DNA from: Clostridia bacterium
GTDB taxonomy: Bacteria > Bacillota > Clostridia > RUG12999
Reading direction: 5' to 3'
Assembly (NCBI GenBank): GCA_022801925.1
Contig: JAAWTG010000003.1
Location: 20,611-84,610, forward strand
Length of the DNA stretch: 64,000 nt
Both the position numbers and the translations under genes were made by a program. Positions within the stretch are counted from its first letter, which is position 1; each line of letters begins with the position of its first letter. The notes under the pieces are model-generated. The model was not told the DNA's origin. It searched no databases and saw only the letters and a program-made list of their open reading frames with translations. This document shows positions 1 through 64,000 of the stretch, one piece after another.

Positions 1-1467
1 TACCGGACGATTCAGGTTTCCGGCATAGCAAAAAGTTCGCATACGATTACGGATAAATTGGGCGGAGAAGCGATAGAACTGGATCCGAAAAACATTGATT
101 ATGACGTTATTTTGGAAAAAGACGGTCAGCCTGCGACGTTTGAGTCCATTGAAGTGGACGACATCATTTCCTATGCGGCGTCGTCGGGCAACAAAAAGGG
201 CGTCAAATACGGTATCATTTCTTCCCAAACAGTCACAGGCACTTTGGCGGCAGTTGCGGAGGACAGCGTGACTATCGGCGAGACGGAATATCCGGTTGAC
301 AAGACGCTGCAAGGCAGTCTTTCCGCCGGAGAAGAAGGGGAATTTTATCTGGATTTTAAAGGACGAATTGTTGCGAAAAAGAGCGCGGTAGATGTGGTCT
401 ACGGTTATTTGAACGATTTATATATGGACAATTTCGGGTCGGTGCAGGCACAGATTTTTACGGAAAACGACCATTGGGTAATTTTGAATTTGAACGAAAA
501 AGTAAAATTCAACGGCGCGGGCGGATATCCTTGTAAATCGTTTTATCTGTATTGCACGGAGGAACTGGAGGACTATCGTCAGTTGGTTACCTATACGGTA
601 AGCGACGAGAGAAAGATCAACCGCATTGACTTTGCGCAAAGTTTTGCGGAATATTCGGACGAAGAAGAACGGGCAATTGACGAAAATATCTTCCGGCTGT
701 CACATGCAGAGTCCATGGCGAATTACCGTTCCGGTATGAAAAGTTTTGACAATGCAATCATGCTCAAAGATGATACACGGATTTTCATGGTACCAAGTCA
801 GGAAAAAGGAACGAAAGCAGATTTAGATGATTTTTATATCATAAAGCCGGCGACTTTGGAAGCGGATAAAAAATATTATAATATCAGCGGATACGATATG
901 GATCGGTCGCGGTATGCCAAGGTATGTCTTTTGGTAGGCAACACAATATCCATTGACAAAATGGGCAGCATCATGATTGTGGACAGCATTGGCAAAGGCG
1001 TAGGCACAGACGGCGTTGAAGTGGACGTCATAGCCGGAATGTATAAGGGCGCTATGGTAAAAGTCTATACAAAGGATAAAGAACTGCTGAAAGGTTTTCC
1101 CACGCTTGACAAAGGAGACGTCATTCAATTTTCATTAGATGCGAGCGGCAGTGTTTGCAGGATAGATTTGTGCTATGACTATACGAAAGGAACGCTGCCG
1201 TCTGAAATCTTGACAGGAAATTTATATGGCAGAGGGACGTTCATTGGCGGCGAAGTCTATTATACAGATTATCAAAATCAAAGATTGCTGTTAAACAGCG
1301 GCAGCGGAAAAGCGGTACTTTATACAAATGCCGGCACCAAAGTATATATCTATGACACGCAAACAGAAGAATTTAGCAGCGGAGAATTTTCCGATATCGA
1401 AAAAGGCGGCTATGTGTTTATCAAAACAAATTATTATCGGGCGGACGAAATTATAATATACCGGTAA
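1..1467 (+). CDS. Cell-surface protein, C-terminal part. The CDS enters from upstream of the window (frame 1 is open from base 1; the TTG at 58 is only the first in-window start). Paralog of the C-terminal region of the SLH protein at 51401-54046.
   Basis: Open frame from position 1 with no upstream stop. Colinear similarity to the 881-aa SLH protein, for example VPSQE/ISGYDMDRSRYAKVCLLV against VPETA/ISGYEQQSAYIAELVVIT, and similar C-terminal beta-rich tails. Confidence 0.55.
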   Translation, partial: YRTIQVSGIAKSSHTITDKLGGEAIELDPKNIDYDVILEKDGQPATFESIEVDDIISYAASSGNKKGVKYGIISSQTVTGTLAAVAEDSVTIGETEYPVDKTLQGSLSAGEEGEFYLDFKGRIVAKKSAVDVVYGYLNDLYMDNFGSVQAQIFTENDHWVILNLNEKVKFNGAGGYPCKSFYLYCTEELEDYRQLVTYTVSDERKINRIDFAQSFAEYSDEEERAIDENIFRLSHAESMANYRSGMKSFDNAIMLKDDTRIFMVPSQEKGTKADLDDFYIIKPATLEADKKYYNISGYDMDRSRYAKVCLLVGNTISIDKMGSIMIVDSIGKGVGTDGVEVDVIAGMYKGAMVKVYTKDKELLKGFPTLDKGDVIQFSLDASGSVCRIDLCYDYTKGTLPSEILTGNLYGRGTFIGGEVYYTDYQNQRLLLNSGSGKAVLYTNAGTKVYIYDTQTEEFSSGEFSDIEKGGYVFIKTNYYRADEIIIYR

Positions 1468-1494
1468 GGGGAAACGCCGCTATATATGCGCGTT

Positions 1495-1518
1495 GCAGCA
1501 TTGCAGCATTGCAGCATA
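1495..1518. repeat. Tandem 8-mer repeat gcagcatt x3
   Basis: gcagcattgcagcattgcagcata read directly, just downstream of the stop of the first CDS. Confidence 0.6.
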
Positions 1519-1540
1519 GTTAAAAATCAAATGTATATTT

Positions 1541-1588
1541 CAAACGCCGTTCTTGGGAAGCTGAGGACGGCGTTTGCCATGTTTTTTG
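1541..1588 (+). terminator. Rho-independent terminator of the upstream surface-protein gene
   Basis: 10-bp stem CAAACGCCGT/ACGGCGTTTG followed by a run of six Ts. Confidence 0.75.
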
Positions 1589-1627
1589 ATGATAATGGTT
1601 GGTATAAAAAAGAAATGTTTTTGAATA

Positions 1628-1656
1628 TTGACAAAGTCATAAAATATATGTAAAAT
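1628..1656 (+). promoter_or_regulatory. Sigma-A-type promoter (TTGACA-17-TAAAAT) for the phosphorelay operon
   Basis: Exact -35 hexamer, 17-nt spacer and an AT-rich -10 read in sequence. It sits about 180 nt upstream of the response-regulator ATG. Confidence 0.5.
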
Positions 1657-1837
1657 ATAAGTGACTCAGCAAATCGTAAAACGGTTGAAGACGTGGAGAA
1701 GCAGCGCAAGCCGGCGCAGGATTTGCTGCAATTGCAAGAGGGTTTTTCAATGCAAAATTTATGAAAATATGTGCGATGATACTATCTGTCAAAACAGGGC
1801 GGCGGAACGAAGATATTATGATAATGGAGAAGTGGCG

Positions 1838-2950
1838 ATGAAAAGAAGAGAGGCAGAGAACCAAACCACCGCAAAAAAAGGGATAATGTTGATTGTAGAC
1901 GACAATGAAATCAATAGAGCCATTTTGGAGGAAATATTTAAACGCGAATATGAAATTGAAGAAGCGGAAAATGGACAGGAATGTCTTGAAAAACTGTTTC
2001 AATATAAGGACAGCATTTGTGCAGTGCTCTTGGATATCATGATGCCGGTCATGGACGGACTGGAAGTTTTAAAAATTCTAAACAAAGACGGATTGCTGAC
2101 GCAGATACCGGTGTTTTTGATTACGGCGGAAACAGACAGCCGAACCATTCAGGAAAGTTATGAACTGGGCGTGATGGATATTATTAACAAGCCGGTCATT
2201 CCTTATTTGGTGCAGCGACGTGTGGATTCCGTGGTGGAATTGTTCGAGGCGCGGAAGCGGCTGAATAATATCGTAGCAATACAGCAATCGGAAATCAGCC
2301 ATCAGGCGCAAAAAATCATTGATTTGAATATGGGAATGATTGAGGCGCTTTCCACTGCAATTGAGTTCAGAAGCTGTGAATCGGGGACGCATGTACGGAG
2401 AATTCATGATATTACTTATTATATGCTGGTGCATACAAAGCTGGGAGACGGGCTGACAAAAGAGCAGATTGATTTGATTGCACTGGCAGCTGTGATGCAT
2501 GATGTGGGAAAAATTGCGGTGCCGGACGCAATTTTGAATAAGCCGGGCAAGCTTACGGCTGAAGAGTATGAGATGATAAAAACGCATACGACACAAGGGG
2601 CAAAACTGCTGGAACAAATACCGCAGATGAGAATGCATGAAACCTATGGGTATGCGCATGATATTGCGCTGCATCATCATGAGAGATGGGATGGCGGCGG
2701 ATATCCGGAGGGGCTGAAGGGGAACGAGATTTCTATTTGGGCGCAGATTGTTTCACTGGCGGACGTATATGATGCGCTGGTGAACAAGCGTGTATATAAG
2801 GAAGCGTTTGCCTATGAAAAAGCGCTGGAAATGATTCAGGAGGGACAGTGCGGTCAATTCAATCCGAAGTTGCTTGAACTGTTTGTGCAGTGCGAACCGG
2901 AAATCAGAAAATTCTATGAACAATCAAATGAGGTGACGAACTATGGATAG
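1838..2950 (+). CDS. Two-component response regulator with an HD-GYP c-di-GMP phosphodiesterase output domain
   Basis: REC domain (IMLIVDDNEINR...LLDIMMPVMDG) followed by HD-GYP motifs (HDVGK, HHHERWDGGGYP). The start is chosen at the ATG preceded by GGAGAAG. The long upstream ORF extension (1661) lacks an RBS. Confidence 0.85.
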   Translation: MKRREAENQTTAKKGIMLIVDDNEINRAILEEIFKREYEIEEAENGQECLEKLFQYKDSICAVLLDIMMPVMDGLEVLKILNKDGLLTQIPVFLITAETDSRTIQESYELGVMDIINKPVIPYLVQRRVDSVVELFEARKRLNNIVAIQQSEISHQAQKIIDLNMGMIEALSTAIEFRSCESGTHVRRIHDITYYMLVHTKLGDGLTKEQIDLIALAAVMHDVGKIAVPDAILNKPGKLTAEEYEMIKTHTTQGAKLLEQIPQMRMHETYGYAHDIALHHHERWDGGGYPEGLKGNEISIWAQIVSLADVYDALVNKRVYKEAFAYEKALEMIQEGQCGQFNPKLLELFVQCEPEIRKFYEQSNEVTNYG

Positions 2951-3293
2951 TGTACGGAAACAGAAACTGGAAGAATCCGGCATTGATGTGGACAGCGGCA
3001 TGGCGCGGTTCATGGGAAATGAAGCGCTTTATGAAAAGTTTTTGAAAAAATTTTGCGACGATATAAGCTATGCGGACTTGGTGCAGGCGGTCGCAGACGG
3101 AGACTGTGAAAAAGCGTTTGTTGCCGCGCACACATTAAAAGGCGTTTGCGGAAACCTTTCCATGACAACGCTGGAACAGCTTGTGAGCCGCCAGGTGGAA
3201 TATTTGCGCAGCGGAGAACTTGTACCGGCGGCGGATATGATGCCGGAGATAACAGCTGCATATGAAGATATTATCCACGTTATTGGGAGATGA
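2943..3293 (+). CDS. Hpt (histidine phosphotransfer) domain protein
   Basis: HTLKGVCGNL matches the HxxKG Hpt signature. Its start overlaps the response-regulator stop, indicating translational coupling. Confidence 0.75.
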   Translation: MDSVRKQKLEESGIDVDSGMARFMGNEALYEKFLKKFCDDISYADLVQAVADGDCEKAFVAAHTLKGVCGNLSMTTLEQLVSRQVEYLRSGELVPAADMMPEITAAYEDIIHVIGR

Positions 3294-3323
3294 TAAAAAG
3301 CGGCAAATAGAAGGAGAATGGTG

Positions 3324-5861
3324 ATGGTAAAAAATACGATAGGTTTTTTGAAAATTAGTCTGATTACGATATTGGCGTTATGCATTGGAGTATTTTTATG
3401 CATGACAAACTATATGGTTCGGCAGAGTGACAAGGCAATTAACGACATCGGAGAAATATATATGTCGGCGATGAGTGCCCAACTCAAAATACATTTTGAG
3501 TCCATCATAGATTTGCGGCTTTCACAGGTGGAAGGAATTGTTGAGAGAACACCAACGAATACGGTTACATATGGCGATGAAATGTTGGAAGAATTGACAA
3601 TCAGTGCAGAAGTGCGCGGTTTTACGCATTTAGGGTTGTATCGTGCGGAAGATGGCATTGAATTAATTTATGGAGATGAGTTAGAACTACCGAATGCAGC
3701 GCCGTTTTTTGCATCGCTAAATCATGGAGATGAAAAAGTGGCAACAGCACATGCAAAATCAAGTGAAGACACGTTGCTTTTGGGAATTCCTGCCGATTAT
3801 CCTATGAGAGATGGAAGAAAGAGTACGGCATTAGTTGTTGGAATTCCGCTGAATTATATCAACGAGGCAATGGAACTGGATGTCGGCAATGCGGAGGTAC
3901 ATTCGCATATCATCCAAAAAACCGGAGATTATGTTTTACGTTCTTCTGAAAATGAAGGAACAAGCTATTATGAATATTTAGAAAAGAGTATAATGGAGAG
4001 TGGACAGTCGGGACCGGAAGAAATAAAACGATTGCAGGAAACGCTGCAGACGGGAAACAATTATTCAACGGTTGTTACCATCAGCGGAGAAGAACGTCAC
4101 ATTTATGTCACAGATTTGCCAAACAGTGAGTGGTATATGGTAACGGTTATGCCATATGGTGATTTGGATGCAACCGTTACAAGACTGGGAGACCAACGTA
4201 TCTATTCCACGTTAATCGGAAGCGCAATTATGCTGCTGGCATTACTTAGTGTATTTTTTATCTATTTCAGACTGACGCAGCGGCAGCTGAAAGAACTGGA
4301 AGAAGCGAGAAAACAAGCGGAACGGGCAAATTTGGCGAAAAGTGAGTTTTTGTCAAATATGAGTCACGATATCCGTACGCCGATGAATGCGATTATGGGT
4401 ATGACAGCGATTGCGACAGAAAATATGGATGACGCGGAACGGGTAGCGGATTGTTTGAAAAAGATTTCCGTGTCCGGCAAACACCTTCTGGGGTTGATTA
4501 ATGATGTGCTGGATATGTCAAAAATAGAAAGCGGTAAAATGACATTGAATATCTCTAGGATTTCTCTGAGGGATACAATGGATTCTATTGTGAATATTGT
4601 CCAGCCGCAGGTGAAAGAAAAAAATCAGACGTTTGACATCTTTATCCGCAACGTGATTACGGAAAATGTTTTTTGTGATGGTGTGCGGCTGAATCAGGTG
4701 TTGATTAATATTTTAGGAAATGCAGTGAAATATACACCGGAAGAGGGAGAAGTTCATGTCACCTTTGATCAGGAAGCATCACCAAAGGGAGATGACTATG
4801 TCAGGGTACATTTTCGAATCAAAGATACCGGAATGGGTATGACGCCGGAGTTTTGTAAAAAAATTTTTGATTCCTTTTCACGTGAAGACAGCACCAGAGT
4901 GCAGAAAACAGAAGGAACCGGTCTGGGTATGGCAATCACAAAATATATTGTAGATAAGATGGAAGGCACCATAGAAGTTACAAGTGAACTGAATCAGGGA
5001 AGCGAATTTCATGTTATTTTAGATTTGGAAAAAGCGTCTGAAAAAGAAGAAGATATGCAGCTCCCGGATTGGAAAATGCTGGTGGTAGACGACAATGAAT
5101 TGTTCGGTCAAAGCGCGGTTGATTCACTGAAAGAAATTGGCGTGAGGGCAGAATGGGTAGACGATGGTTTGAAGGCAATTGAAATGGTGAAAGAATGCCA
5201 CAGCCGGCAGGAGGATTATAATATTGTGTTGCTGGACTGGAAGATGCCCGGCATGAACGGCATTGAAACAGCGCGGAAGATACGTAGCCTTGTTGGAGAA
5301 AATGTTCCAATTCTTTTGATTTCTGCCTATGACTGGAGCGAATTTAAAGAGGATGCGTGTGCAGCGGGAATCACTGGTTTCATATCAAAACCGTTATTTA
5401 AATCCACGTTGTATTATGGTCTGAAAAAATTTGTCTGTGACGGAGCGGAAAGTGACGAGATACTGCAAGATGAGACGAAAGACTATACAGGAAATCGGAT
5501 TTTGTTGGCGGAAGATAATGATTTGAACTGGGAGATTGCAAATGAATTGCTGTCCGCTTTTGGTTTTGAAGTGAAGTGGGCGGAAAACGGAAAATTGTGT
5601 GTAGAGGAATTTTGTCAGTCGGCACCAGGATATTATGATGTTGTGCTAATGGACTTAAGAATGCCTGTTATGAATGGTTATGAAGCGGCAAGCGCTATTC
5701 GCGAGACGGAACGGGAGGACTGTGATATTCCGATTATTGCCATGACGGCGGACGCTTTTGCGGAGGATATTCAACGTTGTCTGGACTGTGGAATGAACGC
5801 GCATGTATCCAAGCCAATCGATATGAACGAATTGTTGCATACTTTGGAGAAGTATATCTAA
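3324..5861 (+). CDS. Hybrid sensor histidine kinase with an extracellular sensor domain, HisKA/HATPase core and two C-terminal receiver domains
   Basis: N-terminal TM helix, periplasmic domain and second TM helix. H-box SNMSHDIRTPMNAI, HATPase G-boxes, then two REC domains (MLVVDDNELF...LLDWKMPGMNG and ILLAEDNDLN...LMDLRMPVMNG). RBS AAGGAGA is 6 nt before the ATG at 3324. Confidence 0.9.
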   Translation: MVKNTIGFLKISLITILALCIGVFLCMTNYMVRQSDKAINDIGEIYMSAMSAQLKIHFESIIDLRLSQVEGIVERTPTNTVTYGDEMLEELTISAEVRGFTHLGLYRAEDGIELIYGDELELPNAAPFFASLNHGDEKVATAHAKSSEDTLLLGIPADYPMRDGRKSTALVVGIPLNYINEAMELDVGNAEVHSHIIQKTGDYVLRSSENEGTSYYEYLEKSIMESGQSGPEEIKRLQETLQTGNNYSTVVTISGEERHIYVTDLPNSEWYMVTVMPYGDLDATVTRLGDQRIYSTLIGSAIMLLALLSVFFIYFRLTQRQLKELEEARKQAERANLAKSEFLSNMSHDIRTPMNAIMGMTAIATENMDDAERVADCLKKISVSGKHLLGLINDVLDMSKIESGKMTLNISRISLRDTMDSIVNIVQPQVKEKNQTFDIFIRNVITENVFCDGVRLNQVLINILGNAVKYTPEEGEVHVTFDQEASPKGDDYVRVHFRIKDTGMGMTPEFCKKIFDSFSREDSTRVQKTEGTGLGMAITKYIVDKMEGTIEVTSELNQGSEFHVILDLEKASEKEEDMQLPDWKMLVVDDNELFGQSAVDSLKEIGVRAEWVDDGLKAIEMVKECHSRQEDYNIVLLDWKMPGMNGIETARKIRSLVGENVPILLISAYDWSEFKEDACAAGITGFISKPLFKSTLYYGLKKFVCDGAESDEILQDETKDYTGNRILLAEDNDLNWEIANELLSAFGFEVKWAENGKLCVEEFCQSAPGYYDVVLMDLRMPVMNGYEAASAIRETEREDCDIPIIAMTADAFAEDIQRCLDCGMNAHVSKPIDMNELLHTLEKYI

Positions 5862-5914
5862 TAAAAAATAGTGGCAGAAAATATAAATATATGGTATCGT
5901 CTAAGTAGCAGAAA

Positions 5915-5958
5915 GAAAAAATGCACCGTTCTCTATTGAGAACGGTGCATTTTTGATA
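5915..5958. terminator. Bidirectional rho-independent terminator between the convergent kinase and ABC-transporter genes
   Basis: Perfect hairpin AAATGCACCGTTCTC/GAGAACGGTGCATTT with T-runs on both strands. Confidence 0.75.
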
Positions 5959-6016
5959 GAATTTATAACGAAAAATCTTCTTATAAGCCTATATAAAGTG
6001 GTCTAGAAAGTATGGG

Positions 6017-6170
6017 TAGGCAAACAAAAATCGAATATATTTGCGCCGTGCAGAGAAATTTTTTCGTAAATACGCACCCGTGAACTGTTTTCCATACAAC
6101 TTCGTAGCACACGTACCCTCTAGGGCACACGTACGCCCAGTATTGCAAAGGAACCTTTTCCTTGCCTTAC
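6017..6170. repeat. Copy A of a short intergenic repeat family (cores GACAAACAAAARTCGAAT, CCGTGCAGRGAAAWTTTTTTGTAA, TTGTAAGGCAAGGAAAAG)
   Basis: Shares 17-30-nt blocks with 41594-41660 and 47497-47680, found by direct comparison. Confidence 0.4.
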
Positions 6171-6889
6171 AAAATTTTACTCAAAAAAGATTTGGTGCGT
6201 TCGTTTTGCGGATGCGTGAAAATGTCGTCCGGCGAACCCTGTTCCACAATATTGCCTTCGTCCATAAACAGAACACGGCTTGCCACCTCGCGGGCAAATC
6301 CCATTTCGTGCGTTACAACGACCATTGTCATGCCTTCTGCTGCGAGCTGTTTCATAACAGACAACACTTCGCCGACCATTTCGGGGTCTAGCGCAGAAGT
6401 CGGTTCGTCAAACAACATAATTTCGGGATTCATTGCCAACGCCCGCGCAATACCCACGCGCTGCTGCTGACCACCGGAAAGCTGTTTTGGATAGGCATGG
6501 ATTTTATCGCCTAACCCCACGCGCTGTAGCAACTGGATTGCTTTTTGTTCTGCTTCCGTTTTGGGTAGCAGTTTTAATTTTGTCGGTGCAAGCGTCAGAT
6601 TTCTTAAAACAGTTAAATGGGGAAACAAATTGAAATGCTGAAACACCATTCCCATTTTCTGTCGGACATGATTGATGTTTATTTTGCGGTCGGTGATACA
6701 TTCGCCGTCTATGTATATTTTACCTTCGGAAGGGGTCTCAAGAAGATTCAAACAACGGAGAAATGTTGATTTTCCGGAACCGGAAGGACCAATCACAACC
6801 ACTTTTTCGCCTTGTTTGATGGTTTCGTTGATGCCGCGGAGGACATGGTTGTCGCCAAAACGTTTGTGTAGGTTTTCAACGGTTATCAC
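6167..6889 (-). CDS. Polar amino acid ABC transporter ATP-binding protein (GlnQ/ArtP-like)
   Basis: Walker [10 protein letters not shown], signature LSGGQQQRV, Walker [12 protein letters not shown]. Confidence 0.9.
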
Positions 6890-7568
6890 TTGCCCTCATC
6901 CTCCTTTCCAGACGCCGGAATAATCTTGATAAAATTGAGGTAATAATCAGATAAATCAGCGCCACAATGAGAAGCGGTATCAACGCTTCATATGTTTTGG
7001 AGCGGATAATATCGCCCATTTTTGTTAAATCTTCAATGGCAATATAGCCCGCGACGGCTGTTTCTTTCACCAAAACGATAAATTCGTTCGCGTAGGTCGG
7101 CAAAATATTTTTGATAGCCTGTGGCATGATGATATGTACCATTGTCTGACTGTGCGTTAGGCCCAGAGAACGACCGGACTCCATCTGTCCCTTATCCACA
7201 CCCAGAATCCCTGCGCGGATAATTTCCGCCACATAGGCGCCGCTGTTCATACCAAAGGCAATAATGGCAATCAGTGTTTTGTTGATATTCACGCTTGCAA
7301 ACACAACAAAATACATAATAAGAAGCTGTACAACAACAGGCGTACCGCGGATAACATCAATATAAAGACTTGAGAGCCATTTCAAAAACTTCACTTTGGA
7401 AATCTTCATCAGCGCAAACAAAATGCCTAAAACCGTACCCAGAAGCATTGCGCCGAGTGTGATTGTAAGTGTTGTGCCAAGTCCCGACATCAACGCTTTC
7501 CAGCGGTTGCCTTCAATCAACGATGAGTAGATTGCCTTCCATAAATCTGTATTCAAAAACCATTCCAT
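6876..7568 (-). CDS. Polar amino acid ABC transporter permease (HisMQ family)
   Basis: Multi-TM protein with an EAA-like loop. Sits in an operon with the ATPase and binding protein. Confidence 0.9.
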
Positions 7569-7644
7569 TTTTAGTCACCTTCTGTAACAGAAGGGCAGAA
7601 ATCATATAGCTGATTTCTGCCCCACTGTATTAAAATTACAGTTT

Positions 7645-8436
7645 TTATTTATCGGCTTTCTTTGTGATAATAACCTGCGTGGAGGTGTAATATCCATCAG
7701 AAAATTCCATGTTTTCTTTTCTTTCGTCTGTCACGGTCATACCTGCAACAGCCATGGTGATTTTTCCGCTGTCTACAGCAACCGGCAGAGAATCAAAGTT
7801 CATATCTTCTACCTGGAATGCCATACCCAAACGTCTTGCAATTTCCTTTGTCATTTCTACGTCAAAACCGACTACAGTACCGGCGTCATCGCGTGTTTCA
7901 AACGGCGGGAAGGAAGCATTTGTACCCATAATCAGCGTTTCACTGCCGGTCGGTTCCGGTTTTTCCGCCAATTTTTTCTGTGCTGCTTCATCTTCTTTCA
8001 GCCAGGCATTTGCAATTTCGTCAAAAGTACCATCAGCTTTCATATCTGCCAGCGCTTTGTTTACTTTTTCAATCAACTCGGTGTTTCCTTTTTTAATTGC
8101 AATTGCATATTCTTCTTGGGTCAGTTCTTCAGGCAGAATGGACAGCGTACTGTTTTTCTCAACAATTTTTTTTGCGGGCAGCTCGTCCAACACAACTGCG
8201 TCAACTTTGCCATTTGCGAGATCCATACCTGCATCCAGCGCGCTTTTGAAACGAGAAATGGTTGCGCTTGCATAGTCCTCGGAAACCAGCGTGTCGCCTG
8301 TAGTACCTTCCTGAACCGCAATTTTTGCGTCCGCAAGGTCTGCAGCTGATTCAATTTTTTTCGCAGTGTTTCCACAGCCTGCAAACAGTCCTAAACAAAG
8401 GACAGCAGCTGCCAGAATGGATAAAGTTTTTTTCAT
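7645..8436 (-). CDS. Amino acid ABC transporter substrate-binding lipoprotein
   Basis: Lipobox LFAGCGN, family-3 solute-binding-protein fold, RBS GGAGGGG upstream. Confidence 0.9.
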   Translation of the reverse strand: MKKTLSILAAAVLCLGLFAGCGNTAKKIESAADLADAKIAVQEGTTGDTLVSEDYASATISRFKSALDAGMDLANGKVDAVVLDELPAKKIVEKNSTLSILPEELTQEEYAIAIKKGNTELIEKVNKALADMKADGTFDEIANAWLKEDEAAQKKLAEKPEPTGSETLIMGTNASFPPFETRDDAGTVVGFDVEMTKEIARRLGMAFQVEDMNFDSLPVAVDSGKITMAVAGMTVTDERKENMEFSDGYYTSTQVIITKKADK

Positions 8437-8858
8437 TGTTTTCCCCTCCAGTTCGTTTTCATTGTGGTGTACAGCGTTTCAATAAAACGCCGCTGTTTAT
8501 GCCGCTGCCGGCGAGGACAGCGGTTTGCATCGCCTTTCGCGGTTGCAACTGTATTTATTGTATCATGTCCGCGAAACGGACTAATATAGTGAAAGCACAT
8601 CGCCGGTTTCGAGCGAAGCAGTAAAACACTTTGGCGGCGCTTTCTAATTCATGAAATCTTCGGACACGTGCCGAAGATTTCATACCCTACAGCGTTCAGA
8701 GTGCCGCATCACGCGGCGCGATGCGCGAGCGCAGAACGCTGTTCAGGGGGATTCCGACAAGGGGGACGGTGTGACGGCGAGTAAAACGAGCCGGAAATAG
8801 TCCCCCTTTCGAGAAAACTCTGTATTTATTGTATCATAGAAAAATGAAAAAATCAATC
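8437..8858 (-). promoter_or_regulatory. 420-nt structured leader upstream of the amino-acid ABC transporter. It contains two copies of an 18-mer with an extended -10-like TGATACAAT, several GC-rich hairpins and a terminator-like element near the RBS. Class not identified.
   Basis: Direct repeat CATGATACAATAAATACAG at 8837-8818 and 8567-8550 (minus strand). 13-bp perfect hairpin at 8651-8683. GGGGGAC...GTCCCCC helix. CGCCG..CGGCG stem followed by TTTTATT about 40 nt before the RBS. Confidence 0.35.
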
Positions 8859-10679
8859 TTATTTTTTGTTGCGCTGACGTGCGCGTTCATCGTTGTTCAA
8901 AATGCTTTTCCGCAAACGAATGCTGGCAGGGGTAATTTCCACCAATTCATCGTCTGCGATAAATTCCAGACAGTTTTCCAAACTCATAATAGTGTGCGGC
9001 GTCAGACGCAGCGCTTCATCACTGCCGGAAGCACGCATGTTGGAAACCTGTTTCTTTTTACAGACGTTGACTACCAAATCATCTGATTTTGCGTTTTCGC
9101 CCACAATCATACCCTGATAGACTTTCTCGCCGGGACCGATAAACAAACGTCCGCGCCCCTGCGCATTATACAGTCCGTAGGTGATGGATTCTCCGTCCTC
9201 AAAAGCAATCAAAGAGCCGTGGCTGCGCGTTTCAATATCACCTTTGAAAGGCTCAAAACCGTCCAGAATGGAGTTCATAATACCGTTTCCTTTGGTATCG
9301 GTCAAAAATTCGCTGCGGTATCCAATCAGTCCGCGGGAAGGAATGCGAAATTCCATGCGTGTGTAGCCGCCGACCGGTGCGTGCATGTTCACCATTTCCG
9401 CTTTGCGCGTGCCCAGTTTTTCCATGACAGGACCGACAAATTCTTCCGGCACGTCAATAATCAATTGTTCTACTGGCTCCAGTTTTTGTCCGTCCACATC
9501 TTTAAAAATGACCTGCGGTTTGGACACCTGAAATTCATAGCCGCCGCGGCGCATGGTTTCAATTAAAATGGATAAATGCAGTTCGCCGCGTCCTGAGACT
9601 TTGAAACAGTCGGCGCTGTCTGTTTCCTCCACGCGCAAACTGACGTTGGTTTCCAGTTCCTTCATCAACCGGTCGCGCAAATGGCGGGACGTGACAAATT
9701 TTCCTTCTTTTCCGGCAAAAGGACTGTTATTCACCAAAAAGTTCATGGAAATGGTCGGCTCGTCCACCTCAATCACCGGCAGGGGATCGATTTGGTCTAA
9801 CGCGCAAATGGTTTCACCAATTTGAATGTCGCCCAAACCGGAAATACATACAATATCGCCCACGCTGGCGGTTTCCGTTTCAATTCGCTTTAACCCTTCA
9901 TAAATATAGACTTTGTTGGATTTCACAGGTATGTTCGTGCCGTCCTTTTTGCAAAGGGACAATGTTTCGCCTGCATGGAGTGTTCCGCGTGCGATACGTC
10001 CCAGCGCAATCCGTCCGACATATTCATCATAGTCAATGTTGGAAATCAGCATTTGCAGCGGTGCATCCTGCTGTCCCTGCGGATAGGGAACTTTGTCAAT
10101 AATCATTTCAAACAGCGGCTGCAAATCATCATTTGGCTTGTCCAGACGTTCCATGGCAAATCCTTCGCGGGAGGAAGCATAAACAACGGGAAAATCCAGT
10201 TGTTCTTCGCTTGCGCCAAGGTCAATAAATAAATCCAGAACTTCGTCCAAAACTTCTGTGGGACGTCCGTCGCTGCGGTCAATTTTATTGACAACCACAA
10301 TGGGTTTTAAATCCAGTTCCAACGCTTTTTTCAGCACAAAACGCGTCTGCGGCATAGCGCCTTCAAAACTGTCTACCAGCAGCAATACGCCGTCCACCAT
10401 GCGCAGCACGCGTTCCACCTCGCCGCCGAAATCTGCGTGTCCGGGCGTATCCACAATATTAATGCGGTAACCATCGTGCATGACAGCGGTTGTTTTGGAT
10501 AAAATGGTAATGCCGCGTTCCTTTTCCAAATCATTGGAATCCATCACACGTTCCGCCACCTGTTGATTGACGCGGAAAATACCGCTCTGCCGCAGCATGG
10601 CGTCCACCAAAGTGGTTTTACCATGGTCAACATGGGCGATAATGGCAATGTTACGAATTTTCTCCTGTGTATAGTTCAT
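8859..10679 (-). CDS. typA: Translational GTPase TypA/BipA
   Basis: [16 protein letters not shown]1 motif and EF-G-like architecture over 606 aa. Confidence 0.95.
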
Positions 10680-10901
10680 AGGTTCTCCTCCTAATGGTTT
10701 TCCTGCGCTTGTATTATGGTCGGATAGTGCAGAAAGAAATGTTTCCGGTTATATCGTTTCTCAAAAACAGCAGCCGTGCAATATATCAAACTGCCGGCTA
10801 CGGTTTCTGCTAAGAATTTGACAAAATAACTCAATTTAACATTTTACTATTTATTGAGAGAGATGTCAAGCGACAAAAATACCAAAATATCGAATTTCTA
10901 C

Positions 10902-10930
10902 TTGACCTGAACACATTATTGTATTAAAAT
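10902..10930 (+). promoter_or_regulatory. Candidate sigma-A promoter (TTGACC-17-TAAAAT) for nrdR
   Basis: Hexamers and spacing read in sequence about 35 nt upstream of the nrdR TTG start. Confidence 0.4.
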
Positions 10931-10964
10931 TAGAATAGTATATCAAAATAGGGAGGGGATCCGA

Positions 10965-11414
10965 TTGCGCTGTCCATATTGTGACTATCAGGAGAGCAAG
11001 GTGATTGATTCCAGACCGACGGAAGAAGGAAATGCGATTCGCCGCCGGCGGGAATGTATGAAATGCGAAAAACGTTTTACAACATATGAAAAAATCGAAA
11101 CCATCCCTGTGATGGTAGTGAAAAAAGACAGTAGCCGCGAACCGTTCAGCAGGACGAAGGTGATGAACGGCATTCTGCGTTCCTGTGAGAAACGCCCTGT
11201 TGCGGTGGACGACATTGAAATGGTAGTGAACGATATTGAAACCAAAATCCTGAATTCACTGGAGCGGGAGGTCACAACAGAAACCATCGGCGAACTGGTT
11301 ATGAACCACCTCAAAGAACTCGATGGCGTGGCATATGTACGGTTTGCGTCGGTATACCGTGAATTTAAAGACATCAACACATTCATGGACGAACTCCATA
11401 AACTATTGAAATAG
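10965..11414 (+). CDS. nrdR: Transcriptional repressor NrdR
   Basis: MRCPYC...C..C zinc ribbon plus ATP-cone. TTG start preceded by GGGAGGGG. Confidence 0.9.
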
Positions 11415-11423
11415 GGGATTTGT

Positions 11424-12263
11424 TTGAAGGAAAGATATATTGATTTGCATATGCATTCCACTGTTTCGGACGGCACGTATACGCCGCAGGAATTGGTACA
11501 AATGGCGCTTGGACGCAATTTGAGCGCTATTGCGTTGACTGACCATGACAGCGCCGAGGGCGTGCGTGTGGCGCAGCAGGCAGCGGACGGTACCGGTCTT
11601 GAAGTGGTGCCGGGCGTGGAACTCAGCACTTACGACGGGCAGGAAATGCATATTTTAGGCTATTTTATTCAACCTGAAAATGCTGCGCTGAAGCAGTATT
11701 TGGAGAGCATGGCGCACAGCCGCTTGGAACGTGTGCAAGCCATGGTGCGAAAATTGTCCGGAAATGGATTTTCCATTTCCTGGGAGGAAGTGCGCCGACG
11801 TGCGCAGCACATGGTTAGTCGTGTGCATATTGCACAAAGTTTGGTGGAAAAAGGATATGCCGCTTCTGTGGGAGAAGCGTTTGACTGTTTGATTGGCGAG
11901 GGGAAACCCTATTTTGTACGGCGGCAGCAGATAAAGCCGCAGGAAGCAATTCAGGCAATCCATGAGGCAGGAGGGCTTGCAGTTTTGGCGCACCCCTATT
12001 TTCTGCACTGTGATGCAGCGCTGGAGGAGCGGCTGCGCCGGTTGCCGGAACTGGACGGAATAGAATGCCACTATCCGCGCCATACGCAGGAGCAGTGCGA
12101 AGAATATCAAAGGCTTGCAAGGAAATTTAGACTGTTGGAAACCGGTGGAAGTGATTTTCATGGGGCGAACCGACCGGAGGCGGAAATGGGGATAGGCTGC
12201 TGCGGCAGAAAAATTCCCTATGAATATTTAGAAAAAATGAAGCAAAAGACCTCAAAAAGATGA
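11424..12263 (+). CDS. PHP-domain phosphoesterase (TrpH/YciV-like)
   Basis: DLHMHSTVSDG metal-binding motif typical of the PHP family. Confidence 0.8.
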   Translation: MKERYIDLHMHSTVSDGTYTPQELVQMALGRNLSAIALTDHDSAEGVRVAQQAADGTGLEVVPGVELSTYDGQEMHILGYFIQPENAALKQYLESMAHSRLERVQAMVRKLSGNGFSISWEEVRRRAQHMVSRVHIAQSLVEKGYAASVGEAFDCLIGEGKPYFVRRQQIKPQEAIQAIHEAGGLAVLAHPYFLHCDAALEERLRRLPELDGIECHYPRHTQEQCEEYQRLARKFRLLETGGSDFHGANRPEAEMGIGCCGRKIPYEYLEKMKQKTSKR

Positions 12264-12353
12264 TGAAGCAGAAACTACCTGCATACAATAAAGAAAGAGC
12301 GAAGAAATACCATAGCTTGTATGGGAACAAAGTTGCTGGAGGTAAAAACAAAT

Positions 12354-13154
12354 ATGAAACATTGGAAATATATAAGATATTGCTATTTTGTGGTGGCGCT
12401 GGTATTGATAGCGGCAACCATGGCAGTACCTGCTGCCGCGCCGCCGCAGGACGGAAACCTGCCTATCATATTATATCACAATATTACATATAATTACACC
12501 AGGGAAAATCATAAAATGCATGTGGATCCTGCCCGGCTGGAGGAACAACTGAAGGCAATCAAAGAGGCTGGATATAACACCATTTTTCTGGAAGATTATG
12601 TGAACTATTTGGAAGGGAAAGCAGTTCTGCCGGAAAAACCGCTTGTGATTACTTTTGACGATGGTTATACGAGCAATTATGAATATGCATTTCCGCTGCT
12701 GAAAAAATACGGCATGAAAGCGACTATTTTTGTAATTACCAGCCGGATGGGAACGCAGGAAACGCAATATCCGCATTTCACATGGGAACAGGCAAGGGAA
12801 ATGGAAAGCAGCGGAGTGATCCGCATTGAAAGCCATACCAATACGCACCCTGATATGTCCGCGCTTTCGCCGCAGGAGCAGGAGGCAGAAATCCGCCGCA
12901 GTAAATATCTGCTGGATACGAATTTGCACAAAAACTGCAAGATGTTGGCGTTCCCTTATGGCAGATATACGGAAGGCGCGATTGAACTTGCTAGGAAAGC
13001 AGGTTTTGAATTGTCTGTTTTGGTAGGCGACAGGGGCAGCAACAAAAAAGAAAACGGCGCGTATCATTTAAAACGGTTTACTGTCAGCGGACTGCAAACA
13101 GGACAGGAATTGGTAGACCACATTGAATATTTAAAACAACATCCGGACGAATGA
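12354..13154 (+). CDS. Polysaccharide deacetylase (NodB-homology domain) with an N-terminal TM anchor
   Basis: ITFDDGY and HTNTHPD motifs. Start chosen at MKHWKY, which has a GGAGGT RBS. Confidence 0.8.
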   Translation: MKHWKYIRYCYFVVALVLIAATMAVPAAAPPQDGNLPIILYHNITYNYTRENHKMHVDPARLEEQLKAIKEAGYNTIFLEDYVNYLEGKAVLPEKPLVITFDDGYTSNYEYAFPLLKKYGMKATIFVITSRMGTQETQYPHFTWEQAREMESSGVIRIESHTNTHPDMSALSPQEQEAEIRRSKYLLDTNLHKNCKMLAFPYGRYTEGAIELARKAGFELSVLVGDRGSNKKENGAYHLKRFTVSGLQTGQELVDHIEYLKQHPDE

Positions 13155-13172
13155 TAAATGGGAGCTATGCAA

Positions 13173-14723
13173 ATGTTAAAAAAAATCTTTAGCATCGGGT
13201 TGATTTGTGTTCTGTTCCTAACAGGATGCGATAATCTGGAGCAGATTGAGGAAAGTATTACAGAGACAAAAGAGGAAACAGCGCACAGCGGCGGCACGTT
13301 GAATTTATATGCTGTCCGTCCTGATACGCTAAATCCACTCACAACGAAATATGCCCCCAACCGGCAAATGCTGGAGTTGGTCTATGACCCGCTGATTCGT
13401 TTGGGGACGGACGGTGCGCCGGTTATGGTGCTGGCGGAATCCGCCAGTGTTTCGGACAGCGGGCGGCTGCATACCATTCGGCTGAAATCCGGTGTGAAAT
13501 GGCATGACGGGACGGCATTTTCAGCGGCAGACGTGGTCTATACGCTGCAATCTGTCATGAACGCGGCGGATAGTATCTATAAAGTGAGACTATCTAATGT
13601 GGCGGCAGTGAGCAAGACAGACGCCCAGACGGTACAAATCCGGCTGAACAATCCGAATGCTTCATTTGTGAATCTGTTGGAGATTCCGATTATTCCCCAG
13701 AATTGGCAGGAGGGGACTGTGACAGGAACCGGACGGTATGTTTGGAAAAATTATGACTATCTAAAAAGTATGACATTGGAAAAAAATGCGTCCTATCACG
13801 GTGCAAAACCATATATTGACGGCGTGCATGTAACTGTTTTACCGGACGAGCAGTCGGTATACAATGCCTTTATGGTGGACATGACGGATGTGGCAAGTGA
13901 GACCAGTCAAGAAGCTGCGAAATATAATACCAGCGGAAATATCAGTTATGAGCGGGTGGTGACGCAGCGGTATTCCTTCTTGGGAATCAATTGCACGAGG
14001 GAGCGGCTGAACAATGCCAATTTGCGGCGCGCTTTGATGAAATTGGTGAAACGGGACAAGCTGACAAATGATTTGTATGCGGATTTTGGAATTGCAACGA
14101 AATATCCGATGCATCCGCAATCGAAATATTACCGGCGGCAGGAGGGAGATACCCGCAGCGATGTAGAACAGGGGCTGGAGTTGCTGAATCAGGAGGGCTA
14201 TGAACTCAACAAAGACAGCAATTTACGCGCCAAAGGCGGAACGCCTCTTGCATTTGAACTGCTGGTGAATGCAAACAAGCTGTCCTGCCAGACGGAAGCG
14301 GATTATATTGCAGCGGGATTTGCAGAATATGGGATTCGGATTTCGCTGAAAATTGTGCCGCAGGAGGAATATCTGGGCTTGATTCAAACGGGCAATTTTG
14401 ATTTATATTTAGGCGAAATGAACCTTTTGCCGGACTATGAACTGTCTTTCCTACTGCGGACGGGCGGGGCGCAGAACTATGGGAAATTTTCCAGCAATGA
14501 GATGGACGCGGCACTGGACGCGGCAGCAGGCGCAAGTGTAGATTCGATTGCGGCAGCGTTTGGCTATGTGCAGGAAGTGTTTGAAGCACAGGCACCGCAT
14601 ATCCCATTGTTTTTTGAGTATAATCAGCTCATCTATGACAGCGCGAAATTGGGTGGTATTCGTGGGAATATCCAGCCGTCTCTGTTTGGTGCAGCGGAGA
14701 GTTGGTTTGTGAAACAGAAATAA
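13173..14723 (+). CDS. Family-5 (peptide/nickel-type) ABC substrate-binding lipoprotein, with no cognate permeases nearby
   Basis: Lipobox LTGCDN and SBP_bac_5-like length and composition. Confidence 0.75.
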   Translation: MLKKIFSIGLICVLFLTGCDNLEQIEESITETKEETAHSGGTLNLYAVRPDTLNPLTTKYAPNRQMLELVYDPLIRLGTDGAPVMVLAESASVSDSGRLHTIRLKSGVKWHDGTAFSAADVVYTLQSVMNAADSIYKVRLSNVAAVSKTDAQTVQIRLNNPNASFVNLLEIPIIPQNWQEGTVTGTGRYVWKNYDYLKSMTLEKNASYHGAKPYIDGVHVTVLPDEQSVYNAFMVDMTDVASETSQEAAKYNTSGNISYERVVTQRYSFLGINCTRERLNNANLRRALMKLVKRDKLTNDLYADFGIATKYPMHPQSKYYRRQEGDTRSDVEQGLELLNQEGYELNKDSNLRAKGGTPLAFELLVNANKLSCQTEADYIAAGFAEYGIRISLKIVPQEEYLGLIQTGNFDLYLGEMNLLPDYELSFLLRTGGAQNYGKFSSNEMDAALDAAAGASVDSIAAAFGYVQEVFEAQAPHIPLFFEYNQLIYDSAKLGGIRGNIQPSLFGAAESWFVKQK

Positions 14724-14758
14724 AAAAGGCGCGCTTTTTGCGCCGCCGGAGGAAATTT

Positions 14759-17113
14759 ATGCTACAAGAATTCAATCAGATAAAGCGGGAGTTGTTGGAA
14801 CAGGAGTTCTCCCGCATGAACAATAAACAACGCGAAGCGGTGTTCCATGCCGGAGGACCGCTGCTGATTTTAGCAGGCGCGGGAAGCGGCAAAACAACGA
14901 CTATTGTAAACCGTATCGCCTATCTCATTAAATACGGCAATGCCTATGCGGACTTTGACCGACTGCCGGACGGATTCAGCGAAGATGATTTGCTGCTGAT
15001 GAAGGTGGCGCGGCAGTGCGCGGACGGCGTGGGCGAAGACGTTTATCCGCTGGTGTGCAAAGACCCTGTGCCGGAATATCGGATTTTGGCGTTTACGTTT
15101 ACCAACAAAGCGGCAGGCGAAATGAAAGAGCGTATTATCAAAATGGTGGGGCAGAGCGCGGAATCCATGTGGATTGGAACGTTTCACTCCATGTGCCTGC
15201 GGATTTTGCGGCGCGATATTGAACGGTTGGGCTATAGTTCCAATTTTGGCATCTATGACACGGCAGACCAAAAAACGCTGGTGAAAGAATGCATGAACAG
15301 CCTGAATGTGAATCCCAAATTTTTGTCCGTATATGATGTGATGAACACCATCAGCCGTGCAAAAGACCAGCTTATGCCGCCTGATATCTTTGCGGAGCGG
15401 GCAAGCGACGAGCGGACAGCGACCATTGCGCGGATTTATGAAGTATATCAATCGCGGCTGCGGCAAAACAACGCGGTGGATTTTGACGACATCATTCGTT
15501 TGAGCGTGCAGTTGCTGAAAGAAAACCCTGATGTGCTGGAATATTATACCAACCGGTTTTTGCATGTCATTGTAGACGAATATCAGGATACCAACATGGC
15601 GCAGTATGAACTGATTTCCATGCTGGCAAGCGGTTATAAAAACCTTTGTGTGGTGGGCGACGACGACCAGTCTATTTATGGATGGCGCGGCGCGGACATC
15701 AAAAATATCATTGAATTTGAAAAAGAATATCAAAATTGTACTGTTATAAAACTGGAACAAAACTACCGCAGTACCCAGCGGATTTTAGATGTGGCGAACC
15801 ATGTGATAAAGAACAACACGGTGCGCAAACACAAGAAATTGTGGACAGAAAATCCTGAGGGCGATAAAATTCAATTTTTCTGCGGCGGCAGTGAAAAAGA
15901 AGAAGCGGACTATATCGCGGCAAGCGTGGAACAGGAAGTGCAGCAGAGTGCAAGTTATCGGGACATTGCAGTGTTGTATCGCACGCACGCACAGTCGCGC
16001 GCTATAGAAGAAGGGCTCATGAAAGCGGGCGTACCGTATAAAATTGTGAGTGGTACCAAGTTCTACGACCGTTTGGAAGTAAAAGATGTGCTGGCATATT
16101 TGAAAGCTATCGACAATCCCAGCGATTCTGTTGCAGTCAGCCGTATTTTGAATGTGCCCAAACGTGGTATCGGTAAAACGACGCTGGAGAAAATTGCAGC
16201 GCTTGCGGAAACGGAACACGTTTCTGTGCTGGAAATTATCCGGCGGGCGGGAGAGTTTGACGACCTTGCGCGCAGCCAGCAGAAACTGTTGGAATTTGCC
16301 GCGTTGATAGAGCGCTATAAACAGGAAAGCGGTCTGAAACCGGTTTCGCAGTTCATTACGGATATGGTGGACGACCTCCATTTGCATGAGCACTATGCCA
16401 AAGAAGGGGAAATTGAAGCCTTGACCCGTATGGAAAATATCGGGCAGTTGGTGGCAGTGGCAAAAGAGTTGGAGCAAAAAGAAGAAGAGTTCCATCTGGA
16501 AGAATTTTTGGCGCATATTTCACTGATTACCGGACTGGATACCGAAGATGAAGCGGAGGACGGCGTCACGCTGATGACCATGCACAGCGCGAAAGGATTG
16601 GAGTTTGACTATGTATTTGTGGTGGGGCTGGAAGAAGGACTGTTCCCCAAAATCCGCGAAGGAGACGGCGATGAGGAACTGGAAGAGGAACGGCGGCTGT
16701 GTTATGTATCCTTTACGCGGGCGCGCAAAAAATTATTCCTCACCTGCGCCAGAACGCGGCGTTCCTATAGCGGCTATCCCATGCGCACGATGACCTCGTC
16801 GTTTATCAGTGAACTTCCGACGGAGCTGCTGGAAGGGCTGGAGGATTTGTACCGCGTCCGGAAAGAACCGATTCCGCAGCAGGCAGAAAAAACAGATTTC
16901 AGAAAATACATACCGGGAAAACAGCAGAGTAGGCCGCACGCGAAGGTTTCCGCAGACGCTTTTGCGGAAGGCGGGCGGGTACGGCATAAGAAGTTCGGCA
17001 CAGGTACGATCGCGCAGGTACAGAAATCTGGAGATATGCTTGTGCTGACGGTGGATTTTGATTCGTTTGGGCGGAAGAATATTATTTCATCAGTGGTAAC
17101 GCCTGTTTCGTGA
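14759..17113 (+). CDS. pcrA: ATP-dependent DNA helicase PcrA (UvrD family)
   Basis: Walker A AGAGSGKTT, UvrD motifs, and the PcrA C-terminal KKFGTGTI...GDMLVLTVDF domain. Confidence 0.9.
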   Translation: MLQEFNQIKRELLEQEFSRMNNKQREAVFHAGGPLLILAGAGSGKTTTIVNRIAYLIKYGNAYADFDRLPDGFSEDDLLLMKVARQCADGVGEDVYPLVCKDPVPEYRILAFTFTNKAAGEMKERIIKMVGQSAESMWIGTFHSMCLRILRRDIERLGYSSNFGIYDTADQKTLVKECMNSLNVNPKFLSVYDVMNTISRAKDQLMPPDIFAERASDERTATIARIYEVYQSRLRQNNAVDFDDIIRLSVQLLKENPDVLEYYTNRFLHVIVDEYQDTNMAQYELISMLASGYKNLCVVGDDDQSIYGWRGADIKNIIEFEKEYQNCTVIKLEQNYRSTQRILDVANHVIKNNTVRKHKKLWTENPEGDKIQFFCGGSEKEEADYIAASVEQEVQQSASYRDIAVLYRTHAQSRAIEEGLMKAGVPYKIVSGTKFYDRLEVKDVLAYLKAIDNPSDSVAVSRILNVPKRGIGKTTLEKIAALAETEHVSVLEIIRRAGEFDDLARSQQKLLEFAALIERYKQESGLKPVSQFITDMVDDLHLHEHYAKEGEIEALTRMENIGQLVAVAKELEQKEEEFHLEEFLAHISLITGLDTEDEAEDGVTLMTMHSAKGLEFDYVFVVGLEEGLFPKIREGDGDEELEEERRLCYVSFTRARKKLFLTCARTRRSYSGYPMRTMTSSFISELPTELLEGLEDLYRVRKEPIPQQAEKTDFRKYIPGKQQSRPHAKVSADAFAEGGRVRHKKFGTGTIAQVQKSGDMLVLTVDFDSFGRKNIISSVVTPVS

Positions 17114-17142
17114 TGAAAAACGGGAGAAAAAGGAGATTAGAC

Positions 17143-18123
17143 GTGAAAGCGAAAGATATCATTTCCATTGTGGCAGTGGTTTTATGTATAGCGGCGGCAG
17201 TGTGGGTGCCGGCTTTGGGAACCTTGTTTACGCTCGCGGGCGCGGTGATTTGTGCGTTATTATATGTGCGGCGCGGGTGGTATCCTGTCATTTTGAGCGC
17301 TGTACTGGGTGCTACAGCGGCGTTTGCGCTGTCGCGCAGCGCTCTTGTGGGCATTGTGTTAATGCTTGGCGTTGTTGCGCCCGGCTGTGCGATGATGGCG
17401 GTATGGAAGAAGAATTTGGGAATGCGGGAGATTATCACCGCGGGGACATTGGGATTTCTACTGCAAACCATGCTGGAATTTATCATTATCCGAATTCAGT
17501 CGGGGGAAAACATTTTTTCGGAAATGCTTAGCAGTATGCAGAAAGAAGCAGACGCCATGCTGCCGCAGTTTCGGCAAATGCTGGAGACCTCCGGCGTGGC
17601 GAATGTGGAAGAAAGTATGCAGGCGCTCACACAAATGTATCACTATCTGATAGAGACGCTTGCGCAGCTTATTCCGGCGCTTTTATTGATTTGTTGCTGC
17701 GTGATGGCATATATTGTGCTTTGTATTTGCATGGCATTTTTGCGGCACGACGGACAGGATACCGACAGCATTACGCCGTTCACGCAGCTGCACGCCCCGC
17801 GCAGCGTGGCGTTGGCGTTGCTGATGATGTTTGCAATCAGCCTGTTTGCATCGGCGCAAGTGATTCGCGGCGCAGCGCTGAATATCACGGTAGTGCTGTT
17901 TGCCTATTTTACCGTCTGTGGCATTTCGCTGCTTTGTTTTTGGATGAAACGGATGTTTCCGCGGATACTATTGCGGACGCTGATTGCGGTTCCAATGGTG
18001 GCGGTAGCGATATCTATGATGATGCTGCCGATATTGAATCCTGTGCAGTTGTTTTTGCTGGCAGGAATCATCGATTCCGCCTTCTGTTTCCGGCGGCGGG
18101 CAGGGCGTAGCGATGTTATGTAA
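17143..18123 (+). CDS. YybS-like polytopic membrane protein (DUF2232) upstream of gdpP
   Basis: About 8 TM helices. Conserved position before gdpP-rplI-dnaB. GTG start has an AAAGGAG RBS. Confidence 0.6.
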   Translation: MKAKDIISIVAVVLCIAAAVWVPALGTLFTLAGAVICALLYVRRGWYPVILSAVLGATAAFALSRSALVGIVLMLGVVAPGCAMMAVWKKNLGMREIITAGTLGFLLQTMLEFIIIRIQSGENIFSEMLSSMQKEADAMLPQFRQMLETSGVANVEESMQALTQMYHYLIETLAQLIPALLLICCCVMAYIVLCICMAFLRHDGQDTDSITPFTQLHAPRSVALALLMMFAISLFASAQVIRGAALNITVVLFAYFTVCGISLLCFWMKRMFPRILLRTLIAVPMVAVAISMMMLPILNPVQLFLLAGIIDSAFCFRRRAGRSDVM

Positions 18124-18196
18124 CAGTCCGGTAAATAGAGTTGAGCCGCAAAAGTGTGGGTCAATGATAGGATTTTGAGAAAGGGGGAGAGCCACT

Positions 18197-20191
18197 TTGA
18201 AACGGAAGTCATATACGTCAATTACTGCTAATTATTCGTGGGTTTATTTGCTTGTTTTGTTTTTGTTTGCCTGTGTGCTGCTGGCTTTAAGGCAATTTGG
18301 ATTGGGCATTGCGGGCATTGCTATAGGCATTTTGTTGACGATTGTCACTGTTTTGGTGGAAACAAACCGAAAGAAAAACCTGTTTGAATATGTGCAGCAG
18401 TTATCGTTTCATGTGCATTCCATGTCAAGAGACTCTTTGTTGAAATTCCCCATGCCGCTGACGATTATTGACCAGAACGGCAGGATTATCTGGTATAACA
18501 AACAGTGTGCGGAGATTTTTGAAGACAACATTTTTGACCAGGATATCAATGAAGTGCTGGGAACAGATTTGGACATTGAACAATTTGTGAATCAGGTGAA
18601 ACTCTCAGCGCGTATAGAATATAAAAAGCGGTATTATAATCTCATGGCAAACGTTTCGGATGAAATGCCGGACAACACGACTGTGATTTTGTATTGGGTG
18701 GACGAGACGGAAGAAATTTTAATGAAACAAGAATATGAAAATTCCCGTCCGGTTATCTGTCAGCTAAGCATTGACAATTATGATGAAATCATGCAAAATA
18801 CAGATGAAATTCAACGTCCTATGTTTGCGGCAACCATCGAAAAAAAGATTCATGAATGGGTGGCAAAAAATAAAGGAATTATCCGTAAAATGCAGAGAGA
18901 TAAATATACGGTTATTATGGAAAAACGGTTTCTGGAAGAAAATGCGCGGGGGAAATTCCCGTTTTTAAATGAAATGCGCGACTTGCAGGAAGGCAATAAA
19001 ATGCCAATTACCATCAGTCTTGGAATTGGCGTTGGGGCGGACTTGCCGGACAACGACAGCTATGCAAACAGCGCCTTTGACATGGCGCTGGGACGCGGCG
19101 GCGACCAAGTGGTGATTAAAGATAGGAATAAATTCACGTATTTCGGCGGCAACAGTGCGGAACAGGAAACGCATACGCGTGTGAAAACGCGCGTCATGGC
19201 ATATGCGCTCAAACAACTGATTCAGCAAGCGGAAAAAGTGGTGCTGATGGGACACAAAAATGCGGATTTGGACGCAATTGGCGCGGCAATCGGGCTGTAT
19301 AGCAGCATACGGCATATGGATAAGCCTGTCTATATTGTAACGGAGACGCAAAATAAATCGACGCTCAAGCTGCTGGAGCGCGCCAACCGATATGAAGAAT
19401 TCCGCGGCGCCCTGATAGATTATGAAAAAGCCAAAGAAGTGGTAGATGATGATACGCTGCTGATTGTGGTAGATGTGTATCGTGCGTCCATCACAGAATG
19501 CCCGCAATTGCTGGAGGTGGCGGGAGATGTTGTGGTACTGGATCACCACAGAAAAAGTGCGGAATTTATTGAAGATACAACGCTGGTATACCATGAGCCG
19601 TTTACATCGTCTACTTGTGAAATGGTGACGGAACTGCTGCAATATATTGACGACGGCGCCCATATTGCGCCGATTGTAGCGGAAGCACTGTATGCAGGTA
19701 TCGTGATGGACACCAAAAACTTTGTGTTTAAGTCCGGCGTTCGTACCTTTGAAGCCGCGGCATACCTGCGGCGGCGCGGCGTGGATACGCTGCACATCAA
19801 ACAACTGTTTCAGGACGACCGGCAGGTCTATATTCAAAAGCTGGCGGTGGTCAAAGCGGCGTTTATGTACAGAGATGGAATTGCCATATCGCGCCTGAAA
19901 GAAAAAACGGAAGATACCACAATGGTGGCGGCAGTGGCGGCAGATGAAATGCTGGGCATGGAAGGCGTTGCCGCATCGTTTGTGTTATCCGAAGTGGAAG
20001 GCGGTATTCATATCAGCGGGCGTTCGCTCGGCGCGGTGAATGTGCAGGTGATTTTGGAGCGTATCGGCGGCGGCGGACATATCACGCTGGCGGCAGCGAA
20101 AATAAATGGAAACATGAAACAAGCGGAAGAAACGTTAAAACAAGCAATTGATGAATATTTTGACGATACAGCAGAGGAGGAAGAGGAATGA
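18197..20191 (+). CDS. gdpP: c-di-AMP phosphodiesterase GdpP (2 TM helices, PAS, degenerate GGDEF, DHH/DHHA1 domains)
   Basis: DHH motifs ([16 protein letters not shown]), GGGGH in DHHA1, and the conserved operon context. Confidence 0.85.
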
Positions 20192-20634
20192 AGGTCATTT
20201 TAACAAGCGATGTAAAAGGACAGGGAAAAAAAGGTGAAATGGTGAATGTTTCAGATGGATATGCCAGAAACTTTTTGTTTCCGAAAAAATTAGCAACGCC
20301 GGCTACTAAAACGGCAATCAATGAAATGAAAGGGCAGGAGGACGCAAAAGCCTATCATGAACAAAAACAGCTTGAGGCGGCGCAGGAACTTGCGGCAAAG
20401 CTGGAAGGAAAAACTGTGACGATTGAAGCAAAAGCAGGCGAAAATGGAAAACTGTTTGGGTCTATCACCAGCGCGGAGGTGGCGGAACAAGTGAAATTCC
20501 AACTTCATGTTGTGCTGGACAAGAAAAAATTGGTAATGGATACCATCAAACAGGCGGGCGAAACGGAAGTGAAAGCGAAAATCCATGCCGGCGTGACGGC
20601 AACGTTTAAAGTGGTCGTAGCGCCCGGCGCATGA
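20188..20634 (+). CDS. rplI: 50S ribosomal protein L9
   Basis: [32 protein letters not shown]. Confidence 0.95.
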
Positions 20635-20678
20635 GGAAAGCCGAGAGTATGAACAGATTGAAAGTGAGGTGAGCGTTT

Positions 20679-22019
20679 TTGAGCGAACAGGAGGAAAACT
20701 TATTTATTAAACAGCAGCCCTATCATGCGGAGGCGGAACAGTCCGTTTTGGGAGCAGTTATGCTGGATCAGAGTTGTCTTGCAAAAGTGGCGCAGCACCT
20801 AAAAGAGGAAGATTTCTATTTGCGCCAGCACCGCGTGATTTACCGCGCCATGGTGGACATCTGGAACCGGAACGGCTCCATTGATGCAGTCACGCTCAGC
20901 GAGCAGTTGGGCGCGGAATTGGAGGCGGTGGGGGGCTATGCTTATATTGCGCAAATTGCGCAGACGCTCCCCACTACTCAGCATTTGGACGCGTATATCG
21001 ACATCGTGGCGGATATGGCAATTCGGCGGCGGCTGATTGACGCCGCCAGCCACATTGCCAACATCAGTTATGACAAAGAGGACGATCTGCAAAACGTGCT
21101 GTCCGATGCGGAAAGCAGCATTTATAATATTTTGCAGCAGCGGCGGACGGAGAATTTTTCGGCGGTGGGCGACGTGCTGTTTGACAGCTTTGAACACATT
21201 CACCATCTGTTTGTCAACCGCGGCAAAACAACGGGCGTTCCGACAGGATTTCGGGATTTGGATATTGTCACAACAGGCTTGCAGCCTTCGGAGTTGATTA
21301 TCATAGCAGCGCGTCCTGCCATGGGAAAAACCAGTTTTGTGCTGAATGTGGCAATCAACGCGGCAAAAGCGGGCGTTCCGGTTGCGCTGTTCAGTTTGGA
21401 AATGTCCAAAGAACAGCTTGGTACGAGACTGATTTGGTCGGAATCCATGATTAGCGGCGAAAAAATTAAATCAGGTAACATTCGCGACGATGATTGGACG
21501 ACGCTTGCTAAAGTGGTGGGACATATTTCGTCAACCCCGCTTTATATTGATGATTCGCCAGGCATTACCATCACGGAGATGCGCGCGAAATGTAGAAAAT
21601 TGCAATTGGAACACGGTATCGGGCTGATTATCATTGACTATTTGCAGCTGATGCAAGGCGGGCGACGCAGTGAAAACCGGCAGCAGGAAATTTCTGAAAT
21701 TTCCCGCGGACTGAAAGTGCTGGCAAAAGAACTGAATGTGCCTGTTATTGCGCTGTCACAGCTTAGCCGTGCAACGGCAAACAGGACAGACCATAAACCG
21801 ATTCTCAGTGATTTGCGTGAATCAGGTGCCATTGAACAGGATGCAGATATTGTTATGTTCCTCCACCGCGAGGATTACTATAACGAAGAAACAGAAAAGA
21901 AGGGCATTGCGGAATGTATTATTGCAAAACACCGTAATGGACCTGTTTGTACGGTAGAACTGGGCTGGAAGTCCGATATCACGCGCTTTGTCACATTGGA
22001 CAGGCAGCATACGGAGTGA
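20679..22019 (+). CDS. dnaB: Replicative DNA helicase (DnaB family; called DnaC in Bacillus)
   Basis: Walker A ARPAMGKTSF, RecA-like C-terminal domain. TTG start. Confidence 0.95.
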   Translation: MSEQEENLFIKQQPYHAEAEQSVLGAVMLDQSCLAKVAQHLKEEDFYLRQHRVIYRAMVDIWNRNGSIDAVTLSEQLGAELEAVGGYAYIAQIAQTLPTTQHLDAYIDIVADMAIRRRLIDAASHIANISYDKEDDLQNVLSDAESSIYNILQQRRTENFSAVGDVLFDSFEHIHHLFVNRGKTTGVPTGFRDLDIVTTGLQPSELIIIAARPAMGKTSFVLNVAINAAKAGVPVALFSLEMSKEQLGTRLIWSESMISGEKIKSGNIRDDDWTTLAKVVGHISSTPLYIDDSPGITITEMRAKCRKLQLEHGIGLIIIDYLQLMQGGRRSENRQQEISEISRGLKVLAKELNVPVIALSQLSRATANRTDHKPILSDLRESGAIEQDADIVMFLHREDYYNEETEKKGIAECIIAKHRNGPVCTVELGWKSDITRFVTLDRQHTE

Positions 22020-22026
22020 CGCCGAC

Positions 22027-23403
22027 ATGAGACAACTCATAAATAAAGTAGAAAATTATTGTGTGCAGCAGCAATTGCTGGTGTGTGGCGGACGCGTTTT
22101 GGCGGCGCTTAGCGGCGGCGCTGATTCCGTTTGTTTGGTACATATGTTAAAACAGTTGCAGCCGAAATGGAACTTGCAATTGGCAGCGGCGCATTTGCAC
22201 CATGGATTGCGTGGTGCGGACGCGGACGCAGACGCGGCGTTCGCGCGGAAATTGTGTCAAACACTGGATATACCGTTCTATGAAAAAAAAGCGGACGTTG
22301 CCGCATTTGCACGGCAGCAGAACTGTTCTGTGGAAACGGCAGGACGAGGGTTGCGTTATGATTTTTTGGAGCAAACGGCACGGAATTTCGCGGCGGAGAC
22401 GGATGCGGCGGCAGACGTCCGCATTGCAACAGCGCATCATAAAAACGACCAAGCAGAAACGGTTCTCATGCATATGCTGCGCGGCAGCGGCAGCAGGGGA
22501 CTGGCAGGCATACCGCCTAAGCGGGACAATATTATCCGCCCACTGCTTTGTTTGACGCGAGAGGAAATTGAAACATATTTGCAACAGAATGGCATTTCGT
22601 TCCGGACGGACAGTACCAATCTTCGCAGTGACGTCACACGCAACCGCGTGCGGCTGGAGCTGATTCCCCAGCTGAAACGGGACTATAATCCGGAAATTGT
22701 AGAAACACTTTGCCGCACGGCGGAAATTATGCGGCAGCAGCAAACCGACATAGACAAGCAGGCACAGCAGTTTATTCAAAACCATGTAAAACAAGAGAAA
22801 AACGACCGGCGTGTGGCGGCGGGGGAATTGCTGGCGCAGGGTATGACAATAGGTCATGCGGTGCTGTGCCATATGGCGGGCAGTGCGCTGGAATGGGGAC
22901 ATGTGCAGGCAATTTGGCGAATTTTGGAGAAAAATGAAACAGGTTGTCAAATGGATTTGCCGCATGGTATGACTGCCACGCTGTCGTATGGAATTTTAAC
23001 GGTTGGACGCAGGGCAAAAACGATATCGGGATTTTCTTATATACTCAGACCCGGCGAAACCTGTCTGCTGCCGGAACTAGGATGCGTGGCAGGTGTGGAC
23101 TGGGCGGCAGAACAAGATAAAAGGCAGGAATCAGTGCATATCATGCCCTATCATGGAGAGCCTATTGTGATTCGCAGCAGACAGTCGGGCGACCGTATTC
23201 GTACCGGCGGACGGTTGCAGCGGGTCAAACAAATGATGATTGACGCAAAAATTCCACGGGAGCTGCGGGAAAAAATTCCGGTTGTGGAAGTGGGCGGCGA
23301 CATTGTTTGGGTATATGGGCTGCGGCATGCGGATACGCCGCATGATGGGACACCAATGATAAAAATATGGATAAAGGAGAAATCGACATGCATCAGGATT
23401 TAA
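22027..23403 (+). CDS. tilS: tRNA(Ile)-lysidine synthetase TilS
   Basis: PP-loop SGGADSVCL. Start chosen at the ATG after the dnaB stop. Confidence 0.85.
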   Translation: MRQLINKVENYCVQQQLLVCGGRVLAALSGGADSVCLVHMLKQLQPKWNLQLAAAHLHHGLRGADADADAAFARKLCQTLDIPFYEKKADVAAFARQQNCSVETAGRGLRYDFLEQTARNFAAETDAAADVRIATAHHKNDQAETVLMHMLRGSGSRGLAGIPPKRDNIIRPLLCLTREEIETYLQQNGISFRTDSTNLRSDVTRNRVRLELIPQLKRDYNPEIVETLCRTAEIMRQQQTDIDKQAQQFIQNHVKQEKNDRRVAAGELLAQGMTIGHAVLCHMAGSALEWGHVQAIWRILEKNETGCQMDLPHGMTATLSYGILTVGRRAKTISGFSYILRPGETCLLPELGCVAGVDWAAEQDKRQESVHIMPYHGEPIVIRSRQSGDRIRTGGRLQRVKQMMIDAKIPRELREKIPVVEVGGDIVWVYGLRHADTPHDGTPMIKIWIKEKSTCIRI

Positions 23404-23927
23404 AAGAAATTTTGCTCACGCAGCAGCAATTGGCGGACAAAACAAAAGAACTGGCGCAGAGAATTTCAAACGACTATCGAGGGAAAGAGTTTGTGATGGT
23501 GACGGTACTCAAAGGCGGGTTTATCTTTGCTTCCGACTTGGTGCGTCAAATGGACATCGACGTGGATATTAATTTCATGGCGGTTTCCAGCTATGGCAGC
23601 GGCACGCGTTCCAACGGCAACGTGAAAATCGTCAAAGATTTGGACTCCGATATCCGTGGCAAACATGTGTTGATTGTGGAGGACATTGTTGACAGCGGAC
23701 ATACGTTGTCGTTTCTGATGCGGTTGATGAAAGACCGCGGCGCGGTAGATGTGAAGATTTGCACGATTTTAAACAAACCGTCCCGCCGCGAAGTGGATAT
23801 TGATGTGGCGTATCTGGGCTACGACATTCCCGATGAGTTTGTTGTGGGCTATGGATTGGACTATGACGAACGCTACCGCAACCTGCCCTATCTCGGAACT
23901 TTGAAAGAAGAGGTTTATAATTCCTGA
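23388..23927 (+). CDS. hpt: Hypoxanthine-guanine phosphoribosyltransferase
   Basis: PRPP-binding VLIVEDIVDSGHTL. RBS AAAGGAG before the ATG at 23388. Confidence 0.9.
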   Translation: MHQDLKEILLTQQQLADKTKELAQRISNDYRGKEFVMVTVLKGGFIFASDLVRQMDIDVDINFMAVSSYGSGTRSNGNVKIVKDLDSDIRGKHVLIVEDIVDSGHTLSFLMRLMKDRGAVDVKICTILNKPSRREVDIDVAYLGYDIPDEFVVGYGLDYDERYRNLPYLGTLKEEVYNS

Positions 23928-24077
23928 TTTTTAGGTATAATAAAAGGAGCGGCTGCCGGAAGGCGGAGAAAAGAATACATAACTGCATGGAAACCGGCAG
24001 CGGAAAAGTGATAGAATGAATAAAAAAGAGGTGCTATCATTTGGAAATTTTGGGAATTACAAGGTATTTTGGTACTT

Positions 24078-24108
24078 GTAATTTCATATAAAGTATGGTA
24101 TATTATAT
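24078..24108 (+). promoter_or_regulatory. Candidate promoter (TTGTAA-17-TATATT) for ftsH
   Basis: Read in sequence about 80 nt upstream of ftsH. Confidence 0.4.
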
Positions 24109-24188
24109 GATACGGGCATTTTACGAAAAATAACCGTTAGGCTTCGTAATAGAATGACATAGGTTCGGTTAAGGAGAGTGATAGAGCC

Positions 24189-26093
24189 TTGAAGAAATAT
24201 TTGAAAAATATCAGTTTTTATGTTTTGTTGTTTGCCATTATGGTGGTAGTATATATGTTAATTGTGCAGCCGCCCAAGGAAGAACCGAAATATTTTTCCG
24301 ATTTGGTGCAAAGCATAGAACATGACAACGTGGAAGAACTTGTGATTGAAGAAGGACAGGCAACGGCGAAACTAAAAAACAGTGACAAACCAATCGTGGT
24401 AGATGTGCCGAGTATTGGCGCGTTGCTAGAATTCTCTTCTCCGAAACTGAAAGAACAGATGGTGAACGGAACCATTAAGGTGAGCACGCCAACGCCGCAG
24501 CAAATGCCGTGGTGGTTGTCCATGTTCCCCTATTTGATTTTGATTGTCATTATGGTACTGTTCTGGATATTTTTCTTCCGTCAGGCGCAGGGCGGCGGCG
24601 GTGGGAAAGCCATGAATTTTGGAAAAAGCAAGGCAAAAGTGCTTACAGAAGACCAGAAAAAAGTCAACTTTGGCGATGTTGCCGGTGCAGATGAGGAAAA
24701 AGCGGATTTGGAAGAAATTGTGGAATTTTTGAAAAATCCTGCGAAGTATACGGCGCTGGGCGCAAGAATCCCCAAAGGCGTTTTGCTGGTGGGACCTCCG
24801 GGAACCGGTAAAACCCTGCTGGCAAAAGCGGTTGCAGGGGAAGCGGGCGTACCGTTTTTCTCTATTTCAGGTTCCGATTTTGTGGAAATGTTTGTCGGTG
24901 TGGGTGCATCACGTGTGCGCGATTTGTTTGAGGAAGCGAAAAAAGCGACGCCTTCCGTTATTTTTATTGACGAAATTGATGCAGTGGGACGTCACAGAGG
25001 CGCAGGTCTCGGCGGCGGACATGATGAACGTGAGCAGACTTTGAACCAATTGCTGGTGGAAATGGATGGATTTGGCGTCAATGAAGGCGTTATTGTCATT
25101 GCCGCAACCAACCGCCCCGATATTTTAGACCCGGCGCTTTTGCGCCCGGGACGTTTTGACCGTCAAATTGTGGTGAATACACCTGATTTGCAGGGACGCG
25201 TTGATATTTTAAAGGTTCATGCAAGAAACAAAAAATTTATGCCGGATGTGGATTTGAGAGTGGTTGCCAAAACAACTGCCGGATTTACAGGCGCAGATTT
25301 GGAAAACCTGCTGAACGAAGCGGCATTGCTGGCGGCGCGGAAAGATAAAACGGCAATTTCCAACGAAGATATTCAGCAAGCATTGATGAAGGTCATGATG
25401 GGTGCAGAAAAGAAATCGCGCGTCATGAGCGACAAAGAGAAAAAACTGACGGCATACCATGAAGCGGGTCACGCGGTTATCACACGACTGATGCCGGATC
25501 AAGACCCTGTGCATGAGGTGTCCATCATTCCGCGCGGACGCGCAGGCGGATATACCATGCATTTGCCGCAAGAGGATAAGAACTATGCAACGCGTGGCGA
25601 GATGAATGAAACCATTCGCATTTTGCTTGGCGGTCGTGCGGCGGAGAAAATTATTTTGGGAGACATCAGTACAGGTGCGTCCAATGACATTGAACGTGCT
25701 TCCGATACGGCGCGCAAAATGGTGACGCGTTACGGAATGAGTGATAAATTGGGACCCATTACGTTTGGAACCGCGCATGAAGAGGTGTTTATCGGACGTG
25801 ACTATAATCAGATGCGCAATTACAGCGAAGATGTGGCAATTCAGATTGACGAAGAAGTGCATAGCATTGTAAACGAAGCATATCAGGATTGTATCAATTT
25901 GCTCACGGAGCATATTGACAAACTGCATGTGATTGCAAAAGCGCTTCTTGAATTTGAAAAATTAGACGGTAAAACCTTTGAAAAACTGTTTTCCGGCGAC
26001 ACGGCGGCTGCGGAAGCGGCGCTGGACGCACAGCGGGAAGAAGAGAACCAAGAGGAAAAAGTCATGGATACAGAAGAAAAAACAGAAGAATAG
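24189..26093 (+). CDS. ftsH: ATP-dependent zinc metalloprotease FtsH
   Basis: AAA+ motifs (GPPGTGKT, second region of homology SRH) and the HEAGH zinc site. Confidence 0.95.
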
Positions 26094-26100
26094 GTTTGTG

Positions 26101-26133
26101 GAAAGAGGGTTCGCGGTTCGCGCTCCCTCTTTC
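26101..26133 (+). terminator. Hairpin after ftsH (9-bp stem GAAAGAGGG/CCCTCTTTC) with a weak U-tail
   Basis: Read in sequence. The downstream T-run is poor. Confidence 0.4.
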
Positions 26134-26248
26134 GTGATATCATAACCGGCTTGCAGCAGCAGGAAAAATCGTGTTTGCAGGAAGAATTTGGGGAGGCAAA
26201 AAGAGTCCGGCAGAGCCGGGTGCAATAAGAGAAAGGAATGTCAATGAT

Positions 26249-28981
26249 ATGAAGATGATGGAAAAACTCTTCGGCACATATAGCGACAGGGAACTCAAAC
26301 GGATTTACCCGATTGTCGATAAGATTGAAGCGTTGGAAGAGGATATGAAACAATTAACGGACGAACAACTGCGTGGCAAAACAGCGGAGTTTAAGGATCG
26401 GCTGGCAAACGGAGAAACCTTGGATGATTTGCTGCCGGAAGCATTTGCGGTGGTTCGGGAAGCGGCGGACAGAGTGCTGGGACAGCGGCATTTCCGTGTG
26501 CAGCTCATTGGTGGTATTATTTTGCACCAGGGACGTATTGCAGAGATGAAAACAGGGGAAGGAAAAACATTAGTATCAACGCTTCCTGCCTATTTGAATG
26601 CCCTAACAGGCAAAGGTGTTCACATTGTCACAGTCAACGATTATTTGGCAAACTATGCAAGCGAACTGATGGGGAAGGTGCACCGGTTTTTAGGGCTTAG
26701 CGTGGGACTGATTGTCAATGGATTGGATAATAATGAACGGCAAAAGGCATATGCAGCAGATATCACCTATGGAACAAATAATGAACTGGGATTTGACTAT
26801 CTGCGTGATAATATGGTGATTTATAAAGAGCAGATGGTACAGCGCGGACACAATTATGCGATTGTGGACGAAATTGACTCCATTTTGATTGACGAAGCAC
26901 GAACACCGTTGATTATTTCCGGCGCCGGCGATAAATCAACGGATATGTACACCATTGTAGACCGGTTTGTGGCGCGGTTGACGCCTATTAAACGGGCGGA
27001 GTTTGATTCCAAAGAGAACTTCGATGACCTTGACGGTGATTATTTGGTGGACGAAAAACAAAAAACAGTTACACTGACGCAGCGCGGTATCAAAAAAGCG
27101 GAGGAAGCGTTTCATATTGATAACTTGTCTGACCCTGAAAACATGGCGCTGCAGCACCACATCAATCAGGCGATTCGTGCGCACGGTATCATGCGCCGCG
27201 ATATTGACTATGTGGTGAAAGATGATGAAGTTCTGATTGTTGATGAATTTACAGGTCGTATTATGATTGGCCGCCGCTATAGTGAAGGTCTGCATCAAGC
27301 AATTGAAGCTAAAGAAGGCGTGAAAGTAGAAAGGGAAAGCAAAACGCTGGCAACGATTACGTTCCAGAACTATTTCCGTCTCTATGATAAATTAGCAGGT
27401 ATGACCGGTACCGCGCTGACAGAAGAACAGGAATTTCGTGAAATTTATGGGCTGGACGTGGTGGAAGTGCCAACAAACCGCCCGATGATACGAAAAGATT
27501 TGTCTGACGTTGTCTATAAAACAGAGGACGCGAAATTCCGCGCGGTAGTAGAGCAGATTAAAGAATGCTATGAAAACGGACAGCCGGTGCTGGTGGGTAC
27601 CATTTCCATTGAAAAATCCGAATTACTCAGCAAAATGCTGAAAAAACAGGGGATTCCGCATCAGGTGTTGAATGCGAAATTTCATGACAAGGAAGCGCAA
27701 ATCATTGCGCAGGCGGGTAAATCGGGCGCAGTGACCATTGCAACCAACATGGCGGGTCGTGGTACGGATATTATGCTGGGCGGTAACGCGGAATATTTGG
27801 CGCGCAACGCCATGGAAAAAGATGGCTACGAACCGGAACTGATTTTTGAAGCGACAGGATTTGCAGAAACAGATGACGAAGAAGTTTTAAACGCAAGAAA
27901 AGTCTATCAGGACTACTATGAAAAATTTAAAGAACAAATCAGCGATGCGCGTGAAGAAGTAATTCGGGCGGGCGGCTTGTTTATCGTAGGTACCGAACGG
28001 CATGAATCACGTCGTATTGATAACCAGCTGCGCGGACGTGCAGGACGTCAGGGAGACCCCGGTTCTTCGCGGTTTTTCATTTCGCTGGAGGACGACCTCA
28101 TGCGCCTGTTTGGTTCCGACCGTGTGAAAAAAGTGGTGGAAACCATGGGGCTGGAAGATGACGAACCCATTGAACACAACATGCTGACCAAAGCCATCAG
28201 CACGGCGCAGAGCCGCATTGAAGGCAGAAACTTTGAATCTCGTAAACACGTGCTGCAATATGATGAAGTGATGAACCAGCAACGTAAAATTATCTATAGT
28301 CAGCGGCAGCAGGTATTGGACGGTGAAGACCTCAAAGAGAACATCACGAATATGATAGAAGAATATTTCAGCGATATGGTAGACCGTTATACGGCGGGCG
28401 ATATCGTGGACGACTGGAATCTGATTGGCTTAGCGTCTGAAGTGGAAGGCATTCTGTTTGAGCCGGGTGAATTTGCCTATCAGCAGGAAGAGTTGGATTC
28501 GTTGGAACGCGACGACTTGAAAGAGCGCATTCTGGAGCGCGCAATGGAAAAATATAAAGCGCAGGAAGAACTCATTGGCACGGAACAAATGCGGGAAGTG
28601 GAACGCGTGATTATGCTGCAAAACGTAGACCGTAAATGGATGGATCACATTGACAGTATGGATCAGCTCAAACGCGGTATTACCCTGCGCGCCTATGCAC
28701 AGCGCGATCCGGTTGTGGAATATAAATACGAAGGTATGGACATGTTTGAGGAGATGATTAACTCCATCAAAGAGGATACGGCGCGCATGGTGCTGACGGT
28801 GAAATTCCGCACACCGCCGCAGCGGGAACAAGTGGCAAAACCGACGACGGCTTCCCATGGTGGCGAAGAAGGCGGCGTGAAAAAGACCGTTGTGAAAAAA
28901 CAAAAAGTGGGACGTAACGACCCATGTCCTTGCGGCAGCGGCAAGAAATATAAAAAATGCTGCGGCATGAATGAGGAATAA
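26249..28981 (+). CDS. secA: Preprotein translocase ATPase SecA, with a C-terminal zinc-binding CxC...KKCC tail
   Basis: [10 protein letters not shown]-terminus, DEAD-like motor motifs, and C-terminal [14 protein letters not shown]. Confidence 0.95.
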
Positions 28982-29069
28982 AAAAATAGAGACGCTGCAA
29001 AAAAGCGTTTTACATGCAAATGCAGACGCTGCAACGTTTAAAATAAATCAAAAAAAGGGAAGTGAAAAA

Positions 29070-30174
29070 ATGATTGATTTGGAGCAATACCGTTTGGATA
29101 CCAAGTCCATGGAAAATCAATTAAAAGAATTGGGGGATTCACTTTAACATCGCTAAAGTGAAACTGGAAATTGCAGACTTGGAACAGCAGCAGACCGCCG
29201 AAGGGTTTTGGGACGACATGGAAGCGTCCAGCAAGGTGCTGCAAAAGACGAAACAACTGAAAAACAAAGTGGATAAATTTGAAACGCTTTGCGGCGAGCG
29301 AGAGGATTTGTTGGTTCTGATTGAAATGATGCAGGAGGAACCGGACGAATCCATGGAGGAAGCAATCCAGTCGGCATATGCGCAGCTCGCAGAGAAGCTG
29401 GAGCAAATGAAACTGGATACGCTGCTCAGCGGCCCATATGACAAAAACAATGCCATTATTGCGCTTCACGCGGGCGCGGGCGGCACAGAAGCACAGGACT
29501 GGGCGCAAATGCTAATGCGCATGTATCTGCGCTGGGCGGAGCGGCATGGATTCAGCACAAAAGTGCTGGATTTATTGGACGGCGAAGAAGCGGGCGTGAA
29601 AAGCGCCAGCATTTTGATTGAAGGGGAAAACGCCTATGGTTATTTGAAATGCGAAAAAGGCGTGCACCGACTGGTGCGGATTTCTCCGTTTGACGCGTCG
29701 GGGCGACGGCATACCTCATTCGCGTCGCTGGATGTGATGCCGGAATTTGACGACGACATTGAAATCAATATCAGTCCCGAGGATTTGCGCGTGGATACCT
29801 ACCGCGCAAGCGGCGCGGGCGGACAGCACGTCAACAAAACAGAATCCGCTGTCCGTATCACACATTTGCCAACGGGCGTGGTGGTTTCCTGTCAGACGGA
29901 ACGTTCCCAGATTCAAAACAGGGAAACCGCTATGAAAATGCTGAAATCCAAACTGCTGGAAATTGCAGAACGTGAAAAAATGGAAAAAATTGAAGATATC
30001 AAAGGCGAAATGAAAGAAATCGGCTGGGGAAGCCAAATCCGCTCGTATGTGTTTCATCCCTACACTATGGCAAAAGACCACCGCACGGATTTTGAGGTGG
30101 GCAATATCGGCGCAGTGATGGACGGCGAACTGGACGGATTTATTCAGGCGTATTTGAAAGCAAACGTAGAGTGA
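29070..30174 (+). CDS. prfB: Peptide chain release factor 2, translated via a programmed +1 frameshift at CTT-TAA-C (29142-29148). ORF1 is 25 codons, then the frame shifts into 29146->30174.
   Basis: ATG at 29070 with a GGGAAG RBS. An internal SD-like GGGGG lies 5 nt before CTT TAA C. The downstream frame encodes GGQ, SPF and the rest of RF2. Confidence 0.9.
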
Positions 30175-30192
30175 AAAAAGAGGAGGCGCAAC

Positions 30193-31434
30193 ATGTATAA
30201 CAATAAAGTACACACGCCGGTAGGAAGCTGTGATGTTTTACAGAAAGAAAAGAAAGCAAAAAACAGAATCGAACAAATCTGTATGCAGCATTTTGCGGCG
30301 CATGGTTATGCGGATGTGCAGACTCCAATGTTTGAATTCTTAGATGTGTTCACAGGTGAATATGGTTGCAGCGGCGAAGAAAATATGCTGAAATTTTTTG
30401 ATGCAAAAGGCAGGATTCTGGCGCTGCGTCCCGATATCACGCCGCCCATTGCGCGGATTGCGGCGACAAAACTCAGCGGACAGCCGCTGCCGCTCAAACT
30501 TTCCTATGTGGGGCCGGCGTTTCGCGGCGGCGAAGCCTATGGCGGCGAAAAGCAAAAGGAGTTTACCCAAGCGGGCGTGGAATTGATGGGCGTAAACTCG
30601 CCCGAAGCGGATGCTGAGGTGATTGCGCTGACTGTGCAATGCCTACTTGCGGCGGACTTAAAAGAATTTCAAATTGACTTGGGGCAAATGGGATTTTTCA
30701 AGGCATTGGTGCAGGAAGCGGGTCTCAGCGCAGAGGATATCGACCAACTGGTGGATATCATTGACCACAAAGATTTTATCAACATGGAAACCTTCACACA
30801 AGCGCATGATATGCCGGAGGAACTGCGGAATGTGTTTGTGAAACTGCCGACGCTGTTCGGTGATATTGACGTCGTCCGGAGTTTACGTGAGAATCATTTG
30901 CCTGCGGCAGCGCTGGCGGCGCTGGACAACCTGATTGAAATTTATGAAATTTTGCGGGACTACGGCGTGCAGGATTACATATCAATCGACTTGGGCATGG
31001 TGAAAAACTTCACGTATTATACCGGCGTGGTGTTCAAAGGGTTCACGCATCATGTCGGATTCCCCATCTGTGGCGGCGGACGGTATGATAATTTGGTCGC
31101 GCAGTTTGGACGGGACATTCCGGGCGCGGGCGTGGCAATTTGGGTAGACCGTGTGCTTGCGGCATTGCAGCGCAGCGGTGTGGCGCTGGAGTCTCCGGCG
31201 CCGGATACCGTGGTGAGTTATGCCAAAGGGTGCCGCGCATTGGCGTTTCAGGTGGCGGAGGAGTTCCGGCGGCAGGGAATGCTGGTGGATTTATACCTCG
31301 GAGACGGCGACGCGGCGGCATATGCGAAGGAAAAAGGCGTTGGCGGTATGGCGTATGTGCGAGACGACAGCCACGTGGATGTGACAAATTTCCAGACGGG
31401 TGAAGTGAACACCTTGGACATGGATAAGATATAA
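30193..31434 (+). CDS. hisZ: ATP phosphoribosyltransferase regulatory subunit HisZ (HisRS-like)
   Basis: Class-II aaRS-like core without an anticodon-binding domain, adjacent to a short-form hisG. Confidence 0.85.
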
Positions 31435-31448
31435 GGGGGCGCCGAAAG

Positions 31449-32099
31449 ATGGAAAATTATTTGACGGTTGCGCTGGCAAAAGGCAGACTGGCGGAAACGG
31501 CAATTGGTTTGTTTGAAAAAATGGGCTATGATTGCAGCCAGATGAGGGAAAAATCGCGCAAGCTGATTTTTACCGATGAAGCAAAAAAAGCGAAATTTAT
31601 TTTGGTAAAAGCATCGGACGTTCCGGTTTATGTGGAATATGGCGCGGCAGATATCGGTATTGTCGGGCGAGATACGATATTACAAGAGGGGCGCAACCTC
31701 TATGAAACGTTAGACCTTGGTTTTGGAAAATGCAAAATGGCGGTCTGCGGTCCGGCAGATATGAAAGACAAGTTTTCAGGTATGGCAAATTTGCGCGTAG
31801 CGAGTAAATATACCAATATTGCGCGGGAATATTTCCACATCGGCAAAGGGCAGACAGTGGAAATCATTCCGTTGAGCGGTTCGGTGGAACTGGCGCCGCT
31901 GGTAGGACTTTCAGAAGTGATTGTCGACATTGTGGAAAGCGGAAAAACCTTGAAAGAAAACGGATTGGAAGTGCTGGAAGTGATTTGCGACCTCAGTGCT
32001 TGGCTGGTGGTAAACCGCGTCAGTATGAAAATGAAACGGGAAACCATTATGGAAATTGTGACAAATATGAAAGAGCTTATCAAAGGGGAGTGCTTATGA
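31449..32099 (+). CDS. hisG: ATP phosphoribosyltransferase, short form
   Basis: 216 aa, [15 protein letters not shown]-terminus. Confidence 0.9.
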
Positions 32100-32701
32100 T
32101 AGCGATTATCGACTATGGCGCGGGAAATTTGAAAAGTGTGGAAAAAGCGTTTTTGCATTTGGGCTGTGATGTGATGGTAACAGGGGATAAGGCGGAGATT
32201 GAGGCGGCGGATAAAGTGATTCTGCCGGGTGTCGGCGCGTTTGGACATTGTGTGGAAGCGCTGCACCGCGCCGGTATGGAGGAAGTCGTGCACCTTGTGG
32301 CGCAGCGCGGTACGCCGCTGCTGGGCATTTGCGTGGGACTCCAATTGATGTTTGAAGAAAGCGAAGAAAGTCCGGGTGCTAAGGGACTGGGACTGTTCAA
32401 AGGAAAAATTGTTAAAATTCCGCCGGCGGACGGATTGAAAATTCCGCAGATGGGCTGGAATTGTCTCACTGTAAACGAAAAGTCCCGCTTGCTGAAAGGG
32501 ATTCCAAATGATACGTTTGTCTATTTTGTGCATTCCTTCTATCCCAAACTGGATAATCCGGCGGACAGCATTGCACGGAGTACCTACGGCATTCCGTTTG
32601 ATGTGGCGGTGGAACGCGGCAACGTGTTTGCAACGCAGTTCCATCCGGAAAAAAGCGGAGAATGGGGACTGCACATATTAGAGAATTTTGCGAAATTATA
32701 G
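32096..32701 (+). CDS. hisH: Imidazole glycerol phosphate synthase glutaminase subunit
   Basis: [12 protein letters not shown] and the catalytic GICVGLQ. The ATG overlaps the hisG stop (ATGA). Confidence 0.9.
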
Positions 32702-32713
32702 GAGGCGGAAAAC

Positions 32714-33430
32714 GTGATTGTTTATCCTGCGATTGATATTAAGGACGGCGCGTGTGTCCGCCTGTCCCAAGGAAAATTTGACGAGGTTTGCCGGTATACG
32801 GACAAGCCCTATACCATGGCAGAGGAATTTGTCCGCACGGGTGCGCATTGGATTCACACGGTGGATTTGGACGGCGCGCGGGACGGAGAACGCAAAAATG
32901 CACAGGCAATCAAAGAGATTGTGCAAAAAGCGGGAGATATTCCGGTGCAGATTGGCGGCGGCGTGCGCGATATGCTGTCGTTGGAAAAAACGCTAGCGCT
33001 TGGCGTGCGGCGCGTGGTGATTGGCACAGCGGCGGTCAACAATCCGGCGTTTGTGCAGGAAGCAGTGCGTAAATACGGCGACCATATTGCCGTAGGCATT
33101 GACGCAAAAGACGGATTTGCCGCAACGCATGGCTGGGAACAGGTGAGCCGCATCAAAGCGGTGGATTTGGCAAAACAGATGGAAGATTACGGCGTAGGAA
33201 CGATTATTTATACAGATATTGCAACAGACGGTATGCTGCAGGGCCCCAATGTGGCGGCAATGCAGGAAATGAGCAAAGCGGTATCCTGTGATATCATTGC
33301 GTCGGGCGGCGTAAGCTGTAAAGACGACGTATTGCGGCTCAAAGAAACGGGCGTAGCGGGTGTGATTATCGGAAAAGCAATCTATGCGGGACGCATCAAT
33401 TTAGAAGATGTTATCCTGTCGGTGGAATAG
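32714..33430 (+). CDS. hisA: ProFAR isomerase HisA
   Basis: [12 protein letters not shown]-terminus. GTG start with a GGAGG RBS. Confidence 0.9.
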
Positions 33431-33444
33431 AGAGGTGGGGGAAA

Positions 33445-34200
33445 ATGCTGGCAAAACGAATCATTCCCTGTCTGGACGTCCATGACGGGCGAGTGGTAAA
33501 AGGTGTTAATTTTGTAAACCTGAAAGACGCGGGAGACCCGGTAGAGGTGGCGGCGGTCTATGACAAGGCGGGCGCGGATGAGTTGGTCTTTCTGGACATC
33601 ACAGCTTCGTCGGACGCGCGCAATATTTTGTTGGATGTGGTGCGCGGTGTGGCATCTCAGGTATTTATTCCGTTCACAGTTGGTGGTGGAATACGAAGTG
33701 TAGAGGATTTTCGAGTCATTTTAAAGGAAGGCGCGGATAAAATTTCCATCAATTCCTCTGCGGTTAAGGATAAATCGTTGATTACAGAAGCGGCGCTGCA
33801 ATTCGGCAGCCAATGTGTGGTGGTCGCGATTGACGCGAAACGAAACGGTGAAAGCTGGGAAGTGTATATCAACGGCGGGCGAGTTCCAACAGGATTAGAC
33901 GCGCTGGAATGGGCAAAAGAAGTGGTACGACTAGGTGCGGGAGAAATTTTGCTCACTAGTATGGACGCGGACGGTACCAAAGCGGGATATGACGTGGCGT
34001 TGACACGGGCAGTTTCCGAAGCGGTGGAGGTACCGGTCATTGCATCGGGCGGCGCAGGCACCATGGAACATTTTCGCGATGTGCTCACAGAAGGCAAGGC
34101 GGACGCCGCGCTGGCTGCGTCACTGTTCCATTATAAAGAAATGGAAATAAAAGACTTAAAACAATATTTAAAGAATAGTAAAATAGAAGTGAGAATATAA
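33445..34200 (+). CDS. hisF: Imidazole glycerol phosphate synthase cyclase subunit
   Basis: RIIPCLDV...GGGIR motifs. Confidence 0.95.
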
Positions 34201-34223
34201 ATGGGGAAGGAGCGATTAGTCCA

Positions 34224-34889
34224 ATGATACTGGATACGATTAAATTCGATGAAAACGGACTGGTACCTGCTGTTGTGCAGGACGCGAAAACAGGTCAGGT
34301 GCTGATGGTGGCTTATATGAACAGGGAATCGCTGGAAAAAACGATTTCCTGCGGGAAAGCGGTTTTTTATAGCCGCAGCCGTCAGAAACTGTGGCTGAAA
34401 GGGGAAACTTCCGGAAATTACATGAATGTGGAGACGCTACGGGTGGACTGCGATATGGATTGTCTGCTGCTGAAAGTCACGCCGGACGGACCTGCCTGCC
34501 ACACAGGAAAAAACAGTTGTTTTTATCGGGTATTAGATGTGGATAAATTTGTGGAGAATGAAGAAAGCGACAACAAAGCAATTATTTTGCAGGAAGTTTA
34601 TGAAACCATTTTGGACAGAAAGAAAAATCACAAAGAAGGTTCGTATACAAACTATCTGTTTGAAAAAGGGTTGGATAAAATCCTGAAAAAAGTCGGCGAA
34701 GAAGCGACAGAGGTTATCATTGGCGCTAAAAACGCGGGCAATGGAGAGGTGTGCTATGAAATCGCGGATTTGCTCTATCATTTAATGGTACTGATGGCGG
34801 AAAAACAAATGACGTGGGACGAGGTGTTTGGAGAACTCGAAAAACGTCAGGCAGTAGACCGCGGCAGTAAGGAAAAGAAGCCTGTCTAA
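34224..34889 (+). CDS. hisI: Bifunctional phosphoribosyl-AMP cyclohydrolase / phosphoribosyl-ATP pyrophosphatase
   Basis: HisI N-terminal domain ([10 protein letters not shown]) plus a HisE C-terminal domain. Confidence 0.9.
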
Positions 34890-34903
34890 AGAGGTGAATG
34901 GCT

Positions 34904-35359
34904 ATGCAGGAAGTATTATTATGGCTGGTTATCACAGTGGTATTGGTCATCATTGAAATTGTTTCGTTTAATTTAGTGACCATTTGGTTTGCCGGCGGCG
35001 CAACAGCCGCAATGATTGCGGCAATGTTTCATCTGCCCATGTGGGTGCAGTTAATTTTATTTGCGTTTGTGACAACGGTGCTATTGGTGTCAACGCGTCC
35101 GTTTGTTGTGAAGGTGATGGCGAAAAAAACGCCGACAAATTCCGACAGAGTCATTGGCATGGTAGGCATTGTCACAGAAGAAATTGATAACATCAAGGAA
35201 ACCGGCGCAGTGAAAGCGGATGGGAAAGTTTGGTCGGCGCGTTCAGCGGAGGACAGTATCATTCCGGCGGGTGCAATTGTGAATATTCACGAAATCCGCG
35301 GCGTGAAAGTGATTGTCTCACGGACGCAGGAGCAAGCGGAACCGGAACAGGAAAGTTAA
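34904..35359 (+). CDS. NfeD-family membrane protein, short form, partner of the SPFH protein
   Basis: Two to three TM helices plus a C-terminal OB-fold-like domain, immediately upstream of the SPFH gene. Confidence 0.7.
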   Translation: MQEVLLWLVITVVLVIIEIVSFNLVTIWFAGGATAAMIAAMFHLPMWVQLILFAFVTTVLLVSTRPFVVKVMAKKTPTNSDRVIGMVGIVTEEIDNIKETGAVKADGKVWSARSAEDSIIPAGAIVNIHEIRGVKVIVSRTQEQAEPEQES

Positions 35360-35449
35360 GCGGAAACGCAGAAAAGCAGGAGAAAACGGTTGTATCGGCT
35401 GCTGCTCGCATGTTGATGCGCCGCGAAAGCGGCAGATTGGAGGAAAATC

Positions 35450-36382
35450 ATGGGATACATTATATTTGGCATTTTTATTTTGATTGTGCTGTTCATTGTT
35501 TTTAATATCAAAATTGTACCGCAGGCAAATGCGTTTGTTGTAGAACGTCTGGGCGCATATAAAGCGACGTGGGGCGTTGGGCTGCATTTTAAGACACCGT
35601 TTCTGGAAAAAGTGGCAAAAAGAGTGTCGCTGAAAGAAATCGTGGTGGATTTTCCGCCGCAGCCTGTGATTACGGCAGACAACGTTACCATGCAGATTGA
35701 CACGGTTGTCTATTTTCAAATTACCGACCCGAAATTGTATACCTACGGCGTAGAGCGTCCGATGGTAGCCATTGAAAATTTGACAGCGACAACGCTGCGT
35801 AACATTGTTGGTGACATGGAACTCGACCAAACGCTGACGTCGCGTGATGTTGTCAACACAAAAATGCGTGCAATTTTGGACGAAGCGACAGACCCATGGG
35901 GTATTAAAATCAACCGTGTGGAACTGAAAAACATCATGCCGCCGGCGGAAATTCAAAACGCCATGGAAAAACAAATGAAAGCGGAACGTGAACGCCGTGA
36001 ATCTATTTTGAAGGCGGAAGGAGAAAAGAAATCCGCAATTCTGGTGGCGGAAGGGGAAAAAGAATCTCAGATTTTGCGCGCAGAAGCGGAAAAAGAAGCG
36101 CAAATCCGCCGCGCAGAAGGGGAAGCGGAAGCCATTCGTAACGTCCAGAGAGCAACGGCGGACGGTATCCGTATGCTGAAAGAAGCGGCGCCGAGCAATG
36201 AAATTTTGATTCTGAAAAGCTATGAAACCATGGAACAGGTTGCAAACGGCAAAGCGACGAAGTTGATTATTCCTTCCGATATGCAAGGCATGGCAGGTAT
36301 GGCGGCGTCTTTGGCGGAAATCTGGAAAGACGGCGGTAAACCGGAAGTGAAAAAGCCGGCTGCACCACAAATAGAACAATAG
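35450..36382 (+). CDS. SPFH/band-7 (stomatin/flotillin-like, FloA-type) protein
   Basis: N-terminal TM helix, SPFH domain, and a C-terminal EA-rich coiled coil (AEGEKKSAILVAEGEKESQILRAEAEKEAQIRRAEGEAEA). Confidence 0.8.
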   Translation: MGYIIFGIFILIVLFIVFNIKIVPQANAFVVERLGAYKATWGVGLHFKTPFLEKVAKRVSLKEIVVDFPPQPVITADNVTMQIDTVVYFQITDPKLYTYGVERPMVAIENLTATTLRNIVGDMELDQTLTSRDVVNTKMRAILDEATDPWGIKINRVELKNIMPPAEIQNAMEKQMKAERERRESILKAEGEKKSAILVAEGEKESQILRAEAEKEAQIRRAEGEAEAIRNVQRATADGIRMLKEAAPSNEILILKSYETMEQVANGKATKLIIPSDMQGMAGMAASLAEIWKDGGKPEVKKPAAPQIEQ

Positions 36383-36436
36383 GCGAAACCTGTCTACAAA
36401 AAAGGTAAGCCGCTAAAGTGGCATAGAGATTGATGC

Positions 36437-36478
36437 AAAAAGCCCTGATATCATATTTTATGTGATATCAGGGCTTTG
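36437..36478. terminator. Bidirectional rho-independent terminator between the SPFH gene and the convergent EAL gene
   Basis: Perfect 14-bp hairpin AAGCCCTGATATCA/TGATATCAGGGCTT with T-rich flanks on both strands. Confidence 0.8.
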
Positions 36479-36622
36479 GTATTTATATAGAAAGTCAATC
36501 GTTTAGATGAAACCAATCTATAAACGATATTCTCTCCCCAAAAGGCACACACGACTTTGAGGGGAGGCGTGTGCCTGAAAAACCTGTATGTACTGTTGAA
36601 GGTATTCTAAAAGAATATGCAG

Positions 36623-38527
36623 CTACTGCCTATGCTCTTTTAAAAATTTTTTCGCCTCCTTCAGCGGCAAAGCGCGGGAATAGTAAAATCCTTGAATGAG
36701 GTCGCAGTCGGTGCTTAGTACCATTTTATTATGTTCTTCCGTTTCGACACCCTCGCATAGAACGGTGATATTCATGCTGTGTGCCAAGCGAATAAGTCCG
36801 TCCAGCAACATTTTTCCGCGGCTGTCCATAGCGTTTAGAACAATGTCCCGTTCCACTTTCACGTAATCTATTGGATAATGATAGAGGTCAGATAGAGAGG
36901 AATAGCCGCTTCCGATATCATCCAAAGCGATTAGAAATCCAAGCGCCTTACATTTTTGCAGATTTTCCTGCAAAAGTTTCGGATTGTGTGACCGGGAATC
37001 TTCTGTAACCTCAATGATAAGGTGACTGTGGAGAAAAGCGTAACGTTCAGCAATTTCTTTGATATGGTTTGAAAAATCCGGTGCAGTAATGGAATAGCGG
37101 GTGAAATTACAGGATATAAACATATGACCCAAACCGTCCTGTTCCCATTTCGCCAGTTGTTTACATACCTGCGAAAAAATATAGTAATCGTGCGCTGTTA
37201 CAGCGCCGGTTTGGTTCATGAGTTCAATATATTTTGACGGCGGCAGCAATCCTTCTTGCGGATTTTGCCATCTGGATACCGCTTCTGCGCCGTATATTTC
37301 ACCTTTTCGGTTGACAATATATTGCAGATATAACTGAAATTCACCGTCCTTGATTGCCTGCGTGATACGGTGATGCAGGCGTTCATTCTGATGTGTTTCC
37401 GCGACGAGGGTTTGCGTGCTGAAAGAAAAGTTCAGTTTGTGACCCACTGCGTGGAGATATCCTTGTTTTGCGTTGTAGAAAGCGGATTCGCTGTCACAGT
37501 CCATGTTTTCTTCCAGCGCACAAACGCCGGCGGAAAAGAGATTCGTATATTCACTTTTGAATTGACTAAGATAGACGTCCAGTTCGTCCATGATACGCTT
37601 GATTCGTTCTTCTGCCTTTGGTTTATTGCTGCTTTGATAGAGAAAAGCAAACACGCCGGCATTTACCAATGCAAGATATTCTGCGGCGCCGGTTTTTTGA
37701 TTTAAAAATGCTGCCACATACTGCTGAACCGTTTGGGTTTCGCTTCCGCCGTACCGCCGGTTGAAGGTTTCTTCATCAAAGGAAATATAGGCAAGATAGT
37801 ATAGACTTTTGCTTTTATCGGAAATAAGATTGTCGTAGCAATAAATGTAATATTTATCATTTCCGATACCATATTGGGGATGTATCATCAGGTCGTCTTG
37901 CGCAGCTTTCCGCTTTCTCCCAAAATGGATTGCCAGCACCGTCGCTGTCAGCAAAACAACTGATAAAATACCACCTAAAACATATACAAACAATATATGG
38001 ATTCGGTTCACGCCGCCGTATTCCCTTGTATAGGACGAGAGAAACGTAAGTTTTTGTTCCGCAGATATCTCGGAAAACGCAGCGGAAACCTTTGATACGA
38101 TTTCTTCAGAGGCAATGTTAGAAAATGCAAAACAGACCCGCCGCTCTCTGCCGTCAATCGTAATGTTGGAAACGAACTGCGGCGTCTTTATATACTGCTC
38201 GTCAATCGCTTCCTCCAAATAGGCGGATATGATATCTGCCTGCCCGTTTTTTGCCAGACGCGCCTGTGCATGGGGACTGCTATCCTCCAAATACTGAAAA
38301 GTATAACCGGTTTTTTCAGAAATCACCGCATAAAGCTGCGGCATGAGACCGGCAAACTGTCCGCTCTTATCGTCATAATATTCTATCGGATACATATCGG
38401 TGTTTCCTGCCACATAAACGGTGGATTCTGAAGCAAACGAATGAACAGCAGCAAGAAACATAGAAAGCACGATAATACAGATATAGATACATATGGTTCT
38501 GACGAGCCCCATGTTACGGTTGTTCAT
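36623..38527 (-). CDS. Membrane-anchored sensor protein with a periplasmic domain, a degenerate GGDEF-like region and an EAL c-di-GMP phosphodiesterase domain
   Basis: C-terminal EAL motifs (LIALDDIGSGYSSL, DYVKVERDIV, QGFYYSRALP). Start chosen at MNNRNMG, which has a GGTGGA RBS. The longer ORF extension overlaps the upstream gene out of frame. Confidence 0.8.
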   Translation of the reverse strand: MNNRNMGLVRTICIYICIIVLSMFLAAVHSFASESTVYVAGNTDMYPIEYYDDKSGQFAGLMPQLYAVISEKTGYTFQYLEDSSPHAQARLAKNGQADIISAYLEEAIDEQYIKTPQFVSNITIDGRERRVCFAFSNIASEEIVSKVSAAFSEISAEQKLTFLSSYTREYGGVNRIHILFVYVLGGILSVVLLTATVLAIHFGRKRKAAQDDLMIHPQYGIGNDKYYIYCYDNLISDKSKSLYYLAYISFDEETFNRRYGGSETQTVQQYVAAFLNQKTGAAEYLALVNAGVFAFLYQSSNKPKAEERIKRIMDELDVYLSQFKSEYTNLFSAGVCALEENMDCDSESAFYNAKQGYLHAVGHKLNFSFSTQTLVAETHQNERLHHRITQAIKDGEFQLYLQYIVNRKGEIYGAEAVSRWQNPQEGLLPPSKYIELMNQTGAVTAHDYYIFSQVCKQLAKWEQDGLGHMFISCNFTRYSITAPDFSNHIKEIAERYAFLHSHLIIEVTEDSRSHNPKLLQENLQKCKALGFLIALDDIGSGYSSLSDLYHYPIDYVKVERDIVLNAMDSRGKMLLDGLIRLAHSMNITVLCEGVETEEHNKMVLSTDCDLIQGFYYSRALPLKEAKKFLKEHRQ

Positions 38528-39008
38528 TTTGACATCCACCCTTTTCAATCTTTTTTCGAGTGACCGGAGAAAAGTGTTGCGGTTCTGAAAGCACCTCACT
38601 TTTCTCAGACAAATTATCACCCAATATATCAAGTAATTGCTGAATGCTATCGCGTACATCATGGATACCGGCACTGCATTCACGGATTCGTTTTTGCAGT
38701 TCATGGGCGCATTCCAGATTTTTTTCCAGAAACTTTGCATTTTCAGCATTTGCTTTTTGCTTCAATTCTACTGCATACATTTTTGCATCGGTCAACACTT
38801 CCGCCACACGGTCGCGTTCTGCATAAAAAGCTGCGTTTTCCTGCTCAAGCCGTGCAATTTTTTTATTGAATTCCTGCACTGCCTGTTCGTGTGCTGTTAT
38901 GGTATCCATCATTTTCAGGGAAAATTTTTCGTTCATTTTTGCGATATATTCACATATATCGCTTTTTTTATATCCCCAAAATCCCTTTTTCAAACGTGTA
39001 ATATCCAT
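38514..39008 (-). CDS. DivIVA-domain coiled-coil protein (GpsB/DivIVA-like)
   Basis: N-terminal LKKGFWGYKKSDICEYIAKM matches the DivIVA N-terminal pattern (K.F..RGY...EV..FL..V), and the rest is coiled coil. RBS GGAAAGGAGA. Confidence 0.6.
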   Translation of the reverse strand: MDITRLKKGFWGYKKSDICEYIAKMNEKFSLKMMDTITAHEQAVQEFNKKIARLEQENAAFYAERDRVAEVLTDAKMYAVELKQKANAENAKFLEKNLECAHELQKRIRECSAGIHDVRDSIQQLLDILGDNLSEKSEVLSEPQHFSPVTRKKIEKGGCQNEQP

Positions 39009-39054
39009 AAAAATCTCCTTTCCGATTTTTCGGTATCATAGCCGGACACGCTTT

Positions 39055-40458
39055 TTAATGCAACTTGATTTTTTTGCGTTCAATACGACCCCATTGTGTT
39101 TTCTTTTTGCGATAGCCAATAAATGCGGTGGAGCGTACCCAAGCAAGGATAAACCGCAGACAGGTTAATTCAAAGAAACATAGTAAGACAGCCTTGACAC
39201 CGTCTATAAATGAAATTTTCATATCTGTTGTATAGAGGCGTGAGAAGAATGCCGAAAGCGAGAGGATGGAACTGAATCCGGCATATATCAGGAAAAACAG
39301 AATCATAAACGGAACATGCAATAAACCGGTTGCCCACGCCAAAAGCATAGTGATAACGCCAAATATTTCAATAAACGGTGAAAACAACTCATAAATCAAA
39401 AAGTATAAATAGGATATGAAACTGACTGCACCGAATTTGGGATTGGAAAACATTTTACGGTGCGCAAACATGCTTTGAAACAATCCCAAATGCCATCTTT
39501 TACGCTGGCGGCACAAATCACGCAAGTTTTCGGGTACTTGTGTCCAGCAGATGGCATCGCTGGCATATCGAATACTGTAGTTGATATGGTTCATGGTACA
39601 ATATTCATGCAACTTGACCACCAATTCCATATCCTCGCCGATTGTTTCATTGCTATAACCGCCCGCCGCTATGACTGTCTCTTTTTTGAACAGTCCGAAC
39701 GCACCGGAAATGATAAGAGAACCGTTGAATTTATCAAACAGAATTCTGGACGCCAAAAAAGAACGGGCATATTCTAAAACTTGCATACAAGCCAAGATAT
39801 TACGCGGCATACTATATTTTTTGAGCCGTCCGTTTTCCAGTTCGACTGCATTGGAAATGCGCACCATACCGCCGACGGCAACCACATTATCATTTTCCAG
39901 AACAGGTTGTGCAATGCGGCGCAGGGAGTCATATTGCAGAAAAGAATCGGCGTCAATACAAATAAAATACGGAAATGTGGAGGCATTAATACCCATATTC
40001 AGCGCGTCTGCTTTTCCGCCGTTTCGTTTACGAATGAGCGTCAGCGGTACCTTTTGCAAGCGGGACTCATAGACAAATTCTTCCGGCTGACAGGGAAGTT
40101 GCCGGCGTATCGGACAGTGAACGGGGCGCATGTCAAACGCTTCAATTAACTTTTTGGACATATTGTCTGTGGAACCGTCGTCTACTACAATAATCTCATA
40201 GGAGCGATATTCAAGCTGCAAAAGAGATTTGACGTTTTCCACCACAGTAATTTCTTCATTATAGGCAGGTACGATAATGGTAATCGGAACATAATAGTCC
40301 TGCGGGAGAATGTTTTTCATCAACTCACGCCGACGGAGTTTATACAGTTCAAGAGAGCCGACAACAAGCGAGATAAAAAGGAAGGTTGAATATCCAATGA
40401 GATAGGCGATAAAGAAATAGCCGGTCCAATCCAAGAATACTTTAAGCGTGTCTAACAT
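39055..40458 (-). CDS. Processive family-2 glycosyltransferase / polysaccharide synthase (PgaC/IcaA/NodC/HasA-like)
   Basis: N-terminal TM pair, DDGSTDN, DAD, QRKRW (QxxRW) motif, and 3-4 C-terminal TM helices. The start overlaps the upstream gene's stop (ATGTTAG). Confidence 0.85.
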   Translation of the reverse strand: MLDTLKVFLDWTGYFFIAYLIGYSTFLFISLVVGSLELYKLRRRELMKNILPQDYYVPITIIVPAYNEEITVVENVKSLLQLEYRSYEIIVVDDGSTDNMSKKLIEAFDMRPVHCPIRRQLPCQPEEFVYESRLQKVPLTLIRKRNGGKADALNMGINASTFPYFICIDADSFLQYDSLRRIAQPVLENDNVVAVGGMVRISNAVELENGRLKKYSMPRNILACMQVLEYARSFLASRILFDKFNGSLIISGAFGLFKKETVIAAGGYSNETIGEDMELVVKLHEYCTMNHINYSIRYASDAICWTQVPENLRDLCRQRKRWHLGLFQSMFAHRKMFSNPKFGAVSFISYLYFLIYELFSPFIEIFGVITMLLAWATGLLHVPFMILFFLIYAGFSSILSLSAFFSRLYTTDMKISFIDGVKAVLLCFFELTCLRFILAWVRSTAFIGYRKKKTQWGRIERKKIKLH

Positions 40459-41570
40459 ATGGATGCATCCTCCTTTTCTGCGCGTATCATATCACGAACA
40501 TCAAAATGGTACCGGAGAATTTCGGAGGCGTAGCGGTCATGTCCTTCCAAAACATCAATCAAATCCAGATAAGTCAATCCCAGCCGTTCAAGACTTTGCG
40601 CGGAATTGAACCGGATATGCCAGTTGCGGTGATGTAAATTTGATTTTAAAATTTCCACTGTTTTCTCTGCAGGGTAGGAAGCCAAAACAGAAGATGCTAT
40701 AGCGGCATATTCCCAGCGCATATCGGTTCTGCTGTTCGCATAAAGCAATAAATATTCATATGCCGGTTCATAGCGGTATTTACCGAAATAGCGAATACAG
40801 GCAAACCGGAGTTCATCGTCCTGCGATGTATCCTTCATAAGCCGCAGGATATCTTCGCAATGGTCTCCTGAGCTAAAGCGGAAATAGTTCAGCAGCGTGA
40901 TTTGCATCTTACGCGAGAAATCCTCAAATGTTTCCCAAAGTGCAGCGTTGAGTCGTTGCGTATTACCTGCGAAATTTAATAATCCATCCGCCAACAGTTT
41001 GCTATGATAGACTTTATTTTCATTGTCTATGATTTTTAATGCTTTTACAATGCAAGAAGCGTCTCTGGTAGTATAGAGCGCCTGCATAGCGTTTTCCCTG
41101 CAATAGATGCTCGGTTCATGGAGAAGCCGGAACAACATATCAATCATAGCGTCAAACGGACGGTCTGCCAAAATTCTATATTTTTTGATGATATATGGGA
41201 AATATGCCGCTTCCATAGAATCTTTTTTGCAATATTCGATAGAAAGAGATACAAACACACTGCCAATGGAATAGAGATATTTTCGGACAAGCATTGGATT
41301 TTCAAGATGTTTTTTTTCAAGCGCTGCATCAAAAGCACGCATGTTGCTGATGCGTTTGAGTTTTCCGGAAAGATAGTTTTTGTGTGCGCTGTGCACAGCA
41401 CTGTGCGTTTCCAGCCATATCAGTTCACTGCGGATCCTGTCCTCAAAACCATTGCTGACCCGAAGAATCCTTTTGTCCCTGCGGCGGGAGAGGAATGCAC
41501 TGATGATATTAAATAAAATCATGCCAACGCATATGACAAGATAGACATAAATCATTTTTTCTATGTTCAT
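40452..41570 (-). CDS. Hypothetical membrane-anchored alpha-helical repeat protein (HEAT/TPR-like), unknown function
   Basis: Single N-terminal TM helix followed by about 330 aa of predicted helical repeats. RBS GAAAGGG before MNIEKM. Translationally coupled to the GT2 gene. Confidence 0.5.
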   Translation of the reverse strand: MNIEKMIYVYLVICVGMILFNIISAFLSRRRDKRILRVSNGFEDRIRSELIWLETHSAVHSAHKNYLSGKLKRISNMRAFDAALEKKHLENPMLVRKYLYSIGSVFVSLSIEYCKKDSMEAAYFPYIIKKYRILADRPFDAMIDMLFRLLHEPSIYCRENAMQALYTTRDASCIVKALKIIDNENKVYHSKLLADGLLNFAGNTQRLNAALWETFEDFSRKMQITLLNYFRFSSGDHCEDILRLMKDTSQDDELRFACIRYFGKYRYEPAYEYLLLYANSRTDMRWEYAAIASSVLASYPAEKTVEILKSNLHHRNWHIRFNSAQSLERLGLTYLDLIDVLEGHDRYASEILRYHFDVRDMIRAEKEDASIC

Positions 41571-41593
41571 TGTGAGAACCCTTTCTTTTGGTG

Positions 41594-41660
41594 AGACAAA
41601 CAAAAGTCGAATCTCATGCGGTCACTGCATGGCGCAACCATATTCGACTTTCGTTTGCCT
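41594..41660 (-). repeat. Intra-operon hairpin / short repeat copy (AAAGTCGAAT...ATTCGACTTT followed by a T-rich run), between the glycoside-hydrolase and helical-repeat genes
   Basis: 10-bp stem with a nested CATGC..GCATG stem. On the minus strand it is followed by TTTTGTTTGTCTC. The 27-nt 3' half recurs at 47497-47525 and a variant at 6017-6037. Confidence 0.45.
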
Positions 41661-41672
41661 ATCCGCGTACTG

Positions 41673-43844
41673 CTATGACCATAATTGTTGCAGCATATAA
41701 TAGGAACTTTTCAGGCGTTCATGATAGCTTATCTGGTTGCCCCAGCCTTTCAGTTTGAAAGAGGAGAACGGTATCCGACCGCCGGAATTACCATCTGTCA
41801 GTGCGAAATACAGTTCATTGATTTTGATATAGTCTATACCGTAGTTGCCGCTGTAATAATCATCATGAATCATCATACGAGACGGATCGGAGAAATTCAA
41901 AAGCTGCCACGGCAGTTTCAGTTCAATATAGTCTCCACTGCAGATATAGTCGGCGAGAGAGTCAAACGCCGGACTAGACGGATTGGCGTTGCCATATTTG
42001 AGTTTTCCGGTCTCAAAGACCTCTGAGTTTGCCAAATTATCGTTATAGAGAAGTACCGTAGCGGTTTGCAGAATCATCTGAATCGGCAGGAAACGTGGCG
42101 AGTCAATATCAGGTATGTTGCTTGCGATATAAGTATCAAAATCATAAGCTTGCAGTGCATAGGTTGAACGCAGCGATTCATAACGTTCCTGCACCAAAAC
42201 ACGGCTGTTTTCTCTGCCGTGCAGCACAATTAAAAAATCTGCTGCACGGTCTAATAAAAGATTTTGTTCCTTGCAATAAAGGCTGCCGCTTTTGGGCGTG
42301 ATATCCAAAGGAATATAAAGCGTATCGGTTTCGAGGTTGAGGTTCGGTTTGTGAATCAGGAAATAGAGGAACCGCTCATCATATTTTACAGAAAGGGACA
42401 TGCCGCCGTTTTGGACGACCAAATCCGATTCTGTCCATTCAGAAATATCTCCGTCCACATAGCAAACAGATTTTTCGGCGCCAGGGTCAAAGGATAATAA
42501 GCCAAAATATTGCTCGTTGGTCTGATAGTCCGACCAATAGGGCGTTCTTGTCAAATCCACTGCATACATCGTATTCCAGGTGCGTTTGAACCATTCATCC
42601 TGCCACGAAAATACACAGCAGCCGGCACAACCTGCCGCCATAATATCCTCATAACAGTCGATAAGCGCTTGACCCTGTTCCTGTTCGGACATGTTGCCCT
42701 GATTTCTTCCGGTGTTTGCATCCCTTTGCGCCATTCCGCGTCCGGTGGAAACGCCGAACTCCGAAATAACCACGGGCATGGTATGATGGGTTGTGAGCAT
42801 GGCAAGATAGGCGCGGTAGGTGCTGAGTTGCCCTTTTGCATTGATATATGCCGATTTATCTGCGATTCCAAACGGTGACCAATCGTCAATATAGGTGAGG
42901 TAGTCGGGATAATAGGGATATACATGGTAGGAGGCAAATTGTCCGGCAAGAAATGTGTCATAGGTTTTAATATGTTCCGCATTCACATAGGCACATTTCA
43001 TAAAGAAATTTTTGATTCGTTCAGGATATTCAAAAGGATCAGTGGTCGGCCAGTTGGAAAAGGCAATGAGTTTTTGCGTTTTATAGCGGCAAGATTCATA
43101 TTCAACCACTTTGTCGCCGACTTTACAAAGCAGCGTTTCAAAGGGAGAGGCGTCCTGCGTGGTATACATATATTTCCCTTGATAAGAGGTATAACCGTCT
43201 TTGCCCGCGTAAAGATCGTCTGTATAAGCAACCGTAAGGTCTTCCCACTCCACGCCCAAAATATAACCGATGACCCAAGAAGAGACGTCTTTTAGATAAC
43301 TGCCGGAACCGGCGCTTGATACACTATTCAGCGCAATTTTTTTATTGCCGTGTACGGCATCCAGCATAGTTTTGCAATCATTTAAAAAAGTATCATAAAA
43401 TTCCTTACTATAGGCATCGCGGTGGGAATTTTGTATGTAGTCGTTGACCCATACGCCGTGAATCAAATAGAGTGGGTCAGGATTGTTTTTATTATATTCG
43501 TAAAACGCCTTGTAAAAAACGTCCTGTTGAATGGTATAGATACGAATCGTGTTGGCGCCCATTTCTTTGATATATTGAAACCAGCGAAGATAGGTTTCTT
43601 TGTCGATTGCAAAATCGGTAGACCATGCGCCCGGCGCGCCGGAGCCAAGATTCACACCACGAATCTCAAAGGGTTCATACCCGTTTCCCTTGTCCATATA
43701 TATTTTATCGCCATCTGTTTTGACAAAGGTGGTAACTGCTTTGGCAGGCTGAAAATCAATATACCATCCGAGCCGGAAATAAATGGCGTCATAGACCAGA
43801 GCCAATGCTACAACAGATGACAAAATGATTAAAAACTTTTTCAT
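41673..43844 (-). CDS. Secreted glycoside hydrolase-like protein (TIM-barrel clan GH-A type, candidate exopolysaccharide hydrolase)
   Basis: Signal/anchor sequence, GVNLG...IKEMGANTIRIY, and a candidate nucleophile motif VVISEFG. 723 aa. Confidence 0.5.
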   Translation of the reverse strand: MKKFLIILSSVVALALVYDAIYFRLGWYIDFQPAKAVTTFVKTDGDKIYMDKGNGYEPFEIRGVNLGSGAPGAWSTDFAIDKETYLRWFQYIKEMGANTIRIYTIQQDVFYKAFYEYNKNNPDPLYLIHGVWVNDYIQNSHRDAYSKEFYDTFLNDCKTMLDAVHGNKKIALNSVSSAGSGSYLKDVSSWVIGYILGVEWEDLTVAYTDDLYAGKDGYTSYQGKYMYTTQDASPFETLLCKVGDKVVEYESCRYKTQKLIAFSNWPTTDPFEYPERIKNFFMKCAYVNAEHIKTYDTFLAGQFASYHVYPYYPDYLTYIDDWSPFGIADKSAYINAKGQLSTYRAYLAMLTTHHTMPVVISEFGVSTGRGMAQRDANTGRNQGNMSEQEQGQALIDCYEDIMAAGCAGCCVFSWQDEWFKRTWNTMYAVDLTRTPYWSDYQTNEQYFGLLSFDPGAEKSVCYVDGDISEWTESDLVVQNGGMSLSVKYDERFLYFLIHKPNLNLETDTLYIPLDITPKSGSLYCKEQNLLLDRAADFLIVLHGRENSRVLVQERYESLRSTYALQAYDFDTYIASNIPDIDSPRFLPIQMILQTATVLLYNDNLANSEVFETGKLKYGNANPSSPAFDSLADYICSGDYIELKLPWQLLNFSDPSRMMIHDDYYSGNYGIDYIKINELYFALTDGNSGGRIPFSSFKLKGWGNQISYHERLKSSYYMLQQLWS

Positions 43845-43865
43845 GAATCCTCCTAATGAAACTAC

Positions 43866-45341
43866 TTAGTTTGCGTTTTCGTTAAACTTTTTCACCTTTG
43901 ACCCAGCGGAATATTGCGTGATAGATTCTATGTTTTCATCCAGCCAGGAGCCTCTATACGAAATAAACCACTTGAGCTGCGCAAGACTTTCTTCATAGGA
44001 ACGTGGATTGCGTTCGATAGGTTTTAGCAAATCATGACTTTCTTCAAAGGAATACCCCCATTTTTCATAGTTTCGCGCTATCGCGGCACCTAAATACTCT
44101 ACAGTGCTGTCAATATAACGGCAAAGATAGTCCTCGCTGAGATAGGTTTGACGAAGTTCATGATAACGCTTGACACAACGTTTTGTAAAGTTTTCATCTT
44201 TTGTCAGCATAAAGTACCACAAACAATTTTGAAGTTCAAAATGTCCGGGCTGCATCATAGATTGCTGATAGTTGTCACAGGCAGAGTTAAAATCCCAAAT
44301 ACACATGCGGAACTTGCCGTCGATATCTTTATACATATAAGTGGATAACCAGCCGGCGTCGTAGTTACAGGTAAACTCATTTATGAGAAGATAGTCTACA
44401 AAAGAATCTACATCAATCAATTTTTCATACCCATATTGGTTATTGTCGTAATCATAGGAATAGAGTGATTTTTCAAAAGCGGAAAAATCTTGTTTGATTC
44501 CTTCCAATATTTTGGGCGTTAGATTGGGAGCGCCGGGATATACAATTTCCAATTTCAGATTTGTGCGGAGCGTATAGGTGGTAAAACTTTTCAGATGGTT
44601 CTGTTCCTCGTTGTCCGGACGGTCAAGTAACAATACATAGCCGGTAAAGGTATTATCTTTTGCATCGACAGTCAGATTTAGGCGACTTCCGTTTTTGCCT
44701 GCCGTAATGTTTTCAACCAATACATAAACGCCCATATATTCACCATCAAGGAGCAATTCACAAAAGCGTACATTGGGAGCGTAGTCCATAATCTCGCCGG
44801 CAATATTATACCACATATAATTACGAAGCAGTGTCTTGTCCAAAATCGGACCGTGCAGCACCCATTCATGATGGGCGGTCATTCCGATTAGACTTTGTGG
44901 ATTGTTTCCTCCTTTTTCATCAATCAGATTGATGCGATAGCCCAATTTATCATAGGTACGCGAGGAATTGCCGCGTACATGAATGGATATATCGCTGGTA
45001 ACAGCAGGAACATCAGTGGGATGGTTGTTGGTTGTTTTATTATCAAACACCGACAGCTTGGCACGGATTCGGTCGCTACCGTCAGCCGCGGTTGTATATC
45101 CGGTCGTTTTACCTTCTTCCACGATTGCCCTTCCGGGTATTTCCACACCGCCTGTATGAATGGTTATCAACGGTAAATGTGTGCAGAAGGTATTGTCCGT
45201 ATGGGGGCATGGTTGTTTCGGCTCTGCCTCCAAATGTTGATGATAGCGTCCGGTATCCGCAGTCAATAAAAGAGGCAAATTTATCGCAGAAATGAGCAGC
45301 ATGAGTGCACAGGCAATGATACCCCAAACTTTGTATTTCAT
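43866..45341 (-). CDS. CotH-family protein (atypical kinase fold), secreted or membrane-anchored
   Basis: N-terminal hydrophobic segment. 491 aa with CotH-like conserved blocks (RGNSSRTYDKLGYRINL, HEWVLHGP, YVLVENI). Sits in a CotH-DUF4956-VTC context. Confidence 0.6.
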   Translation of the reverse strand: MKYKVWGIIACALMLLISAINLPLLLTADTGRYHQHLEAEPKQPCPHTDNTFCTHLPLITIHTGGVEIPGRAIVEEGKTTGYTTAADGSDRIRAKLSVFDNKTTNNHPTDVPAVTSDISIHVRGNSSRTYDKLGYRINLIDEKGGNNPQSLIGMTAHHEWVLHGPILDKTLLRNYMWYNIAGEIMDYAPNVRFCELLLDGEYMGVYVLVENITAGKNGSRLNLTVDAKDNTFTGYVLLLDRPDNEEQNHLKSFTTYTLRTNLKLEIVYPGAPNLTPKILEGIKQDFSAFEKSLYSYDYDNNQYGYEKLIDVDSFVDYLLINEFTCNYDAGWLSTYMYKDIDGKFRMCIWDFNSACDNYQQSMMQPGHFELQNCLWYFMLTKDENFTKRCVKRYHELRQTYLSEDYLCRYIDSTVEYLGAAIARNYEKWGYSFEESHDLLKPIERNPRSYEESLAQLKWFISYRGSWLDENIESITQYSAGSKVKKFNENAN

Positions 45342-45375
45342 CTATTTACCTCCTGCATTGTTTTTTGAACATGGT

Positions 45376-46053
45376 TTAATTTGACACTTCATCGTTTTGC
45401 ATGACGATGTTTACATATTCGACATTTCCAAGCGCGTAGATACCGGCGGTGATATCGGGCGTTTGTTTTTCCGCTTTTTGCAGCATTTTTTGTGTTAGTT
45501 CGTAGATAAGTTCCACGGTGTCTTCTGTCGTGTTTTCCACGCGGAGAACCGCCTTTGTATGGAATATCTTATAGATTTGCGCTTTAATAGGCGCCTGTTT
45601 ACTACGCGCGGCACGCACGATAAGCAGCATTCTATGGTCGTTTTTAATGAAGCCAAGTACTAGAATCACAAAAAAGGTAACTGCACTTCCAATACCTGCC
45701 ACAAGATAATCGCCTACACCACAGCAGATACCGACAATGATAGTCCAAAAAATGTATACCGTATCCCGCGAATCTTTAATAGCAGTACGGAACCGGACAA
45801 TGGACAGCGCGCCAACCATTCCGAGCGACAATGCAATATTGTTGCCGATGACTGTCATAACAGTGCTTGTCAGCACTGTTAGAATCGTGAGAGAAGCATT
45901 AAATTTTTTACTATAGATAGTGCCGCGGTGAGATATGTAGTAGGAAATGAAGATAAACAATCCAAGTGCCGCCGCCGTCGCAATATTCATTAGAATTTGT
46001 TCAGCAGTCATGTCGCTGGGATTGGTAAATAGGTTATATATTTTTTCTTTCAT
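45376..46053 (-). CDS. DUF4956-family membrane protein
   Basis: Four TM helices followed by a soluble C-terminal domain. Typical genomic partner of VTC-domain and CotH proteins. Confidence 0.6.
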   Translation of the reverse strand: MKEKIYNLFTNPSDMTAEQILMNIATAAALGLFIFISYYISHRGTIYSKKFNASLTILTVLTSTVMTVIGNNIALSLGMVGALSIVRFRTAIKDSRDTVYIFWTIIVGICCGVGDYLVAGIGSAVTFFVILVLGFIKNDHRMLLIVRAARSKQAPIKAQIYKIFHTKAVLRVENTTEDTVELIYELTQKMLQKAEKQTPDITAGIYALGNVEYVNIVMQNDEVSN

Positions 46054-46067
46054 ATATTGATAACTCC

Positions 46068-46775
46068 TTATAATCTCGTTTGATACCCATTTTGGCGGGC
46101 AAGCACATATTTACTGACAGATAATTCGCTACGGTTCACGCTGTTTATCATACGGCGGATATAATCGAGCAGAAAGCCGTTGAATTTCACTTCCATAACC
46201 ACGTTAAATTTGTCCAGCACCGGATTCATATTAAGATATGGCGCAAACAAATCAAAATTGCTTTCCGTAGCCACAATATTGCTGTCAAAAGTAATACGGA
46301 TTTTATTCTCCTTTGCAATGAATGCTTTGCGGTGATATTGTACGATTGTTTTAGGACGGTAACAGCGAGTATTCATGAGCGCATAACATTCGGCTGCAAA
46401 GCGCTCTTTGTAATGCAGAAGAGGGGAATAATCGCCTTTGGTAAGCGCTATGGCTTCTTCACGCGATATCTGCAAAGAACGCTTAAGTTGATACGCACCT
46501 TGTTTTTGTTTCATCTCAAGCATAGCAAAATGAGAATTTGAGTCATAAATACGCAGCCTGATTTTGCGCCTTGTTTCTATGCCGGAAATCTTTTCAAAAT
46601 AGTCTCTGTCATATATTGTATCAAAATATAGTGAGCGAATCACATATCCATGCGTTCCATTATGTATATCTTCTGACATTACTTGGCTTAACATGTGGCT
46701 CTTTTCGAGAAATTCATCAACGTTTATTAAGAACTTTTTTTCTTCTCTGAAAACTTTGTTCAATCCTACCATCAT
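46068..46775 (-). CDS. VTC-domain protein (polyphosphate-polymerase-like triphosphate tunnel fold)
   Basis: SLYFDT motif and about 235 aa, matching bacterial VTC-domain proteins. First gene after the riboswitch leader. The RBS AGAAGG abuts ATGATG, so the exact start is uncertain. Confidence 0.6.
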   Translation of the reverse strand: MMVGLNKVFREEKKFLINVDEFLEKSHMLSQVMSEDIHNGTHGYVIRSLYFDTIYDRDYFEKISGIETRRKIRLRIYDSNSHFAMLEMKQKQGAYQLKRSLQISREEAIALTKGDYSPLLHYKERFAAECYALMNTRCYRPKTIVQYHRKAFIAKENKIRITFDSNIVATESNFDLFAPYLNMNPVLDKFNVVMEVKFNGFLLDYIRRMINSVNRSELSVSKYVLARQNGYQTRL

Positions 46776-46781
46776 CCTTCT

Positions 46782-46822
46782 AAAAACAAAAAAACTGACT
46801 GCAATTTAAACTTGCAGTCAGT
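46782..46822 (-). terminator. Intrinsic terminator forming the expression platform of the leader riboswitch
   Basis: Perfect 11-bp stem ACTGACTGCAA/TTGCAGTCAGT with a 7-nt loop, followed by TTTTTTTGTTTTT, ending 6 nt before the RBS. Confidence 0.8.
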
Positions 46823-46829
46823 CAATCAT

Positions 46830-46898
46830 TCGAATTTATTCGGTTAGACACTTAACTTTGCGTCCCCGCTTTTCAACAGGTTTGCCTAATATTCATTT
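46830..46898 (-). promoter_or_regulatory. Candidate c-di-GMP-I (GEMM) riboswitch aptamer
   Basis: Minus strand reads ...TTAGGCAAACC TGTTGAAAAGCG GGGACGCAAAG TTAAGTGTCTAACC... This reproduces the GEMM-I conserved blocks GGCAAACC, a 12-nt hairpin with a GAAA tetraloop, and GGGACGCAAAG, with the same 12-nt spacing as the Vibrio cholerae Vc2 aptamer. Confidence 0.55.
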
Positions 46899-46904
46899 CT
46901 TAAA

Positions 46905-46933
46905 ATTGTACTATATTTAATGGGAGTTGTCAA
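46905..46933 (-). promoter_or_regulatory. Sigma-A promoter TTGACA-17-TACAAT driving the riboswitch leader and the VTC-to-EAL operon
   Basis: Consensus -35, a 17-nt spacer and a near-consensus -10 read on the minus strand. Confidence 0.65.
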
Positions 46934-47040
46934 CCATTATTTTCAATTTACTGCCTTTGATAGAAAATATTTATGATTCTTTTCTTTGTAGAGTATAGTG
47001 TTGTATAGTCCGCAGAGAGGAAAATAAAAATGAACTGCGA

Positions 47041-47090
47041 TTTTAAAAGCAAAATAAACCCCCTGCAACCACTATGGTTACAGGGGGTTT
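47041..47090 (-). terminator. Rho-independent terminator downstream of tRNA-fMet
   Basis: AAACCCCCTG...CAGGGGGTTT 10-bp stem followed by ATTTTGCTTTT on the minus strand. Confidence 0.8.
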
Positions 47091-47093
47091 CAT

Positions 47094-47170
<77 letters not shown>

Positions 47171-47176
47171 ATATAT

Positions 47177-47265
47177 TGGTGCCGGAAACCGGAATCGAAC
47201 CGGTACGGGAGTTTCCTCCCACAGGATTTTAAGTCCTGGGCGTCTGCCAGTTCCGCCATTCCGGC
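47177..47265 (-). tRNA. tRNA-Leu (UAA)
   Basis: 89 nt with a long variable arm, anticodon loop CTTAAAA, a GTTCGATTC T-loop, and an encoded CCA end. Confidence 0.85.
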
Positions 47266-47287
47266 TTATATGCCTTCTAACAAGATA

Positions 47288-47316
47288 ATATTACCATAAA
47301 AATTGATGTTTGTCAA
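47288..47316 (-). promoter_or_regulatory. Strong sigma-A promoter for the tRNA pair (TTGACA-17-TAATAT with an extended-10 TG)
   Basis: Read on the minus strand about 22 nt upstream of tRNA-Leu. Confidence 0.6.
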
Positions 47317-47418
47317 TAGGTTTTGCCAAAAATCTTTTTGACTACCAGTTATGTCACTATTTTAGCTGTAGTTTAGTATATGTAAAAAACGGAAAAATAT
47401 GCATTGTCTGAGGATATC

Positions 47419-47458
47419 TTCTACTCTCCAAAAGGCATAGATGCCTTTTGGAGAGTAG
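47419..47458. repeat. Perfect 18-bp inverted repeat CTACTCTCCAAAAGGCAT-AG-ATGCCTTTTGGAGAGTAG
   Basis: Read directly. No adjacent U-run on either strand, so it is not an obvious terminator. Confidence 0.5.
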
Positions 47459-47496
47459 GAATCGGAAAAAGTTTTGTATAGCATATATCTAGGTTA

Positions 47497-47680
47497 GACA
47501 AACAAAAGTCGAATCTCATGCGGCCTCCCAGAAGCAGATTTTTCCGTATGCTGTGCTAGAAATACCCCACATACACTAGTATTTCTGCGTATTTTTTCCT
47601 TGCCTACAGAAAATTTGCACCTAGAGACTTCATAGAACCGTGCAGGAGAAAATTTTTTGTAAGGCAAGGAAAAGCCTTTT
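47497..47680. repeat. Copy B of the short intergenic repeat family. It includes an internal 15-bp inverted repeat TTTTCCTTGCCTACA / TGTAAGGCAAGGAAAA.
   Basis: Shares GACAAACAAAAGTCGAATCTCATGCGG with 41594-41622, and shares CCGTGCAG..AAATTTTTTGTAA / TTGTAAGGCAAGGAAAAG with 6046-6170. Confidence 0.4.
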
Positions 47681-47826
47681 TTGCCTAGGAAAAGCTGATA
47701 TTGCACATTTGGCAATATCAAATATTGAGGATGAGGCGCAAATATTGTAGATTAGTGAAATGGTAGAAAAAATGAGGGTTTCGGAGGGGTGCGCAAAAAA
47801 TGTATATCAAACGTAAATATGGCTTC

Positions 47827-47856
47827 TTGCAATAATTGCTGACCTGATGGTATACT
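47827..47856 (+). promoter_or_regulatory. Candidate promoter TTGCAA-18-TATACT (TG-extended) for the sugar ABC transporter operon
   Basis: Read in sequence about 45 nt upstream of the substrate-binding-protein RBS. Confidence 0.4.
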
Positions 47857-47902
47857 GAAAACAAATCAAAAACAGCGCAATGCAAAAAAGGGAGGAATTA
47901 TA

Positions 47903-49489
47903 ATGAGTTGGAAAAAAGCAGTTGGTTTAGGTGTTGCAATTTGTATTGCAGGTACAACATTTTTGACAGGTTGTACATCATCGGAAGGCGGCAACACGTC
48001 GGTAGAAAATATGGAGTTTCCATTAAAGGAATCTGTCACTTTAACGTATTGGATGCCGCTAAATGCATCAGTCAGCAAAAATCATAGTAACATGAATGAC
48101 ACAAAACTTTATCAAGAGTTGGAGAAACGGACAGGTGTCAAAATGGAATTTCAGCATCCGCCACTTGGACAAGAAAAAGAACAATTTAATTTGATGGTTG
48201 CGTCCAATGAACTACCGGATATCTATGAGTATGATATGCTGTTGTATCAGGGTGGTGCACAAAAAGCATTAGATGATGAAATTATTATTCCATTAAATGA
48301 GTTGATGGAAAAATATGCACCGAATCTGACAGCAGTGCTAAAACAAAATCCAGAATGGGATAAAAATGTAAAAACAGACGATGGTACATATTTCACATTT
48401 CCGTTTATTCGAGGAGATGACCGGCTGCGTGTATATGCAGGGGCAATGCTGCGCCAGGATTGGCTGGATGAACTGGGACTTTCCGTACCGGAAACCATTT
48501 CGGATTGGGAAACGGTACTCACAGCATTTAAGGAACAAAAGGGTGCAACAAATCCGTTTTCATTCGAATTAAAAAAATTTAAACTATATAACATAGTAGC
48601 CGGTGCGTATGGTGTGGCAAATGATATGTTTTTGGATGATGACGGCACGGTACAGTTCGGACCGATGATGCCTGCTTATAAAGAATATCTAACGACACTC
48701 AAACGCTGGTATGACAAAGGTTTACTGGATCGCGATTTTGCAACTAGCGATGGAGCGGCTGTGACATCTAAAATCACAACCGGAAAAGCGGGCGCTACAG
48801 TTGGCGGTTCCGGAGGGAATTTAGGAAATTACATGAATCTCATGAAAAACCAAGATAGCAAATTTAATCTTATGCCGGCACCATATCCGACATTGAATCA
48901 AGGAGAACGTCCGAAATTTGGGCAAATTGATCCTGCATCAGGACAAAACGCATTTATTTCGCCCATGTGTAAGCAGCCGGAACTTGCTGTGAAATACTTG
49001 GACTATGGATATAGTGAAGAAGGGCATATGCTGTTTAATTTCGGTATAGAAGGACAGAGTTATACCATGCAGGATGGTAAACCGATTTATACACAAGAAA
49101 TCAGCAATCATCCGGCGGGGTGGGGATTTGCAGAATCTCTTACGCAGTATGCAAGAGCAAGCAGCAACGGTGCGTTTGTGCAGGATTATGATTATATTGA
49201 ACAATATTGTTCTTTGCCGCAGCAGCAGGCAGCAATCAATATTTGGTCGGATACAGACGCAAAAAAACATGTTATGCCGCCCGCAACGCCGACGACGGAA
49301 GAATCGCAGCGTTATGCACAGTTGATGGCTGACATTGATACCTATTGCGAGGAAATGTATTTGAAGTTTATTCTGGGCAGCGAAAGTCTGGATAAATTTG
49401 ATGCGTATGTGCAGCACATCAAGGAGATGGGTATTGAAGAAGCGATTAAAATTCAGCAGGAAGCAGTAGGACGATATAACCAACGTTAA
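47903..49489 (+). CDS. Extracellular solute-binding lipoprotein, family 1 (LplA/YtcQ-like oligosaccharide-binding)
   Basis: Lipobox LTGCTSS, 528 aa, followed by LplB/LplC-type permeases. Confidence 0.85.
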   Translation: MSWKKAVGLGVAICIAGTTFLTGCTSSEGGNTSVENMEFPLKESVTLTYWMPLNASVSKNHSNMNDTKLYQELEKRTGVKMEFQHPPLGQEKEQFNLMVASNELPDIYEYDMLLYQGGAQKALDDEIIIPLNELMEKYAPNLTAVLKQNPEWDKNVKTDDGTYFTFPFIRGDDRLRVYAGAMLRQDWLDELGLSVPETISDWETVLTAFKEQKGATNPFSFELKKFKLYNIVAGAYGVANDMFLDDDGTVQFGPMMPAYKEYLTTLKRWYDKGLLDRDFATSDGAAVTSKITTGKAGATVGGSGGNLGNYMNLMKNQDSKFNLMPAPYPTLNQGERPKFGQIDPASGQNAFISPMCKQPELAVKYLDYGYSEEGHMLFNFGIEGQSYTMQDGKPIYTQEISNHPAGWGFAESLTQYARASSNGAFVQDYDYIEQYCSLPQQQAAINIWSDTDAKKHVMPPATPTTEESQRYAQLMADIDTYCEEMYLKFILGSESLDKFDAYVQHIKEMGIEEAIKIQQEAVGRYNQR

Positions 49490-49529
49490 ACAGTAAGAAA
49501 ACAGATATAAAAAGGCAGGAGTCAAAGGT

Positions 49530-50477
49530 ATGAAACAAGCAATTTCATTTGGGCAAGCAGTGCCGCGGCAGAAAAAGCCGCGGCTGCTGCGGGAATTAGC
49601 AAAAAATAAATATATCTATATCATGCTGGTTCCGTTTCTATTATTTTATATTATCTTCATGTATGGACCGATGTATGGTGCAATGATTGCATTTAAAGAT
49701 TTCACGCCAAAACTGGGTATTTTAGGCAGTCCATGGGTGGGAATAAAGCACTTTGAGGCTTTTTTTGGCAGCATTTATTTTTGGCGTTTGCTGCGAAACA
49801 CCATTTCCATTAGTTTGCAAACGCTGGTATTTGGATTTCCGGCGCCTATTATTCTGGCGTTGCTGCTAAATGAGGTGCGGCAGGCGTGGTTTAAGAAAAC
49901 AGTGCAAACCATATCCTATATGCCGCATTTTATTTCGCTGGTAGTTGTCTGCGGAATCATTAAAATTTTCACGGGCAGCGAAGGTATTATCAACGATTTC
50001 ATGGTGCAATTCGGACAAGAACGGCGTGATTTGCTTTTGGATCCGGCGCTGTTTCAACCCATCTATGTCATATCGGATATTTGGCAGAAAATTGGCTGGG
50101 AATCCATTATTTACTTGGCGGCGCTTTCCGGCGTAGACCAAGAACTATATGAGGCGGCGCGTATTGACGGCGCAGGGAAATGGCGGCAACTGCTGAGCGT
50201 GACGCTGCCGTGCATTTTACCAACCATTGTTGTTATGCTGATTTTGCGTGTTGGTTCTATGATGAACATTGGATTTGAAAAAATCATTTTGTTATATAAC
50301 GGTAATACCTATGAGACCGCGGATGTTATTTCCAGTTATGTGTACCGCAAAGGAATACAGGAATTTTCTTATAGCTTTAGTACGGCGGTGGGATTGTTTA
50401 ATTCAGTCATTAACTTCTTTTTGGTACTGAGCGCAAACACTATCAGCAAAAAAGTAAACGATACAAGTTTGTGGTAA
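49530..50477 (+). CDS. Sugar ABC transporter permease (LplB-like)
   Basis: Six TM helices and an EAA motif region, with an N-terminal extension typical of LplB. Confidence 0.85.
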   Translation: MKQAISFGQAVPRQKKPRLLRELAKNKYIYIMLVPFLLFYIIFMYGPMYGAMIAFKDFTPKLGILGSPWVGIKHFEAFFGSIYFWRLLRNTISISLQTLVFGFPAPIILALLLNEVRQAWFKKTVQTISYMPHFISLVVVCGIIKIFTGSEGIINDFMVQFGQERRDLLLDPALFQPIYVISDIWQKIGWESIIYLAALSGVDQELYEAARIDGAGKWRQLLSVTLPCILPTIVVMLILRVGSMMNIGFEKIILLYNGNTYETADVISSYVYRKGIQEFSYSFSTAVGLFNSVINFFLVLSANTISKKVNDTSLW

Positions 50478-50489
50478 GGGGGAGAAACG

Positions 50490-51368
50490 ATGATAAAACG
50501 AAGTGTTGGAGAACGCATATTTGAAATAGTGAATATTATCATTCTCACCTTGCTGGGGCTAATCGCTTTGTATCCATTATGGCATGTGTTGATGGCGTCC
50601 ATCAGCAGCGGTGATGGCTTGGCGCGGCACACTGGAGCCATGTTTGTGCCAGCAGGGTTTAGTCTGAAAGCATATAGATTAGTGCTTGAAACGCCGATGG
50701 TATTAAAGGGATATGGAAACACCCTATATGTTTTAGTGTTTGGTCTGGCGATGTCTATGACCATGACGATTTTAGGCGCGTTTGCGCTGTCGCGCAAAGG
50801 ATTATATGGAAGAAAAGTGATATTGTTATTTATCATTTTTACAATGTATTTTTCCGGCGGTATGATTCCCTTTTATTTTACTGTGAAAAATGTTGGATTG
50901 GCAGATACGCGCTGGGCGCTGATTGTACCGACATGTGTAAACACATTTAACTTTATCATTATGCGAACCGGATTTGAAGCGATACCGGTGAGTCTGGAAG
51001 AATCGGCAAAAATAGACGGCGCGAATGATTTTGTGGTTTTATGGAAAATTATTTTGCCGCTGGCAAAACCGATTATAGCGGTCATTGTGTTGTATTATGC
51101 AGTGGGAATTTGGAACAGTTGGTTTAATGCAATGCTGTTTTTACGAAACAGGGAACTGTATCCGCTGCAATTGGTACTGCGGGAAATTTTGATTCAAAAT
51201 GACACGGCTGCCATGACAATGGGCGGTGGCGATGCAGACACGGGAATGCTAAATGAAGTATTAAAATATGCAACTATTTGTGTGGCAACTATCCCGATTT
51301 TAGTGATTTATCCGTTTTTGCAGAAATATTTTGCCAAGGGCGTGATGGTTGGCGCGGTGAAAGGATAA
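50490..51368 (+). CDS. Sugar ABC transporter permease (LplC-like)
   Basis: Six TM helices and the binding-protein-dependent transporter inner-membrane signature EESAKIDGAND. Confidence 0.9.
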   Translation: MIKRSVGERIFEIVNIIILTLLGLIALYPLWHVLMASISSGDGLARHTGAMFVPAGFSLKAYRLVLETPMVLKGYGNTLYVLVFGLAMSMTMTILGAFALSRKGLYGRKVILLFIIFTMYFSGGMIPFYFTVKNVGLADTRWALIVPTCVNTFNFIIMRTGFEAIPVSLEESAKIDGANDFVVLWKIILPLAKPIIAVIVLYYAVGIWNSWFNAMLFLRNRELYPLQLVLREILIQNDTAAMTMGGGDADTGMLNEVLKYATICVATIPILVIYPFLQKYFAKGVMVGAVKG

Positions 51369-51400
51369 CAAAAAGCTACATATAAAGGGAGGGTATCTTT

Positions 51401-54046
51401 GTGAGTAATAAAAAAAGAGGGATTGGCATAATGCTGGCGATTGTCATGATACTATCCGTATTAGGTGGAATCATTCCGGCAGCAGCACAGGAAATATCAA
51501 ATAAAGCAGTATTTGATTTGATTTCCTATGGCATATTGCCGGAGGGCACCGGTACAGGAGAAAATGAAACAGTGACCCGCGAAAAACTGGCGGATATGGT
51601 GGCAAAAACGTTGCAAATTGACCACGTTGGCGGCGTTGCCATTCGTTTTGAAGACGTCACGAGAGAATCGGTATACTATGACAGTATCAGTATTGTGGCG
51701 GCATTGGGAATTGTGCAGGGGGATGGAGACGGCAGGTTTCGTCCGAACGATTCTGTTAGCTATCAGGAAGCGGTAAAAGTGCTTGTATGCCTGCTGGGTT
51801 ATGACAGCATGGCGCAGACCAAAGGCGGCTATCCCATGGGATATTTGGCAGTTGGCGGAGAAATTGGTTTATTGGGCGGCAGCGGGAGCACGCAGAATTT
51901 TACCTCACAACATTTGTATCAAATGTTCTATAATGCGCTGGACATTGCTGTCATGGTTCCGGTATTTGGAGAAGGCGGCTATAAAATTGATAAAGACGAA
52001 ACCTTCCGCAATCAATTGGAAAACAGAGTGGATGGAACGTTATACAAAGGAAAAGGAATGGTAGAAGCAAACTATGATTACTACATCAATCAGGCAGTGC
52101 CTTCTATTCAAAAAAGCCAAGTCATGATTGAGGGAAGAATTTATGAAGCCGGCACAACGGGCGCGGCAGATTATATTGGACAGGACGTAGAGTTTTATGC
52201 GAAAGAGGACGATAACGGTGTATTTACATTAGTCAGCTTAAAACCGGCGCGCACAACGTCTGTGATAACGGTAACGGACGAAACCTTTGACGGTATGGAT
52301 GGCAACACATTATATTACTACGAAAATAATCAGCGGGAAAAACTGACAATAGACAATGATTTCATTTATTTGTATAATCATGTACGACAGACCGGAGTAG
52401 GGGCCGGTGACATTGAGGTGCTGTCCGGAAAACTGAAACTGATTGACAACGATGGAAATCGAGCATATGATGTTGTTCTGCGGGAGGAATATGAAACCGT
52501 ATGTGTGGATTCGGTTGTGAATGGCAGAATCTATTTTAAGGACAACAAAACGATAGTAGGACAAACCAGTTTGCTGATTGATAAAGAAGACATTGACAAA
52601 ACTTATTTGTTGGTGGACGCACAGGGAACACCAATAGAAACAGAAGCAATTAAAAAGGACATGGTATTGTCTGTTTTAAGTGATGCATATGGAACGTTTT
52701 TCAGAATTGTTGCAAGCGACAAAACGGTGGAAGGAAAGATAGAAGAAATTCTCAGTGAAGAACCGATAAAAGTAACCATTGACGGCGTGGCGTATACCAT
52801 GGCGCATGGTTCAGCGCTGCGTGCAAAAGTAGGAGACAATGTCATTGCTTACTTGAATGAACGCGGGCAGATTGCGGACACGGAGGAACAATCCGGCGCG
52901 GCACAGTATGGATATGTGTTGGAAGCAGGTCGCGCAGGCGGCATGGGAAACTGGCAAGTGAAGATTTTGGAACCGGGTACGCTCACCATGCAATATGATA
53001 TTGATGACAGCGATCCGGACAATGTGAAAACAACGCCGTATCTAAAAGGGCGGAATAACAGCGTGAAAATTCTGGATATTGCACAAGGTGTAAGCGTGAA
53101 TGGAAGCAAATATACAGGAGAACTTAGTACACTGTTTCGTGATGCGGAAAAACGCACGATTGAATATCAATTAAACAATCAAGGGAAAGTATCGCGCATT
53201 GATTTCCCACAGCGCATCGGAACCGGAGAAAAGAGAAAATATAATGGTTATGAGCGGTTGTTCGGTGGTTTTGGCAGCGGTGCGTTTGCAACAGATGACA
53301 ACACCAAGGTGATATGCGTACCGGAAACAGCAGTAGAGCGGGATGAGGATTATCGGGCAGAAGTAGAAATTAATAACGGTTCGCAATATACCATCAGCGG
53401 TTATGAACAGCAAAGCGCATATATTGCAGAGTTGGTTGTGATTACCATGCCAATGAAATATGACAATGCAGTGGAAGTCAATGAAAATAAGGATAAAATG
53501 GTTGTTGCAACCAGTGTAAAATCCATCATAGGGGAAGACGGTGAACCGGCGAAGGAAATTAGCTTTTTAGAGGGAAAAGAGGAAAAAACCTATCGTGTGG
53601 CAGATACGGCGCTTCCTGCGGCGGCAGGTATGGGCGTTGGCGATGTCTTTTTCTACACACTCAATCCGGTCGGAGAAGTCGGTACGATTAAGTTGCTGCA
53701 AAAAGTGCTCCCGCGGCCGGCGTTTCGCAATGAAGGAAGTGTTGACACCAGCGCAGGAAAGAACATGTTCGGAACGATTCATAATGTGACCTATAAAACA
53801 GTGAATGATATCAATAACGTTTTTGTTGACAGCGTGGAACTGTGGTTTAATGAAACAGGAAGCGAAACGTATACGCTGGACGTCAATGTCCGCAATGCAC
53901 CACCGATTTATTTTATTGACGCAAATGCAAAAACAGTTCGGGCGGGAACCCGCGAAGATTTGGCAACAGCAATGAACAGCAGATATGGCGCTTATGTACG
54001 TGCAAGCGATTCCAAAATTCGCGGCATTGTATTGGTATCTTATTGA
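51401..54046 (+). CDS. Secreted surface protein with an N-terminal SLH region and a large beta-rich C-terminal region
   Basis: Signal peptide and SLH-like segments (KAVFDLISYGILPE, SISIVAALGIVQGDGDGRFRPNDSVSYQEAVKVL). GTG start with an AGGGAGGG RBS. Confidence 0.7.
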   Translation: MSNKKRGIGIMLAIVMILSVLGGIIPAAAQEISNKAVFDLISYGILPEGTGTGENETVTREKLADMVAKTLQIDHVGGVAIRFEDVTRESVYYDSISIVAALGIVQGDGDGRFRPNDSVSYQEAVKVLVCLLGYDSMAQTKGGYPMGYLAVGGEIGLLGGSGSTQNFTSQHLYQMFYNALDIAVMVPVFGEGGYKIDKDETFRNQLENRVDGTLYKGKGMVEANYDYYINQAVPSIQKSQVMIEGRIYEAGTTGAADYIGQDVEFYAKEDDNGVFTLVSLKPARTTSVITVTDETFDGMDGNTLYYYENNQREKLTIDNDFIYLYNHVRQTGVGAGDIEVLSGKLKLIDNDGNRAYDVVLREEYETVCVDSVVNGRIYFKDNKTIVGQTSLLIDKEDIDKTYLLVDAQGTPIETEAIKKDMVLSVLSDAYGTFFRIVASDKTVEGKIEEILSEEPIKVTIDGVAYTMAHGSALRAKVGDNVIAYLNERGQIADTEEQSGAAQYGYVLEAGRAGGMGNWQVKILEPGTLTMQYDIDDSDPDNVKTTPYLKGRNNSVKILDIAQGVSVNGSKYTGELSTLFRDAEKRTIEYQLNNQGKVSRIDFPQRIGTGEKRKYNGYERLFGGFGSGAFATDDNTKVICVPETAVERDEDYRAEVEINNGSQYTISGYEQQSAYIAELVVITMPMKYDNAVEVNENKDKMVVATSVKSIIGEDGEPAKEISFLEGKEEKTYRVADTALPAAAGMGVGDVFFYTLNPVGEVGTIKLLQKVLPRPAFRNEGSVDTSAGKNMFGTIHNVTYKTVNDINNVFVDSVELWFNETGSETYTLDVNVRNAPPIYFIDANAKTVRAGTREDLATAMNSRYGAYVRASDSKIRGIVLVSY

Positions 54047-54066
54047 TAAAAGGGAGGATACGGCAA

Positions 54067-57000
54067 ATGAAATATAGAAAAAAACTGTCATGGACCCTAT
54101 TAACCGGACTAATCGTTTCCCTTTTTGCAGGAATTGTACCGGCAGCGGCGGAAATGACACCGGCGCAGACAGCGGCTTATTATAGCTATACCATTGGAAA
54201 TTTTGTAGAGGGGTATGAGGGCTATGCCTATGAAAAAGAGGCGGATTTTGCGTCTCTTGACGACCTTAAAGCATTCCCGGCAATTGCCGCAGGGTCGGGG
54301 AATACATGGGACGGTGTGAGTGTTGTGAATGGCAAACCTGTCATGAGCAAGGCAAACGACGTCATTGATTTTCTGTTCCCGACATATGATGACAACGAAA
54401 TCGAAAAACCAACAGCGCAAAAATCCTATGCACTGTTTCGCTATTCTTTGAGCGCAACAGATGCAAATTTTCAAAGTTCACCGGGGCAGACAGCGCGGCA
54501 CCAAAACGGGAAAATGGAGTTCAACCAAAAAGGCGCAAGCGGAGCTGTGTGGACGCAAGTAACGGATGATATTCAAAAGTTTGCCGCAAATGATATTCTT
54601 ACGATTAAAACCTTCCAGGATGCAACACGGCAAAACACTGCGAAATTGTTAGAATATACGACTTGGGTAAACAATGAAACGAAAAACACAGGATTTGTAA
54701 AACAATTGGAAAATGTAAATCCACAAGCATCTGCCAGCAATCAAAATATTAAAAATTATAATGCGAAAGTGCTGAGCGGCAATGCTGCAAATATTACCAT
54801 TTATGGCTGGGCAAGCTATGAACAGTATGAATATTTGCTGCGGGAAACCATTCGCAGCGTGGAAACAGAATTGCTGGGGAGCAATCGGTCTTTACAAAAT
54901 GTGACAAGTAATTTGAAATTGCCACAGGATTTAGCATTAAATTTAGATAAAGGCCATGTCGGCAGCGTAAAATGGACGTCCAGCAACGAAGAAATTGTAA
55001 ATTCCCAAACAGGTGTAGTAACACGTTCTAAATCAGGAGATCAGAAAGTGACATTGACGGCGGTGTATACTGTCAGCGGCGCGGAAGGAGAAAAAACGAA
55101 AACCATTGCATATCCTATCACTGTTCCGACATCTGCGGCAATGACGCCGGAGGAAGCATTTTATTACCGGTACACCATGGGAAAAATGATAGACGGCTAC
55201 AATGGTTATGCTTATGAAAATGATTTGAATTTTGCATCACTGGAAGAATTGAAAAAAGCGGATAATATTGATGTGAGAAGTGATGCGGGAATGTCCGTTG
55301 GGGACGGAAAAGCAAAATTCGGAAAAGGTGCAGGAGAGGTTAGTTTTATATATCCGGATAAAGATATCATGGGCAATGATAAACCGGTGAACGGAAAAAT
55401 GTATAGTGAAACGGCTTTTTCAGTCAGCCCCAAATCCACATTTTTGAATATGTCTTCCGGAGCAGGAGTAAAGACCGAAGGTTCTAAAATCAAACTGAGC
55501 TATAGAACCGAGGCGAATGGTGAAGCATTTCAGGAGGCAACGGCTGATATTCAAAATTTTGCAGCAAACGATATTCTGCGGTATAAGTTTTATTTAGATG
55601 CAACACGGAAAGAAGACCCCAATGGGTTGCTGAGTTACACGACATGGATAGAAAACAGCACGAAAAATACCGGTTGGATATTGCAAAAAGAAAATTATAA
55701 CCCCAGATGGGGTTCCACCAATACAAGCCTTGTAGAGATAACGTTTAAAACAGCTGCCTATAATAATGGAGTTGGAACAGCGCATTCGGTATCGGCATAT
55801 GAACGGTTTGAATATTTGCTGCGCGATTTGGTGAAGCAGGCAGAGAAAGATATGCTGCAAGGAAATGCAGCGCTAAGCCGCGTGGAAACAGATTTGCGTT
55901 TGCAAAGCGGCGAGGTAACATTGGATAAGGGATGCAAAGGAACTGTAACATGGGAATCCACCGATGCAGGTGTAATCAACCCGCAAACCGGAAAGGTGGA
56001 ACGTTCCACAACAGAGGATAAATATGTCACCTTGACTGCTACTTACAGTGTGGCAGATGAAAAAGGCGAAACAAAAGAAAAAGTAATTGCATATGAAATT
56101 TTTGTTCCGATGAATGCACCGCTTCGTAAGCTGGCAGATCGGTTTACATGGGATGTCATCAGCAATACGCAGACGGCAGACAGCGTTCGGGGAGACTTGA
56201 ATTTGGTCAAGACATATGCGCATGAAAGCGTACCGGACTGTACTGCGGCGGTGAGCTGGACAGTGCTCAGCGGCGGAGAAGCGGTGAATACGGAAACGGG
56301 AGAAATCACACGCCAAGAGACAGGCGACGTCAAGGTAGAACTTGAGGCAACGCTCAAAGATGGCGATGCAGAAGTGAAAATCGTATTTCCGTTTACGGTA
56401 CCGCGCTACATCTCTCCACAGGAGGAGGCAGATGCGGTTGCGCAGAATTTGACATGGGAATCTATCAGTACAGAGGCGCAAAACAGTGTAACGAAAAAAC
56501 TAACGCTGCCAGGCACAATGGCAACGATAGATAACAATACAGCGCAAATTACATGGAATGTATCGGCGGGCAGTGCGGCAGCGACAGCGGATGGAACGGT
56601 TACGCCGCAAAGCACAGATACGCTTGTCGTATTGGAAGCGGTTGTTTCCTGTGGTGGAGCGCAGACGAAAAAAGAGTTTCAATTTGTTGTTTTGGCAGTC
56701 AATCAAGATTTAGAGCATTTTCATGTTAATTTTAAGGCAGAAGGAGATAAGACATTGGCAGATTCTTCTTATGCACAGACAATGAAAACCGGAACAACGG
56801 GTGCGGTGGAAGAAGGATATTCTGCACAGTTTGTAGATGGTAAAGGATTGCAATTGCAATCGGCGGGAGCAAATGCAGACACCGATAAATTCATGCTACA
56901 CTGGAATATGCTGCCTTCCGCAGCGGAACCGGCGGCAATGGAAAATCTGAAAACAACTTCAACTATCTATGAAGTGACGATGTATGTGATTGGCAAAGAC

Positions 57001-59046
57001 AAGGCGAATGTGCGTGTGACGTTGGTGGATGCACAGAACAGAAATGCCATTCTGTTTACAGCCAGAAATGATATTGTTGGTTTGCAGGCAGGAAATAAAT
57101 GGAATGCTGAAGGAAGAGCGCCGTGGGGCGATACAGATGTTTATCCCACGCTTTTTGATGGGGAAACTGGACCGCGCGTTACATTCCGGGCCGAATACAA
57201 TCATATGACGGGCAAATTGAATGCCTATGTGAAGTTGGCAGATTACACAGGACCGGAGAATTACGGTGAATATTATCAGATAGCAACCGATGTTGCGCCA
57301 AACAATGCTGCTGTAACAGGCGTTCTTTCCGGTATGGAAATTGATTCCTGCGGTACGAACAACGCCGTGATAGAAAGTGTCCGCTGTTATACCACTTCCC
57401 ATGCGGTGAAAGAAGCGACTTCCGGAATCGTGGAAGCATTGGAGTATATGAACGGACAAAACGAGAAATTTGTAGTGGGAAATCTGGAATTTCCGCAAGT
57501 CATTGACCAATATGGTGCTTCCATTTCATGGAAAAGCAAACCGCAAGGATATTTTGACGAAAGAGGGAATTTGCTTTCCCGTCCGGCAGCATATGAAACA
57601 GTGGATGTTGCTATCACACCGGTTGTAACATTTGCAAATGCGGCGTGGGCGTCTGCGGCGCCGGCATTTCCTGCAAAAACGGTGACGGTAGTTGGTGTGA
57701 ACGATGAAAATGCTGCGCTGAACAAAAAAGTGAGTGTTTCGGGAGCAAAAGCGGCAGAAGGCAGCCGTGCAGATTACATCACGGACGGCAGTCTTGAACG
57801 TGGATTTTCGACTGACGGAACAGAAAAACGCTTTGATGTAATCGTTGATATGGGTGATGCAGCATGGAATAAACTGAAAATTACCGAGGGTGAAGCCTAT
57901 AACGTGGCATCTTATGAAATCAGTGTGTCGGAGGACAGAAGAAATTGGAGGGCAGTTCAAACCGGTACAACGCTGCAACTGAAAGAGGCAACCTTAGCGG
58001 GAGACGAAGGCAGCCGGTATGTGCGGCTTTCTGTTCAGGGGAAAACGTTTGAAAGTCTGCCGGTACATATCAAGGAGATTGAAGCATTTTTTGAACCGTC
58101 TGATGATTATCGTGCAAAAGCAGACTTAGAACGGGTGACACTTCCGACAGGAATGGTGAAACAAAACTTTGTTGTTCCGGCAAAAGGTGCTGTCTATGGA
58201 AGCGAATTTGCTTGGACATCAAGCCGCAGCGATATTTTATCGATTGCAGCGGCGCCGTCTGGTGAGGGATATTTGGTAACAGTAACGCAGCCGGAACGCA
58301 ACACACCTGTTACGTTGACTTTAAAAACAGGAAATATTACGAAGCAGTATCAAGTAACAGTGCAAGGTAAAACGTATGGCGGCGGCGGCATAGGTGGCGG
58401 TGCAGGAAGCGGCTCCGGCGGCGGAAACAAAGTATCCGGCGGTTCGAGCAGTACAATTCCGTATCTTCCGACAGAAGCAAACCGAAGTGAAAACATTCAG
58501 CTGACAGGATATTTTCCCGATGTAACGGGATGGGCGGAAAGCTATATCAACAGACTTTATGAACATAAGGTTGTCAGCGGAGATGCGCAGGGCTATTTTC
58601 ATCCGGATGCAGGGGTATCGCGCAGCGAATATATCAAAATGCTGACCTTGACATTGGGTATTGCGCCGGATACACAAACGGAACTTCCGTTTACAGATGT
58701 TTCGGAAGAACACTGGGCGCGTCCGTATATTGCAGCGGCGTATAAGCTGGGCATTATCAGCGGTATTTCTGAAACGGAATTCGGCGTTGACCGGGCGATT
58801 TCACGCCAAGATTTGGCGGTGATGACAAATCGCGCACTGGAAAAAATGGGACGGCAAATGCAGCAGGTGACAGAAAAAACAGAATTTACCGATGCGGCTG
58901 CAATTGCGCCATATGCGGCACAAAGTGTGGAAACTATGCAGCAGTATGGTATCATAAACGGTATGCCGGACGGCGGCTTCCATCCGCTGGAATGTGCAAC
59001 GCGCGGCGAAAGTGCAAAAATTCTGTGCGGCGTTCTGCCAAACTAG
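54067..59046 (+). CDS. Giant (about 1660 aa) surface protein. It has repeated N-terminal domains, Ig-like/Big domains, a candidate discoidin (F5/8 type C)-like domain, a Gly-rich linker, and C-terminal triple SLH domains.
   Basis: Signal peptide. Two internal repeats of about 310 aa (MTPAQTAAYYSYTIGNFVEGYEGYAYEKE / MTPEEAFYYRYTMGKMIDGYNGYAYEND). C-terminal SLH repeats (YFPDVTGWAESYINRLYEHKVVSG, FTDVSEEHWARPYIAAAYKLGIISG). Confidence 0.7.
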   Translation: MKYRKKLSWTLLTGLIVSLFAGIVPAAAEMTPAQTAAYYSYTIGNFVEGYEGYAYEKEADFASLDDLKAFPAIAAGSGNTWDGVSVVNGKPVMSKANDVIDFLFPTYDDNEIEKPTAQKSYALFRYSLSATDANFQSSPGQTARHQNGKMEFNQKGASGAVWTQVTDDIQKFAANDILTIKTFQDATRQNTAKLLEYTTWVNNETKNTGFVKQLENVNPQASASNQNIKNYNAKVLSGNAANITIYGWASYEQYEYLLRETIRSVETELLGSNRSLQNVTSNLKLPQDLALNLDKGHVGSVKWTSSNEEIVNSQTGVVTRSKSGDQKVTLTAVYTVSGAEGEKTKTIAYPITVPTSAAMTPEEAFYYRYTMGKMIDGYNGYAYENDLNFASLEELKKADNIDVRSDAGMSVGDGKAKFGKGAGEVSFIYPDKDIMGNDKPVNGKMYSETAFSVSPKSTFLNMSSGAGVKTEGSKIKLSYRTEANGEAFQEATADIQNFAANDILRYKFYLDATRKEDPNGLLSYTTWIENSTKNTGWILQKENYNPRWGSTNTSLVEITFKTAAYNNGVGTAHSVSAYERFEYLLRDLVKQAEKDMLQGNAALSRVETDLRLQSGEVTLDKGCKGTVTWESTDAGVINPQTGKVERSTTEDKYVTLTATYSVADEKGETKEKVIAYEIFVPMNAPLRKLADRFTWDVISNTQTADSVRGDLNLVKTYAHESVPDCTAAVSWTVLSGGEAVNTETGEITRQETGDVKVELEATLKDGDAEVKIVFPFTVPRYISPQEEADAVAQNLTWESISTEAQNSVTKKLTLPGTMATIDNNTAQITWNVSAGSAAATADGTVTPQSTDTLVVLEAVVSCGGAQTKKEFQFVVLAVNQDLEHFHVNFKAEGDKTLADSSYAQTMKTGTTGAVEEGYSAQFVDGKGLQLQSAGANADTDKFMLHWNMLPSAAEPAAMENLKTTSTIYEVTMYVIGKDKANVRVTLVDAQNRNAILFTARNDIVGLQAGNKWNAEGRAPWGDTDVYPTLFDGETGPRVTFRAEYNHMTGKLNAYVKLADYTGPENYGEYYQIATDVAPNNAAVTGVLSGMEIDSCGTNNAVIESVRCYTTSHAVKEATSGIVEALEYMNGQNEKFVVGNLEFPQVIDQYGASISWKSKPQGYFDERGNLLSRPAAYETVDVAITPVVTFANAAWASAAPAFPAKTVTVVGVNDENAALNKKVSVSGAKAAEGSRADYITDGSLERGFSTDGTEKRFDVIVDMGDAAWNKLKITEGEAYNVASYEISVSEDRRNWRAVQTGTTLQLKEATLAGDEGSRYVRLSVQGKTFESLPVHIKEIEAFFEPSDDYRAKADLERVTLPTGMVKQNFVVPAKGAVYGSEFAWTSSRSDILSIAAAPSGEGYLVTVTQPERNTPVTLTLKTGNITKQYQVTVQGKTYGGGGIGGGAGSGSGGGNKVSGGSSSTIPYLPTEANRSENIQLTGYFPDVTGWAESYINRLYEHKVVSGDAQGYFHPDAGVSRSEYIKMLTLTLGIAPDTQTELPFTDVSEEHWARPYIAAAYKLGIISGISETEFGVDRAISRQDLAVMTNRALEKMGRQMQQVTEKTEFTDAAAIAPYAAQSVETMQQYGIINGMPDGGFHPLECATRGESAKILCGVLPN

Positions 59047-59059
59047 GGGAGGCGAAACC

Positions 59060-62000
59060 ATGAAACAATATAAAAAGACGTTTTGTTTGCTGCTGGGCGG
59101 CTTGCTGCTAAGTAATGCAATAATGTCTTCGGCGATGGCGGCACCGGAAACGGTGTCCGCCGACGTACAAACTGTGACGGTAGCAGCAGAGGCGGCTCCG
59201 GAGGAAATCTACGATTATGACCGCAACGCTGCTTATGCCCGTTTAGCACAGTGGCAGGATCCAAACTACATGAGCGATGAGGAGTTTTTTGGAAAATATG
59301 AAAACGGGCAGTGGGTCAATGCGGGTAAACTGGACTATGAACGAATTCCGGATTTATCGGCGGTAAAAGCGGCAGTAGAGCAGCAAAACTATGAGTTGGC
59401 AAAAGAAGAATGGCTGCAATATTTCAGAGAAAAACGGGAGCGGATTCCTGCAACAAAGCCGGAGTTTACACGTGCAGATATGCTGTCCAGCCAATTGTTG
59501 GAGTATGACCTCAACTGGAACACAAACTCTAACATCACGCCGCTGGATATTATCACAGTTCCGGCAGAAAAGGGAGAAATACTTCTCAATATGGAGCCGA
59601 CTTTAAAAACGCTGCGCGGGAAAAATGAACTGTTGACAGTGTATCTCATTGGATTAAAAAAAGATGGCTCGGTTGCGGAATTTGACAGCCGCAACAAAGA
59701 GGGCGGACATGCGCCTACATTGGAGGTCACGATTGACGGCGTGACAACACCGATTGTAGCACGAGACGACACCTATGTATCGCCTTGTGAAAACCATAAT
59801 AAAATTTATGGCTTGGAGGACACGTTTCTGGTGGAGGAGAGCGTCAGTTCCATTGGAAAAGGAAAGGATGTAAAAGGAAAAAGTATCAATGTTCCGGCAG
59901 ATAAAAATACCAAACGGGGACTGATTCAATTTGACCTTTCCGGTTTTCCAGAGGATGCGGAAATCTCTAATGCTGTGATTAAATTATATGGAAAAAATAT
60001 TGGTCAGGAGGGTAATACCGGCGACATGCAGGTGGCGGCGTTTTCCATTGCCAATTATGGATGGCCGGAAGCACAGCAGACCTTTTACGGACCAAACGGC
60101 ACAGGACTGGACCATTTGATTTTTTCGTGGTATGGGGACGGTGCGATAGGGTATTTGCCGACCAGAACAATTTATCCGATTCGCGACCCATATATATCCA
60201 GCAAGGCAATCTGCGGACACCGTTTTCCGGAGGAAATTGCACGTTTCGCACGTTGGTGGACCAGTCCTATCAACGGATATCTCAGTGCAGCAGAAGATAA
60301 TGAGCATTATGCGTTCATTGCCATTAAACAGCTTGCGCATTTGTTAGATGAACGCGGAGATGAACCGGGATTTGATTTGCAGCAGTGGTTGGATGTATCC
60401 TGCCGTTCCGAATCCATGAGCAAAGGACTTTTTAATCTGTGCACCAGTGAACATATGAGTACGGAAATTTGGACGGCAATCACAAAATATATGTGGCAGA
60501 TGGGAAAACGGTTGACAGAGGCGACGCCGACCGGCACCAACGGTACAACGTTTATCATTAGCGGATTCAATCATTTGAATGTTTATTTTTATGAATTCCG
60601 TCAGCACTATGACTGGGCAAAAACCATTCGCCACTACTCTGACGTCAATGTGACAGCGTCTGTGAAAGCGGACGGTGCAGGGGTGGAAGGTGGACTTGGT
60701 TATGTGGCAAATGTGTATAAAGGGCAGGCAGGCTGGGTGCAAATCAATGAAAGTATGGGTGTCATGGAAGAGGCAAGTATGCCTATTTCACCCGAACTGA
60801 AGAGCACCATTGCACGCGGTTTGCGTTATGTGATGCACATGACAGGGCCCGGCTATGTTGACAATCAAATGGGAGATGGCGGAAATCACCGAACGGATTA
60901 TAAGTCCCAGTTTAAACTGGGGGGCGAACAGTTGGCTGACGACACCTCTCTGATTGATGATTATTTATTATATGCAGGAACAGACGGCGCGCAGGGAAAA
61001 CAGGATCCGGTGACCTCCGTTATGTATCCGCTTGACATGCGTATGGTGATGCGTACAGGTTGGGCGAAAAACGATTTATATTTGATGAATTCTGTCAATG
61101 AAGATAAAACACATTGTCATAATGATGACGGAAATATTATCATGTTTGCTTATGGGAACTATTTGCTGGTTGACCCTCTTTATTATACCTACACGTCCGG
61201 TGACCCTTATGGAACGAAACTGAAAAGCAGTCTGATGCACAATACTGTTAATATGAACGGGAAAAATCAAAACGCACAGACGGGTGGTTCTGTGAATCTA
61301 TGGGGATCCAACAGTGTGTTTGATATTTCCAATATGGGCACACAGAATGTTCCGGATGCAAAGCAGTTTAACCGTTCTGTTGTTTTTGTCAAACCTGGTT
61401 ACTATATTGTATCAGATTATTTGATACCAAAGAACAACAACGTAAATACCTACAGTCAGGATTGGCATTTTCTGCCTACGGCAAATATTATGGCAGATGA
61501 AGAAACAGGGCAGCTGCGTACCAATTTTGAAGCGGAAGCAAATTTGATGATTGCACAGGATTCTATGGAAAACATAGATGTTACTATCAACACGAACGGC
61601 TTATACTCTGAAGGAAACAGCCATCTTGTGCAAAACGTGAAATATGCTGAATATAAACAAGAGACAAAAGGCCCTGCGGTCTTTAATACAGTGTTATATC
61701 CGGTTCGCGCCGGTGGAAGTGCGGAAGTGGAAACGATGCCGCTGGTTGTGGAAGACGTGAAAGAGAACGGGGCTTCAGCAATGGAAATCCGTACCCATGA
61801 TGCGGATCAAAATATGCAGACGCAAGCCCAATATTATATGGTTCATGATTTTGAGCAGCAAAAAATGCGCAATTATGGAGACTATCGCACAGACGCACTG
61901 TTTAATTATGTGGAGCAAAATGGAGAAGGGAAAAATACCAAAATTCTCATGCAGGGCGGGACACAAATCCGGCAGCGTAAATCCGGCAGTTATTCTGTTT

Positions 62001-62923
62001 TGCTGAAAGCGAAGAAAAAAGTAGAGGATTTAGGCATTGAATTTAACACTACCACAATGAATATATCGACTTCGCAGGAAGATTTTAACATAGAGGATAT
62101 CACTGTTTTTGCAGACAGGGAAATTGATACAGTAAAACTGAATGGTGAATCGGTAGCGTTCAAACAAGCGGGTGCATATCTGTATTTTGGTGATAAACCG
62201 ATTGAAGATGGCAATACACCGGTAGTTACACCGACCCCCACGGCTACGCCGGCGCCGACACAATCCGTTCCGAACCACGGTAACGGCGGCGGTGGTGGCG
62301 GCAGCACTTCCGGTGTGACGAACATACCGACGCCGACAGCGGAAGTGCCTACACCAACACCAAGCGGGACAACGCAGCCGCAGCAGGGAAGCAGGTATTT
62401 CAGCGATGTTACCGTGCAGGCTCCATGGGCGGCAGAAGCGGTAGATTACCTTTGTGAAAAAGGGATTGTCAGCGGCGTTGCACAGGGGATATTTGCGCCG
62501 GAACAATCTGTAAAACGTGAGGAAATTGTGAAAATGATTGTGTTGTCGAAAAATCTTGCGCCTAATGCAGCAGTAAACCTTCCGTTCACAGATGTGCCGG
62601 AGAATCACTGGGCAAGACCTTACATTGCCGCGGCGTATGAAGCGGGCATTGTACAAGGAATTTCAGAGACGGAATTTGGACTAGAGCAAAATGTGTCGCG
62701 TCAGGATTTGGCGGTGCTGTGCGAGCGTGCGCTGCACGAAGCGTCAGAGATGGCAGAGCCAGAGACGGCGTTTACGGACGAAAATCAAATTGCACCATAT
62801 GCGCTGGAAAGCGTGAAACGGCTGTGCAAAACAGGCGTTATTGGCAGCGGCGGAAGTTTCAGGCCGTTGGATTACGCCACTCGCGCAGAATGTGCAAAAA
62901 TTCTATATGGATTGATACAGTAA
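59060..62923 (+). CDS. SLH-anchored polysaccharide lyase of the heparinase II/III / alginate-lyase superfamily
   Basis: Signal peptide. An alginate-lyase-like N-terminal alpha/alpha toroid region, then a heparinase II/III-like block (HCHNDDGNIIMFAYGNYLLVDPLYYTYTS). A Pro/Thr linker, poly-Gly, and three SLH repeats at the C-terminus. Confidence 0.7.
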   Translation: MKQYKKTFCLLLGGLLLSNAIMSSAMAAPETVSADVQTVTVAAEAAPEEIYDYDRNAAYARLAQWQDPNYMSDEEFFGKYENGQWVNAGKLDYERIPDLSAVKAAVEQQNYELAKEEWLQYFREKRERIPATKPEFTRADMLSSQLLEYDLNWNTNSNITPLDIITVPAEKGEILLNMEPTLKTLRGKNELLTVYLIGLKKDGSVAEFDSRNKEGGHAPTLEVTIDGVTTPIVARDDTYVSPCENHNKIYGLEDTFLVEESVSSIGKGKDVKGKSINVPADKNTKRGLIQFDLSGFPEDAEISNAVIKLYGKNIGQEGNTGDMQVAAFSIANYGWPEAQQTFYGPNGTGLDHLIFSWYGDGAIGYLPTRTIYPIRDPYISSKAICGHRFPEEIARFARWWTSPINGYLSAAEDNEHYAFIAIKQLAHLLDERGDEPGFDLQQWLDVSCRSESMSKGLFNLCTSEHMSTEIWTAITKYMWQMGKRLTEATPTGTNGTTFIISGFNHLNVYFYEFRQHYDWAKTIRHYSDVNVTASVKADGAGVEGGLGYVANVYKGQAGWVQINESMGVMEEASMPISPELKSTIARGLRYVMHMTGPGYVDNQMGDGGNHRTDYKSQFKLGGEQLADDTSLIDDYLLYAGTDGAQGKQDPVTSVMYPLDMRMVMRTGWAKNDLYLMNSVNEDKTHCHNDDGNIIMFAYGNYLLVDPLYYTYTSGDPYGTKLKSSLMHNTVNMNGKNQNAQTGGSVNLWGSNSVFDISNMGTQNVPDAKQFNRSVVFVKPGYYIVSDYLIPKNNNVNTYSQDWHFLPTANIMADEETGQLRTNFEAEANLMIAQDSMENIDVTINTNGLYSEGNSHLVQNVKYAEYKQETKGPAVFNTVLYPVRAGGSAEVETMPLVVEDVKENGASAMEIRTHDADQNMQTQAQYYMVHDFEQQKMRNYGDYRTDALFNYVEQNGEGKNTKILMQGGTQIRQRKSGSYSVLLKAKKKVEDLGIEFNTTTMNISTSQEDFNIEDITVFADREIDTVKLNGESVAFKQAGAYLYFGDKPIEDGNTPVVTPTPTATPAPTQSVPNHGNGGGGGGSTSGVTNIPTPTAEVPTPTPSGTTQPQQGSRYFSDVTVQAPWAAEAVDYLCEKGIVSGVAQGIFAPEQSVKREEIVKMIVLSKNLAPNAAVNLPFTDVPENHWARPYIAAAYEAGIVQGISETEFGLEQNVSRQDLAVLCERALHEASEMAEPETAFTDENQIAPYALESVKRLCKTGVIGSGGSFRPLDYATRAECAKILYGLIQ

Positions 62924-62933
62924 CAAAACGGAA

Positions 62934-62957
62934 CCCCTTCACCCTTGGATGAAGGGG
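62934..62957 (+). terminator. Candidate terminator hairpin (CCCCTTCA/TGAAGGGG) after the lyase gene
   Basis: 8-bp stem with an 8-nt loop. The downstream T-run is weak. Confidence 0.4.
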
Positions 62958-63026
62958 ATTCCGCTATATTTCGGCGGCTTTGGTTTATAACAGAAACAGA
63001 TGGAAGTGAAAGGATGAGTGAAAATA

Positions 63027-64000
63027 ATGAAAAATTCGCAGAGAGTTACGCTGGAACCGGTGGCAATGCCGGAACGTTTCCGGTTCGATGAAACATTTGT
63101 TTCCAAAGCAGTAAAAAACGCTACAGATATTATTTTGGCAAATTTAAGTGAATATGTACATATGTATCCCACTGCGGCAAGTGAAAAGTTACAGTATGGG
63201 AAACAAAAAAATGGGGAAGATTGGGTAGAAGGTTTTTGGACAGGAATGTTGTGGCTGAGCTATGAATTAACCGGAAACGAATTGTTTCGGGCAGTGGCAG
63301 AGGCGCAGTTTGATGATTTTCAGGAGCGGCTGAACCGTTTCGGCGGGCTGTCTCATCATGATATTGGTTTTTTATATGTTCCTTCCGCAGTGGCACAATA
63401 TAAAATTACAGGAGCACATAAAGCGCGGGAATTGGGCTTGCGCGCAGCGGAGCAATTGGCGAAACGCTTCAGTGAAACGGCAGGCATTATTCAGGTGCGG
63501 GATACAGACCGCCAAGGAGTATTTATTGTGGATTGCAGCATGAATTTGCCGCTGCTGTTTTGGGCGGCGCAAACAACAGGAGACCACAGTTATTATAGTA
63601 AAGCGCTGCGGCACATTACCCAAGTGTGTAACTATATTATCCGTGATGACGCTTCCACATTTCAGCGTTTCCAAATTGATGAAGTTACGGGGCAGCCGGG
63701 CAAGGGGGAACAAGGACAGGGATATGATGACAAATCCTGTTGGGCGCGCGGGCAATCGTGGGTGATTTATGGACTTGCGCTGGCATATCGCTATACGCGC
63801 GAACCGGAATTTTTAGAAATGGGAAAACGTGTAGCGAATTATTGTCTGAATCGTTTGCCAAGCGACCATGTCTGTTGTTGGGATTTGATTTTTACAGGGG
63901 ACGGGGATGCACGCGATTCTTCGGCAGCGCCTATCATTGCCTGCGGGCTGCTGGAGTTGGCGGAGCATCTGCCGGAGGAGGATATGCATAAACAGCTTTA
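63027..64000 (+). CDS. Unsaturated glucuronyl hydrolase-like protein (glycoside hydrolase family 88), 3'-truncated by the window end
   Basis: Open frame from the ATG at 63027 to the window end, translated by eye. EGFWTGMLWLSYELTGNE and SHHDIGFLY blocks are typical of GH88. Missing from the ORF track because there is no stop in the window. Confidence 0.7.
   Translation, partial: MKNSQRVTLEPVAMPERFRFDETFVSKAVKNATDIILANLSEYVHMYPTAASEKLQYGKQKNGEDWVEGFWTGMLWLSYELTGNELFRAVAEAQFDDFQERLNRFGGLSHHDIGFLYVPSAVAQYKITGAHKARELGLRAAEQLAKRFSETAGIIQVRDTDRQGVFIVDCSMNLPLLFWAAQTTGDHSYYSKALRHITQVCNYIIRDDASTFQRFQIDEVTGQPGKGEQGQGYDDKSCWARGQSWVIYGLALAYRYTREPEFLEMGKRVANYCLNRLPSDHVCCWDLIFTGDGDARDSSAAPIIACGLLELAEHLPEEDMHKQL

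Follow-up and report, generated by a model that had tools for sequence, protein, structure and literature searches.

In the RpfC/RpfG system of Xanthomonas, which senses DSF, phosphate travels from a hybrid kinase via a receiver and then an Hpt to a REC-HD-GYP regulator, and this regulator degrades c-di-GMP. RpfC itself has one receiver and a multi-pass membrane input domain, with the Hpt fused to the kinase, and RpfG is activated by phosphorylation. In the ShkA-ShpA-TacA system of Caulobacter, the regulator TacA receives its signal from the cytosolic kinase ShkA by way of ShpA, and c-di-GMP binds to the REC1 of ShkA, a pseudo-receiver (PMC6969517). A further related pair is AsrK-AsrR of Vibrio furnissii, where AsrK phosphorylates AsrR directly and the phosphorylation inhibits AsrR (PMC11796354).

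Here we describe three plus-strand open reading frames at positions 1838-5861 of a 64-kb stretch of DNA (the window) from an uncultured gut Clostridia bacterium. In our estimate, with a probability of roughly 0.78, they constitute one operon encoding a multistep His-Asp-His-Asp phosphorelay with a c-di-GMP phosphodiesterase as its output. The three components known from RpfC/RpfG, a REC-HD-GYP regulator, a hybrid kinase and an Hpt, are all present and syntenic at this locus.

Layout and conservation of the three-gene cassette

The first gene (1838-2950, plus strand) encodes a REC-HD-GYP response regulator of 370 aa, the second (2943-3293, plus strand) a stand-alone Hpt protein of 116 aa and the third (3318-5861, plus strand) a transmembrane hybrid histidine kinase of 847 aa, counted from 3318, with two C-terminal receivers. 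The open reading frames and the Pfam domain matches, which outside the sensor score above the Pfam thresholds, agree with the original prediction on all three. The start codon of the regulator lies in the context GGAGAAGTGGCGATG, which is also conserved at loci L017 and L018. The Hpt gene, preceded by the ribosome binding site GAGGTG at 2930-2935, is predicted to be translationally coupled to the regulator gene; its ATG overlaps the regulator stop codon (TAG, 2948-2950), giving an overlap of 8 nt. For the kinase, the ATG at 3324 is the more likely start, because the ribosome binding site GAAGGAG (3310-3316) lies too near the ATG at 3318, at only 1 nt, and the gene call on an identical contig places the start at the position equal to 3324.

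Co-transcription of the three genes, as had been proposed, appears plausible because a promoter-like site precedes them, the first two genes overlap, terminator-like sites on the plus strand are absent within the cassette and a bidirectional terminator follows the last gene. The putative promoter (TTGACA, a 17-nt spacer and TAAAAT; 1628-1656, plus strand) is called only from its 11 of 12 matches to consensus. It lies downstream of the terminator of the upstream gene (1541-1576) and precedes a leader of ~180 nt; an Rfam search of 1480-1900 gave no RNA motif match at E<=1. The bidirectional intrinsic terminator at 5922-5954, which has a 12-bp GC-rich stem, a TATT loop, an A-run before it and a T-run after it, appears to close the three-gene operon.

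Synteny was counted by species loci over GTDB species genomes. The regulator gene is directly upstream of the Hpt gene at 62 of 78 loci and the hybrid kinase gene directly downstream at 31 of 65, while the full triad in the same order (26 of 63 loci) is the commonest single layout. That the order is conserved speaks for one pathway shared by regulator, Hpt and kinase, within which the regulator-Hpt pair seems to be the conserved core, or hub. At 16 of 78 loci the Hpt gene has no neighbouring regulator and about half of the loci have no adjacent kinase, with Hpt-kinase pairs lacking a regulator as well as regulator-Hpt pairs lacking a kinase. Members of the Hpt family are thus not confined to one fixed set of partners. 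Some relatives carry in the same operon a second type of hybrid kinase, with a dCache domain, a PAS-like region and a single receiver, and at four loci two kinases follow the Hpt in tandem; the presence of a second kinase in the operon suggests that one Hpt can receive several inputs. At 8 loci the gene immediately before the regulator is an EAL gene.

Domains and phosphotransfer residues of the cassette proteins

On the kinase, Pfam finds HisKA (68.5 bits) and HATPase_c (94 bits), and it finds Response_reg twice, with 154 bits in total. Numbered from 3318, the protein consists of a first transmembrane helix (~aa 10-32), a sensor (~aa 33-295), a second transmembrane helix (~aa 296-318), a DHp domain with His350, a CA domain (~aa 454-571) and the receivers REC1 and REC2. 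As expected for a hybrid kinase, the H, N, G1, F and G2 boxes are intact and both receivers have a complete Asp/Asp/Asp/Ser-Thr/Lys quintet. Except for a single F box in which F is replaced by Y, the boxes are invariant in 11 orthologues.

The sensor (3414-4202, plus strand), which the original prediction described as an extracellular domain, could be assigned to a fold from its structure model, while Pfam dCache_1 (PF02743) stayed below the cut-off of 45, with 21.9 bits for the full protein and 24.5 bits for the sensor alone. Despite the low score the dCache_1 alignment is full length, and it reaches E<0.01 in 4 of 9 orthologues. The AlphaFold model (pLDDT 81.5) combines two alpha/beta modules with a long helix at the N-terminus. 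Among the Foldseek matches listed from the PDB, almost all are dCache ligand-binding domains, the best at E 3e-9 and probability 1.0, with target-normalised TM-scores of up to 0.69. The model thereby points to a divergent, extracytoplasmic dCache fold held between the two transmembrane helices. The site that we take to correspond to the R-x-W-Y-like motif of amino-acid-binding dCache_1AA domains reads, by eye, APFF here.

REC1 (5076-5432, plus strand; Asp591, Asp592, Asp640, Ser669 and Lys691) and REC2 (5499-5846, plus strand; Glu732, Asp733, Asp779, Thr810 and Lys832) keep their residue sets invariant in the 11 kinase orthologues, and REC2 forms the C-terminal end of the kinase, finishing at aa 843 of 847. 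REC2 is likely the relay domain and the phosphodonor to the Hpt, because it matches the only receiver of the sister kinases that share the same Hpt family, which shares 49-57% identity with REC2, against 27-33% with REC1. REC1 is an intact extra receiver specific to this kinase type or lineage; its role is probably to compete as a sink or to exert intramolecular regulation. With both receivers intact, REC1 rather than REC2, or both of them, could feed the Hpt.

The Hpt protein scores 37.3 bits with Pfam PF01627 (Hpt; cut-off 24.6), and its profile matches 7c1i, a solved Hpt chain of 116 aa, at E 1.9e-6. Its phospho-histidine is His63 in the motif AAHTLKGVCGNL (HTLKG, fitting HxxKG), which aligns with the His of 7c1i and with that of CheA P1. 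His63, Lys66 and Gly67 are invariant across 43 relatives, and the phosphorylatable His of the earlier proposal is present.

The regulator matches Response_reg (78 bits) and HD_5 (117 bits), with a REC domain at ~aa 17-133 whose phospho-acceptor is Asp66 and an HD-GYP domain at ~aa 157-352. In 65 Hpt-adjacent regulators the REC set D21/D22/D66/T96/K118 is invariant. With the residues of the regulator, the complete list of parts for a His-Asp-His-Asp relay that had been predicted is found intact, from the kinase boxes through both receivers and the Hpt.

The best solved matches of the HD-GYP domain in phmmer are two active HD-GYP enzymes, PmGH (4mcw, E 9e-39) and PA4781 (4r8z, E 9e-38), followed as the third PDB match by V-cGAP3 of V. 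cholerae (5z7c, E 5.8e-30). Residues E181, H185, H221, D222, K225, H250, H280, H281, D309 and D312 are conserved with respect to 4mcw, and all metal ligands of PmGH are aligned and identical in the regulator. We take the PmGH ligands to be E185, H189, H221, D222, H250, H276, H277, D305 and D308, consistent with the coordinates of the 4mcw chain. The GYP motif (HHExxDGxGYP) is present as HHHERWDGGGYP. Across the 65 Hpt-adjacent regulators G288, Y289 and P290 are invariant, and so are the ligands except for one change of E181 to D; such near-invariance speaks for an enzyme and against a degenerate adaptor. The alignment check that had been suggested for the metal ligands shows a domain that is not degenerate. 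It is predicted to carry the full ligand set of the tri-metal PmGH type, and the regulator most likely degrades c-di-GMP.

Proposed relay, its alternatives and the riboswitch operon

In the proposed relay, an extracellular ligand would bind the dCache sensor and set the balance of kinase and phosphatase activity of the membrane kinase. Within the kinase, His350 would hand its phosphoryl group to an Asp of a receiver, with Asp779 of REC2 the most likely one; the group would then travel via His63 of the Hpt to Asp66 of the regulator, where phosphorylation of the REC domain may alter the HD-GYP activity and thereby cellular c-di-GMP. The sign of this control does not appear predictable, because phosphorylation inhibits AsrR yet activates RpfG.

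A branched arrangement, in which the Hpt integrates hybrid kinases encoded elsewhere and the adjacent kinase is mainly a phosphatase or sink, is possible and we put it forward tentatively. REC1 and REC2 would then drain Hpt~P and regulator~P when ligand is present, in the way described for the LuxQ/LuxU system. The partnering of two kinase types with one Hpt family, both in tandem at four loci, the pairs lacking regulator or kinase and the two intact receivers are in line with such a network. However, the adjacent kinase keeps every autokinase motif, and no single layout is commoner than the same-order triad (26 of 63). The branched arrangement could also hold alongside the main explanation and does not exclude it.

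It seems improbable that the HD-GYP output acts on 3'3'-cGAMP or another nucleotide, or serves as a protein-interaction module, in place of acting on c-di-GMP. Some HD-GYP enzymes do prefer 3'3'-cGAMP, a choice that sequence alone does not fix, and the match to V-cGAP3, a cGAMP phosphodiesterase, is significant. But the best matches, PmGH and PA4781, are c-di-GMP-associated enzymes, the gene neighbours of the regulator family include GGDEF genes, EAL genes and c-di-GMP-I riboswitches, and a single E-to-D change in 65 sequences argues against a role without catalysis. Least probable of all is two-step signalling, with the kinase DHp phosphorylating the regulator REC directly and the Hpt and receivers being buffers or parts of an unrelated pathway. 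Hybrid kinases hand phosphate first to their own receiver. AsrK-AsrR, the only characterised pair of a dCache kinase and a REC-HD-GYP regulator that we found, does signal directly, but the paper does not present AsrK as a hybrid kinase and contains neither the word hybrid nor the word Hpt (PMC11796354). The multistep relay is favoured by the coupling of the Hpt gene to the regulator gene, by its rank as the regulator's most conserved neighbour (62 of 78) and by the invariance of the Hpt phospho-histidine.

One likely reader of a change in c-di-GMP produced by the multistep relay would be the c-di-GMP-I riboswitch at 46.8 kb. Its aptamer (GEMM; 46810-46896, minus strand, 71 bits) is overlapped by a terminator hairpin (46794-46823, minus strand), the riboswitch unit spanning 46794-46896. 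The 5' arm of the terminator falls within the 3' strand of the aptamer, and the element is a probable ON switch. It would gate a surface-polymer operon similar to NELoc-2 of C. perfringens (36623-46775, minus strand) that encodes VTC, DUF4956, CotH, a 723-aa protein, a HEAT-repeat protein, a GT2 synthase, a 164-aa coiled-coil protein and, at its end, an SBP/degenerate-GGDEF/EAL phosphodiesterase (36623-38749, minus strand; EAL 194 bits).

The EAL protein and the GEMM leader named in the original prediction are thus real. Its premise that the window is unusually rich in c-di-GMP turnover is weak, because HD-GYP, EAL (joined to a degenerate GGDEF) and riboswitch occur exactly once each in the window, and neither an intact GGDEF nor further two-component genes were found in the 64 kb. 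The functional link that it drew between the loci loses this footing and finds another, of minority standing, in the gene neighbourhoods of other genomes. Cassette and riboswitch operon are 31 kb apart on opposite strands here; in several other Clostridia the cassette stands directly beside a homologous VTC-CotH-GT2-EAL riboswitch operon in four layouts. It is fused downstream of the EAL gene (L012-L016, L084), diverges from the riboswitch (L059), lies upstream and is separated from the operon by a GGDEF gene and a riboswitch (L052, L055) or stands, as kinase-regulator-Hpt, directly upstream of the riboswitch (L122). Adjacency is a minority pattern, seen at 4 of 80 species loci from the Hpt side and in 1-2 of 27 lineages from the operon side. 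A binomial estimate gives P ~0.009, or ~0.05 after allowing for related loci, under an assumed 1% chance of proximity per genome and one such operon in every genome. We regard the cassette as putatively linked in function to the riboswitch/EAL operon, with support that is independent but comes from a minority of loci.

Comparison with described systems

The riboswitch-controlled operon resembles NELoc-2 of C. perfringens, which has, in the same order, VTC, a 'tubulin/FtsZ-like' protein, CotH, a ~700-aa protein, a HEAT-repeat protein and a GT2 'chitin synthase' (PMC2879425). By position and size, the 'tubulin/FtsZ-like' protein would be the DUF4956 protein here. The function of NELoc-2 was unknown in that study, and its text, as far as accessible, makes no mention of a riboswitch upstream of NELoc-2 or a phosphorelay beside it (PMC2879425).

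The HD-GYP domain of the regulator aligns over ~190 residues with PmGH and PA4781, and every metal ligand is conserved, as is the GYP motif. PmGH differs in its N-terminal domain, while the solved PA4781 chain (218 aa) is the HD-GYP domain only. AsrK-AsrR is alike in combining a membrane kinase that has an extracytoplasmic dCache_1 sensor with a neighbouring REC-HD-GYP c-di-GMP phosphodiesterase, but no Hpt or kinase receiver is described there, whereas both are present here (PMC11796354).

The best solved match of the kinase is ShkA (6qrj), to which its cytoplasmic part aligns end to end in the order DHp-CA-REC1-REC2 (E 2.4e-55). The partner in both systems is a stand-alone Hpt, encoded here by the adjacent gene, and REC2, the phospho-accepting relay domain of ShkA, is predicted to be so here. 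In contrast, the acidic pair position of ShkA REC1 is S255/P256, where the present kinase has the invariant Asp591/Asp592. With these and Asp640, Ser669 and Lys691 all kept, REC1 does not have the pseudo-receiver character of the ShkA domain. Nor are the c-di-GMP contacts of ShkA conserved: the alignment places S, F, F and a gap opposite R324, Y338, R344 and Q351. DET takes the place of the DDR tether of ShkA, in a linker that is variable among orthologues. The output is TacA in ShkA signalling and a phosphodiesterase in the cassette.

The RpfC receiver chain 3m6m is also among the structure matches. Compared with RpfC, the Hpt is a separate 116-aa gene product, with none fused to the C-terminus of the kinase, and two receivers and a dCache sensor are found, in a Gram-positive host from the gut Clostridia. 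The cassette is a real, uncharacterised variant, ordinary in kind and with all parts of known types, of the RpfC/RpfG-like and ShkA-ShpA-like phosphorelays.

Organization and conserved residues of the cassette

Judged by domains, conserved residues and synteny, the cassette at positions 1838-5861 (forward strand) is a known kind of system, a multistep phosphorelay predicted to end in a c-di-GMP phosphodiesterase, and the main point of the original prediction, a three-gene set of phosphorelay parts with an HD-GYP output, was right. The regulator (1838-2950, 370 aa) joins a receiver (Pfam Response_reg, 78 bits) to an HD-GYP-type HD domain (HD_5, 117 bits). The Hpt gene (2943-3293, 116 aa) matches PF01627 with 37.3 bits against a cut-off of 24.6, and the kinase (3318-5861, 847 aa) contains HisKA (68.5 bits), HATPase_c (94 bits) and two receiver stretches, REC1 and REC2, totalling 154 bits. 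In NCBIfam the kinase groups with the hybrid kinases TorS, BarA, LuxQ and ArcB and the regulator is nearest to a REC-c-di-GMP-phosphodiesterase model; all these matches are below the equivalog cut-offs and therefore no named orthologue could be assigned to either protein. Minus-strand ORFs overlapping the cassette were treated as non-coding, since the forward-strand ORFs have strong domain matches and the GC skew is steadily positive over positions 1-6000.

The layout of the cassette is that of an operon. A terminator-like hairpin (1541-1576) ends the preceding surface-protein gene and is followed by a near-consensus promoter-like site (1628-1656, 11 of 12 matches to the consensus). No forward-strand terminator-like site was found inside the cassette, which is ended by a 12-bp GC-rich hairpin with flanking A- and T-runs (5922-5949) that also serves the convergent ABC-transporter genes. 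The stop codon of the regulator (TAG, 2948-2950) overlaps the Hpt gene, whose ATG at 2943 has the ribosome-binding site GAGGTG 7 nt upstream. The ribosome-binding site of the kinase (GAAGGAG, 3310-3316) is located 1 nt from the ATG at 3318 and 7 nt from the ATG at 3324; because of this spacing, and because the gene annotated on a public contig of identical sequence corresponds to 3324, the latter is the likely start. Residue numbers of the kinase are counted from 3318. The leader (1657-1837, about 180 nt) was considered as the site of a hidden RNA element; this idea was dropped, as no Rfam match was obtained at E<=1 and, in the portions examined of an alignment with L017, L018 and L004, the leader is little conserved beyond the upstream terminator and the ribosome-binding site and start region.

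The gene immediately upstream of the cassette encodes an SLH-domain surface protein. Very large SLH-domain surface proteins are encoded at 58-1467 and 51401-62923 of the window and at 1-8525 of locus L001. The domains present in such proteins (Big_5, aBig_2, F5/8 type C, CBM96 and heparinase II/III) indicate a putative S-layer-anchored, glycan-degrading surface apparatus.

The residues required for catalysis and phosphotransfer are retained in all three proteins. About 190 residues of the HD-GYP domain were aligned with the solved enzymes PmGH (4mcw, E 9e-39) and PA4781 (4r8z, E 9e-38), and all the metal ligands and the HHExxDGxGYP motif are kept. Among 65 regulators encoded beside Hpt relatives in public genomes, the ligands E181, H185, H221, D222, K225, H250, H280, H281, D309 and D312 are invariant except for a single E-to-D change, and the motif residues G288, Y289 and P290 as well as the receiver quintet D21, D22, D66, T96 and K118 are invariant. 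His63, Lys66 and Gly67 of the Hpt (motif HTLKG) are invariant across 43 relatives, and the family profile matches the solved 116-aa Hpt chain 7c1i and CheA P1 domains. The phosphorylatable histidine and the non-degenerate HD-GYP domain that had been anticipated are thus both present, and nothing at the level of these residues speaks against the proposed relay. In 11 kinase orthologues the H, N, G1, F and G2 boxes are invariant except for one F-to-Y change in the F box, and both receivers are complete and invariant (D591, D592, D640, S669 and K691 in REC1; E732, D733, D779, T810 and K832 in REC2).

The sensor of the kinase was more difficult to assign. Pfam gives a full-length dCache_1 match between two hydrophobic segments which stays below threshold (21.9 bits, cut-off 45), and a profile search of PDB sequences gave no match. 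A homologue search with the sensor alone returned 11 proteins, mostly fragments, an alignment too shallow for inference of the ligand. The structure model built on these 11 sequences (pLDDT 81.5) begins with a long N-terminal helix, continues with two alpha/beta modules and ends in a transmembrane helix at the C-terminus. Nearly all of its top Foldseek matches in the PDB are dCache ligand-binding domains, namely those of Mlp37, Mlp24, PctA/B/C, TlpA, mmHK1S-Z2 and a Roseburia chemoreceptor, with E-values down to 3e-9, probability 1.0 and target-normalised TM-scores up to 0.69. Since sequence searches of Pfam and the PDB alone were insufficient, it is the predicted structure and the fold search that identify the sensor as a divergent extracytoplasmic dCache domain.

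Relatives of the cassette and the probable route of the phosphate

Around 200 relatives of the Hpt are present in the protein collection, all of them stand-alone proteins of 114-133 aa; the few with a named source are labelled as MAGs of Lachnospiraceae or Clostridium sp. When one genome per GTDB species was scanned, 204 species genomes had a relative. Where the best 80 loci are labelled beyond 'uncultured Clostridia', the labels are mostly Lachnospiraceae, Oscillospiraceae and similar groups, along with a few bins whose label is Desulfovibrio, Mailhella or Bacteroides. The cassette-bearing genomes L070, L076, L078, L087, L089 and L037 have such labels (Mailhella, Desulfovibrio, Desulfovibrionaceae or Bacteroides), and the Clostridia-type cassette in them could reflect either mis-binning of MAG contigs or horizontal transfer. 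The nearest relative, L017 from an uncultured Clostridia MAG, has an 85% identical Hpt and a 98% identical kinase core.

Gene order was counted by tblastn with the proteins of the window on loci from the best 80, taking as denominators the loci with room for the genes in question. A REC-HD-GYP gene is located directly upstream of the Hpt in 62 of 78 loci, whereas a hybrid kinase follows directly downstream in 31 of 65 and the full triad occurs in the same order in 26 of 63; the regulator-Hpt pair is therefore the conserved core. The kinases are of two types. Type B, present in the window, is composed of dCache sensor, transmembrane segment, DHp, CA, REC1 and REC2. Type A (about 840 aa) has a single receiver and a dCache sensor, for which significant Pfam dCache_1 matches are on record in some members, together with an extra conserved region that appears PAS-like by eye. 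At four loci (L023, L065, L076 and L087) kinases of both types stand in tandem after the regulator-Hpt pair, which suggests that two inputs converge on one Hpt.

The type A kinases also point to the receiver that serves the relay. Their sole receiver is 49-57% identical to REC2 of the window and 27-33% identical to REC1, and among type B orthologues REC2 is better conserved than REC1 (mean identity 75% versus 66%). From this we infer that REC2 is the domain passing the phosphate to the Hpt and that REC1 is probably an addition specific to type B. A ligand bound at the dCache sensor would then act on His350 of the kinase, from which the phosphate most likely flows to Asp779 of REC2, His63 of the Hpt and Asp66 of the regulator, where it would alter HD-GYP activity and hence c-di-GMP. 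A cGAMP-specific HD-GYP enzyme is also found among the PDB matches of the regulator; the most likely substrate is c-di-GMP, because the genes neighbouring this family encode GGDEF and EAL proteins and are accompanied by c-di-GMP-I riboswitches. As phosphorylation is reported to activate RpfG and inhibits AsrR, the sign of control is not predictable. AsrK-AsrR is the sole characterised pair of a dCache kinase and a REC-HD-GYP regulator that we found, and there phosphorylation inhibits the phosphodiesterase (PMC11796354).

The riboswitch operon and its possible relation to the cassette

The c-di-GMP riboswitch leader that had been noticed in the window is real: on the minus strand, a c-di-GMP-I riboswitch (46810-46896, 71 bits) precedes an operon of eight genes, with which it spans 36623-46896. 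The first three genes encode VTC, DUF4956 and CotH; they are followed by genes for a 723-aa protein with weak similarity to GH72, a HEAT-repeat protein, a GT2 of the processive type and a coiled-coil protein of 164 aa. The last product, of 708 aa, combines a weak periplasmic solute-binding match with a GGDEF that is degenerate and an EAL domain in which the catalytic motifs, on inspection, look intact. The riboswitch is probably an ON switch, because the 5' arm of the terminator lies inside the 3' strand of the aptamer and the minimum-energy fold without ligand is the terminator. The gene order varies very little among 27 metagenomic lineages and is the same as in NELoc-2, a C. perfringens locus that is associated with necrotic-enteritis strains and the function of which was unknown when described (PMC2879425); our literature search found no functional study of an operon of this type and none later than the original description. 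At the gathering score, no c-di-GMP-I riboswitch is matched ahead of VTC at loci L098 and L119, of the commonest gut lineage with a VTC-CotH-GT2-EAL operon; their leader may belong to a different riboswitch class or may have been lost. Of 80 metagenome loci, 52 cluster with L119. Four other lineages (L100, L102, L122 and L124) have a c-di-GMP-I match at this position.

The original prediction had argued for a functional link between cassette and riboswitch operon from a window unusually rich in c-di-GMP turnover. This argument is weak, as the window contains one HD-GYP, one EAL and one riboswitch, and neither an intact GGDEF nor any further two-component genes; tblastn of the window with GGDEF, EAL, HD-GYP, REC and kinase-core queries returned only genes already known. 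Pfam assigns ten large ORFs of the window to housekeeping genes, SLH surface proteins and GdpP. The last, a c-di-AMP phosphodiesterase (GGDEF_GdpP, DHH and DHHA1; 18197-20191, forward strand) upstream of dnaB, is the other cyclic-dinucleotide enzyme of the window, a housekeeping protein unrelated to c-di-GMP turnover.

What favours the link is the recurrence of adjacency elsewhere in four different arrangements. At L012-L016 (one species in many samples) and L084, the homologous operon of DUF4956, CotH, a 741-aa protein, HEAT, GT2, a 163-aa protein and GGDEF/EAL runs on into regulator, Hpt and kinase via overlapping stops and starts. At L059 operon and cassette are divergent, with the riboswitch 244 nt from the regulator start and a GGDEF protein after the kinase. 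The order at L052 and L055 is regulator, Hpt, PAS-GGDEF, riboswitch and a variant operon, and at L122 kinase, regulator, Hpt, riboswitch and VTC. In 8 of 80 loci, in addition, the gene that directly precedes the regulator encodes an EAL protein. Against the link stand the small share of such loci (4 of 80 species loci counted from the Hpt, 1-2 of 27 lineages counted from the operon) and the position in the window itself, where the two are 31 kb apart on opposite strands. Under a generous null model, with one such operon in every genome and an assumed 1% chance of proximity, P is ~0.009 for four loci and ~0.05 if related loci are merged. The link is thus plausible on gene order, though not established.

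Two further features of these loci were observed. In the operon variant of L052 (12957-15221), and likewise of L055, the DUF4956/CotH genes are replaced by a gene for a 754-aa protein that has an HD-GYP domain at its C-terminus and in whose N-terminal part no domain is recognised. L055 also contains a Gut-1 sRNA (354-428, minus strand; Rfam RF01706, 64 bits) adjoining a tRNA gene.

If cassette and operon are linked, it is possible to hypothesize a self-contained c-di-GMP circuit in gut Clostridia, to which, as a whole, we give roughly three chances in ten. The regulator-Hpt pair would be its dedicated environmental-input arm, with one or two dCache hybrid kinases converging on the single Hpt and setting HD-GYP phosphodiesterase activity. 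The ON-type riboswitch would read the resulting change in c-di-GMP and gate the NELoc-2-type operon (VTC, DUF4956, CotH and GT2 synthase), the terminal EAL phosphodiesterase would provide built-in negative feedback, and REC1 would tune the flux as a second, regulatory phospho-acceptor. Such a circuit would connect an uncharacterised operon, widespread in gut metagenomes, to a regulator and a signalling route, and the extracellular ligand of the dCache kinase would control a surface-polymer programme via c-di-GMP in gut anaerobes.

Comparison with known systems

Both multistep phosphorelays and HD-GYP regulators are familiar systems, and the cassette itself will not surprise a specialist. It does define a family that recurs in Clostridia. 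Of the by-products, the most useful are the testable prediction that REC2 is the one of two intact receivers that relays in a dual-receiver hybrid kinase, and the lead on how a conserved, riboswitch-gated CotH/GT2 operon, homologous to NELoc-2 and abundant in gut metagenomes, may be regulated. In our literature searches, neither a characterised regulator-Hpt-kinase system with this layout nor an experimentally studied member of the Hpt family was found.

The best solved match to the cytoplasmic part of the kinase is Caulobacter ShkA (6qrj, E 2.4e-55), which aligns end to end, shares the DHp-CA-REC1-REC2 layout and likewise passes its signal through an Hpt protein, ShpA, to a downstream regulator. 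In ShkA, c-di-GMP is bound by REC1, a pseudo-receiver, and REC2 is tethered by a DDR motif in the linker (PMC6969517). In contrast, REC1 of the cassette kinase keeps the acidic pair and all the phospho-acceptor residues, the c-di-GMP contacts R324, Y338, R344 and Q351 of ShkA are replaced by S, F, F and a gap, and DDR is replaced by DET within a linker that is variable among orthologues. We therefore rejected the idea that REC1 binds c-di-GMP and makes the kinase a receptor in a feedback loop; as judged from the alignment, ShkA and the cassette kinase share their architecture while the c-di-GMP-sensing feature is absent from the latter. ShkA-ShpA is the closest comparison for the layout of kinase and Hpt, and RpfC/RpfG for the output. 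The cassette differs from these characterised examples in its separate Hpt, the second intact receiver of its kinase, its dCache sensor and a family largely confined to gut Clostridia.

Follow-up and report, generated by a model that had tools for sequence, protein, structure and literature searches.

The spacer that separates typA from an amino-acid ABC transporter operon in this Clostridia bacterium is probably a native promoter and leader split by a recent insertion, which carries the gene of a structured RNA without match in Rfam. The locus is situated in the window, the 64,000-nt stretch of DNA that was analysed and that represents core chromosome (dnaB, rplI, tilS, ftsH, secA, prfB, his genes and others). 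A preliminary description of this DNA, made by eye, had treated the spacer as one structured leader of the transporter operon. The two flanking genes that it named, typA and the amino-acid ABC transporter, are both supported by their Pfam domains, the binding protein of the operon being a family-3 solute-binding protein. The layout of the locus, from upstream to downstream, is the following.

8859-10679, minus strand: typA/bipA translational GTPase gene, the upstream neighbour (Pfam GTP_EFTU, EFG_C, BipA_C)
8828-8856, minus strand: predicted native promoter of the ABC operon, with a -35 TTGATT (8856-8851), a 17-nt spacer and a TG-extended -10 TACAAT (8833-8828)
8820-8837, minus strand: upstream copy of the probable 18-bp duplication ATGATACAATAAATACAG, spanning the extended -10 to about +1
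8567-8819, minus strand: probable 253-bp insertion, composed of the RNA gene and an 83-nt tail and present only in the window's clade
8650-8812, minus strand: structured RNA core, 163 nt (covariance models, consensus fold)
8651-8683, minus strand: P3 hairpin, perfect over 13 bp
8567-8649, minus strand: tail of the insert, 83 nt, with two further hairpins (fold, tail comparisons)
8549-8566, minus strand: downstream copy of the probable 18-bp duplication, with the TG-extended -10 kept
8437-8548, minus strand: native leader of the ABC operon, 112 nt, with three hairpins and the RBS (conserved in five lineages)
6167-8436, minus strand: polar amino-acid ABC transporter operon (Pfam SBP_bac_3, BPD_transp_1, ABC_tran), encoding the binding protein (7645-8436), the permease (6876-7568) and the ATPase (6167-6889)

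Promoter-like 18-mers had been noticed at the outset, repeated at a distance of about 270 nt and each provided with an extended -10. This observation holds. The sequence ATGATACAATAAATACAG occurs exactly at 8549-8566 and at 8820-8837 on the minus strand, 271 nt from start to start, and has two matches in 64 kb where 0.02 are expected (0 of 100 shuffles gave two). The identity stops there, as the 19-mer beginning with CATG is exact in the downstream copy only, the upstream copy reading TATG. The upstream 18-mer belongs to a good sigma-70-type promoter, TTGATT-17-TGATACAAT, which reached 9 of 12 consensus matches together with the TG in a promoter scan and which is kept directly ahead of the leader in all outgroup lineages. 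The downstream 18-mer has retained the extended -10 and shows no recognisable -35, the original one now lying 271 bp upstream.

The nature of this repeat is revealed by the comparison of empty and filled sites. When one genome per species was scanned with TypA, two close relatives, L001 and L002, were obtained, and the members of the 90% cluster of the binding protein gave 19 more loci. Both L001 and L002 align with the window base for base, save for a single 271-nt gap bounded by the 18-mer. Four lineages are free of the insert and can be ranked by the identity of their binding-protein gene, at 96.2% (L001, L134-L137), 92.3% (L139-L142), 90% (L002) and 85.5% (L143-L146). In all of them typA is followed by about 150 nt and then by the binding-protein gene, and neither the P1 nor the P3 domain of the RNA described below is found. 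One 18-mer is present in the 96.2, 92.3 and 90% lineages, and a diverged form of the promoter in the 85.5% clade. The insert was found, with identical sequence, in the nine of nine assemblies whose binding-protein gene is 99.9-100% identical to that of the window; it is complete in L081 and L128 and extends up to the contig end in L082, L083 and L129-L133. Since these are independent assemblies obtained from different samples, the insert is no assembly artefact. Because the outgroups contain one 18-mer and none of the 253 nt between, the two 18-mers are, as far as sequence comparison can tell, a target-site duplication of the extended -10/+1 region of the native promoter, and not the two evolved promoters for which they had been taken.

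The conserved part of the insert corresponds to its first ~165 nt (8812-8650, minus strand), in which three RNA domains can be distinguished: P1 (~8812-8753), P2 (~8748-8685) and P3 (~8684-8650). P1 consists of a long stem, UCGAAAGGGGGAC/GUCCCCCUUGUCGG, capped by a hairpin at its apex, whereas P2 is formed by CCCU..GCAGCGUUC/GAACGCUGUAGGG and encloses inner hairpins. Helices are found at 8800-8808/8759-8767 (AAGGGGGAC/GTCCCCCTT) and at 8734-8742/8689-8697 (ACAGCGTTC/GAACGCTGT). P3, a hairpin of 13-15 bp in the consensus, is the most conserved module, even if this conservation is partly a selection effect, four of the seven full members having been retrieved with a P3-derived pattern. In the window, its arms (8651-8663 and 8671-8683) enclose the 7-nt loop CACGTGT (CACGUGU in the RNA), read on the minus strand. 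The perfect 13-bp hairpin and the nested GC-rich helices (GGGGGAC/GTCCCCC and ACAGCGTTC/GAACGCTGT) cited in the preliminary description are all present in the sequence. They are conserved helices of P1, P2 and P3, and its suggestion of a small structured RNA is thereby upheld. The 422-nt region as a whole folds well beyond chance (z = -5.7 for the minus and -6.9 for the plus strand), as does the 253-bp insert alone (z = -6.1).

Further members were collected by two routes. A pattern scan of metagenomes for P3, followed by blastn, led to L118, L121, L101 and L109, which are homologous to the first ~180 nt of the insert. L123 and L124/L125 came to light because gene-calling programs had annotated spurious ORFs across the element; when translated frames of the RNA were used in profile searches, each search returned a single match (L123, L124), and few copies are reachable in this way. 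With the covariance models R1 and R2, the window core scores 194 and 190 bits, the six other full copies (L118, L121, L101, L109, L123, L124/L125) 115-193 bits, and a partial copy in L101, limited to P2 and P3, 57 bits. The copies are 60-92% identical, the RNA of L118 being 92% identical to that of the window. Among seven sequences, whose alignment was fitted to the model, the consensus comprises 56 pairs, 15 of them with double changes, and 94.3% of the cells pair. None of 500 shuffles reached the observed values, and controls with slid partners gave about 40% pairing and 0-4 double-change pairs. Numerous G-U pairs fix the RNA strand as the minus strand of the window. To judge from this covariation, the RNA represents a structured family, and no member of it matches any family of Rfam 15. 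An open frame spanning the insert is lacking, and across the members no reading frame keeps its start codon.

The 83-nt tail shows no significant similarity to the sequence following P3 in the six other loci compared, and in these comparisons only the tails of L121 and L124 are related to each other. The possibility that the insert is a diverged duplicate of the native leader was rejected, local and global alignments between the two being no better than those of shuffles. In a blastn search set for distant similarity, the plasmid collection yielded only chance matches of 30-40 nt and the phage collection none. Four pattern scans of viral contigs detected no member, the two matches of the last pattern being coding and failing the model. 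The look-up of the typA product of the window and of two spurious ORFs of the insert retrieved no exact record.

The neighbours of the RNA differ at every locus. In the window it stands between typA and the ABC operon; in L101 it follows ychF immediately; in L118 it is placed between a hypothetical gene and pgi; in L123 it separates a DUF2798 gene from a proA-like gene, itself followed by lon and an engB-like GTPase gene; in L124, and probably in L121 as well, it precedes a trpB-like gene. By consensus matching, P1 is preceded at a distance of 2-17 nt by a -10-like box, in many cases TG-extended. Five of the seven loci (window, L118, L121, L123, L124) have a convincing box, the candidates in L101 and L109 being doubtful. 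Downstream of the RNA, a promoter belonging to the next gene is predicted in L101 and L118, and a further -10-like box precedes the next gene in L123 and L124. A repeat spaced by 271 nt in L118 and the second -10-like box of L123 were also considered, and were judged to be due to chance or to ordinary downstream promoters. Likewise, the 18-mer resembles the promoters of the RNA in L123 and L118, but this likeness was set aside, as it reflects a clade-typical extended -10, TATGRTAYAATAWATA, which is also found in outgroup ABC promoters.

The copy in L124 and L125 (775-930, minus strand, in both) is a divergent paralog of the RNA with a predicted promoter TTGATT-17-TGATATAAT, located about 150 nt upstream of the trpB-like gene and near rny. 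A 380-aa ORF, P0122, was called antisense across it, at least the N-terminal part of which is spurious. Compared with the window copy, that of L124 is 65% identical in P1 and P2, and a 39-nt block around P3 is identical. The two samples that yielded L124 and L125 also gave the window-clade contigs L081 and L082, and from this co-occurrence we infer that L124 belongs to the same genome as the window copy. Seven window-clade contigs end at the P3 block, 240-263 nt upstream of the binding-protein gene. A repeat within one genome breaks de Bruijn assembly, and contig ends at the 39-nt block are thus what would be expected of a repeat inside one genome. The 64-kb window itself contains only one copy of the RNA. 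L101, L109 and L121 all derive from assembly ERZ777306, with similar low coverage. L118 and L137, a 96%-lineage contig whose typA site is empty, stem from the same JGI metagenome, which suggests that the sister lineage may keep an A-type RNA copy near pgi. Several diverged copies per genome thus appear to exist in this group of uncultured human-gut Clostridia.

These properties recall the sibling sRNA families of Firmicutes, such as LhrC1-5 of Listeria and the csRNAs/Ccn of streptococci, which are ~100 nt in length. As in those families, there are apparently several diverged and dispersed copies per genome, with one tandem case (L101), most copies have a promoter-like box, and a common hairpin module and C-rich stretches (GUCCCCCUU, AAUCCCCCU) are present in all. 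However, the present RNA is longer (~165 nt), most of its copies lack a canonical U-tailed terminator, and no relationship with the sibling sRNAs was found in sequence or in Rfam. The C-rich stretches are reminiscent of the anti-Shine-Dalgarno sRNAs of Firmicutes, yet according to the consensus fold they would lie within helices instead of being exposed in loops. Nor does the family resemble the C-rich sRNAs of the RsaE/RoxS type, whose C-rich motifs are unpaired: the Rfam searches gave no RsaE match, and here the two C-rich stretches are each part of a predicted stem. Calculated duplex energies between the RNA and the start regions of 41 genes of the window were uninformative, the adjacent binding-protein gene being no outlier. 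We infer that the RNA most likely works independently, as a small RNA that acts in trans or binds protein, rather than as the operon's sensor. A role in cis may still be entertained, since three of the six downstream neighbours are related to amino acids, namely the amino-acid ABC transporter, the trpB-like gene and the proA-like gene.

Among the eight copies, exact direct repeats flank two, that of the window (18 of 18 matches) and the partial copy of L101 (19 of 19), and 0 of 200 shuffles reached either value; no significant flanking repeats were detected for five further full copies tested. The partial copy (1630-1821, minus strand) stands in tandem after the full copy of L101. It comprises P2 and P3, of which P3 differs in sequence and has a T7 tail, and is bounded by the exact 19-nt direct repeat AAGTAGTTCGGTTGCGATT; the two L101 copies are 72% identical. 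The duplicated sequences of the window and of L101 bear no relation to one another, which means that the insertion is not site-specific. The insert of the window has no promoter of its own, and in the alignment its first base (AGUUUUCUCGAAAGG...) falls at the predicted +1 of L118 (TATAAT plus 7) and L121 (TGATATTCT plus 8).

One way to account for these repeats is a miniature non-autonomous DNA transposon (MITE), mobilized by a transposase whose gene lies elsewhere and whose cuts are staggered by 18-19 bp. The exactness of the duplications, which beat all 200 shuffles, speaks in favor of this mechanism, together with the small size of a non-coding element that is found at different sites in different genomes and whose presence varies between close lineages. 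Long target duplications of 15-29 bp are produced by the IS1202 group, which the insertion resembles in the same respects. However, a repeat search detected no inverted repeat at the ends of the insert, the best match seen by eye being the imperfect and asymmetric CGAAA..GG..ACTA, and the two duplication-flanked segments share no terminal sequence. The strong divergence of the copies collected, which are not near-identical, and the tail, which is not shared among the loci compared, are also unlike MITEs. The conserved part is a covarying RNA fold and not a pair of transposase-binding ends, no transposase or integrase is encoded among the 42 ORFs of the 64-kb window, and the five full copies without significant flanking repeats also count against this explanation. 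A MITE is considered unlikely.

Alternatively, the insert could be the reverse-transcribed copy of a sibling RNA, integrated at a staggered break in the manner of eukaryotic SINEs or processed pseudogenes. Indeed, the promoterless insert starts at the predicted transcript start of its homologs L118 and L121, and the partial copy of L101 ends exactly at a hairpin followed by T7, as a terminated transcript would. The two duplications, of near-equal length (18 and 19 bp) and within the 7-20-bp class of SINEs, differ in sequence from site to site, and terminal inverted repeats are lacking here as they are in SINEs. The transcript ends are nevertheless predictions, and selection for a placement behind a captured promoter could mimic the 5' end. 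The 3' end of the window insert shows neither a terminator with a U-tail nor an A-rich tail, and no reverse transcriptase was found among the 42 ORFs. To our knowledge, no mechanism for the insertion of RNA copies of this sort is established in bacteria, a setting without known retrotransposition machinery of the SINE kind, and a literature search for bacterial small RNA genes with target duplications returned nothing relevant. A retrocopy must be regarded as quite unlikely. Also improbable is a broader proposal, according to which the family would be a mobile sRNA gene devoid of terminal inverted repeats, possibly spreading in a SINE-like way via RNA at 18-19-bp staggered breaks and capturing promoters at the +1 of the host, with the duplicated -10 left for the operon. 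Little weight is given to a long-stagger DNA transposon and slightly less to an RNA intermediate, the remainder of the probability falling to some other mechanism.

The initial interpretation, in which the whole 420 nt form one leader of the ABC operon, equipped with a terminator and two promoters and functioning as an attenuator, a T-box or a riboswitch, is now very unlikely. As with leaders of these types, a strongly structured RNA is found upstream of an operon that transports amino acids, some homologs precede trpB-like and proA-like genes, and conservation and covarying hairpins are also seen in the native 112-nt leader. However, 271 of the 420 nt are absent from four sister lineages that keep the operon, which largely refutes a single leader. 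Homologs of the RNA adjoin unrelated genes, being found after ychF and before pgi as well as beside the proA-like and trpB-like genes, and in L101 and L118 a predicted promoter stands between the RNA and the gene that follows. Taken together, the unrelated neighbours and these promoters disfavor a riboswitch or attenuator dedicated to the amino-acid transporter.

The searches for known RNA classes point in the same direction. For the region, Rfam 15 gave no credible match even at E <= 10; no class had been assigned by eye either. No Rfam match was obtained at E <= 5 for L118, L121, L101 and L109, nor at E <= 1 for L123 and L124. At the Rfam gathering threshold, the whole window contains a c-di-GMP-I riboswitch and two tRNAs, all located elsewhere, and nothing more. 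A T-box core had been reported missing; the Rfam library indeed gave no T-box match, and the family alignments show no such core; a conserved terminator/antiterminator pair is lacking as well. As an intrinsic terminator, P3 is not convincing: in the full copies it is followed by GA(A/U)U(A/U)AAAAG without any U-tract, and seven of eight copies lack this tract, T7 occurring in the partial L101 copy only. The element CGCCG..CGGCG-TTTTATT, previously regarded as a terminator, does exist in the sequence. Its T-run is, however, one arm of a covarying hairpin without conserved U-tail, and the promoter/terminator scan did not call it as a terminator.

This hairpin belongs to the native leader, whose three hairpins (~8547-8525, 8523-8502 and 8493-8471) are followed by the RBS GGAGGGG (8449-8443). 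The leader is conserved with its three hairpins in six sequences from five lineages (window 8437-8548, minus strand; L001 5857-5974; L139 1385-1503; L002 1951-2071; L143 1385-1503). Across these six sequences, three consecutive pairs of the third hairpin, L3, covary. The T-run, UUUU, constitutes its 5' arm, and the variants UCU, CCU and UCC change together with their pairing partner (UUU/AAA, UCU/AGA, UCC/GGG). L3 is followed by UGUACA.. and not by U's. The leader is restricted to the clade, as orthologs of the binding protein at 84-86% amino-acid identity, in other contexts and genera, show just a plain promoter with an RBS. No Rfam family matches the leader, which may be regulatory, as a candidate cis-regulatory element of no assignable class.

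Hardly credible, finally, is an RNA gene ancestral to the spacer and repeatedly lost by slipped or recombinational deletion between pre-existing 18-bp repeats: bacteria readily delete between short direct repeats a few hundred bases apart and such a deletion leaves exactly one repeat, as observed in L001 and L002, but at least four independent and precise losses (96, 92, 90 and 85% lineages) would be required where a single gain in the window's clade is far more parsimonious, the two repeats of the window are identical while the single 18-mer already varies among outgroups (ATGA versus ATGG, ACAG versus ATTG), and neither covariance model detected an RNA copy at typA in 78 more distant Clostridia loci.

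With a recent insertion as the preferred reading, the history of the locus could be reconstructed as follows. The ancestral spacer would have measured about 150 nt and comprised one promoter, TTGATT-17-TGATACAAT, and the 112-nt leader with its three hairpins. In a recent ancestor of the window's clade, a 253-bp segment would have entered at about +1 of this promoter, duplicating the 18 bp from the extended -10 to about +1 and bringing in the ~165-nt RNA gene (P1, P2, P3) followed by the 83-nt tail. The RNA would now be transcribed from the original full promoter of the operon, while the operon itself would depend on an extended -10 devoid of a -35 and/or on read-through across the insert. Such read-through is possible, since no hairpin of the insert has a U-tail. 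In this scheme the promoters, the +1 position and the ends of the RNA are predictions. Because the recent insertion took place in the promoter, the regulation of the operon in the window's clade would differ from that of the sister lineages. For annotation purposes, what looked like a long leader of the riboswitch type is corrected to a recent promoter insertion. Empty and filled sites with an exact 18-bp duplication also provide a rare direct view of a new copy of an sRNA gene arising, the multiplication of sibling sRNAs being, as far as we know, poorly understood. If the mechanism were to be RNA-mediated, or to be a new type of long-stagger DNA insertion, it would be of wide interest.

Some additional features of the window were recorded. 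The 422-nt spacer shows no polymorphism with respect to L081 and L128, although these strains differ by 0.6-0.7% along the sequence compared and about three differences would be expected, which suggests constraint, or else a recent sweep or transfer of the segment. In the neighboring typA gene, 26 of 28 mismatches with L081 and 48 of 56 with L128 cluster in the 3' part (8919-9498). Over positions 1301-1600 of typA, L081 is nearly identical to the 90% lineage L002, and the last ~200 nt of the window typA are 7-12% different from every lineage compared. The 3' end of this gene, directly beside the insertion, is by all appearances a mosaic of recombination tracts among sister strains. Further away, the c-di-GMP-I riboswitch (46810-46896, minus strand; 71 bits, E = 6e-12) directly precedes an operon for VTC-domain, DUF4956 and CotH-kinase proteins, and the two tRNA genes are adjacent to each other at 47097-47265 on the minus strand.

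Follow-up and report, generated by a model that had tools for sequence, protein, structure and literature searches.

An RF2 gene with UAA in its programmed frameshift site in an uncultured Clostridia bacterium, and UAA and UAG at the same site in its relatives

In the 64-kb stretch of Clostridia DNA analysed here (the window), prfB, the gene for release factor 2 (RF2), lies on the forward strand between secA on its 5′ side (26171–28981; NF009538 SecA, 1259.8 bits) and hisZ on its 3′ side, and the secA–prfB order is also found in most relatives. The coding sequence is divided between two frames. ORF1 (29070–29147) starts with the ATG at 29070 and consists of 25 sense codons (MIDLEQYRLDTKSMENQLKELGDSL) followed by an in-frame TAA, whereas ORF2 (29146–30174) occupies the +1 frame, supplies RF2 residues 26–367 in 342 open codons beginning with AAC (Asn), and ends at the TGA at 30172–30174. 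The frames meet at the shift site CUU UAA C (29142–29148), which comprises the Leu P-site codon CUU (29142–29144), a slippery U (29145) that directly follows CUU and belongs to the stop, the UAA itself (29145–29147), and a C (29148) that provides a weak termination context. Upstream of this site is an internal Shine–Dalgarno-like element, GGGGGAUU (29132–29139), identified by reading the sequence and by RNAduplex pairing with the 16S tail GAUCACCUCCUUUCU. Its G-run, GGGGG (29132–29136), is followed by ATTCA (5 nt) and then by CTT. The UCA (Ser) codon at 29139–29141 would occupy the E site of a ribosome whose P site holds CUU, and its CA is the predicted unpaired spacer. In the fused protein of 367 residues, SPF, the tripeptide for stop-codon discrimination, occupies positions 205–207 (29683–29691), GGQ, which serves peptidyl-tRNA hydrolysis, occupies positions 250–252 (29818–29826), and residue 246 is Ala. 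A sequence-only reading of this DNA had proposed an RF2 encoded in two frames, with a 25-codon ORF1 stopping at CTT TAA C, a GGGGG run upstream of the shift site, SPF and GGQ in the +1-frame body, and UAA rather than UGA as the sensor stop; our translation and motif search reproduced every element of that description. We found no promoter or terminator above shuffle expectation between secA and prfB on the forward strand. In public gene calls (L201–L205), prfB is split into a 58-aa ORF (window 28971–29147) and a 338-aa PCRF/RF-1 protein (29158–30174), and the programmed frameshift is thus missing from the public annotation of this species' prfB.

Elsewhere in the window, a c-di-GMP-I riboswitch (46810–46896, minus strand; 71.1 bits) heads a minus-strand row of genes (36623–46775) encoding a VTC domain, a DUF4956 protein, CotH, an unknown 723-aa protein, HEAT repeats, a GT2 glycosyltransferase, and an EAL phosphodiesterase. 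This row has a GC content of 42.5% compared to 46.2%, and its codon-usage score is below that of the rest of the window. Genes for tRNA-Met (CAT; 47094–47170, minus strand) and tRNA-Leu (TAA; 47177–47265, minus strand) lie just upstream of the riboswitch. A second cyclic-di-GMP-related signalling cluster of the window occupies 1661–5861 on the plus strand; in this row, a response regulator with an HD-type phosphodiesterase domain, which weakly matches the NosR c-di-GMP phosphodiesterase family, is accompanied by a small ORF of 116 aa and by a hybrid histidine kinase that contains receiver domains.

We scored the fused protein against family models and compared the gene with its closest relatives. 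The NCBIfam prfB model TIGR00020 matched with 539.8 bits (cutoff 370) in an alignment spanning residues 12–363, and the match thus reaches into ORF1; the RF1 models scored 291.7 and 279.7 bits, both under their own cutoffs. The nearest relative, L001 (94% amino-acid and 85% nucleotide identity), has an identical shift site, and comparison with it gave a dN/dS of 0.036 at a dS of 0.84, a mark of strong purifying selection. In the comparison with L006, pS was 0.75, a value at which synonymous sites are saturated, and TAA was still kept. That prfB is a decaying pseudogene, a reading to which the in-frame stop at codon 26 lends itself, is extremely improbable, because the 342-codon +1 ORF is undamaged and retains every catalytic motif, dN/dS is low, and UGA ends 12 of the 41 window genes, so that RF2 is needed. 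Thus, the window prfB is a real, functional RF2 gene with UAA in its +1 frameshift site.

The sequence-only reading had left room for a base-call error at the stop. The window appears to be a metagenome-type assembly, in which a single G-to-A miscall would turn TGA into TAA, and an assembly fault could likewise interrupt a gene that is in truth continuous. An exact-sequence lookup of the neighbouring HisZ protein retrieved independent assemblies of the same species, and four of them, from different runs and samples (the Logan runs SRR11195286, SRR36181221, and SRR36199849, and the NCBI metagenome-assembled genome GCA_949742335.1), include the prfB site. These four match the window at 99.8–100% nucleotide identity over 4.4–6.8 kb, all carry GGGGGATTCA CTT TAA C, and are identical to it across the 91-nt site region, with TAA at 29145–29147. 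The site also recurs across species. When we scanned a genome collection with the fused RF2, which yielded 80 species-level loci, GAGGGATTCA CTT TAA C was present at the homologous codon in L001 and in 11 further species (among them L006, L009–L014, L016, L018, and L028), such that 12 other species-level genomes in all carry GGGATTCA CTT TAA C; one of these (L010) comes from an isolate in culture, Ructibacterium gallinarum DSM 107454. The comparison with close relatives that had been proposed as a check therefore bore out the UAA reading, and replication across four assemblies and 12 other species makes a sequencing or assembly error exceedingly improbable.

In a neighbour-joining tree of RF2, TAA-type loci fell into two groups. 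One consists of the window, L001, and L006, with the in-frame loci L002–L004 nested among them, and the other comprises nine species around R. gallinarum and has no TGA member. One subclade, of about 11 species, contains no state other than TAA or its derivative TAG. Two bins in this set carry Roseburia labels, namely L016 (CAVGTH010000087.1, Roseburia faecis) and L026 (CAVALG010000132.1, Roseburia sp.). The RF2 and secA–prfB–prfA layout of L016 group with Ructibacterium-like uncultured Clostridia, the RF2 of L026 groups with other uncultured Clostridia/Oscillospiraceae bins, and both labels are probably wrong.

We next consider the Shine–Dalgarno-like element and its distance from the shift site. 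In the window the G-run ends 5 nt before CUU, compared to 3 nt in E. coli, as the sequence-only reading had counted; its suggestion that this spacing is unusual did not hold, as TGA-type Clostridia share the same layout. The sequence G(A/G)GGGATTCA precedes CTT in 7 TGA, 12 TAA, and 2 TAG loci, GGGGGCTTCT precedes it in two further TGA loci, and AGGTGA(T/G/A)TC(A/T) is common to many Clostridia. Judging from these loci, the 5-nt layout is not specific to TAA and is normal in a broad set of Clostridia whatever the stop. RNAduplex predicted that GGGG^GAUU of the window pairs with 16S positions 1530–1538 through 8 base pairs with A1534 bulged, at −10.9 kcal/mol, compared to −10.7 kcal/mol for the E. 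coli site, and the predicted unpaired gap before CUU was 2 nt in both; the partner in these calculations was the conserved 16S tail, which may not be the host's own 3′ end. The restoration of a short gap by extended pairing is thus a thermodynamic prediction. The window's GGGGGAUUCA is two substitutions from the Clostridia archetype, whose fully complementary form, AGGUGAUU, pairs perfectly (predicted duplex −16.0 kcal/mol) and keeps UGA.

Across 20 species, the 17-nt block UGaGGGAUUCACUUUa.CaU is invariant or nearly so. The invariance extends to the wobble bases of the Asp, Ser, and Leu codons, and UCA is kept in 20 of 20 aligned GGGATTCA-type sites, although any TCN or AGY codon would encode Ser. 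Because the block is invariant or nearly so while flanking synonymous sites are scrambled, the pattern argues for selection at the nucleotide level on the whole element, spacer included. The C after the stop was present in 12 of 12 related TAA loci. RNAalifold applied to the 20 sites returned a 5-bp hairpin of invariant bases (−2.5 kcal/mol) with no covariation; we therefore did not count a conserved mRNA structure acting as an additional stimulator as evidence.

In several relatives (L002–L005, L007, and L015), which lack the frameshift, prfB encodes an uninterrupted protein, and ORF1 is homologous to its N-terminus. The L002 junction reads in frame as IELEQYKSDLKAVEDGIKELGDSL-NLAK (...IKELGDSL-NLAK...). 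L002 and L003 have CTT AAC, one T short of CTT TAA C, and L015 has CTT GAT, one T short of CTT TGA; such footprints record how the frameshift was lost. The losses in these close relatives were independent, and the SD-like run is degraded there.

The in-frame relatives also bear on whether any frameshift occurs at all. If ORF1 were an unrelated mini-ORF and a 338-aa RF2 began at the GTG at 29158, as the public gene calls list it, no recoding would be needed. This arrangement is very improbable: no SD-like sequence precedes GTG 29158, TIGR00020 covers ORF1 from residue 12, and the invariance of the block formed by the SD-like element, CUU, stop, and C would be unexplained without recoding. Because the N-terminal helix of the in-frame relatives' RF2 is homologous to ORF1, both the mini-ORF and the internal GTG start are ruled out. 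The window gene is almost certainly a genuine +1-frameshifted prfB.

What a UAA sensor can report depends on the release factors that read it. UAG is specific to RF1, and UAA is read by both RF1 and RF2. Among the coding-score-filtered window genes (n = 41), 21 end at TAA, 12 at TGA, and 8 at TAG. Alignments of two TAG-terminated proteins run to the ends of their profiles, covering positions 1–147 of 147 for NrdR and 1–230 of 231 for HisA, and these alignments together with the stop counts indicate that TAA, TGA, and TAG are all true stops. Because UAG is a genuine stop in this genome, RF1 activity must exist. prfA, the RF1 gene, was not found within the 64-kb window and is present in TAA-type relatives; we infer RF1 activity in this organism from its UAG usage and from the prfA genes of these relatives. 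An alternative genetic code or the loss of a release factor was considered and rejected, as all three stops end window genes and the relatives have prfA. RF2 with Ala246, as in the window, is the active, non-K-12 form, and it shares UAA decoding with RF1 in E. coli. It is therefore reasonable to expect RF1 as well as RF2 to terminate at the UAA sensor, as the sequence-only reading had held.

These observations suggest the following mechanism. A ribosome would translate the 25 codons of ORF1 and arrive with peptidyl-tRNA-Leu on CUU and the stop codon in the A site, where UAA followed by C would be a poor context for termination. GGGGGAUU, predicted to pair with the 16S rRNA 3′ tail only 2 nt behind the P codon, would place an SD/anti-SD helix near the P site and favour re-pairing of the tRNA on UUU. 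If a release factor won this competition, termination would yield a useless 25-mer; if the tRNA shift won, decoding would resume at AAC (Asn) and produce the 367-aa RF2. As termination competes with shifting, release-factor activity would set RF2 output. With UAA as the sensor, RF2 and RF1 could both trigger termination, so the site would sense UAA-termination capacity in general, and feedback by RF2 would be kept but, because RF1 can read UAA too, would no longer be exclusive. The slippage itself, the register in which the SD element pairs, and how far RF1 and RF2 each contribute at the sensor are inferred here. Taken as a whole, a classical +1 programmed frameshift in a functional prfB, with mixed RF1/RF2 feedback, is the reading we regard as probable.

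Much of this architecture is shared with known sites. The E. coli prfB site (AGGGGG UAU CUU UGA C), which we found as AGGGGG TAT CTT TGA C at 100% identity in 5,426 of 5,426 complete genomes, likewise has a 25-codon ORF1, CUU-U, a C directly after the stop, and an SD-like element on the 5′ side, and the motifs of E. coli RF2 carry the same numbering (SPF205 and GGQ250). It differs in having UGA, GAC (Asp), and a UAU E-site codon where the window has UAA, AAC (Asn), and UCA, in neighbouring lysS rather than secA and hisZ, and in its pairing, which in the window, unlike in E. coli, is predicted to extend with a bulge into 16S 1530–1533. Bacillaceae and Paenibacillus loci (L035, L047, L051, and others) share the window's Firmicutes context, secA–prfB order, and recoding logic, but their site, AGGGGG UCU CUU UGA C, uses UGA with a 3-nt spacer and encodes R-G-S-L* rather than the L-G-D-S-L* of the window. 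Another UGA-type site is the Clostridia-type AGGUGAUUCA CUU UGA C (L061, L075, and L078), with the same GAUUCA spacer and the same 16S 1530–1537 register.

UAA at this position is not unprecedented, as the sequence-only reading had allowed that it might be. Among 8,164 motif-bearing genomes surveyed by Prince et al. (mBio 2025, PMC12421855), 98.6% had TGA as the sensor and 1.4% had TAA, whereas none had TAG. The authors depict CTTTAA as scattered and 'poorly tolerated', without broad fixation in clades, consider that RF2 still dominates UAA decoding so that autoregulation would persist, and take the lack of TAG as an argument that RF2 autoregulation is the universal purpose of the motif (PMC12421855). 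The window has the same CTT TAA C heptamer as this CTTTAA class and allows the same reading that RF2 can terminate there, and its site is thus one more uncultured species in a documented minority. Unlike the scattered TAA sites of that survey, however, TAA has been held in the window lineage through saturated synonymous change. The new points come from the relatives: the persistence of TAA, the CTT AAC footprint, CTT TAG C, and the association between sensor and tandem gene order, the last two of which are described below.

Two species representatives in the genome collection, L017 and L024, read GGGATTCA CTT TAG C (in L017 at ~2990–3000). A metagenome scan for the 15-mer GGGATTCA CTT TAG C returned at least 120 stretches, most of them chance matches, among which were at least 10 genuine prfB loci: L099 and L131 (site at 9452–9466), which are independent assemblies of the L017 species; L117; L109 and L193; L181; L112 and L124; L115; and L146. 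ORF1 and a 344–351-aa +1 body with SPF and GGQ were present in 11 of the 12 TAG-type loci; the twelfth, L099, ends at a contig end after 123 codons. In TAG-type loci TAG serves as an ordinary stop too, closing secA, prfB, and rpsK. On the RF2 tree, TAG loci occupy at least four well-separated places, one of them inside the TAA clade, a position consistent with a path from TGA through TAA to TAG by single transitions. For the pairs L017/L117, L112/L124, and L109/L181, pS was 0.75–0.85 and pN was 0.06–0.09, and because synonymous divergence is saturated while pN is low, these TAG-type prfB genes are old and functional. A column-by-column scan revealed no convergent RF2 substitution in TAA and TAG lineages except at residue 26, where the change is forced. 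Altered RF2 specificity in these lineages was considered and rejected, as the SPF loop is the same there as in TGA-type relatives.

In many TAA- and TAG-type loci prfA lies directly 3′ of prfB in the order secA–prfB–prfA, the two genes being separated by −1 to 97 nt. Tandems with a TAA sensor occur in L009–L014, L016, L018 (partial), and L028 (4076–5134 in L010), and those with a TAG sensor occur in L017/L131, L117, L024, L115, and L146 (1266–2336 in L115). By comparison, prfA was found in the 3-kb flank of 0 of 48 TGA-type loci and 0 of 17 in-frame loci. Stop identity played no part in the selection of the genome-collection set, in which tandem loci comprised 9 TAA, 2 TAG, and 0 TGA sites, whereas non-tandem frameshifted loci comprised 48 TGA and 2 TAA sites. 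Fisher's exact test of sensor against tandem order gave p = 1.9e-10, a value that ignores shared ancestry and may reflect only one or two independent events. The tandem is not required for a sensor other than UGA, because the window lineage has TAA, and two distant lineages have TAG, with no adjacent prfA. That the tandem loci of the unselected set carry TAA or TAG alone suggests that a single stop-codon sensor may gate both release-factor genes in secA–prfB–prfA. Neither natural TAG sensors nor prfB–prfA tandems came up in the literature that could be searched.

Close relatives with UAG at this site, or with no frameshift left, show that this lineage can do without feedback specific to RF2, so that it is less safe to assume that the window site still acts mainly as an RF2 autoregulator. 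The alternative that survives best holds that the frameshift is real but no longer serves as an RF2-specific autoregulator, with the stop acting as a slow A-site codon or being read mainly by RF1 and drifting from TGA through TAA to TAG; the window UAA would then be one neutral or RF1-weighted stage of that drift. In favour of this drift, relatives with GGGATTCA show all three stops and repeated frameshift losses at the homologous position, TAG is nested inside the TAA clade (L017 and L117 beside L010 and L013), and TAG sites are stable at saturated synonymous divergence. The residue after the shift varies freely (D, N, S, or G), so only regulation constrains the stop, and every tandem prfB–prfA locus in the unselected genome set is TAA or TAG (11 of 11), compared to 2 of 50 non-tandem sites. 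However, the C after the stop and the SD block are invariant, such that competition with termination appears to be under selection still, and UAA remains readable by RF2, which in the window carries Ala246. Moreover, the window's own lineage is among those without adjacent prfA, and the link with prfA adjacency may stem from one or two evolutionary events. On balance, we consider loss of RF2-specific autoregulation by drift unlikely as an account of the window site, and its placement of the window UAA at a neutral or RF1-weighted stage equally so, although neither is negligible. For the window itself we therefore retain the classical +1 frameshift with mixed RF1/RF2 feedback.

For the wider group of uncultured gut Clostridia, we offer a more tentative proposal, in which our confidence is somewhat short of even: the sensor may have escaped the RF2-specific UGA rule, with UAA becoming stable and several lineages moving on to UAG, so that RF2 synthesis would be under RF1 or joint control and the window site would belong to a relaxed or cross-regulated system. 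The argument that RF2 autoregulation is the universal purpose of the motif rests on the absence of UAG and on UAA being unfixed in clades, and both premises fail in these Clostridia. Here UAA is passed on through many species, the UAG sites are undamaged, recur in independent assemblies, and are under purifying selection, and the identity of the stop tracks the co-location of prfA with prfB. As R. gallinarum DSM 107454 is in culture, the choice between joint and RF1-driven control of RF2 synthesis is experimentally approachable.

What the first reader, a model, noticed from the sequence alone, without database searches (positions are those of the whole stretch)
36623..46935. Riboswitch-gated 8-gene operon: VTC-DUF4956-CotH-glycosidase-helical repeat protein-GT2 synthase-DivIVA-EAL. 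Candidate undescribed c-di-GMP-controlled exopolymer system with an autoregulatory phosphodiesterase.
Eight minus-strand genes are packed with gaps of 5-47 nt, several translationally coupled (a 5-nt overlap between the helical-repeat and GT2 genes, and a 14-nt overlap between the DivIVA and EAL genes). They are bounded by the riboswitch leader upstream and a bidirectional terminator downstream. The products combine a processive GT2 polysaccharide synthase (QxxRW) and a secreted TIM-barrel glycosidase, the usual synthase-plus-hydrolase pairing of exopolysaccharide machines. Added to these are a CotH-type atypical kinase, a VTC polyphosphate-polymerase-like domain protein, a DUF4956 membrane protein, a DivIVA-domain protein, and an EAL phosphodiesterase with a periplasmic sensor. 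Because the last gene degrades the ligand that the leader riboswitch apparently senses, the operon would form a self-limiting feedback loop. I cannot match this gene set to pel, psl, pga/ica, bcs or eps systems.
Basis: inference. Interest (0 to 1): 0.9.

Follow-up and report, generated by a model that had tools for sequence, protein, structure and literature searches.

The report
Riboswitch-gated exopolysaccharide operon with phospho-module
An eight-gene operon in an uncultured gut Clostridia bacterium is predicted to be switched on by the second messenger c-di-GMP through an RNA switch, and it most likely builds and modifies a surface sugar polymer; the same uncharacterised gene set is conserved in hundreds of gut Firmicute species.

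Summary
Eight co-directional minus-strand genes (46775-36623) sit between a c-di-GMP-I riboswitch (Rfam, 71 bits) and terminators. The riboswitch carries its own promoter and an overlapping terminator. The products are:
- a VTC/TTM polyphosphate-polymerase-like protein
- a DUF4956 membrane protein
- a surface-anchored CotH kinase
- a TM-HEAT protein
- a processive GT2 synthase (D, DxD, GED, QRKRW)
- a borderline DivIVA-like coiled coil
- a sensor, degenerate-GGDEF, intact-EAL phosphodiesterase

The gene order is conserved in at least 80 species-level genomes, and at least 548 encode the 723-aa protein. The riboswitch with a competing terminator (an ON design) occurs in 36 of 65 loci. The EAL gene occurs in about 42 of 49. 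Some relatives without a riboswitch carry a diguanylate cyclase gene upstream instead. About 12 relatives have a CE4 deacetylase inside the operon, which points to an N-acetylated polymer.

The cluster is not wholly undescribed. The six-gene core matches C. perfringens NELoc-2 (2010, mis-annotated and never characterised). The VTC-DUF4956-CotH trio is a known accessory of Gram-positive Pel loci.

Verdict: a real, widespread, uncharacterised variant of synthase-dependent exopolysaccharide (EPS) systems. The feedback loop is plausible but untested.

The parts
46905..46933 (-). Sigma-70-type promoter, TTGACA-17-TACAAT, about 8 nt upstream of the aptamer
   Evidence: 11 of 12 consensus matches, the best site in the 12-kb scan. 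This is a consensus match only and was not tested.
46810..46896 (-). c-di-GMP-I (GEMM-I) riboswitch aptamer
   Evidence: RF01051, 71.1 bits (gathering score 35), E 6e-12, full model 1-87. There is a G at the unpaired model position 11, which I take from memory of the Vc2 structure to be the G20 ligand contact. Homologous aptamers sit in front of the same operon in 36 of 65 related loci.
46783..46823 (-). Expression platform: a 12-bp terminator hairpin (46793-46823) plus a U tract. Its 5' arm is the 3' strand of aptamer helix P2.
   Evidence: the terminator fold is -36.7 kcal/mol and the aptamer fold -18.8 kcal/mol. The same arrangement is found in 33 of 37 related leaders.
46068..46775 (-). 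Gene 1: soluble VTC/TTM polyphosphate-polymerase-like protein. The start lies somewhere in 46763-46775.
   Evidence: Pfam VTC, E 1.8e-42. The orthologue profile hits the yeast Vtc4 catalytic domain 3g3q at E 1e-3. K14, R73/R75 and K89/K91 are invariant.
45376..46053 (-). Gene 2: DUF4956 membrane protein (4-5 TM segments plus a cytoplasmic C-terminal domain)
   Evidence: Pfam DUF4956, E 4.7e-13, with a weak MgtC hit. Topology. It is always adjacent to the VTC gene in relatives, or separated from it only by an inserted CE4 gene.
43866..45341 (-). Gene 3: CotH-family atypical kinase with an N-terminal membrane anchor; the bulk is extracytoplasmic
   Evidence: Pfam CotH, E 6.9e-56, full length. 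The profile hits B. cereus CotH 5jd9 at 2.6e-6. D328, D350 and N352 are invariant. Topology.
41673..43844 (-). Gene 4 ('X'): membrane-anchored extracytoplasmic protein with a clan GH-A (beta/alpha)8 barrel closest to GH157 endo-beta-1,3-glucanase, followed by C-terminal beta-rich domains
41594..41660 (-). Intra-operon 19-bp hairpin in the 102-nt gap between genes 4 and 5, with no U tract after it. It may be a processing or stability element or a partial attenuator.
   Evidence: -34.2 kcal/mol, z -3.1. Its 3' arm recurs exactly at 47496-47523. It is lineage-specific: relatives have gaps of 5-40 nt here.
40452..41570 (-). Gene 5: single-TM protein with a cytoplasmic HEAT-repeat domain (the ORF extends to a TTG at 41603)
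   Evidence: HEAT_2, E 4.6e-10. Topology. X-HEAT fusion proteins exist (P0267, P0305, P0299).
39055..40458 (-). Gene 6: processive family-2 glycosyltransferase (synthase) with flanking TM helices
   Evidence: GT2 Pfam hits. The closest NCBIfam model is PgaC_IcaA at 147 bits (cutoff 422). D93/D94, D169xD171, G274-E-D and Q317RKRW are at least 97% conserved in 70 orthologues. BcsA and chitin synthase hits in the PDB.
38514..39008 (-). Gene 7: soluble coiled-coil protein with a DivIVA-like N-terminal motif. It is present in only about half of related loci.
   Evidence: conserved motif LKxGFxGYxKxxVxxYI. DivIVA is the top Pfam hit in orthologues, just below the cutoff.
36623..38527 (-). Gene 8: TM, extracytoplasmic SBP_bac_3-like sensor, TM, degenerate GGDEF, catalytically intact EAL phosphodiesterase
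   Evidence: EAL, E 4.2e-57. Catalytic E415, R419, N474, E506, E509, D536, D537, K557, E592, E595 and Q612 are present here and in 47-55 of 55 orthologues. The GGDEF motif is degenerate everywhere. Topology.
36439..36576 (-). 3' boundary: a hairpin with a U-run (36543-36576) and a 15-18-bp bidirectional terminator (36439-36477)

Best explanation
This is a single transcription unit for a synthase-dependent extracellular polysaccharide machine. It belongs to an uncultured gut Clostridia bacterium and is gated by c-di-GMP at two levels.

1. Transcription. A constitutive-looking promoter drives a c-di-GMP-I aptamer. The 3' strand of its P2 helix is also the 5' arm of an intrinsic terminator. Without ligand the terminator forms and the operon is off. 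With c-di-GMP bound the aptamer holds that strand and RNA polymerase reads through. This is an ON switch, inferred from structure.

2. Synthase core (genes 4-6). The membrane GT2 polymerises and exports a beta-linked glycan. It most likely contains N-acetyl-hexosamine, because the closest family model is PgaC/IcaA and relatives carry CE4 deacetylases in the operon or fused to X. The TM-HEAT protein is its cytoplasmic partner. The surface-anchored GH157/GH72-like protein X trims, remodels or transglycosylates the polymer outside the membrane.

3. Phospho-module (genes 1-3). This comprises a cytoplasmic TTM/VTC polyphosphate-polymerase-like enzyme, its DUF4956 membrane partner and an extracytoplasmic CotH kinase. 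It modifies the polymer or its machinery by phosphorylation. This step is an inference. Genetics in Streptococcus intermedius show that the homologous DUF4956 and CotH genes are needed for full Pel output.

4. Signal shut-off. The last gene encodes a membrane sensor phosphodiesterase. It hydrolyses c-di-GMP and so limits induction, both through the leader and probably locally at the synthase. Its activity is presumably tuned by a ligand of its SBP-like outer domain.
For: Riboswitch:
- Identity and position.
- Promoter and overlapping terminator.
- The same aptamer-terminator overlap in 33 of 37 related leaders.
- Aptamer directly upstream of the VTC gene in 36 of 65 loci.

Operon layout:
- Tight spacing or overlaps between genes, and no strong internal terminator.
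- Gene order VTC-DUF4956-CotH-X-HEAT-GT2-(coiled coil)-EAL conserved across 80 species-level loci of several Clostridia families.

Synthase core:
- GT2 processive-synthase motifs are conserved. The nearest families are PgaC/IcaA, BcsA and chitin synthase.
- X is a GH-A barrel with both candidate catalytic Glu invariant in this clade.
- X-HEAT and X-CE4 fusion proteins exist.
- A CE4 deacetylase gene lies inside the operon in 10 loci, plus L004 and L039.
- The X-HEAT-GT2 core occurs alone in Deinococcus, and behind a c-di-GMP-I-like aptamer in Paenibacillus.

Phospho-module:
- VTC catalytic Lys and Arg residues are invariant and align to Vtc4.
- CotH has invariant Asp residues 22 apart, against 23 apart for the B. 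subtilis catalytic D228/D251.
- Topology places CotH and X outside the membrane and VTC and HEAT inside.
- S. intermedius mutants in the homologous DUF4956 and CotH genes lose Pel output and aggregation.

Phosphodiesterase and other c-di-GMP links:
- The EAL active site is intact and the GGDEF is degenerate.
- The EAL gene is present in about 42 of 49 evaluable loci.
- Relatives without a riboswitch have GGDEF cyclase, GGDEF-HD-GYP or GGDEF-EAL genes directly upstream.
Against: - There are no expression, biochemical or genetic data for this locus. All functions are inferred from sequence and from comparison.
- The polymer is unknown. The window's own operon has no deacetylase, and X resembles beta-1,3-glucan-active families, so a beta-glucan cannot be excluded.
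- The GT2 scores far below the PgaC/IcaA equivalog cutoff.
- In the wider X family the candidate nucleophile E362 is mostly Gly or Ser (29 of 136 keep Glu). Hydrolysis may therefore not be the family's ancestral role.
- An extracytoplasmic kinase has no obvious ATP supply.
- The 102-nt gap between genes 4 and 5, with its strong hairpin, could uncouple expression of the two halves.
- The EAL gene persists in about 15 loci without a riboswitch, so feedback through the leader is not general.
- No c-di-GMP receptor for post-translational control was identified: there is no PilZ domain and no I-site.
Confidence: 0.65

Rival explanations
1. The locus is simply a divergent PNAG (pga/ica-type) system. 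The GT2 makes poly-beta-1,6-GlcNAc, X substitutes for the PgaB or dispersin-type hydrolase, and the remaining genes are accessory.
For: The best NCBIfam hit of the GT2 is PgaC_IcaA, E 5.6e-43. CE4 deacetylases lie inside about 12 related operons, and one is fused to X. The NCBIfam hits of gene 8 include HmsP, the phosphodiesterase that regulates the Yersinia PNAG-type Hms system (the HmsP role is from my own knowledge).
Against: The GT2 scores 147 bits against an equivalog cutoff of 422. None of the eight products is a PgaB/IcaB, PgaD/IcaD or PgaA homologue. The window operon has no deacetylase. X resembles GH157 and GH72 (beta-1,3-glucan-active), not GH153 or GH20.
Confidence: 0.15
2. Gene 8 is not mainly a feedback enzyme. 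It acts as a local c-di-GMP gatekeeper or sensor that controls the synthase complex post-translationally, in the manner of HmsP or trigger phosphodiesterases. The riboswitch is an independent, dispensable layer.
For: The EAL gene is retained in about 15 loci that lack the riboswitch. In some of these a cyclase gene sits upstream, as expected for a local source-sink pair. About 6 of 55 orthologues have substitutions at catalytic positions (E506Q, E509Q, DD to AG). The gene overlaps its upstream neighbour, which suggests translational coupling and fixed stoichiometry.
Against: No c-di-GMP-binding partner (PilZ, I-site, MshEN) is detectable in the operon. In the window copy the catalytic residues are intact, so bulk hydrolysis, and hence feedback on the leader, is also expected. 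The two roles are not mutually exclusive.
Confidence: 0.3
3. The VTC-DUF4956-CotH trio phosphorylates proteins, or serves polyphosphate and phosphate homeostasis. It is only co-regulated with the glycan synthase and does not act on the polymer.
For: The only characterised CotH enzymes are Ser/Thr protein kinases of the spore coat. DUF4956 shows weak MgtC similarity, and the S. intermedius authors propose a role in phosphate metabolism.
Against: The trio is found fused into two unrelated EPS systems, Pel and X-HEAT-GT2, always in the same operon. This argues for a role in exopolysaccharide production itself. The DUF4956 and CotH mutants lower Pel output.
Confidence: 0.2
4. The genes are neighbours but not one functional unit. 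The hairpin between genes 4 and 5 and possible internal promoters split them into independent units, so the riboswitch controls only genes 1-4.
For: There is a 102-nt gap with a -34 kcal/mol hairpin. Several promoter-like hexamer pairs lie inside the region. In C. perfringens RNA-seq only the first two NELoc-2 genes were called differentially expressed.
Against: The hairpin has no U tract and is absent from other lineages, which have gaps of 5-40 nt here. The number of promoter-like matches (34) is not above the shuffled expectation of 29.5 +/- 4.9. Gene order is conserved across families, and X-HEAT fusions exist.
Confidence: 0.07

Closest known systems
Clostridium perfringens NELoc-2 (Lepp et al. 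2010, PMC2879425)
   Same: The order and sizes match: VTC (232 aa), membrane protein (226), CotH (497), hypothetical (685), HEAT (377), GT2 (466). The window has 235, 225, 491, 723, 372-383 and 467 aa.
   Different: - NELoc-2 has a duplicated VTC-membrane pair around a resolvase and an upstream sigma factor.
- No EAL gene or riboswitch was reported for it.
- The membrane protein was annotated 'tubulin/FtsZ' and the GT2 'chitin synthase'.
- None of the 9 later papers I could search reports functional work.
- Homology was judged from annotation, order and size only. I did not have the sequences.
cotH/polyP-polymerase/DUF4956/DUF4832 accessory genes of Gram-positive pelDEADAFG loci (Whitfield 2020, PMC7112168; S. 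intermedius SIR_1591-1594, PMC12345266)
   Same: Both have the same VTC-DUF4956-CotH trio next to a secreted TIM-barrel glycoside hydrolase, in one operon with a synthase-dependent EPS machine. In bifidobacteria the hydrolase is replaced by a DGC/PDE gene.
   Different: - The synthase here is a GT2 with a HEAT partner, not PelF (GT4), PelG, PelD or PelE.
- X is a 723-aa GH157-like protein, not a DUF4832 protein.
- The 2025 paper states the trio was not found outside Pel loci. Here it lies outside Pel in 80 Clostridia loci, a Planococcus plasmid and Streptococcus halotolerans.
PNAG systems (pgaABCD / icaADBC / hmsHFRS with HmsP)
   Same: Both have a processive membrane GT2 of the PgaC/IcaA type. 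Relatives carry a CE4 deacetylase. A membrane EAL phosphodiesterase is associated with the system.
   Different: The GT2 scores below the equivalog threshold. There is no PgaB/IcaB, PgaD/IcaD or PgaA. The system has different accessory proteins, and control is through a riboswitch.
Yeast VTC complex (Vtc4 TTM polyphosphate polymerase coupled to a membrane channel)
   Same: The TTM/VTC catalytic domain has conserved Lys and Arg tunnel residues. It is obligatorily paired with a membrane protein.
   Different: The bacterial protein is a stand-alone 235-aa domain. DUF4956 shows no detected relation to the Vtc1 transmembrane domains. Polyphosphate synthesis or export has not been shown for any bacterial member.
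c-di-GMP riboswitch-controlled surface and biofilm loci of Clostridia (for example the C. difficile class I and II riboswitch regulon)
   Same: A GEMM-I aptamer with a transcription-terminator platform controls envelope or adhesion genes in a Firmicute.
   Different: This operon is not, to my knowledge, among the described targets. Three literature searches combining CotH, VTC or NELoc-2 with riboswitch or c-di-GMP found nothing relevant.
GH157 endo-beta-1,3-glucanase (LaGH157, PDB 9fz9) and GH72 glucanosyltransferases
   Different: Identity is 19%. X has a membrane anchor and roughly 260 extra C-terminal residues. It sits in a biosynthetic operon, not a catabolic one. The nucleophile is lost in most of the wider family.

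Membership tests
c-di-GMP-I riboswitch (Rfam RF01051) | Covariance-model score at or above the gathering threshold over the full aptamer | tested here: met
   71.1 bits against 35, model positions 1-87 of 87.
c-di-GMP-I riboswitch (Rfam RF01051) | Ligand-contact nucleotides of the c-di-GMP type (G20 and C92 equivalents, not the A20 cGAMP variant) | tested here: met
   There is a G at unpaired model position 11 and a conserved UGC after P2. The mapping to Vc2 numbering is from my own knowledge.
c-di-GMP-I riboswitch (Rfam RF01051) | An expression platform that couples the aptamer to gene expression | tested here: met
   The terminator shares 11-18 nt with the aptamer's 3' strand, here and in 33 of 37 relatives. 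Ligand response is not testable in silico.
Processive GT2 beta-glycan synthases (BcsA, PgaC, chitin synthase or NodC type) | D, DxD, (T/G)ED and QxxRW motifs within a cytoplasmic GT-A domain flanked by TM helices | tested here: met
   D93/D94, D169-A-D171, G274-E-D and Q317-R-K-R-W are at least 97% conserved. TM segments at 15-33 and 351-441.
PNAG system (pga/ica) | PgaC/IcaA equivalog score | tested here: not met
   TIGR03937: 147.4 bits against a cutoff of 422.3.
PNAG system (pga/ica) | PgaB/IcaB CE4 deacetylase and a PgaD/IcaD partner in the operon | tested here: not met
   None of the eight products hits these families. A CE4 gene is present in about 12 related operons but not in this one.
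Pel system | PelF (GT4), PelG, PelD, PelE, PelA | tested here: not met
   None of the eight products has a GT4, PelG, PelD or PelA-type hit in Pfam or NCBIfam.
Bacterial cellulose synthase (bcs) | PilZ domain on the synthase, and a BcsB partner | tested here: not met
   The BcsA match is limited to the catalytic core, E 1e-6. CelA scores 39.6 bits against a cutoff of 699. There is no PilZ or BcsB hit.
CotH kinase family (PF08757) | Full-length domain match above the gathering score | tested here: met
   190.5 bits against 23.8, profile positions 1-322 of 322.
CotH kinase family (PF08757) | Catalytic Asp residues equivalent to B. subtilis D228 and D251 | tested here: inconclusive
   D328 and D350 are invariant and 22 residues apart. 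The reference residues are 23 apart. No residue-level alignment to B. subtilis CotH could be made.
VTC / TTM polyphosphate polymerase | VTC domain match and conserved tunnel Lys and Arg residues | tested here: met
   PF09359, 146 bits. K14, R73, R75, K89 and K91 are invariant. They align to the RQTTKY and HRLRWY segments of Vtc4 3g3q. The equivalence to K200, R264 and R266 is from my own knowledge. Activity is not testable here.
DivIVA (PF05103) | Domain score above the gathering threshold | tested here: inconclusive
   The window copy scores 13.1 bits (E 0.095). Orthologues score 21-27.6 bits against a cutoff of 28, with DivIVA as the top hit in four of four tested.
EAL c-di-GMP phosphodiesterase | EAL domain with the metal-binding and catalytic residues (E..R, N, ExxE, DD, K, E..E, Q) | tested here: met
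   193.7 bits. All the listed residues are present in the window copy, and each is present in 47-55 of 55 orthologues.
GGDEF diguanylate cyclase | GG(D/E)EF active site | tested here: not met
   The motif is NAGVF in the window and SDGGF-like in orthologues. The domain scores 22.5 bits, below the cutoff of 23.8.
Clan GH-A retaining glycosidases (GH157, GH72, GH2, GH5) | (beta/alpha)8 barrel with an acid/base Glu on beta-4 and a nucleophile Glu on beta-7 | tested here: met
C. perfringens NELoc-2 cluster | Sequence-level orthology of the six core genes | not testable with these tools
   Only published annotations, gene order and protein lengths could be compared.

The most novel reading that the evidence does not exclude
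The VTC-DUF4956-CotH trio is an extracytoplasmic phosphorylation device. The TTM enzyme makes polyphosphate at the inner face of the membrane. DUF4956 threads it outwards, as the yeast VTC channel does into the vacuole. The surface-anchored CotH kinase then uses polyphosphate in place of ATP as the phosphoryl donor. Its target is the nascent glycan or a matrix or wall component. The result would be an anionic, c-di-GMP-gated exopolymer in Gram-positive gut anaerobes. The module would be portable and plug into unrelated synthases (Pel, or X-HEAT-GT2).
Probability: 0.15. Interest if true: 0.85.

Novelty: new variant of a known kind. Interest (0 to 1): 0.62.

Why it matters
- Synthase-dependent exopolysaccharide systems are few (cellulose, PNAG, Pel, alginate and some others), and almost nothing is known about matrix polymers of the dominant gut Clostridia.
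- This gene set occurs in at least 548 species-level genomes. Its signature protein forms about 600 clusters at 50% identity, yet every copy seen here that carried a name is annotated 'hypothetical' or mislabelled.
- It gives a concrete, ligand-defined handle (a c-di-GMP ON riboswitch) on when commensal Oscillospiraceae, Lachnospiraceae and Ruminococcaceae switch to a sessile or aggregated state.
- It links the unexplained C. perfringens necrotic-enteritis locus NELoc-2 to an exopolysaccharide function.
- The CotH/polyP-polymerase/DUF4956 trio, previously thought to be Pel-specific, appears here as a portable module. This makes the open question of what an extracellular CotH kinase and a bacterial VTC enzyme do directly testable.

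Tried and rejected
1. A first AF2 model of X from 16 close homologues was unusable (pLDDT 50). It was replaced after a second homologue search seeded with the Planococcus orthologue.
2. Single-sequence PDB searches with CotH and VTC found nothing. Profiles were needed.
3. I looked for a second known riboswitch in the relatives that lack the aptamer. Rfam found none in L026, L053 or L063. Their upstream regions are heterogeneous, and no shared motif was pursued.
4. I looked for an I-site (RxxD) in the degenerate GGDEF domain as a possible c-di-GMP receptor. It is not conserved.
5. A spore-coat function was considered and rejected. The cluster occurs in the non-sporulating genera Planococcus and Streptococcus, and the CotH is membrane-anchored facing outwards.
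6. Membership of Pel, bcs or pga/ica was considered and rejected (see the membership tests).
7. My first automatic terminator call (12 of 37) was an artefact of scoring global MFE folds. A local hairpin search gave 33 of 37.
8. The PNAS 2016 CotH paper and the Science 2008 riboswitch paper could not be retrieved.
9. A search for PDB code 9FZ9 in the literature returned only irrelevant hits.

Full report
**Observation**

The region 36623-46935 holds eight minus-strand ORFs.
- gene 1: VTC, E 1.8e-42
- gene 2: DUF4956, E 4.7e-13
- gene 3: CotH, E 6.9e-56
- gene 5: HEAT_2, E 4.6e-10
- gene 6: several GT2 families, E 1e-24 to 1e-19
- gene 8: EAL, E 4.2e-57, with a sub-threshold GGDEF hit and a weak SBP_bac_3 hit

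Gene 4 (723 aa) had only a sub-threshold GH72 hit. Gene 7 had no significant hit.

Rfam finds a full-length c-di-GMP-I aptamer at 46810-46896(-), 71.1 bits against a gathering score of 35. The two tRNA genes upstream have their own terminator, so the operon needs its own promoter. The best promoter-like site in the region, TTGACA-17-TACAAT at 46933-46905, sits just before the aptamer.

Downstream of the EAL stop there is a hairpin with a U-run (36543-36576) and the bidirectional terminator 36439-36477.

The junctions are 14, 34, 21, 102 (69 with the TTG start), -7, 46 and -14 nt. One is the gap between genes 4 and 5. The other is the HEAT/GT2 overlap, which is 7 nt, not 5.

**The switch**

The 3' strand of aptamer helix P2 (GACUGACUGCA) is also the 5' arm of a 12-bp hairpin followed by UUUUUUUGUUUUU. 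The terminator fold is -36.7 kcal/mol. The best fold that keeps the Rfam aptamer pairs is -18.8 kcal/mol. The default state is therefore termination, and ligand capture of the shared strand during transcription would give read-through, which makes this an ON switch.

I built a covariance model from four aptamers. It found the aptamer directly upstream of the VTC gene in 36 of 65 related loci whose upstream DNA is available, and in two more at contig ends. In 33 of 37 of these, a hairpin of -12 kcal/mol or better, followed by a U tract, starts 11-34 nt inside the aptamer match. The remaining four show weaker versions by eye.

The unpaired G at model position 11 corresponds, from my memory of the Vc2 structure, to G20. 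That residue specifies c-di-GMP rather than cGAMP.

**Conservation**

The 723-aa protein has at least 4474 homologues, all unnamed. Its family forms 601 clusters at 50% identity with E at most 1e-30.

The closest relative of the window is an uncultured Clostridia MAG at 97% identity.

I ran tblastn with the eight window proteins on the best 80 loci. The order VTC-DUF4956-CotH-X-HEAT-GT2-(coiled coil)-EAL is kept across records labelled Oscillospiraceae, Ruminococcaceae, Lachnospiraceae, Acutalibacteraceae and others. This rules out a chance juxtaposition.

The EAL gene follows the GT2 gene, or the coiled-coil gene, in about 42 of 49 evaluable loci. That is 27 of 28 loci with a riboswitch and 15 of 21 without one (corrected by hand for overlapping starts and for L039).

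Several loci without a riboswitch have a c-di-GMP gene directly upstream on the same strand:
- a GGDEF cyclase in L020 and L047
- a GAF-GGDEF-HD-GYP protein in L052
- a GGDEF-EAL protein in L080; L026 has a tblastn match to the window EAL protein upstream, and I did not check its domains

The link to c-di-GMP is thus maintained by different means in different lineages.

**Two modules**

A Planococcus maritimus plasmid carries the six-gene core. NCBI annotates it as polyphosphate polymerase domain protein, DUF4956, CotH kinase family, hypothetical, HEAT repeat and glycosyltransferase. It has no EAL gene.

Streptococcus halotolerans has VTC-DUF4956-CotH-X-(45 aa)-GT2.

Deinococcus radiophilus has only X-HEAT-GT2. 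Paenibacillus cellulosilyticus has a c-di-GMP-I-like aptamer hit (31.9 bits) upstream of X-X'-HEAT-GT2.

So X-HEAT-GT2 is a self-standing synthase core and VTC-DUF4956-CotH is a separable module. The same trio, with a different TIM-barrel hydrolase (DUF4832), is contiguous with pelDEADAFG in streptococci and clostridia. In S. intermedius, mutants of the DUF4956 and CotH genes lose Pel output and aggregation. The authors of that paper state that the trio was not found outside Pel loci. The loci above show that it is.

**The synthase core**

The GT2 has the D, DxD, GED and QRKRW motifs of processive beta-glycan synthases, all at least 97% conserved. TM helices flank the catalytic domain. Its nearest curated family is PgaC/IcaA, but far below the equivalog cutoff (147 against 422 bits). 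In the PDB it matches the BcsA and chitin synthase cores.

With a 136-sequence alignment, X folds with pLDDT 94.4 and pTM 0.93. Its best structural neighbours are:

A profile alignment puts window E362 (ISEFG) on the LaGH157 nucleophile E224 (TTEFG). Entry 9g4n is the E224A mutant. E199 and E362 are invariant in 80 of 80 gut Clostridia orthologues. E362 is Gly or Ser in most of the wider family.

Three representatives are X-HEAT fusions. This fits a topology with X outside, one TM helix, and HEAT inside, and it argues that the two proteins act together.

One representative, at 53% identity, is an X-CE4 fusion. A CE4 polysaccharide deacetylase gene lies inside the operon in 10 of the 80 loci, and also in L004 and L039. 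In L039 it is the first gene after the riboswitch.

By analogy with PgaB, IcaB and PelA, this points to a polymer containing N-acetyl-hexosamine. The window's own operon has no deacetylase. The beta-1,3-glucanase-like fold of X also keeps a beta-glucan possible.

**The phospho-module**

The VTC profile aligns to the catalytic domain of yeast Vtc4 (E 1e-3). Invariant K14, R73/R75 and K89/K91 fall on the segments that I recall as K200, R264/R266 and the following Lys.

CotH is a full-length family member. Its invariant D328 and D350 are 22 residues apart. The B. subtilis residues whose mutation inactivates the kinase, D228 and D251, are 23 apart.

CotH is anchored with its bulk outside the membrane. 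VTC is soluble. DUF4956 has 4-5 TM segments plus a cytoplasmic tail.

What the module does is not known. No paper I could search characterises DUF4956.

**The last two genes**

Gene 7 is a coiled coil with a conserved N-terminal motif, LKxGFxGYxKxxVxxYI. DivIVA is the top Pfam hit in four of four orthologues tested, but just under the threshold, and only E 0.095 in the window copy. The gene is absent from many loci.

Gene 8 has two TM helices around an SBP_bac_3-like outer domain, then a degenerate GGDEF domain with no GGDEF motif and no conserved I-site. Its EAL domain has all the catalytic residues, each conserved in 47-55 of 55 orthologues. It should therefore be an active phosphodiesterase with no cyclase activity.

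It persists in loci without a riboswitch, and in some of those it is paired with an upstream cyclase. That suggests it also, or mainly, acts locally on the machine.

**Comparison with the literature**

The C. perfringens necrotic-enteritis locus NELoc-2 lists VTC (232 aa), 'tubulin/FtsZ' membrane protein (226), CotH (497), hypothetical (685), HEAT (377) and 'chitin synthase' GT2 (466) in this order. This matches the window's six-gene core in annotation, order and size. I could not compare the sequences.

Nine later papers mention NELoc-2. The abstracts and passages I read report no functional work. RNA-seq found the first two genes down-regulated in vivo.

Literature searches combining CotH, VTC domain or NELoc-2 with riboswitch or c-di-GMP returned nothing on this operon.

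**Verdict**

The locus is a new variant of a known kind, a synthase-dependent exopolysaccharide system under c-di-GMP control. Its synthase core (X-HEAT-GT2) is distinctive and widely conserved, and it carries a portable, unexplained phospho-module. Interest is 0.62.

The most novel reading still open is that polyphosphate is exported and used by the outward-facing CotH kinase as the phosphoryl donor (probability about 0.15).

Noticed in passing
window 41594-41621 (-) and 47496-47523 (-): An exact 28-nt repeat, CCGCATGAGATTCGACTTTTGTTTGTCT (0 expected by chance). One copy is the 3' arm of the hairpin between genes 4 and 5. The other lies about 230 nt upstream of the tRNA pair and has no matching 5' arm. 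It is present, with two substitutions, in the 97% relative L001 and absent from other lineages.
   Followed up: partly
window 36534-36546 (-), 47424-47436 (-), 47443-47455 (+): The motif GCCTTTTGGRGAG occurs three times (0.1 expected). It forms part of the hairpin after the EAL gene and of a near-perfect palindrome upstream of the tRNA genes. It may be a short repeated terminator or REP-like element.
   Followed up: no
L020:2055-3713, L047:5517-6959, L052:4580-6769, L080:5613-7055: In relatives without the riboswitch, the gene directly upstream of the VTC gene on the same strand encodes a GGDEF cyclase, a GAF-GGDEF-HD-GYP protein or a GGDEF-EAL protein. The RNA switch appears to be exchanged for dedicated c-di-GMP enzymes. 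L026 also has a tblastn match to the window EAL protein upstream at 4961-6064, whose domains I did not check.
   Followed up: partly
L025:5999-7795, L016:5227-6642; also L002, L004, L020, L023, L029, L039, L043, L048, L057, L071: A CE4 polysaccharide deacetylase gene (with SLH domains in L025) is inserted in the operon at different positions: between VTC and DUF4956, between DUF4956 and CotH, or as the first gene after the riboswitch in L039.
   Followed up: partly
proteins P0267, P0305, P0299 (X-HEAT); P0242 (X-CE4); P0272, P0324, P0343, P0365 (350-400 aa N-terminal extension with no Pfam hit): There are natural fusions of the 723-aa protein with the HEAT partner or with a deacetylase. A further group has an uncharacterised N-terminal extension.
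   Followed up: partly
L071:1664-1761 (-) and 1902-1996 (+): Two c-di-GMP-I aptamers lie back to back on opposite strands. One faces the operon and the other faces a divergent gene.
   Followed up: no
L084 (Streptococcus halotolerans CP014835.1) 6149-12740: The cluster VTC-DUF4956-CotH-X-(45 aa)-GT2 has no HEAT protein, no EAL gene and, as far as I checked, no riboswitch, in a genus generally held to lack c-di-GMP signalling. It shows that the trio occurs outside Pel loci in streptococci.
   Followed up: partly
window 47097-47265 (-); L053:5840-6929: Two tRNA genes lie immediately upstream of the operon leader. In Zongyangia hominis a tRNA array occupies the same position upstream of the orthologous operon.
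   Followed up: no
window 47903-62923 (+): Divergent from the operon lie a sugar ABC transporter (SBP_bac_8 plus two permeases) and three large SLH-domain surface proteins. One has heparinase II/III-like lyase and CBM96 domains, which suggests a cell-surface glycan-degrading locus.
   Followed up: partly
window 12456-13151 (+): This is the only CE4 deacetylase-like sequence in the window (29% identity to the in-operon CE4 of L016). It lies about 24 kb from the operon, and its context was not examined.
   Followed up: no
window 46763-46775 (-): The start of gene 1 is ambiguous among ATG 46775, ATG 46772 and TTG 46763. The orthologue consensus MNxVLRQEKKYL favours the TTG. In L001 the first ATG is TTG.
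   Followed up: partly
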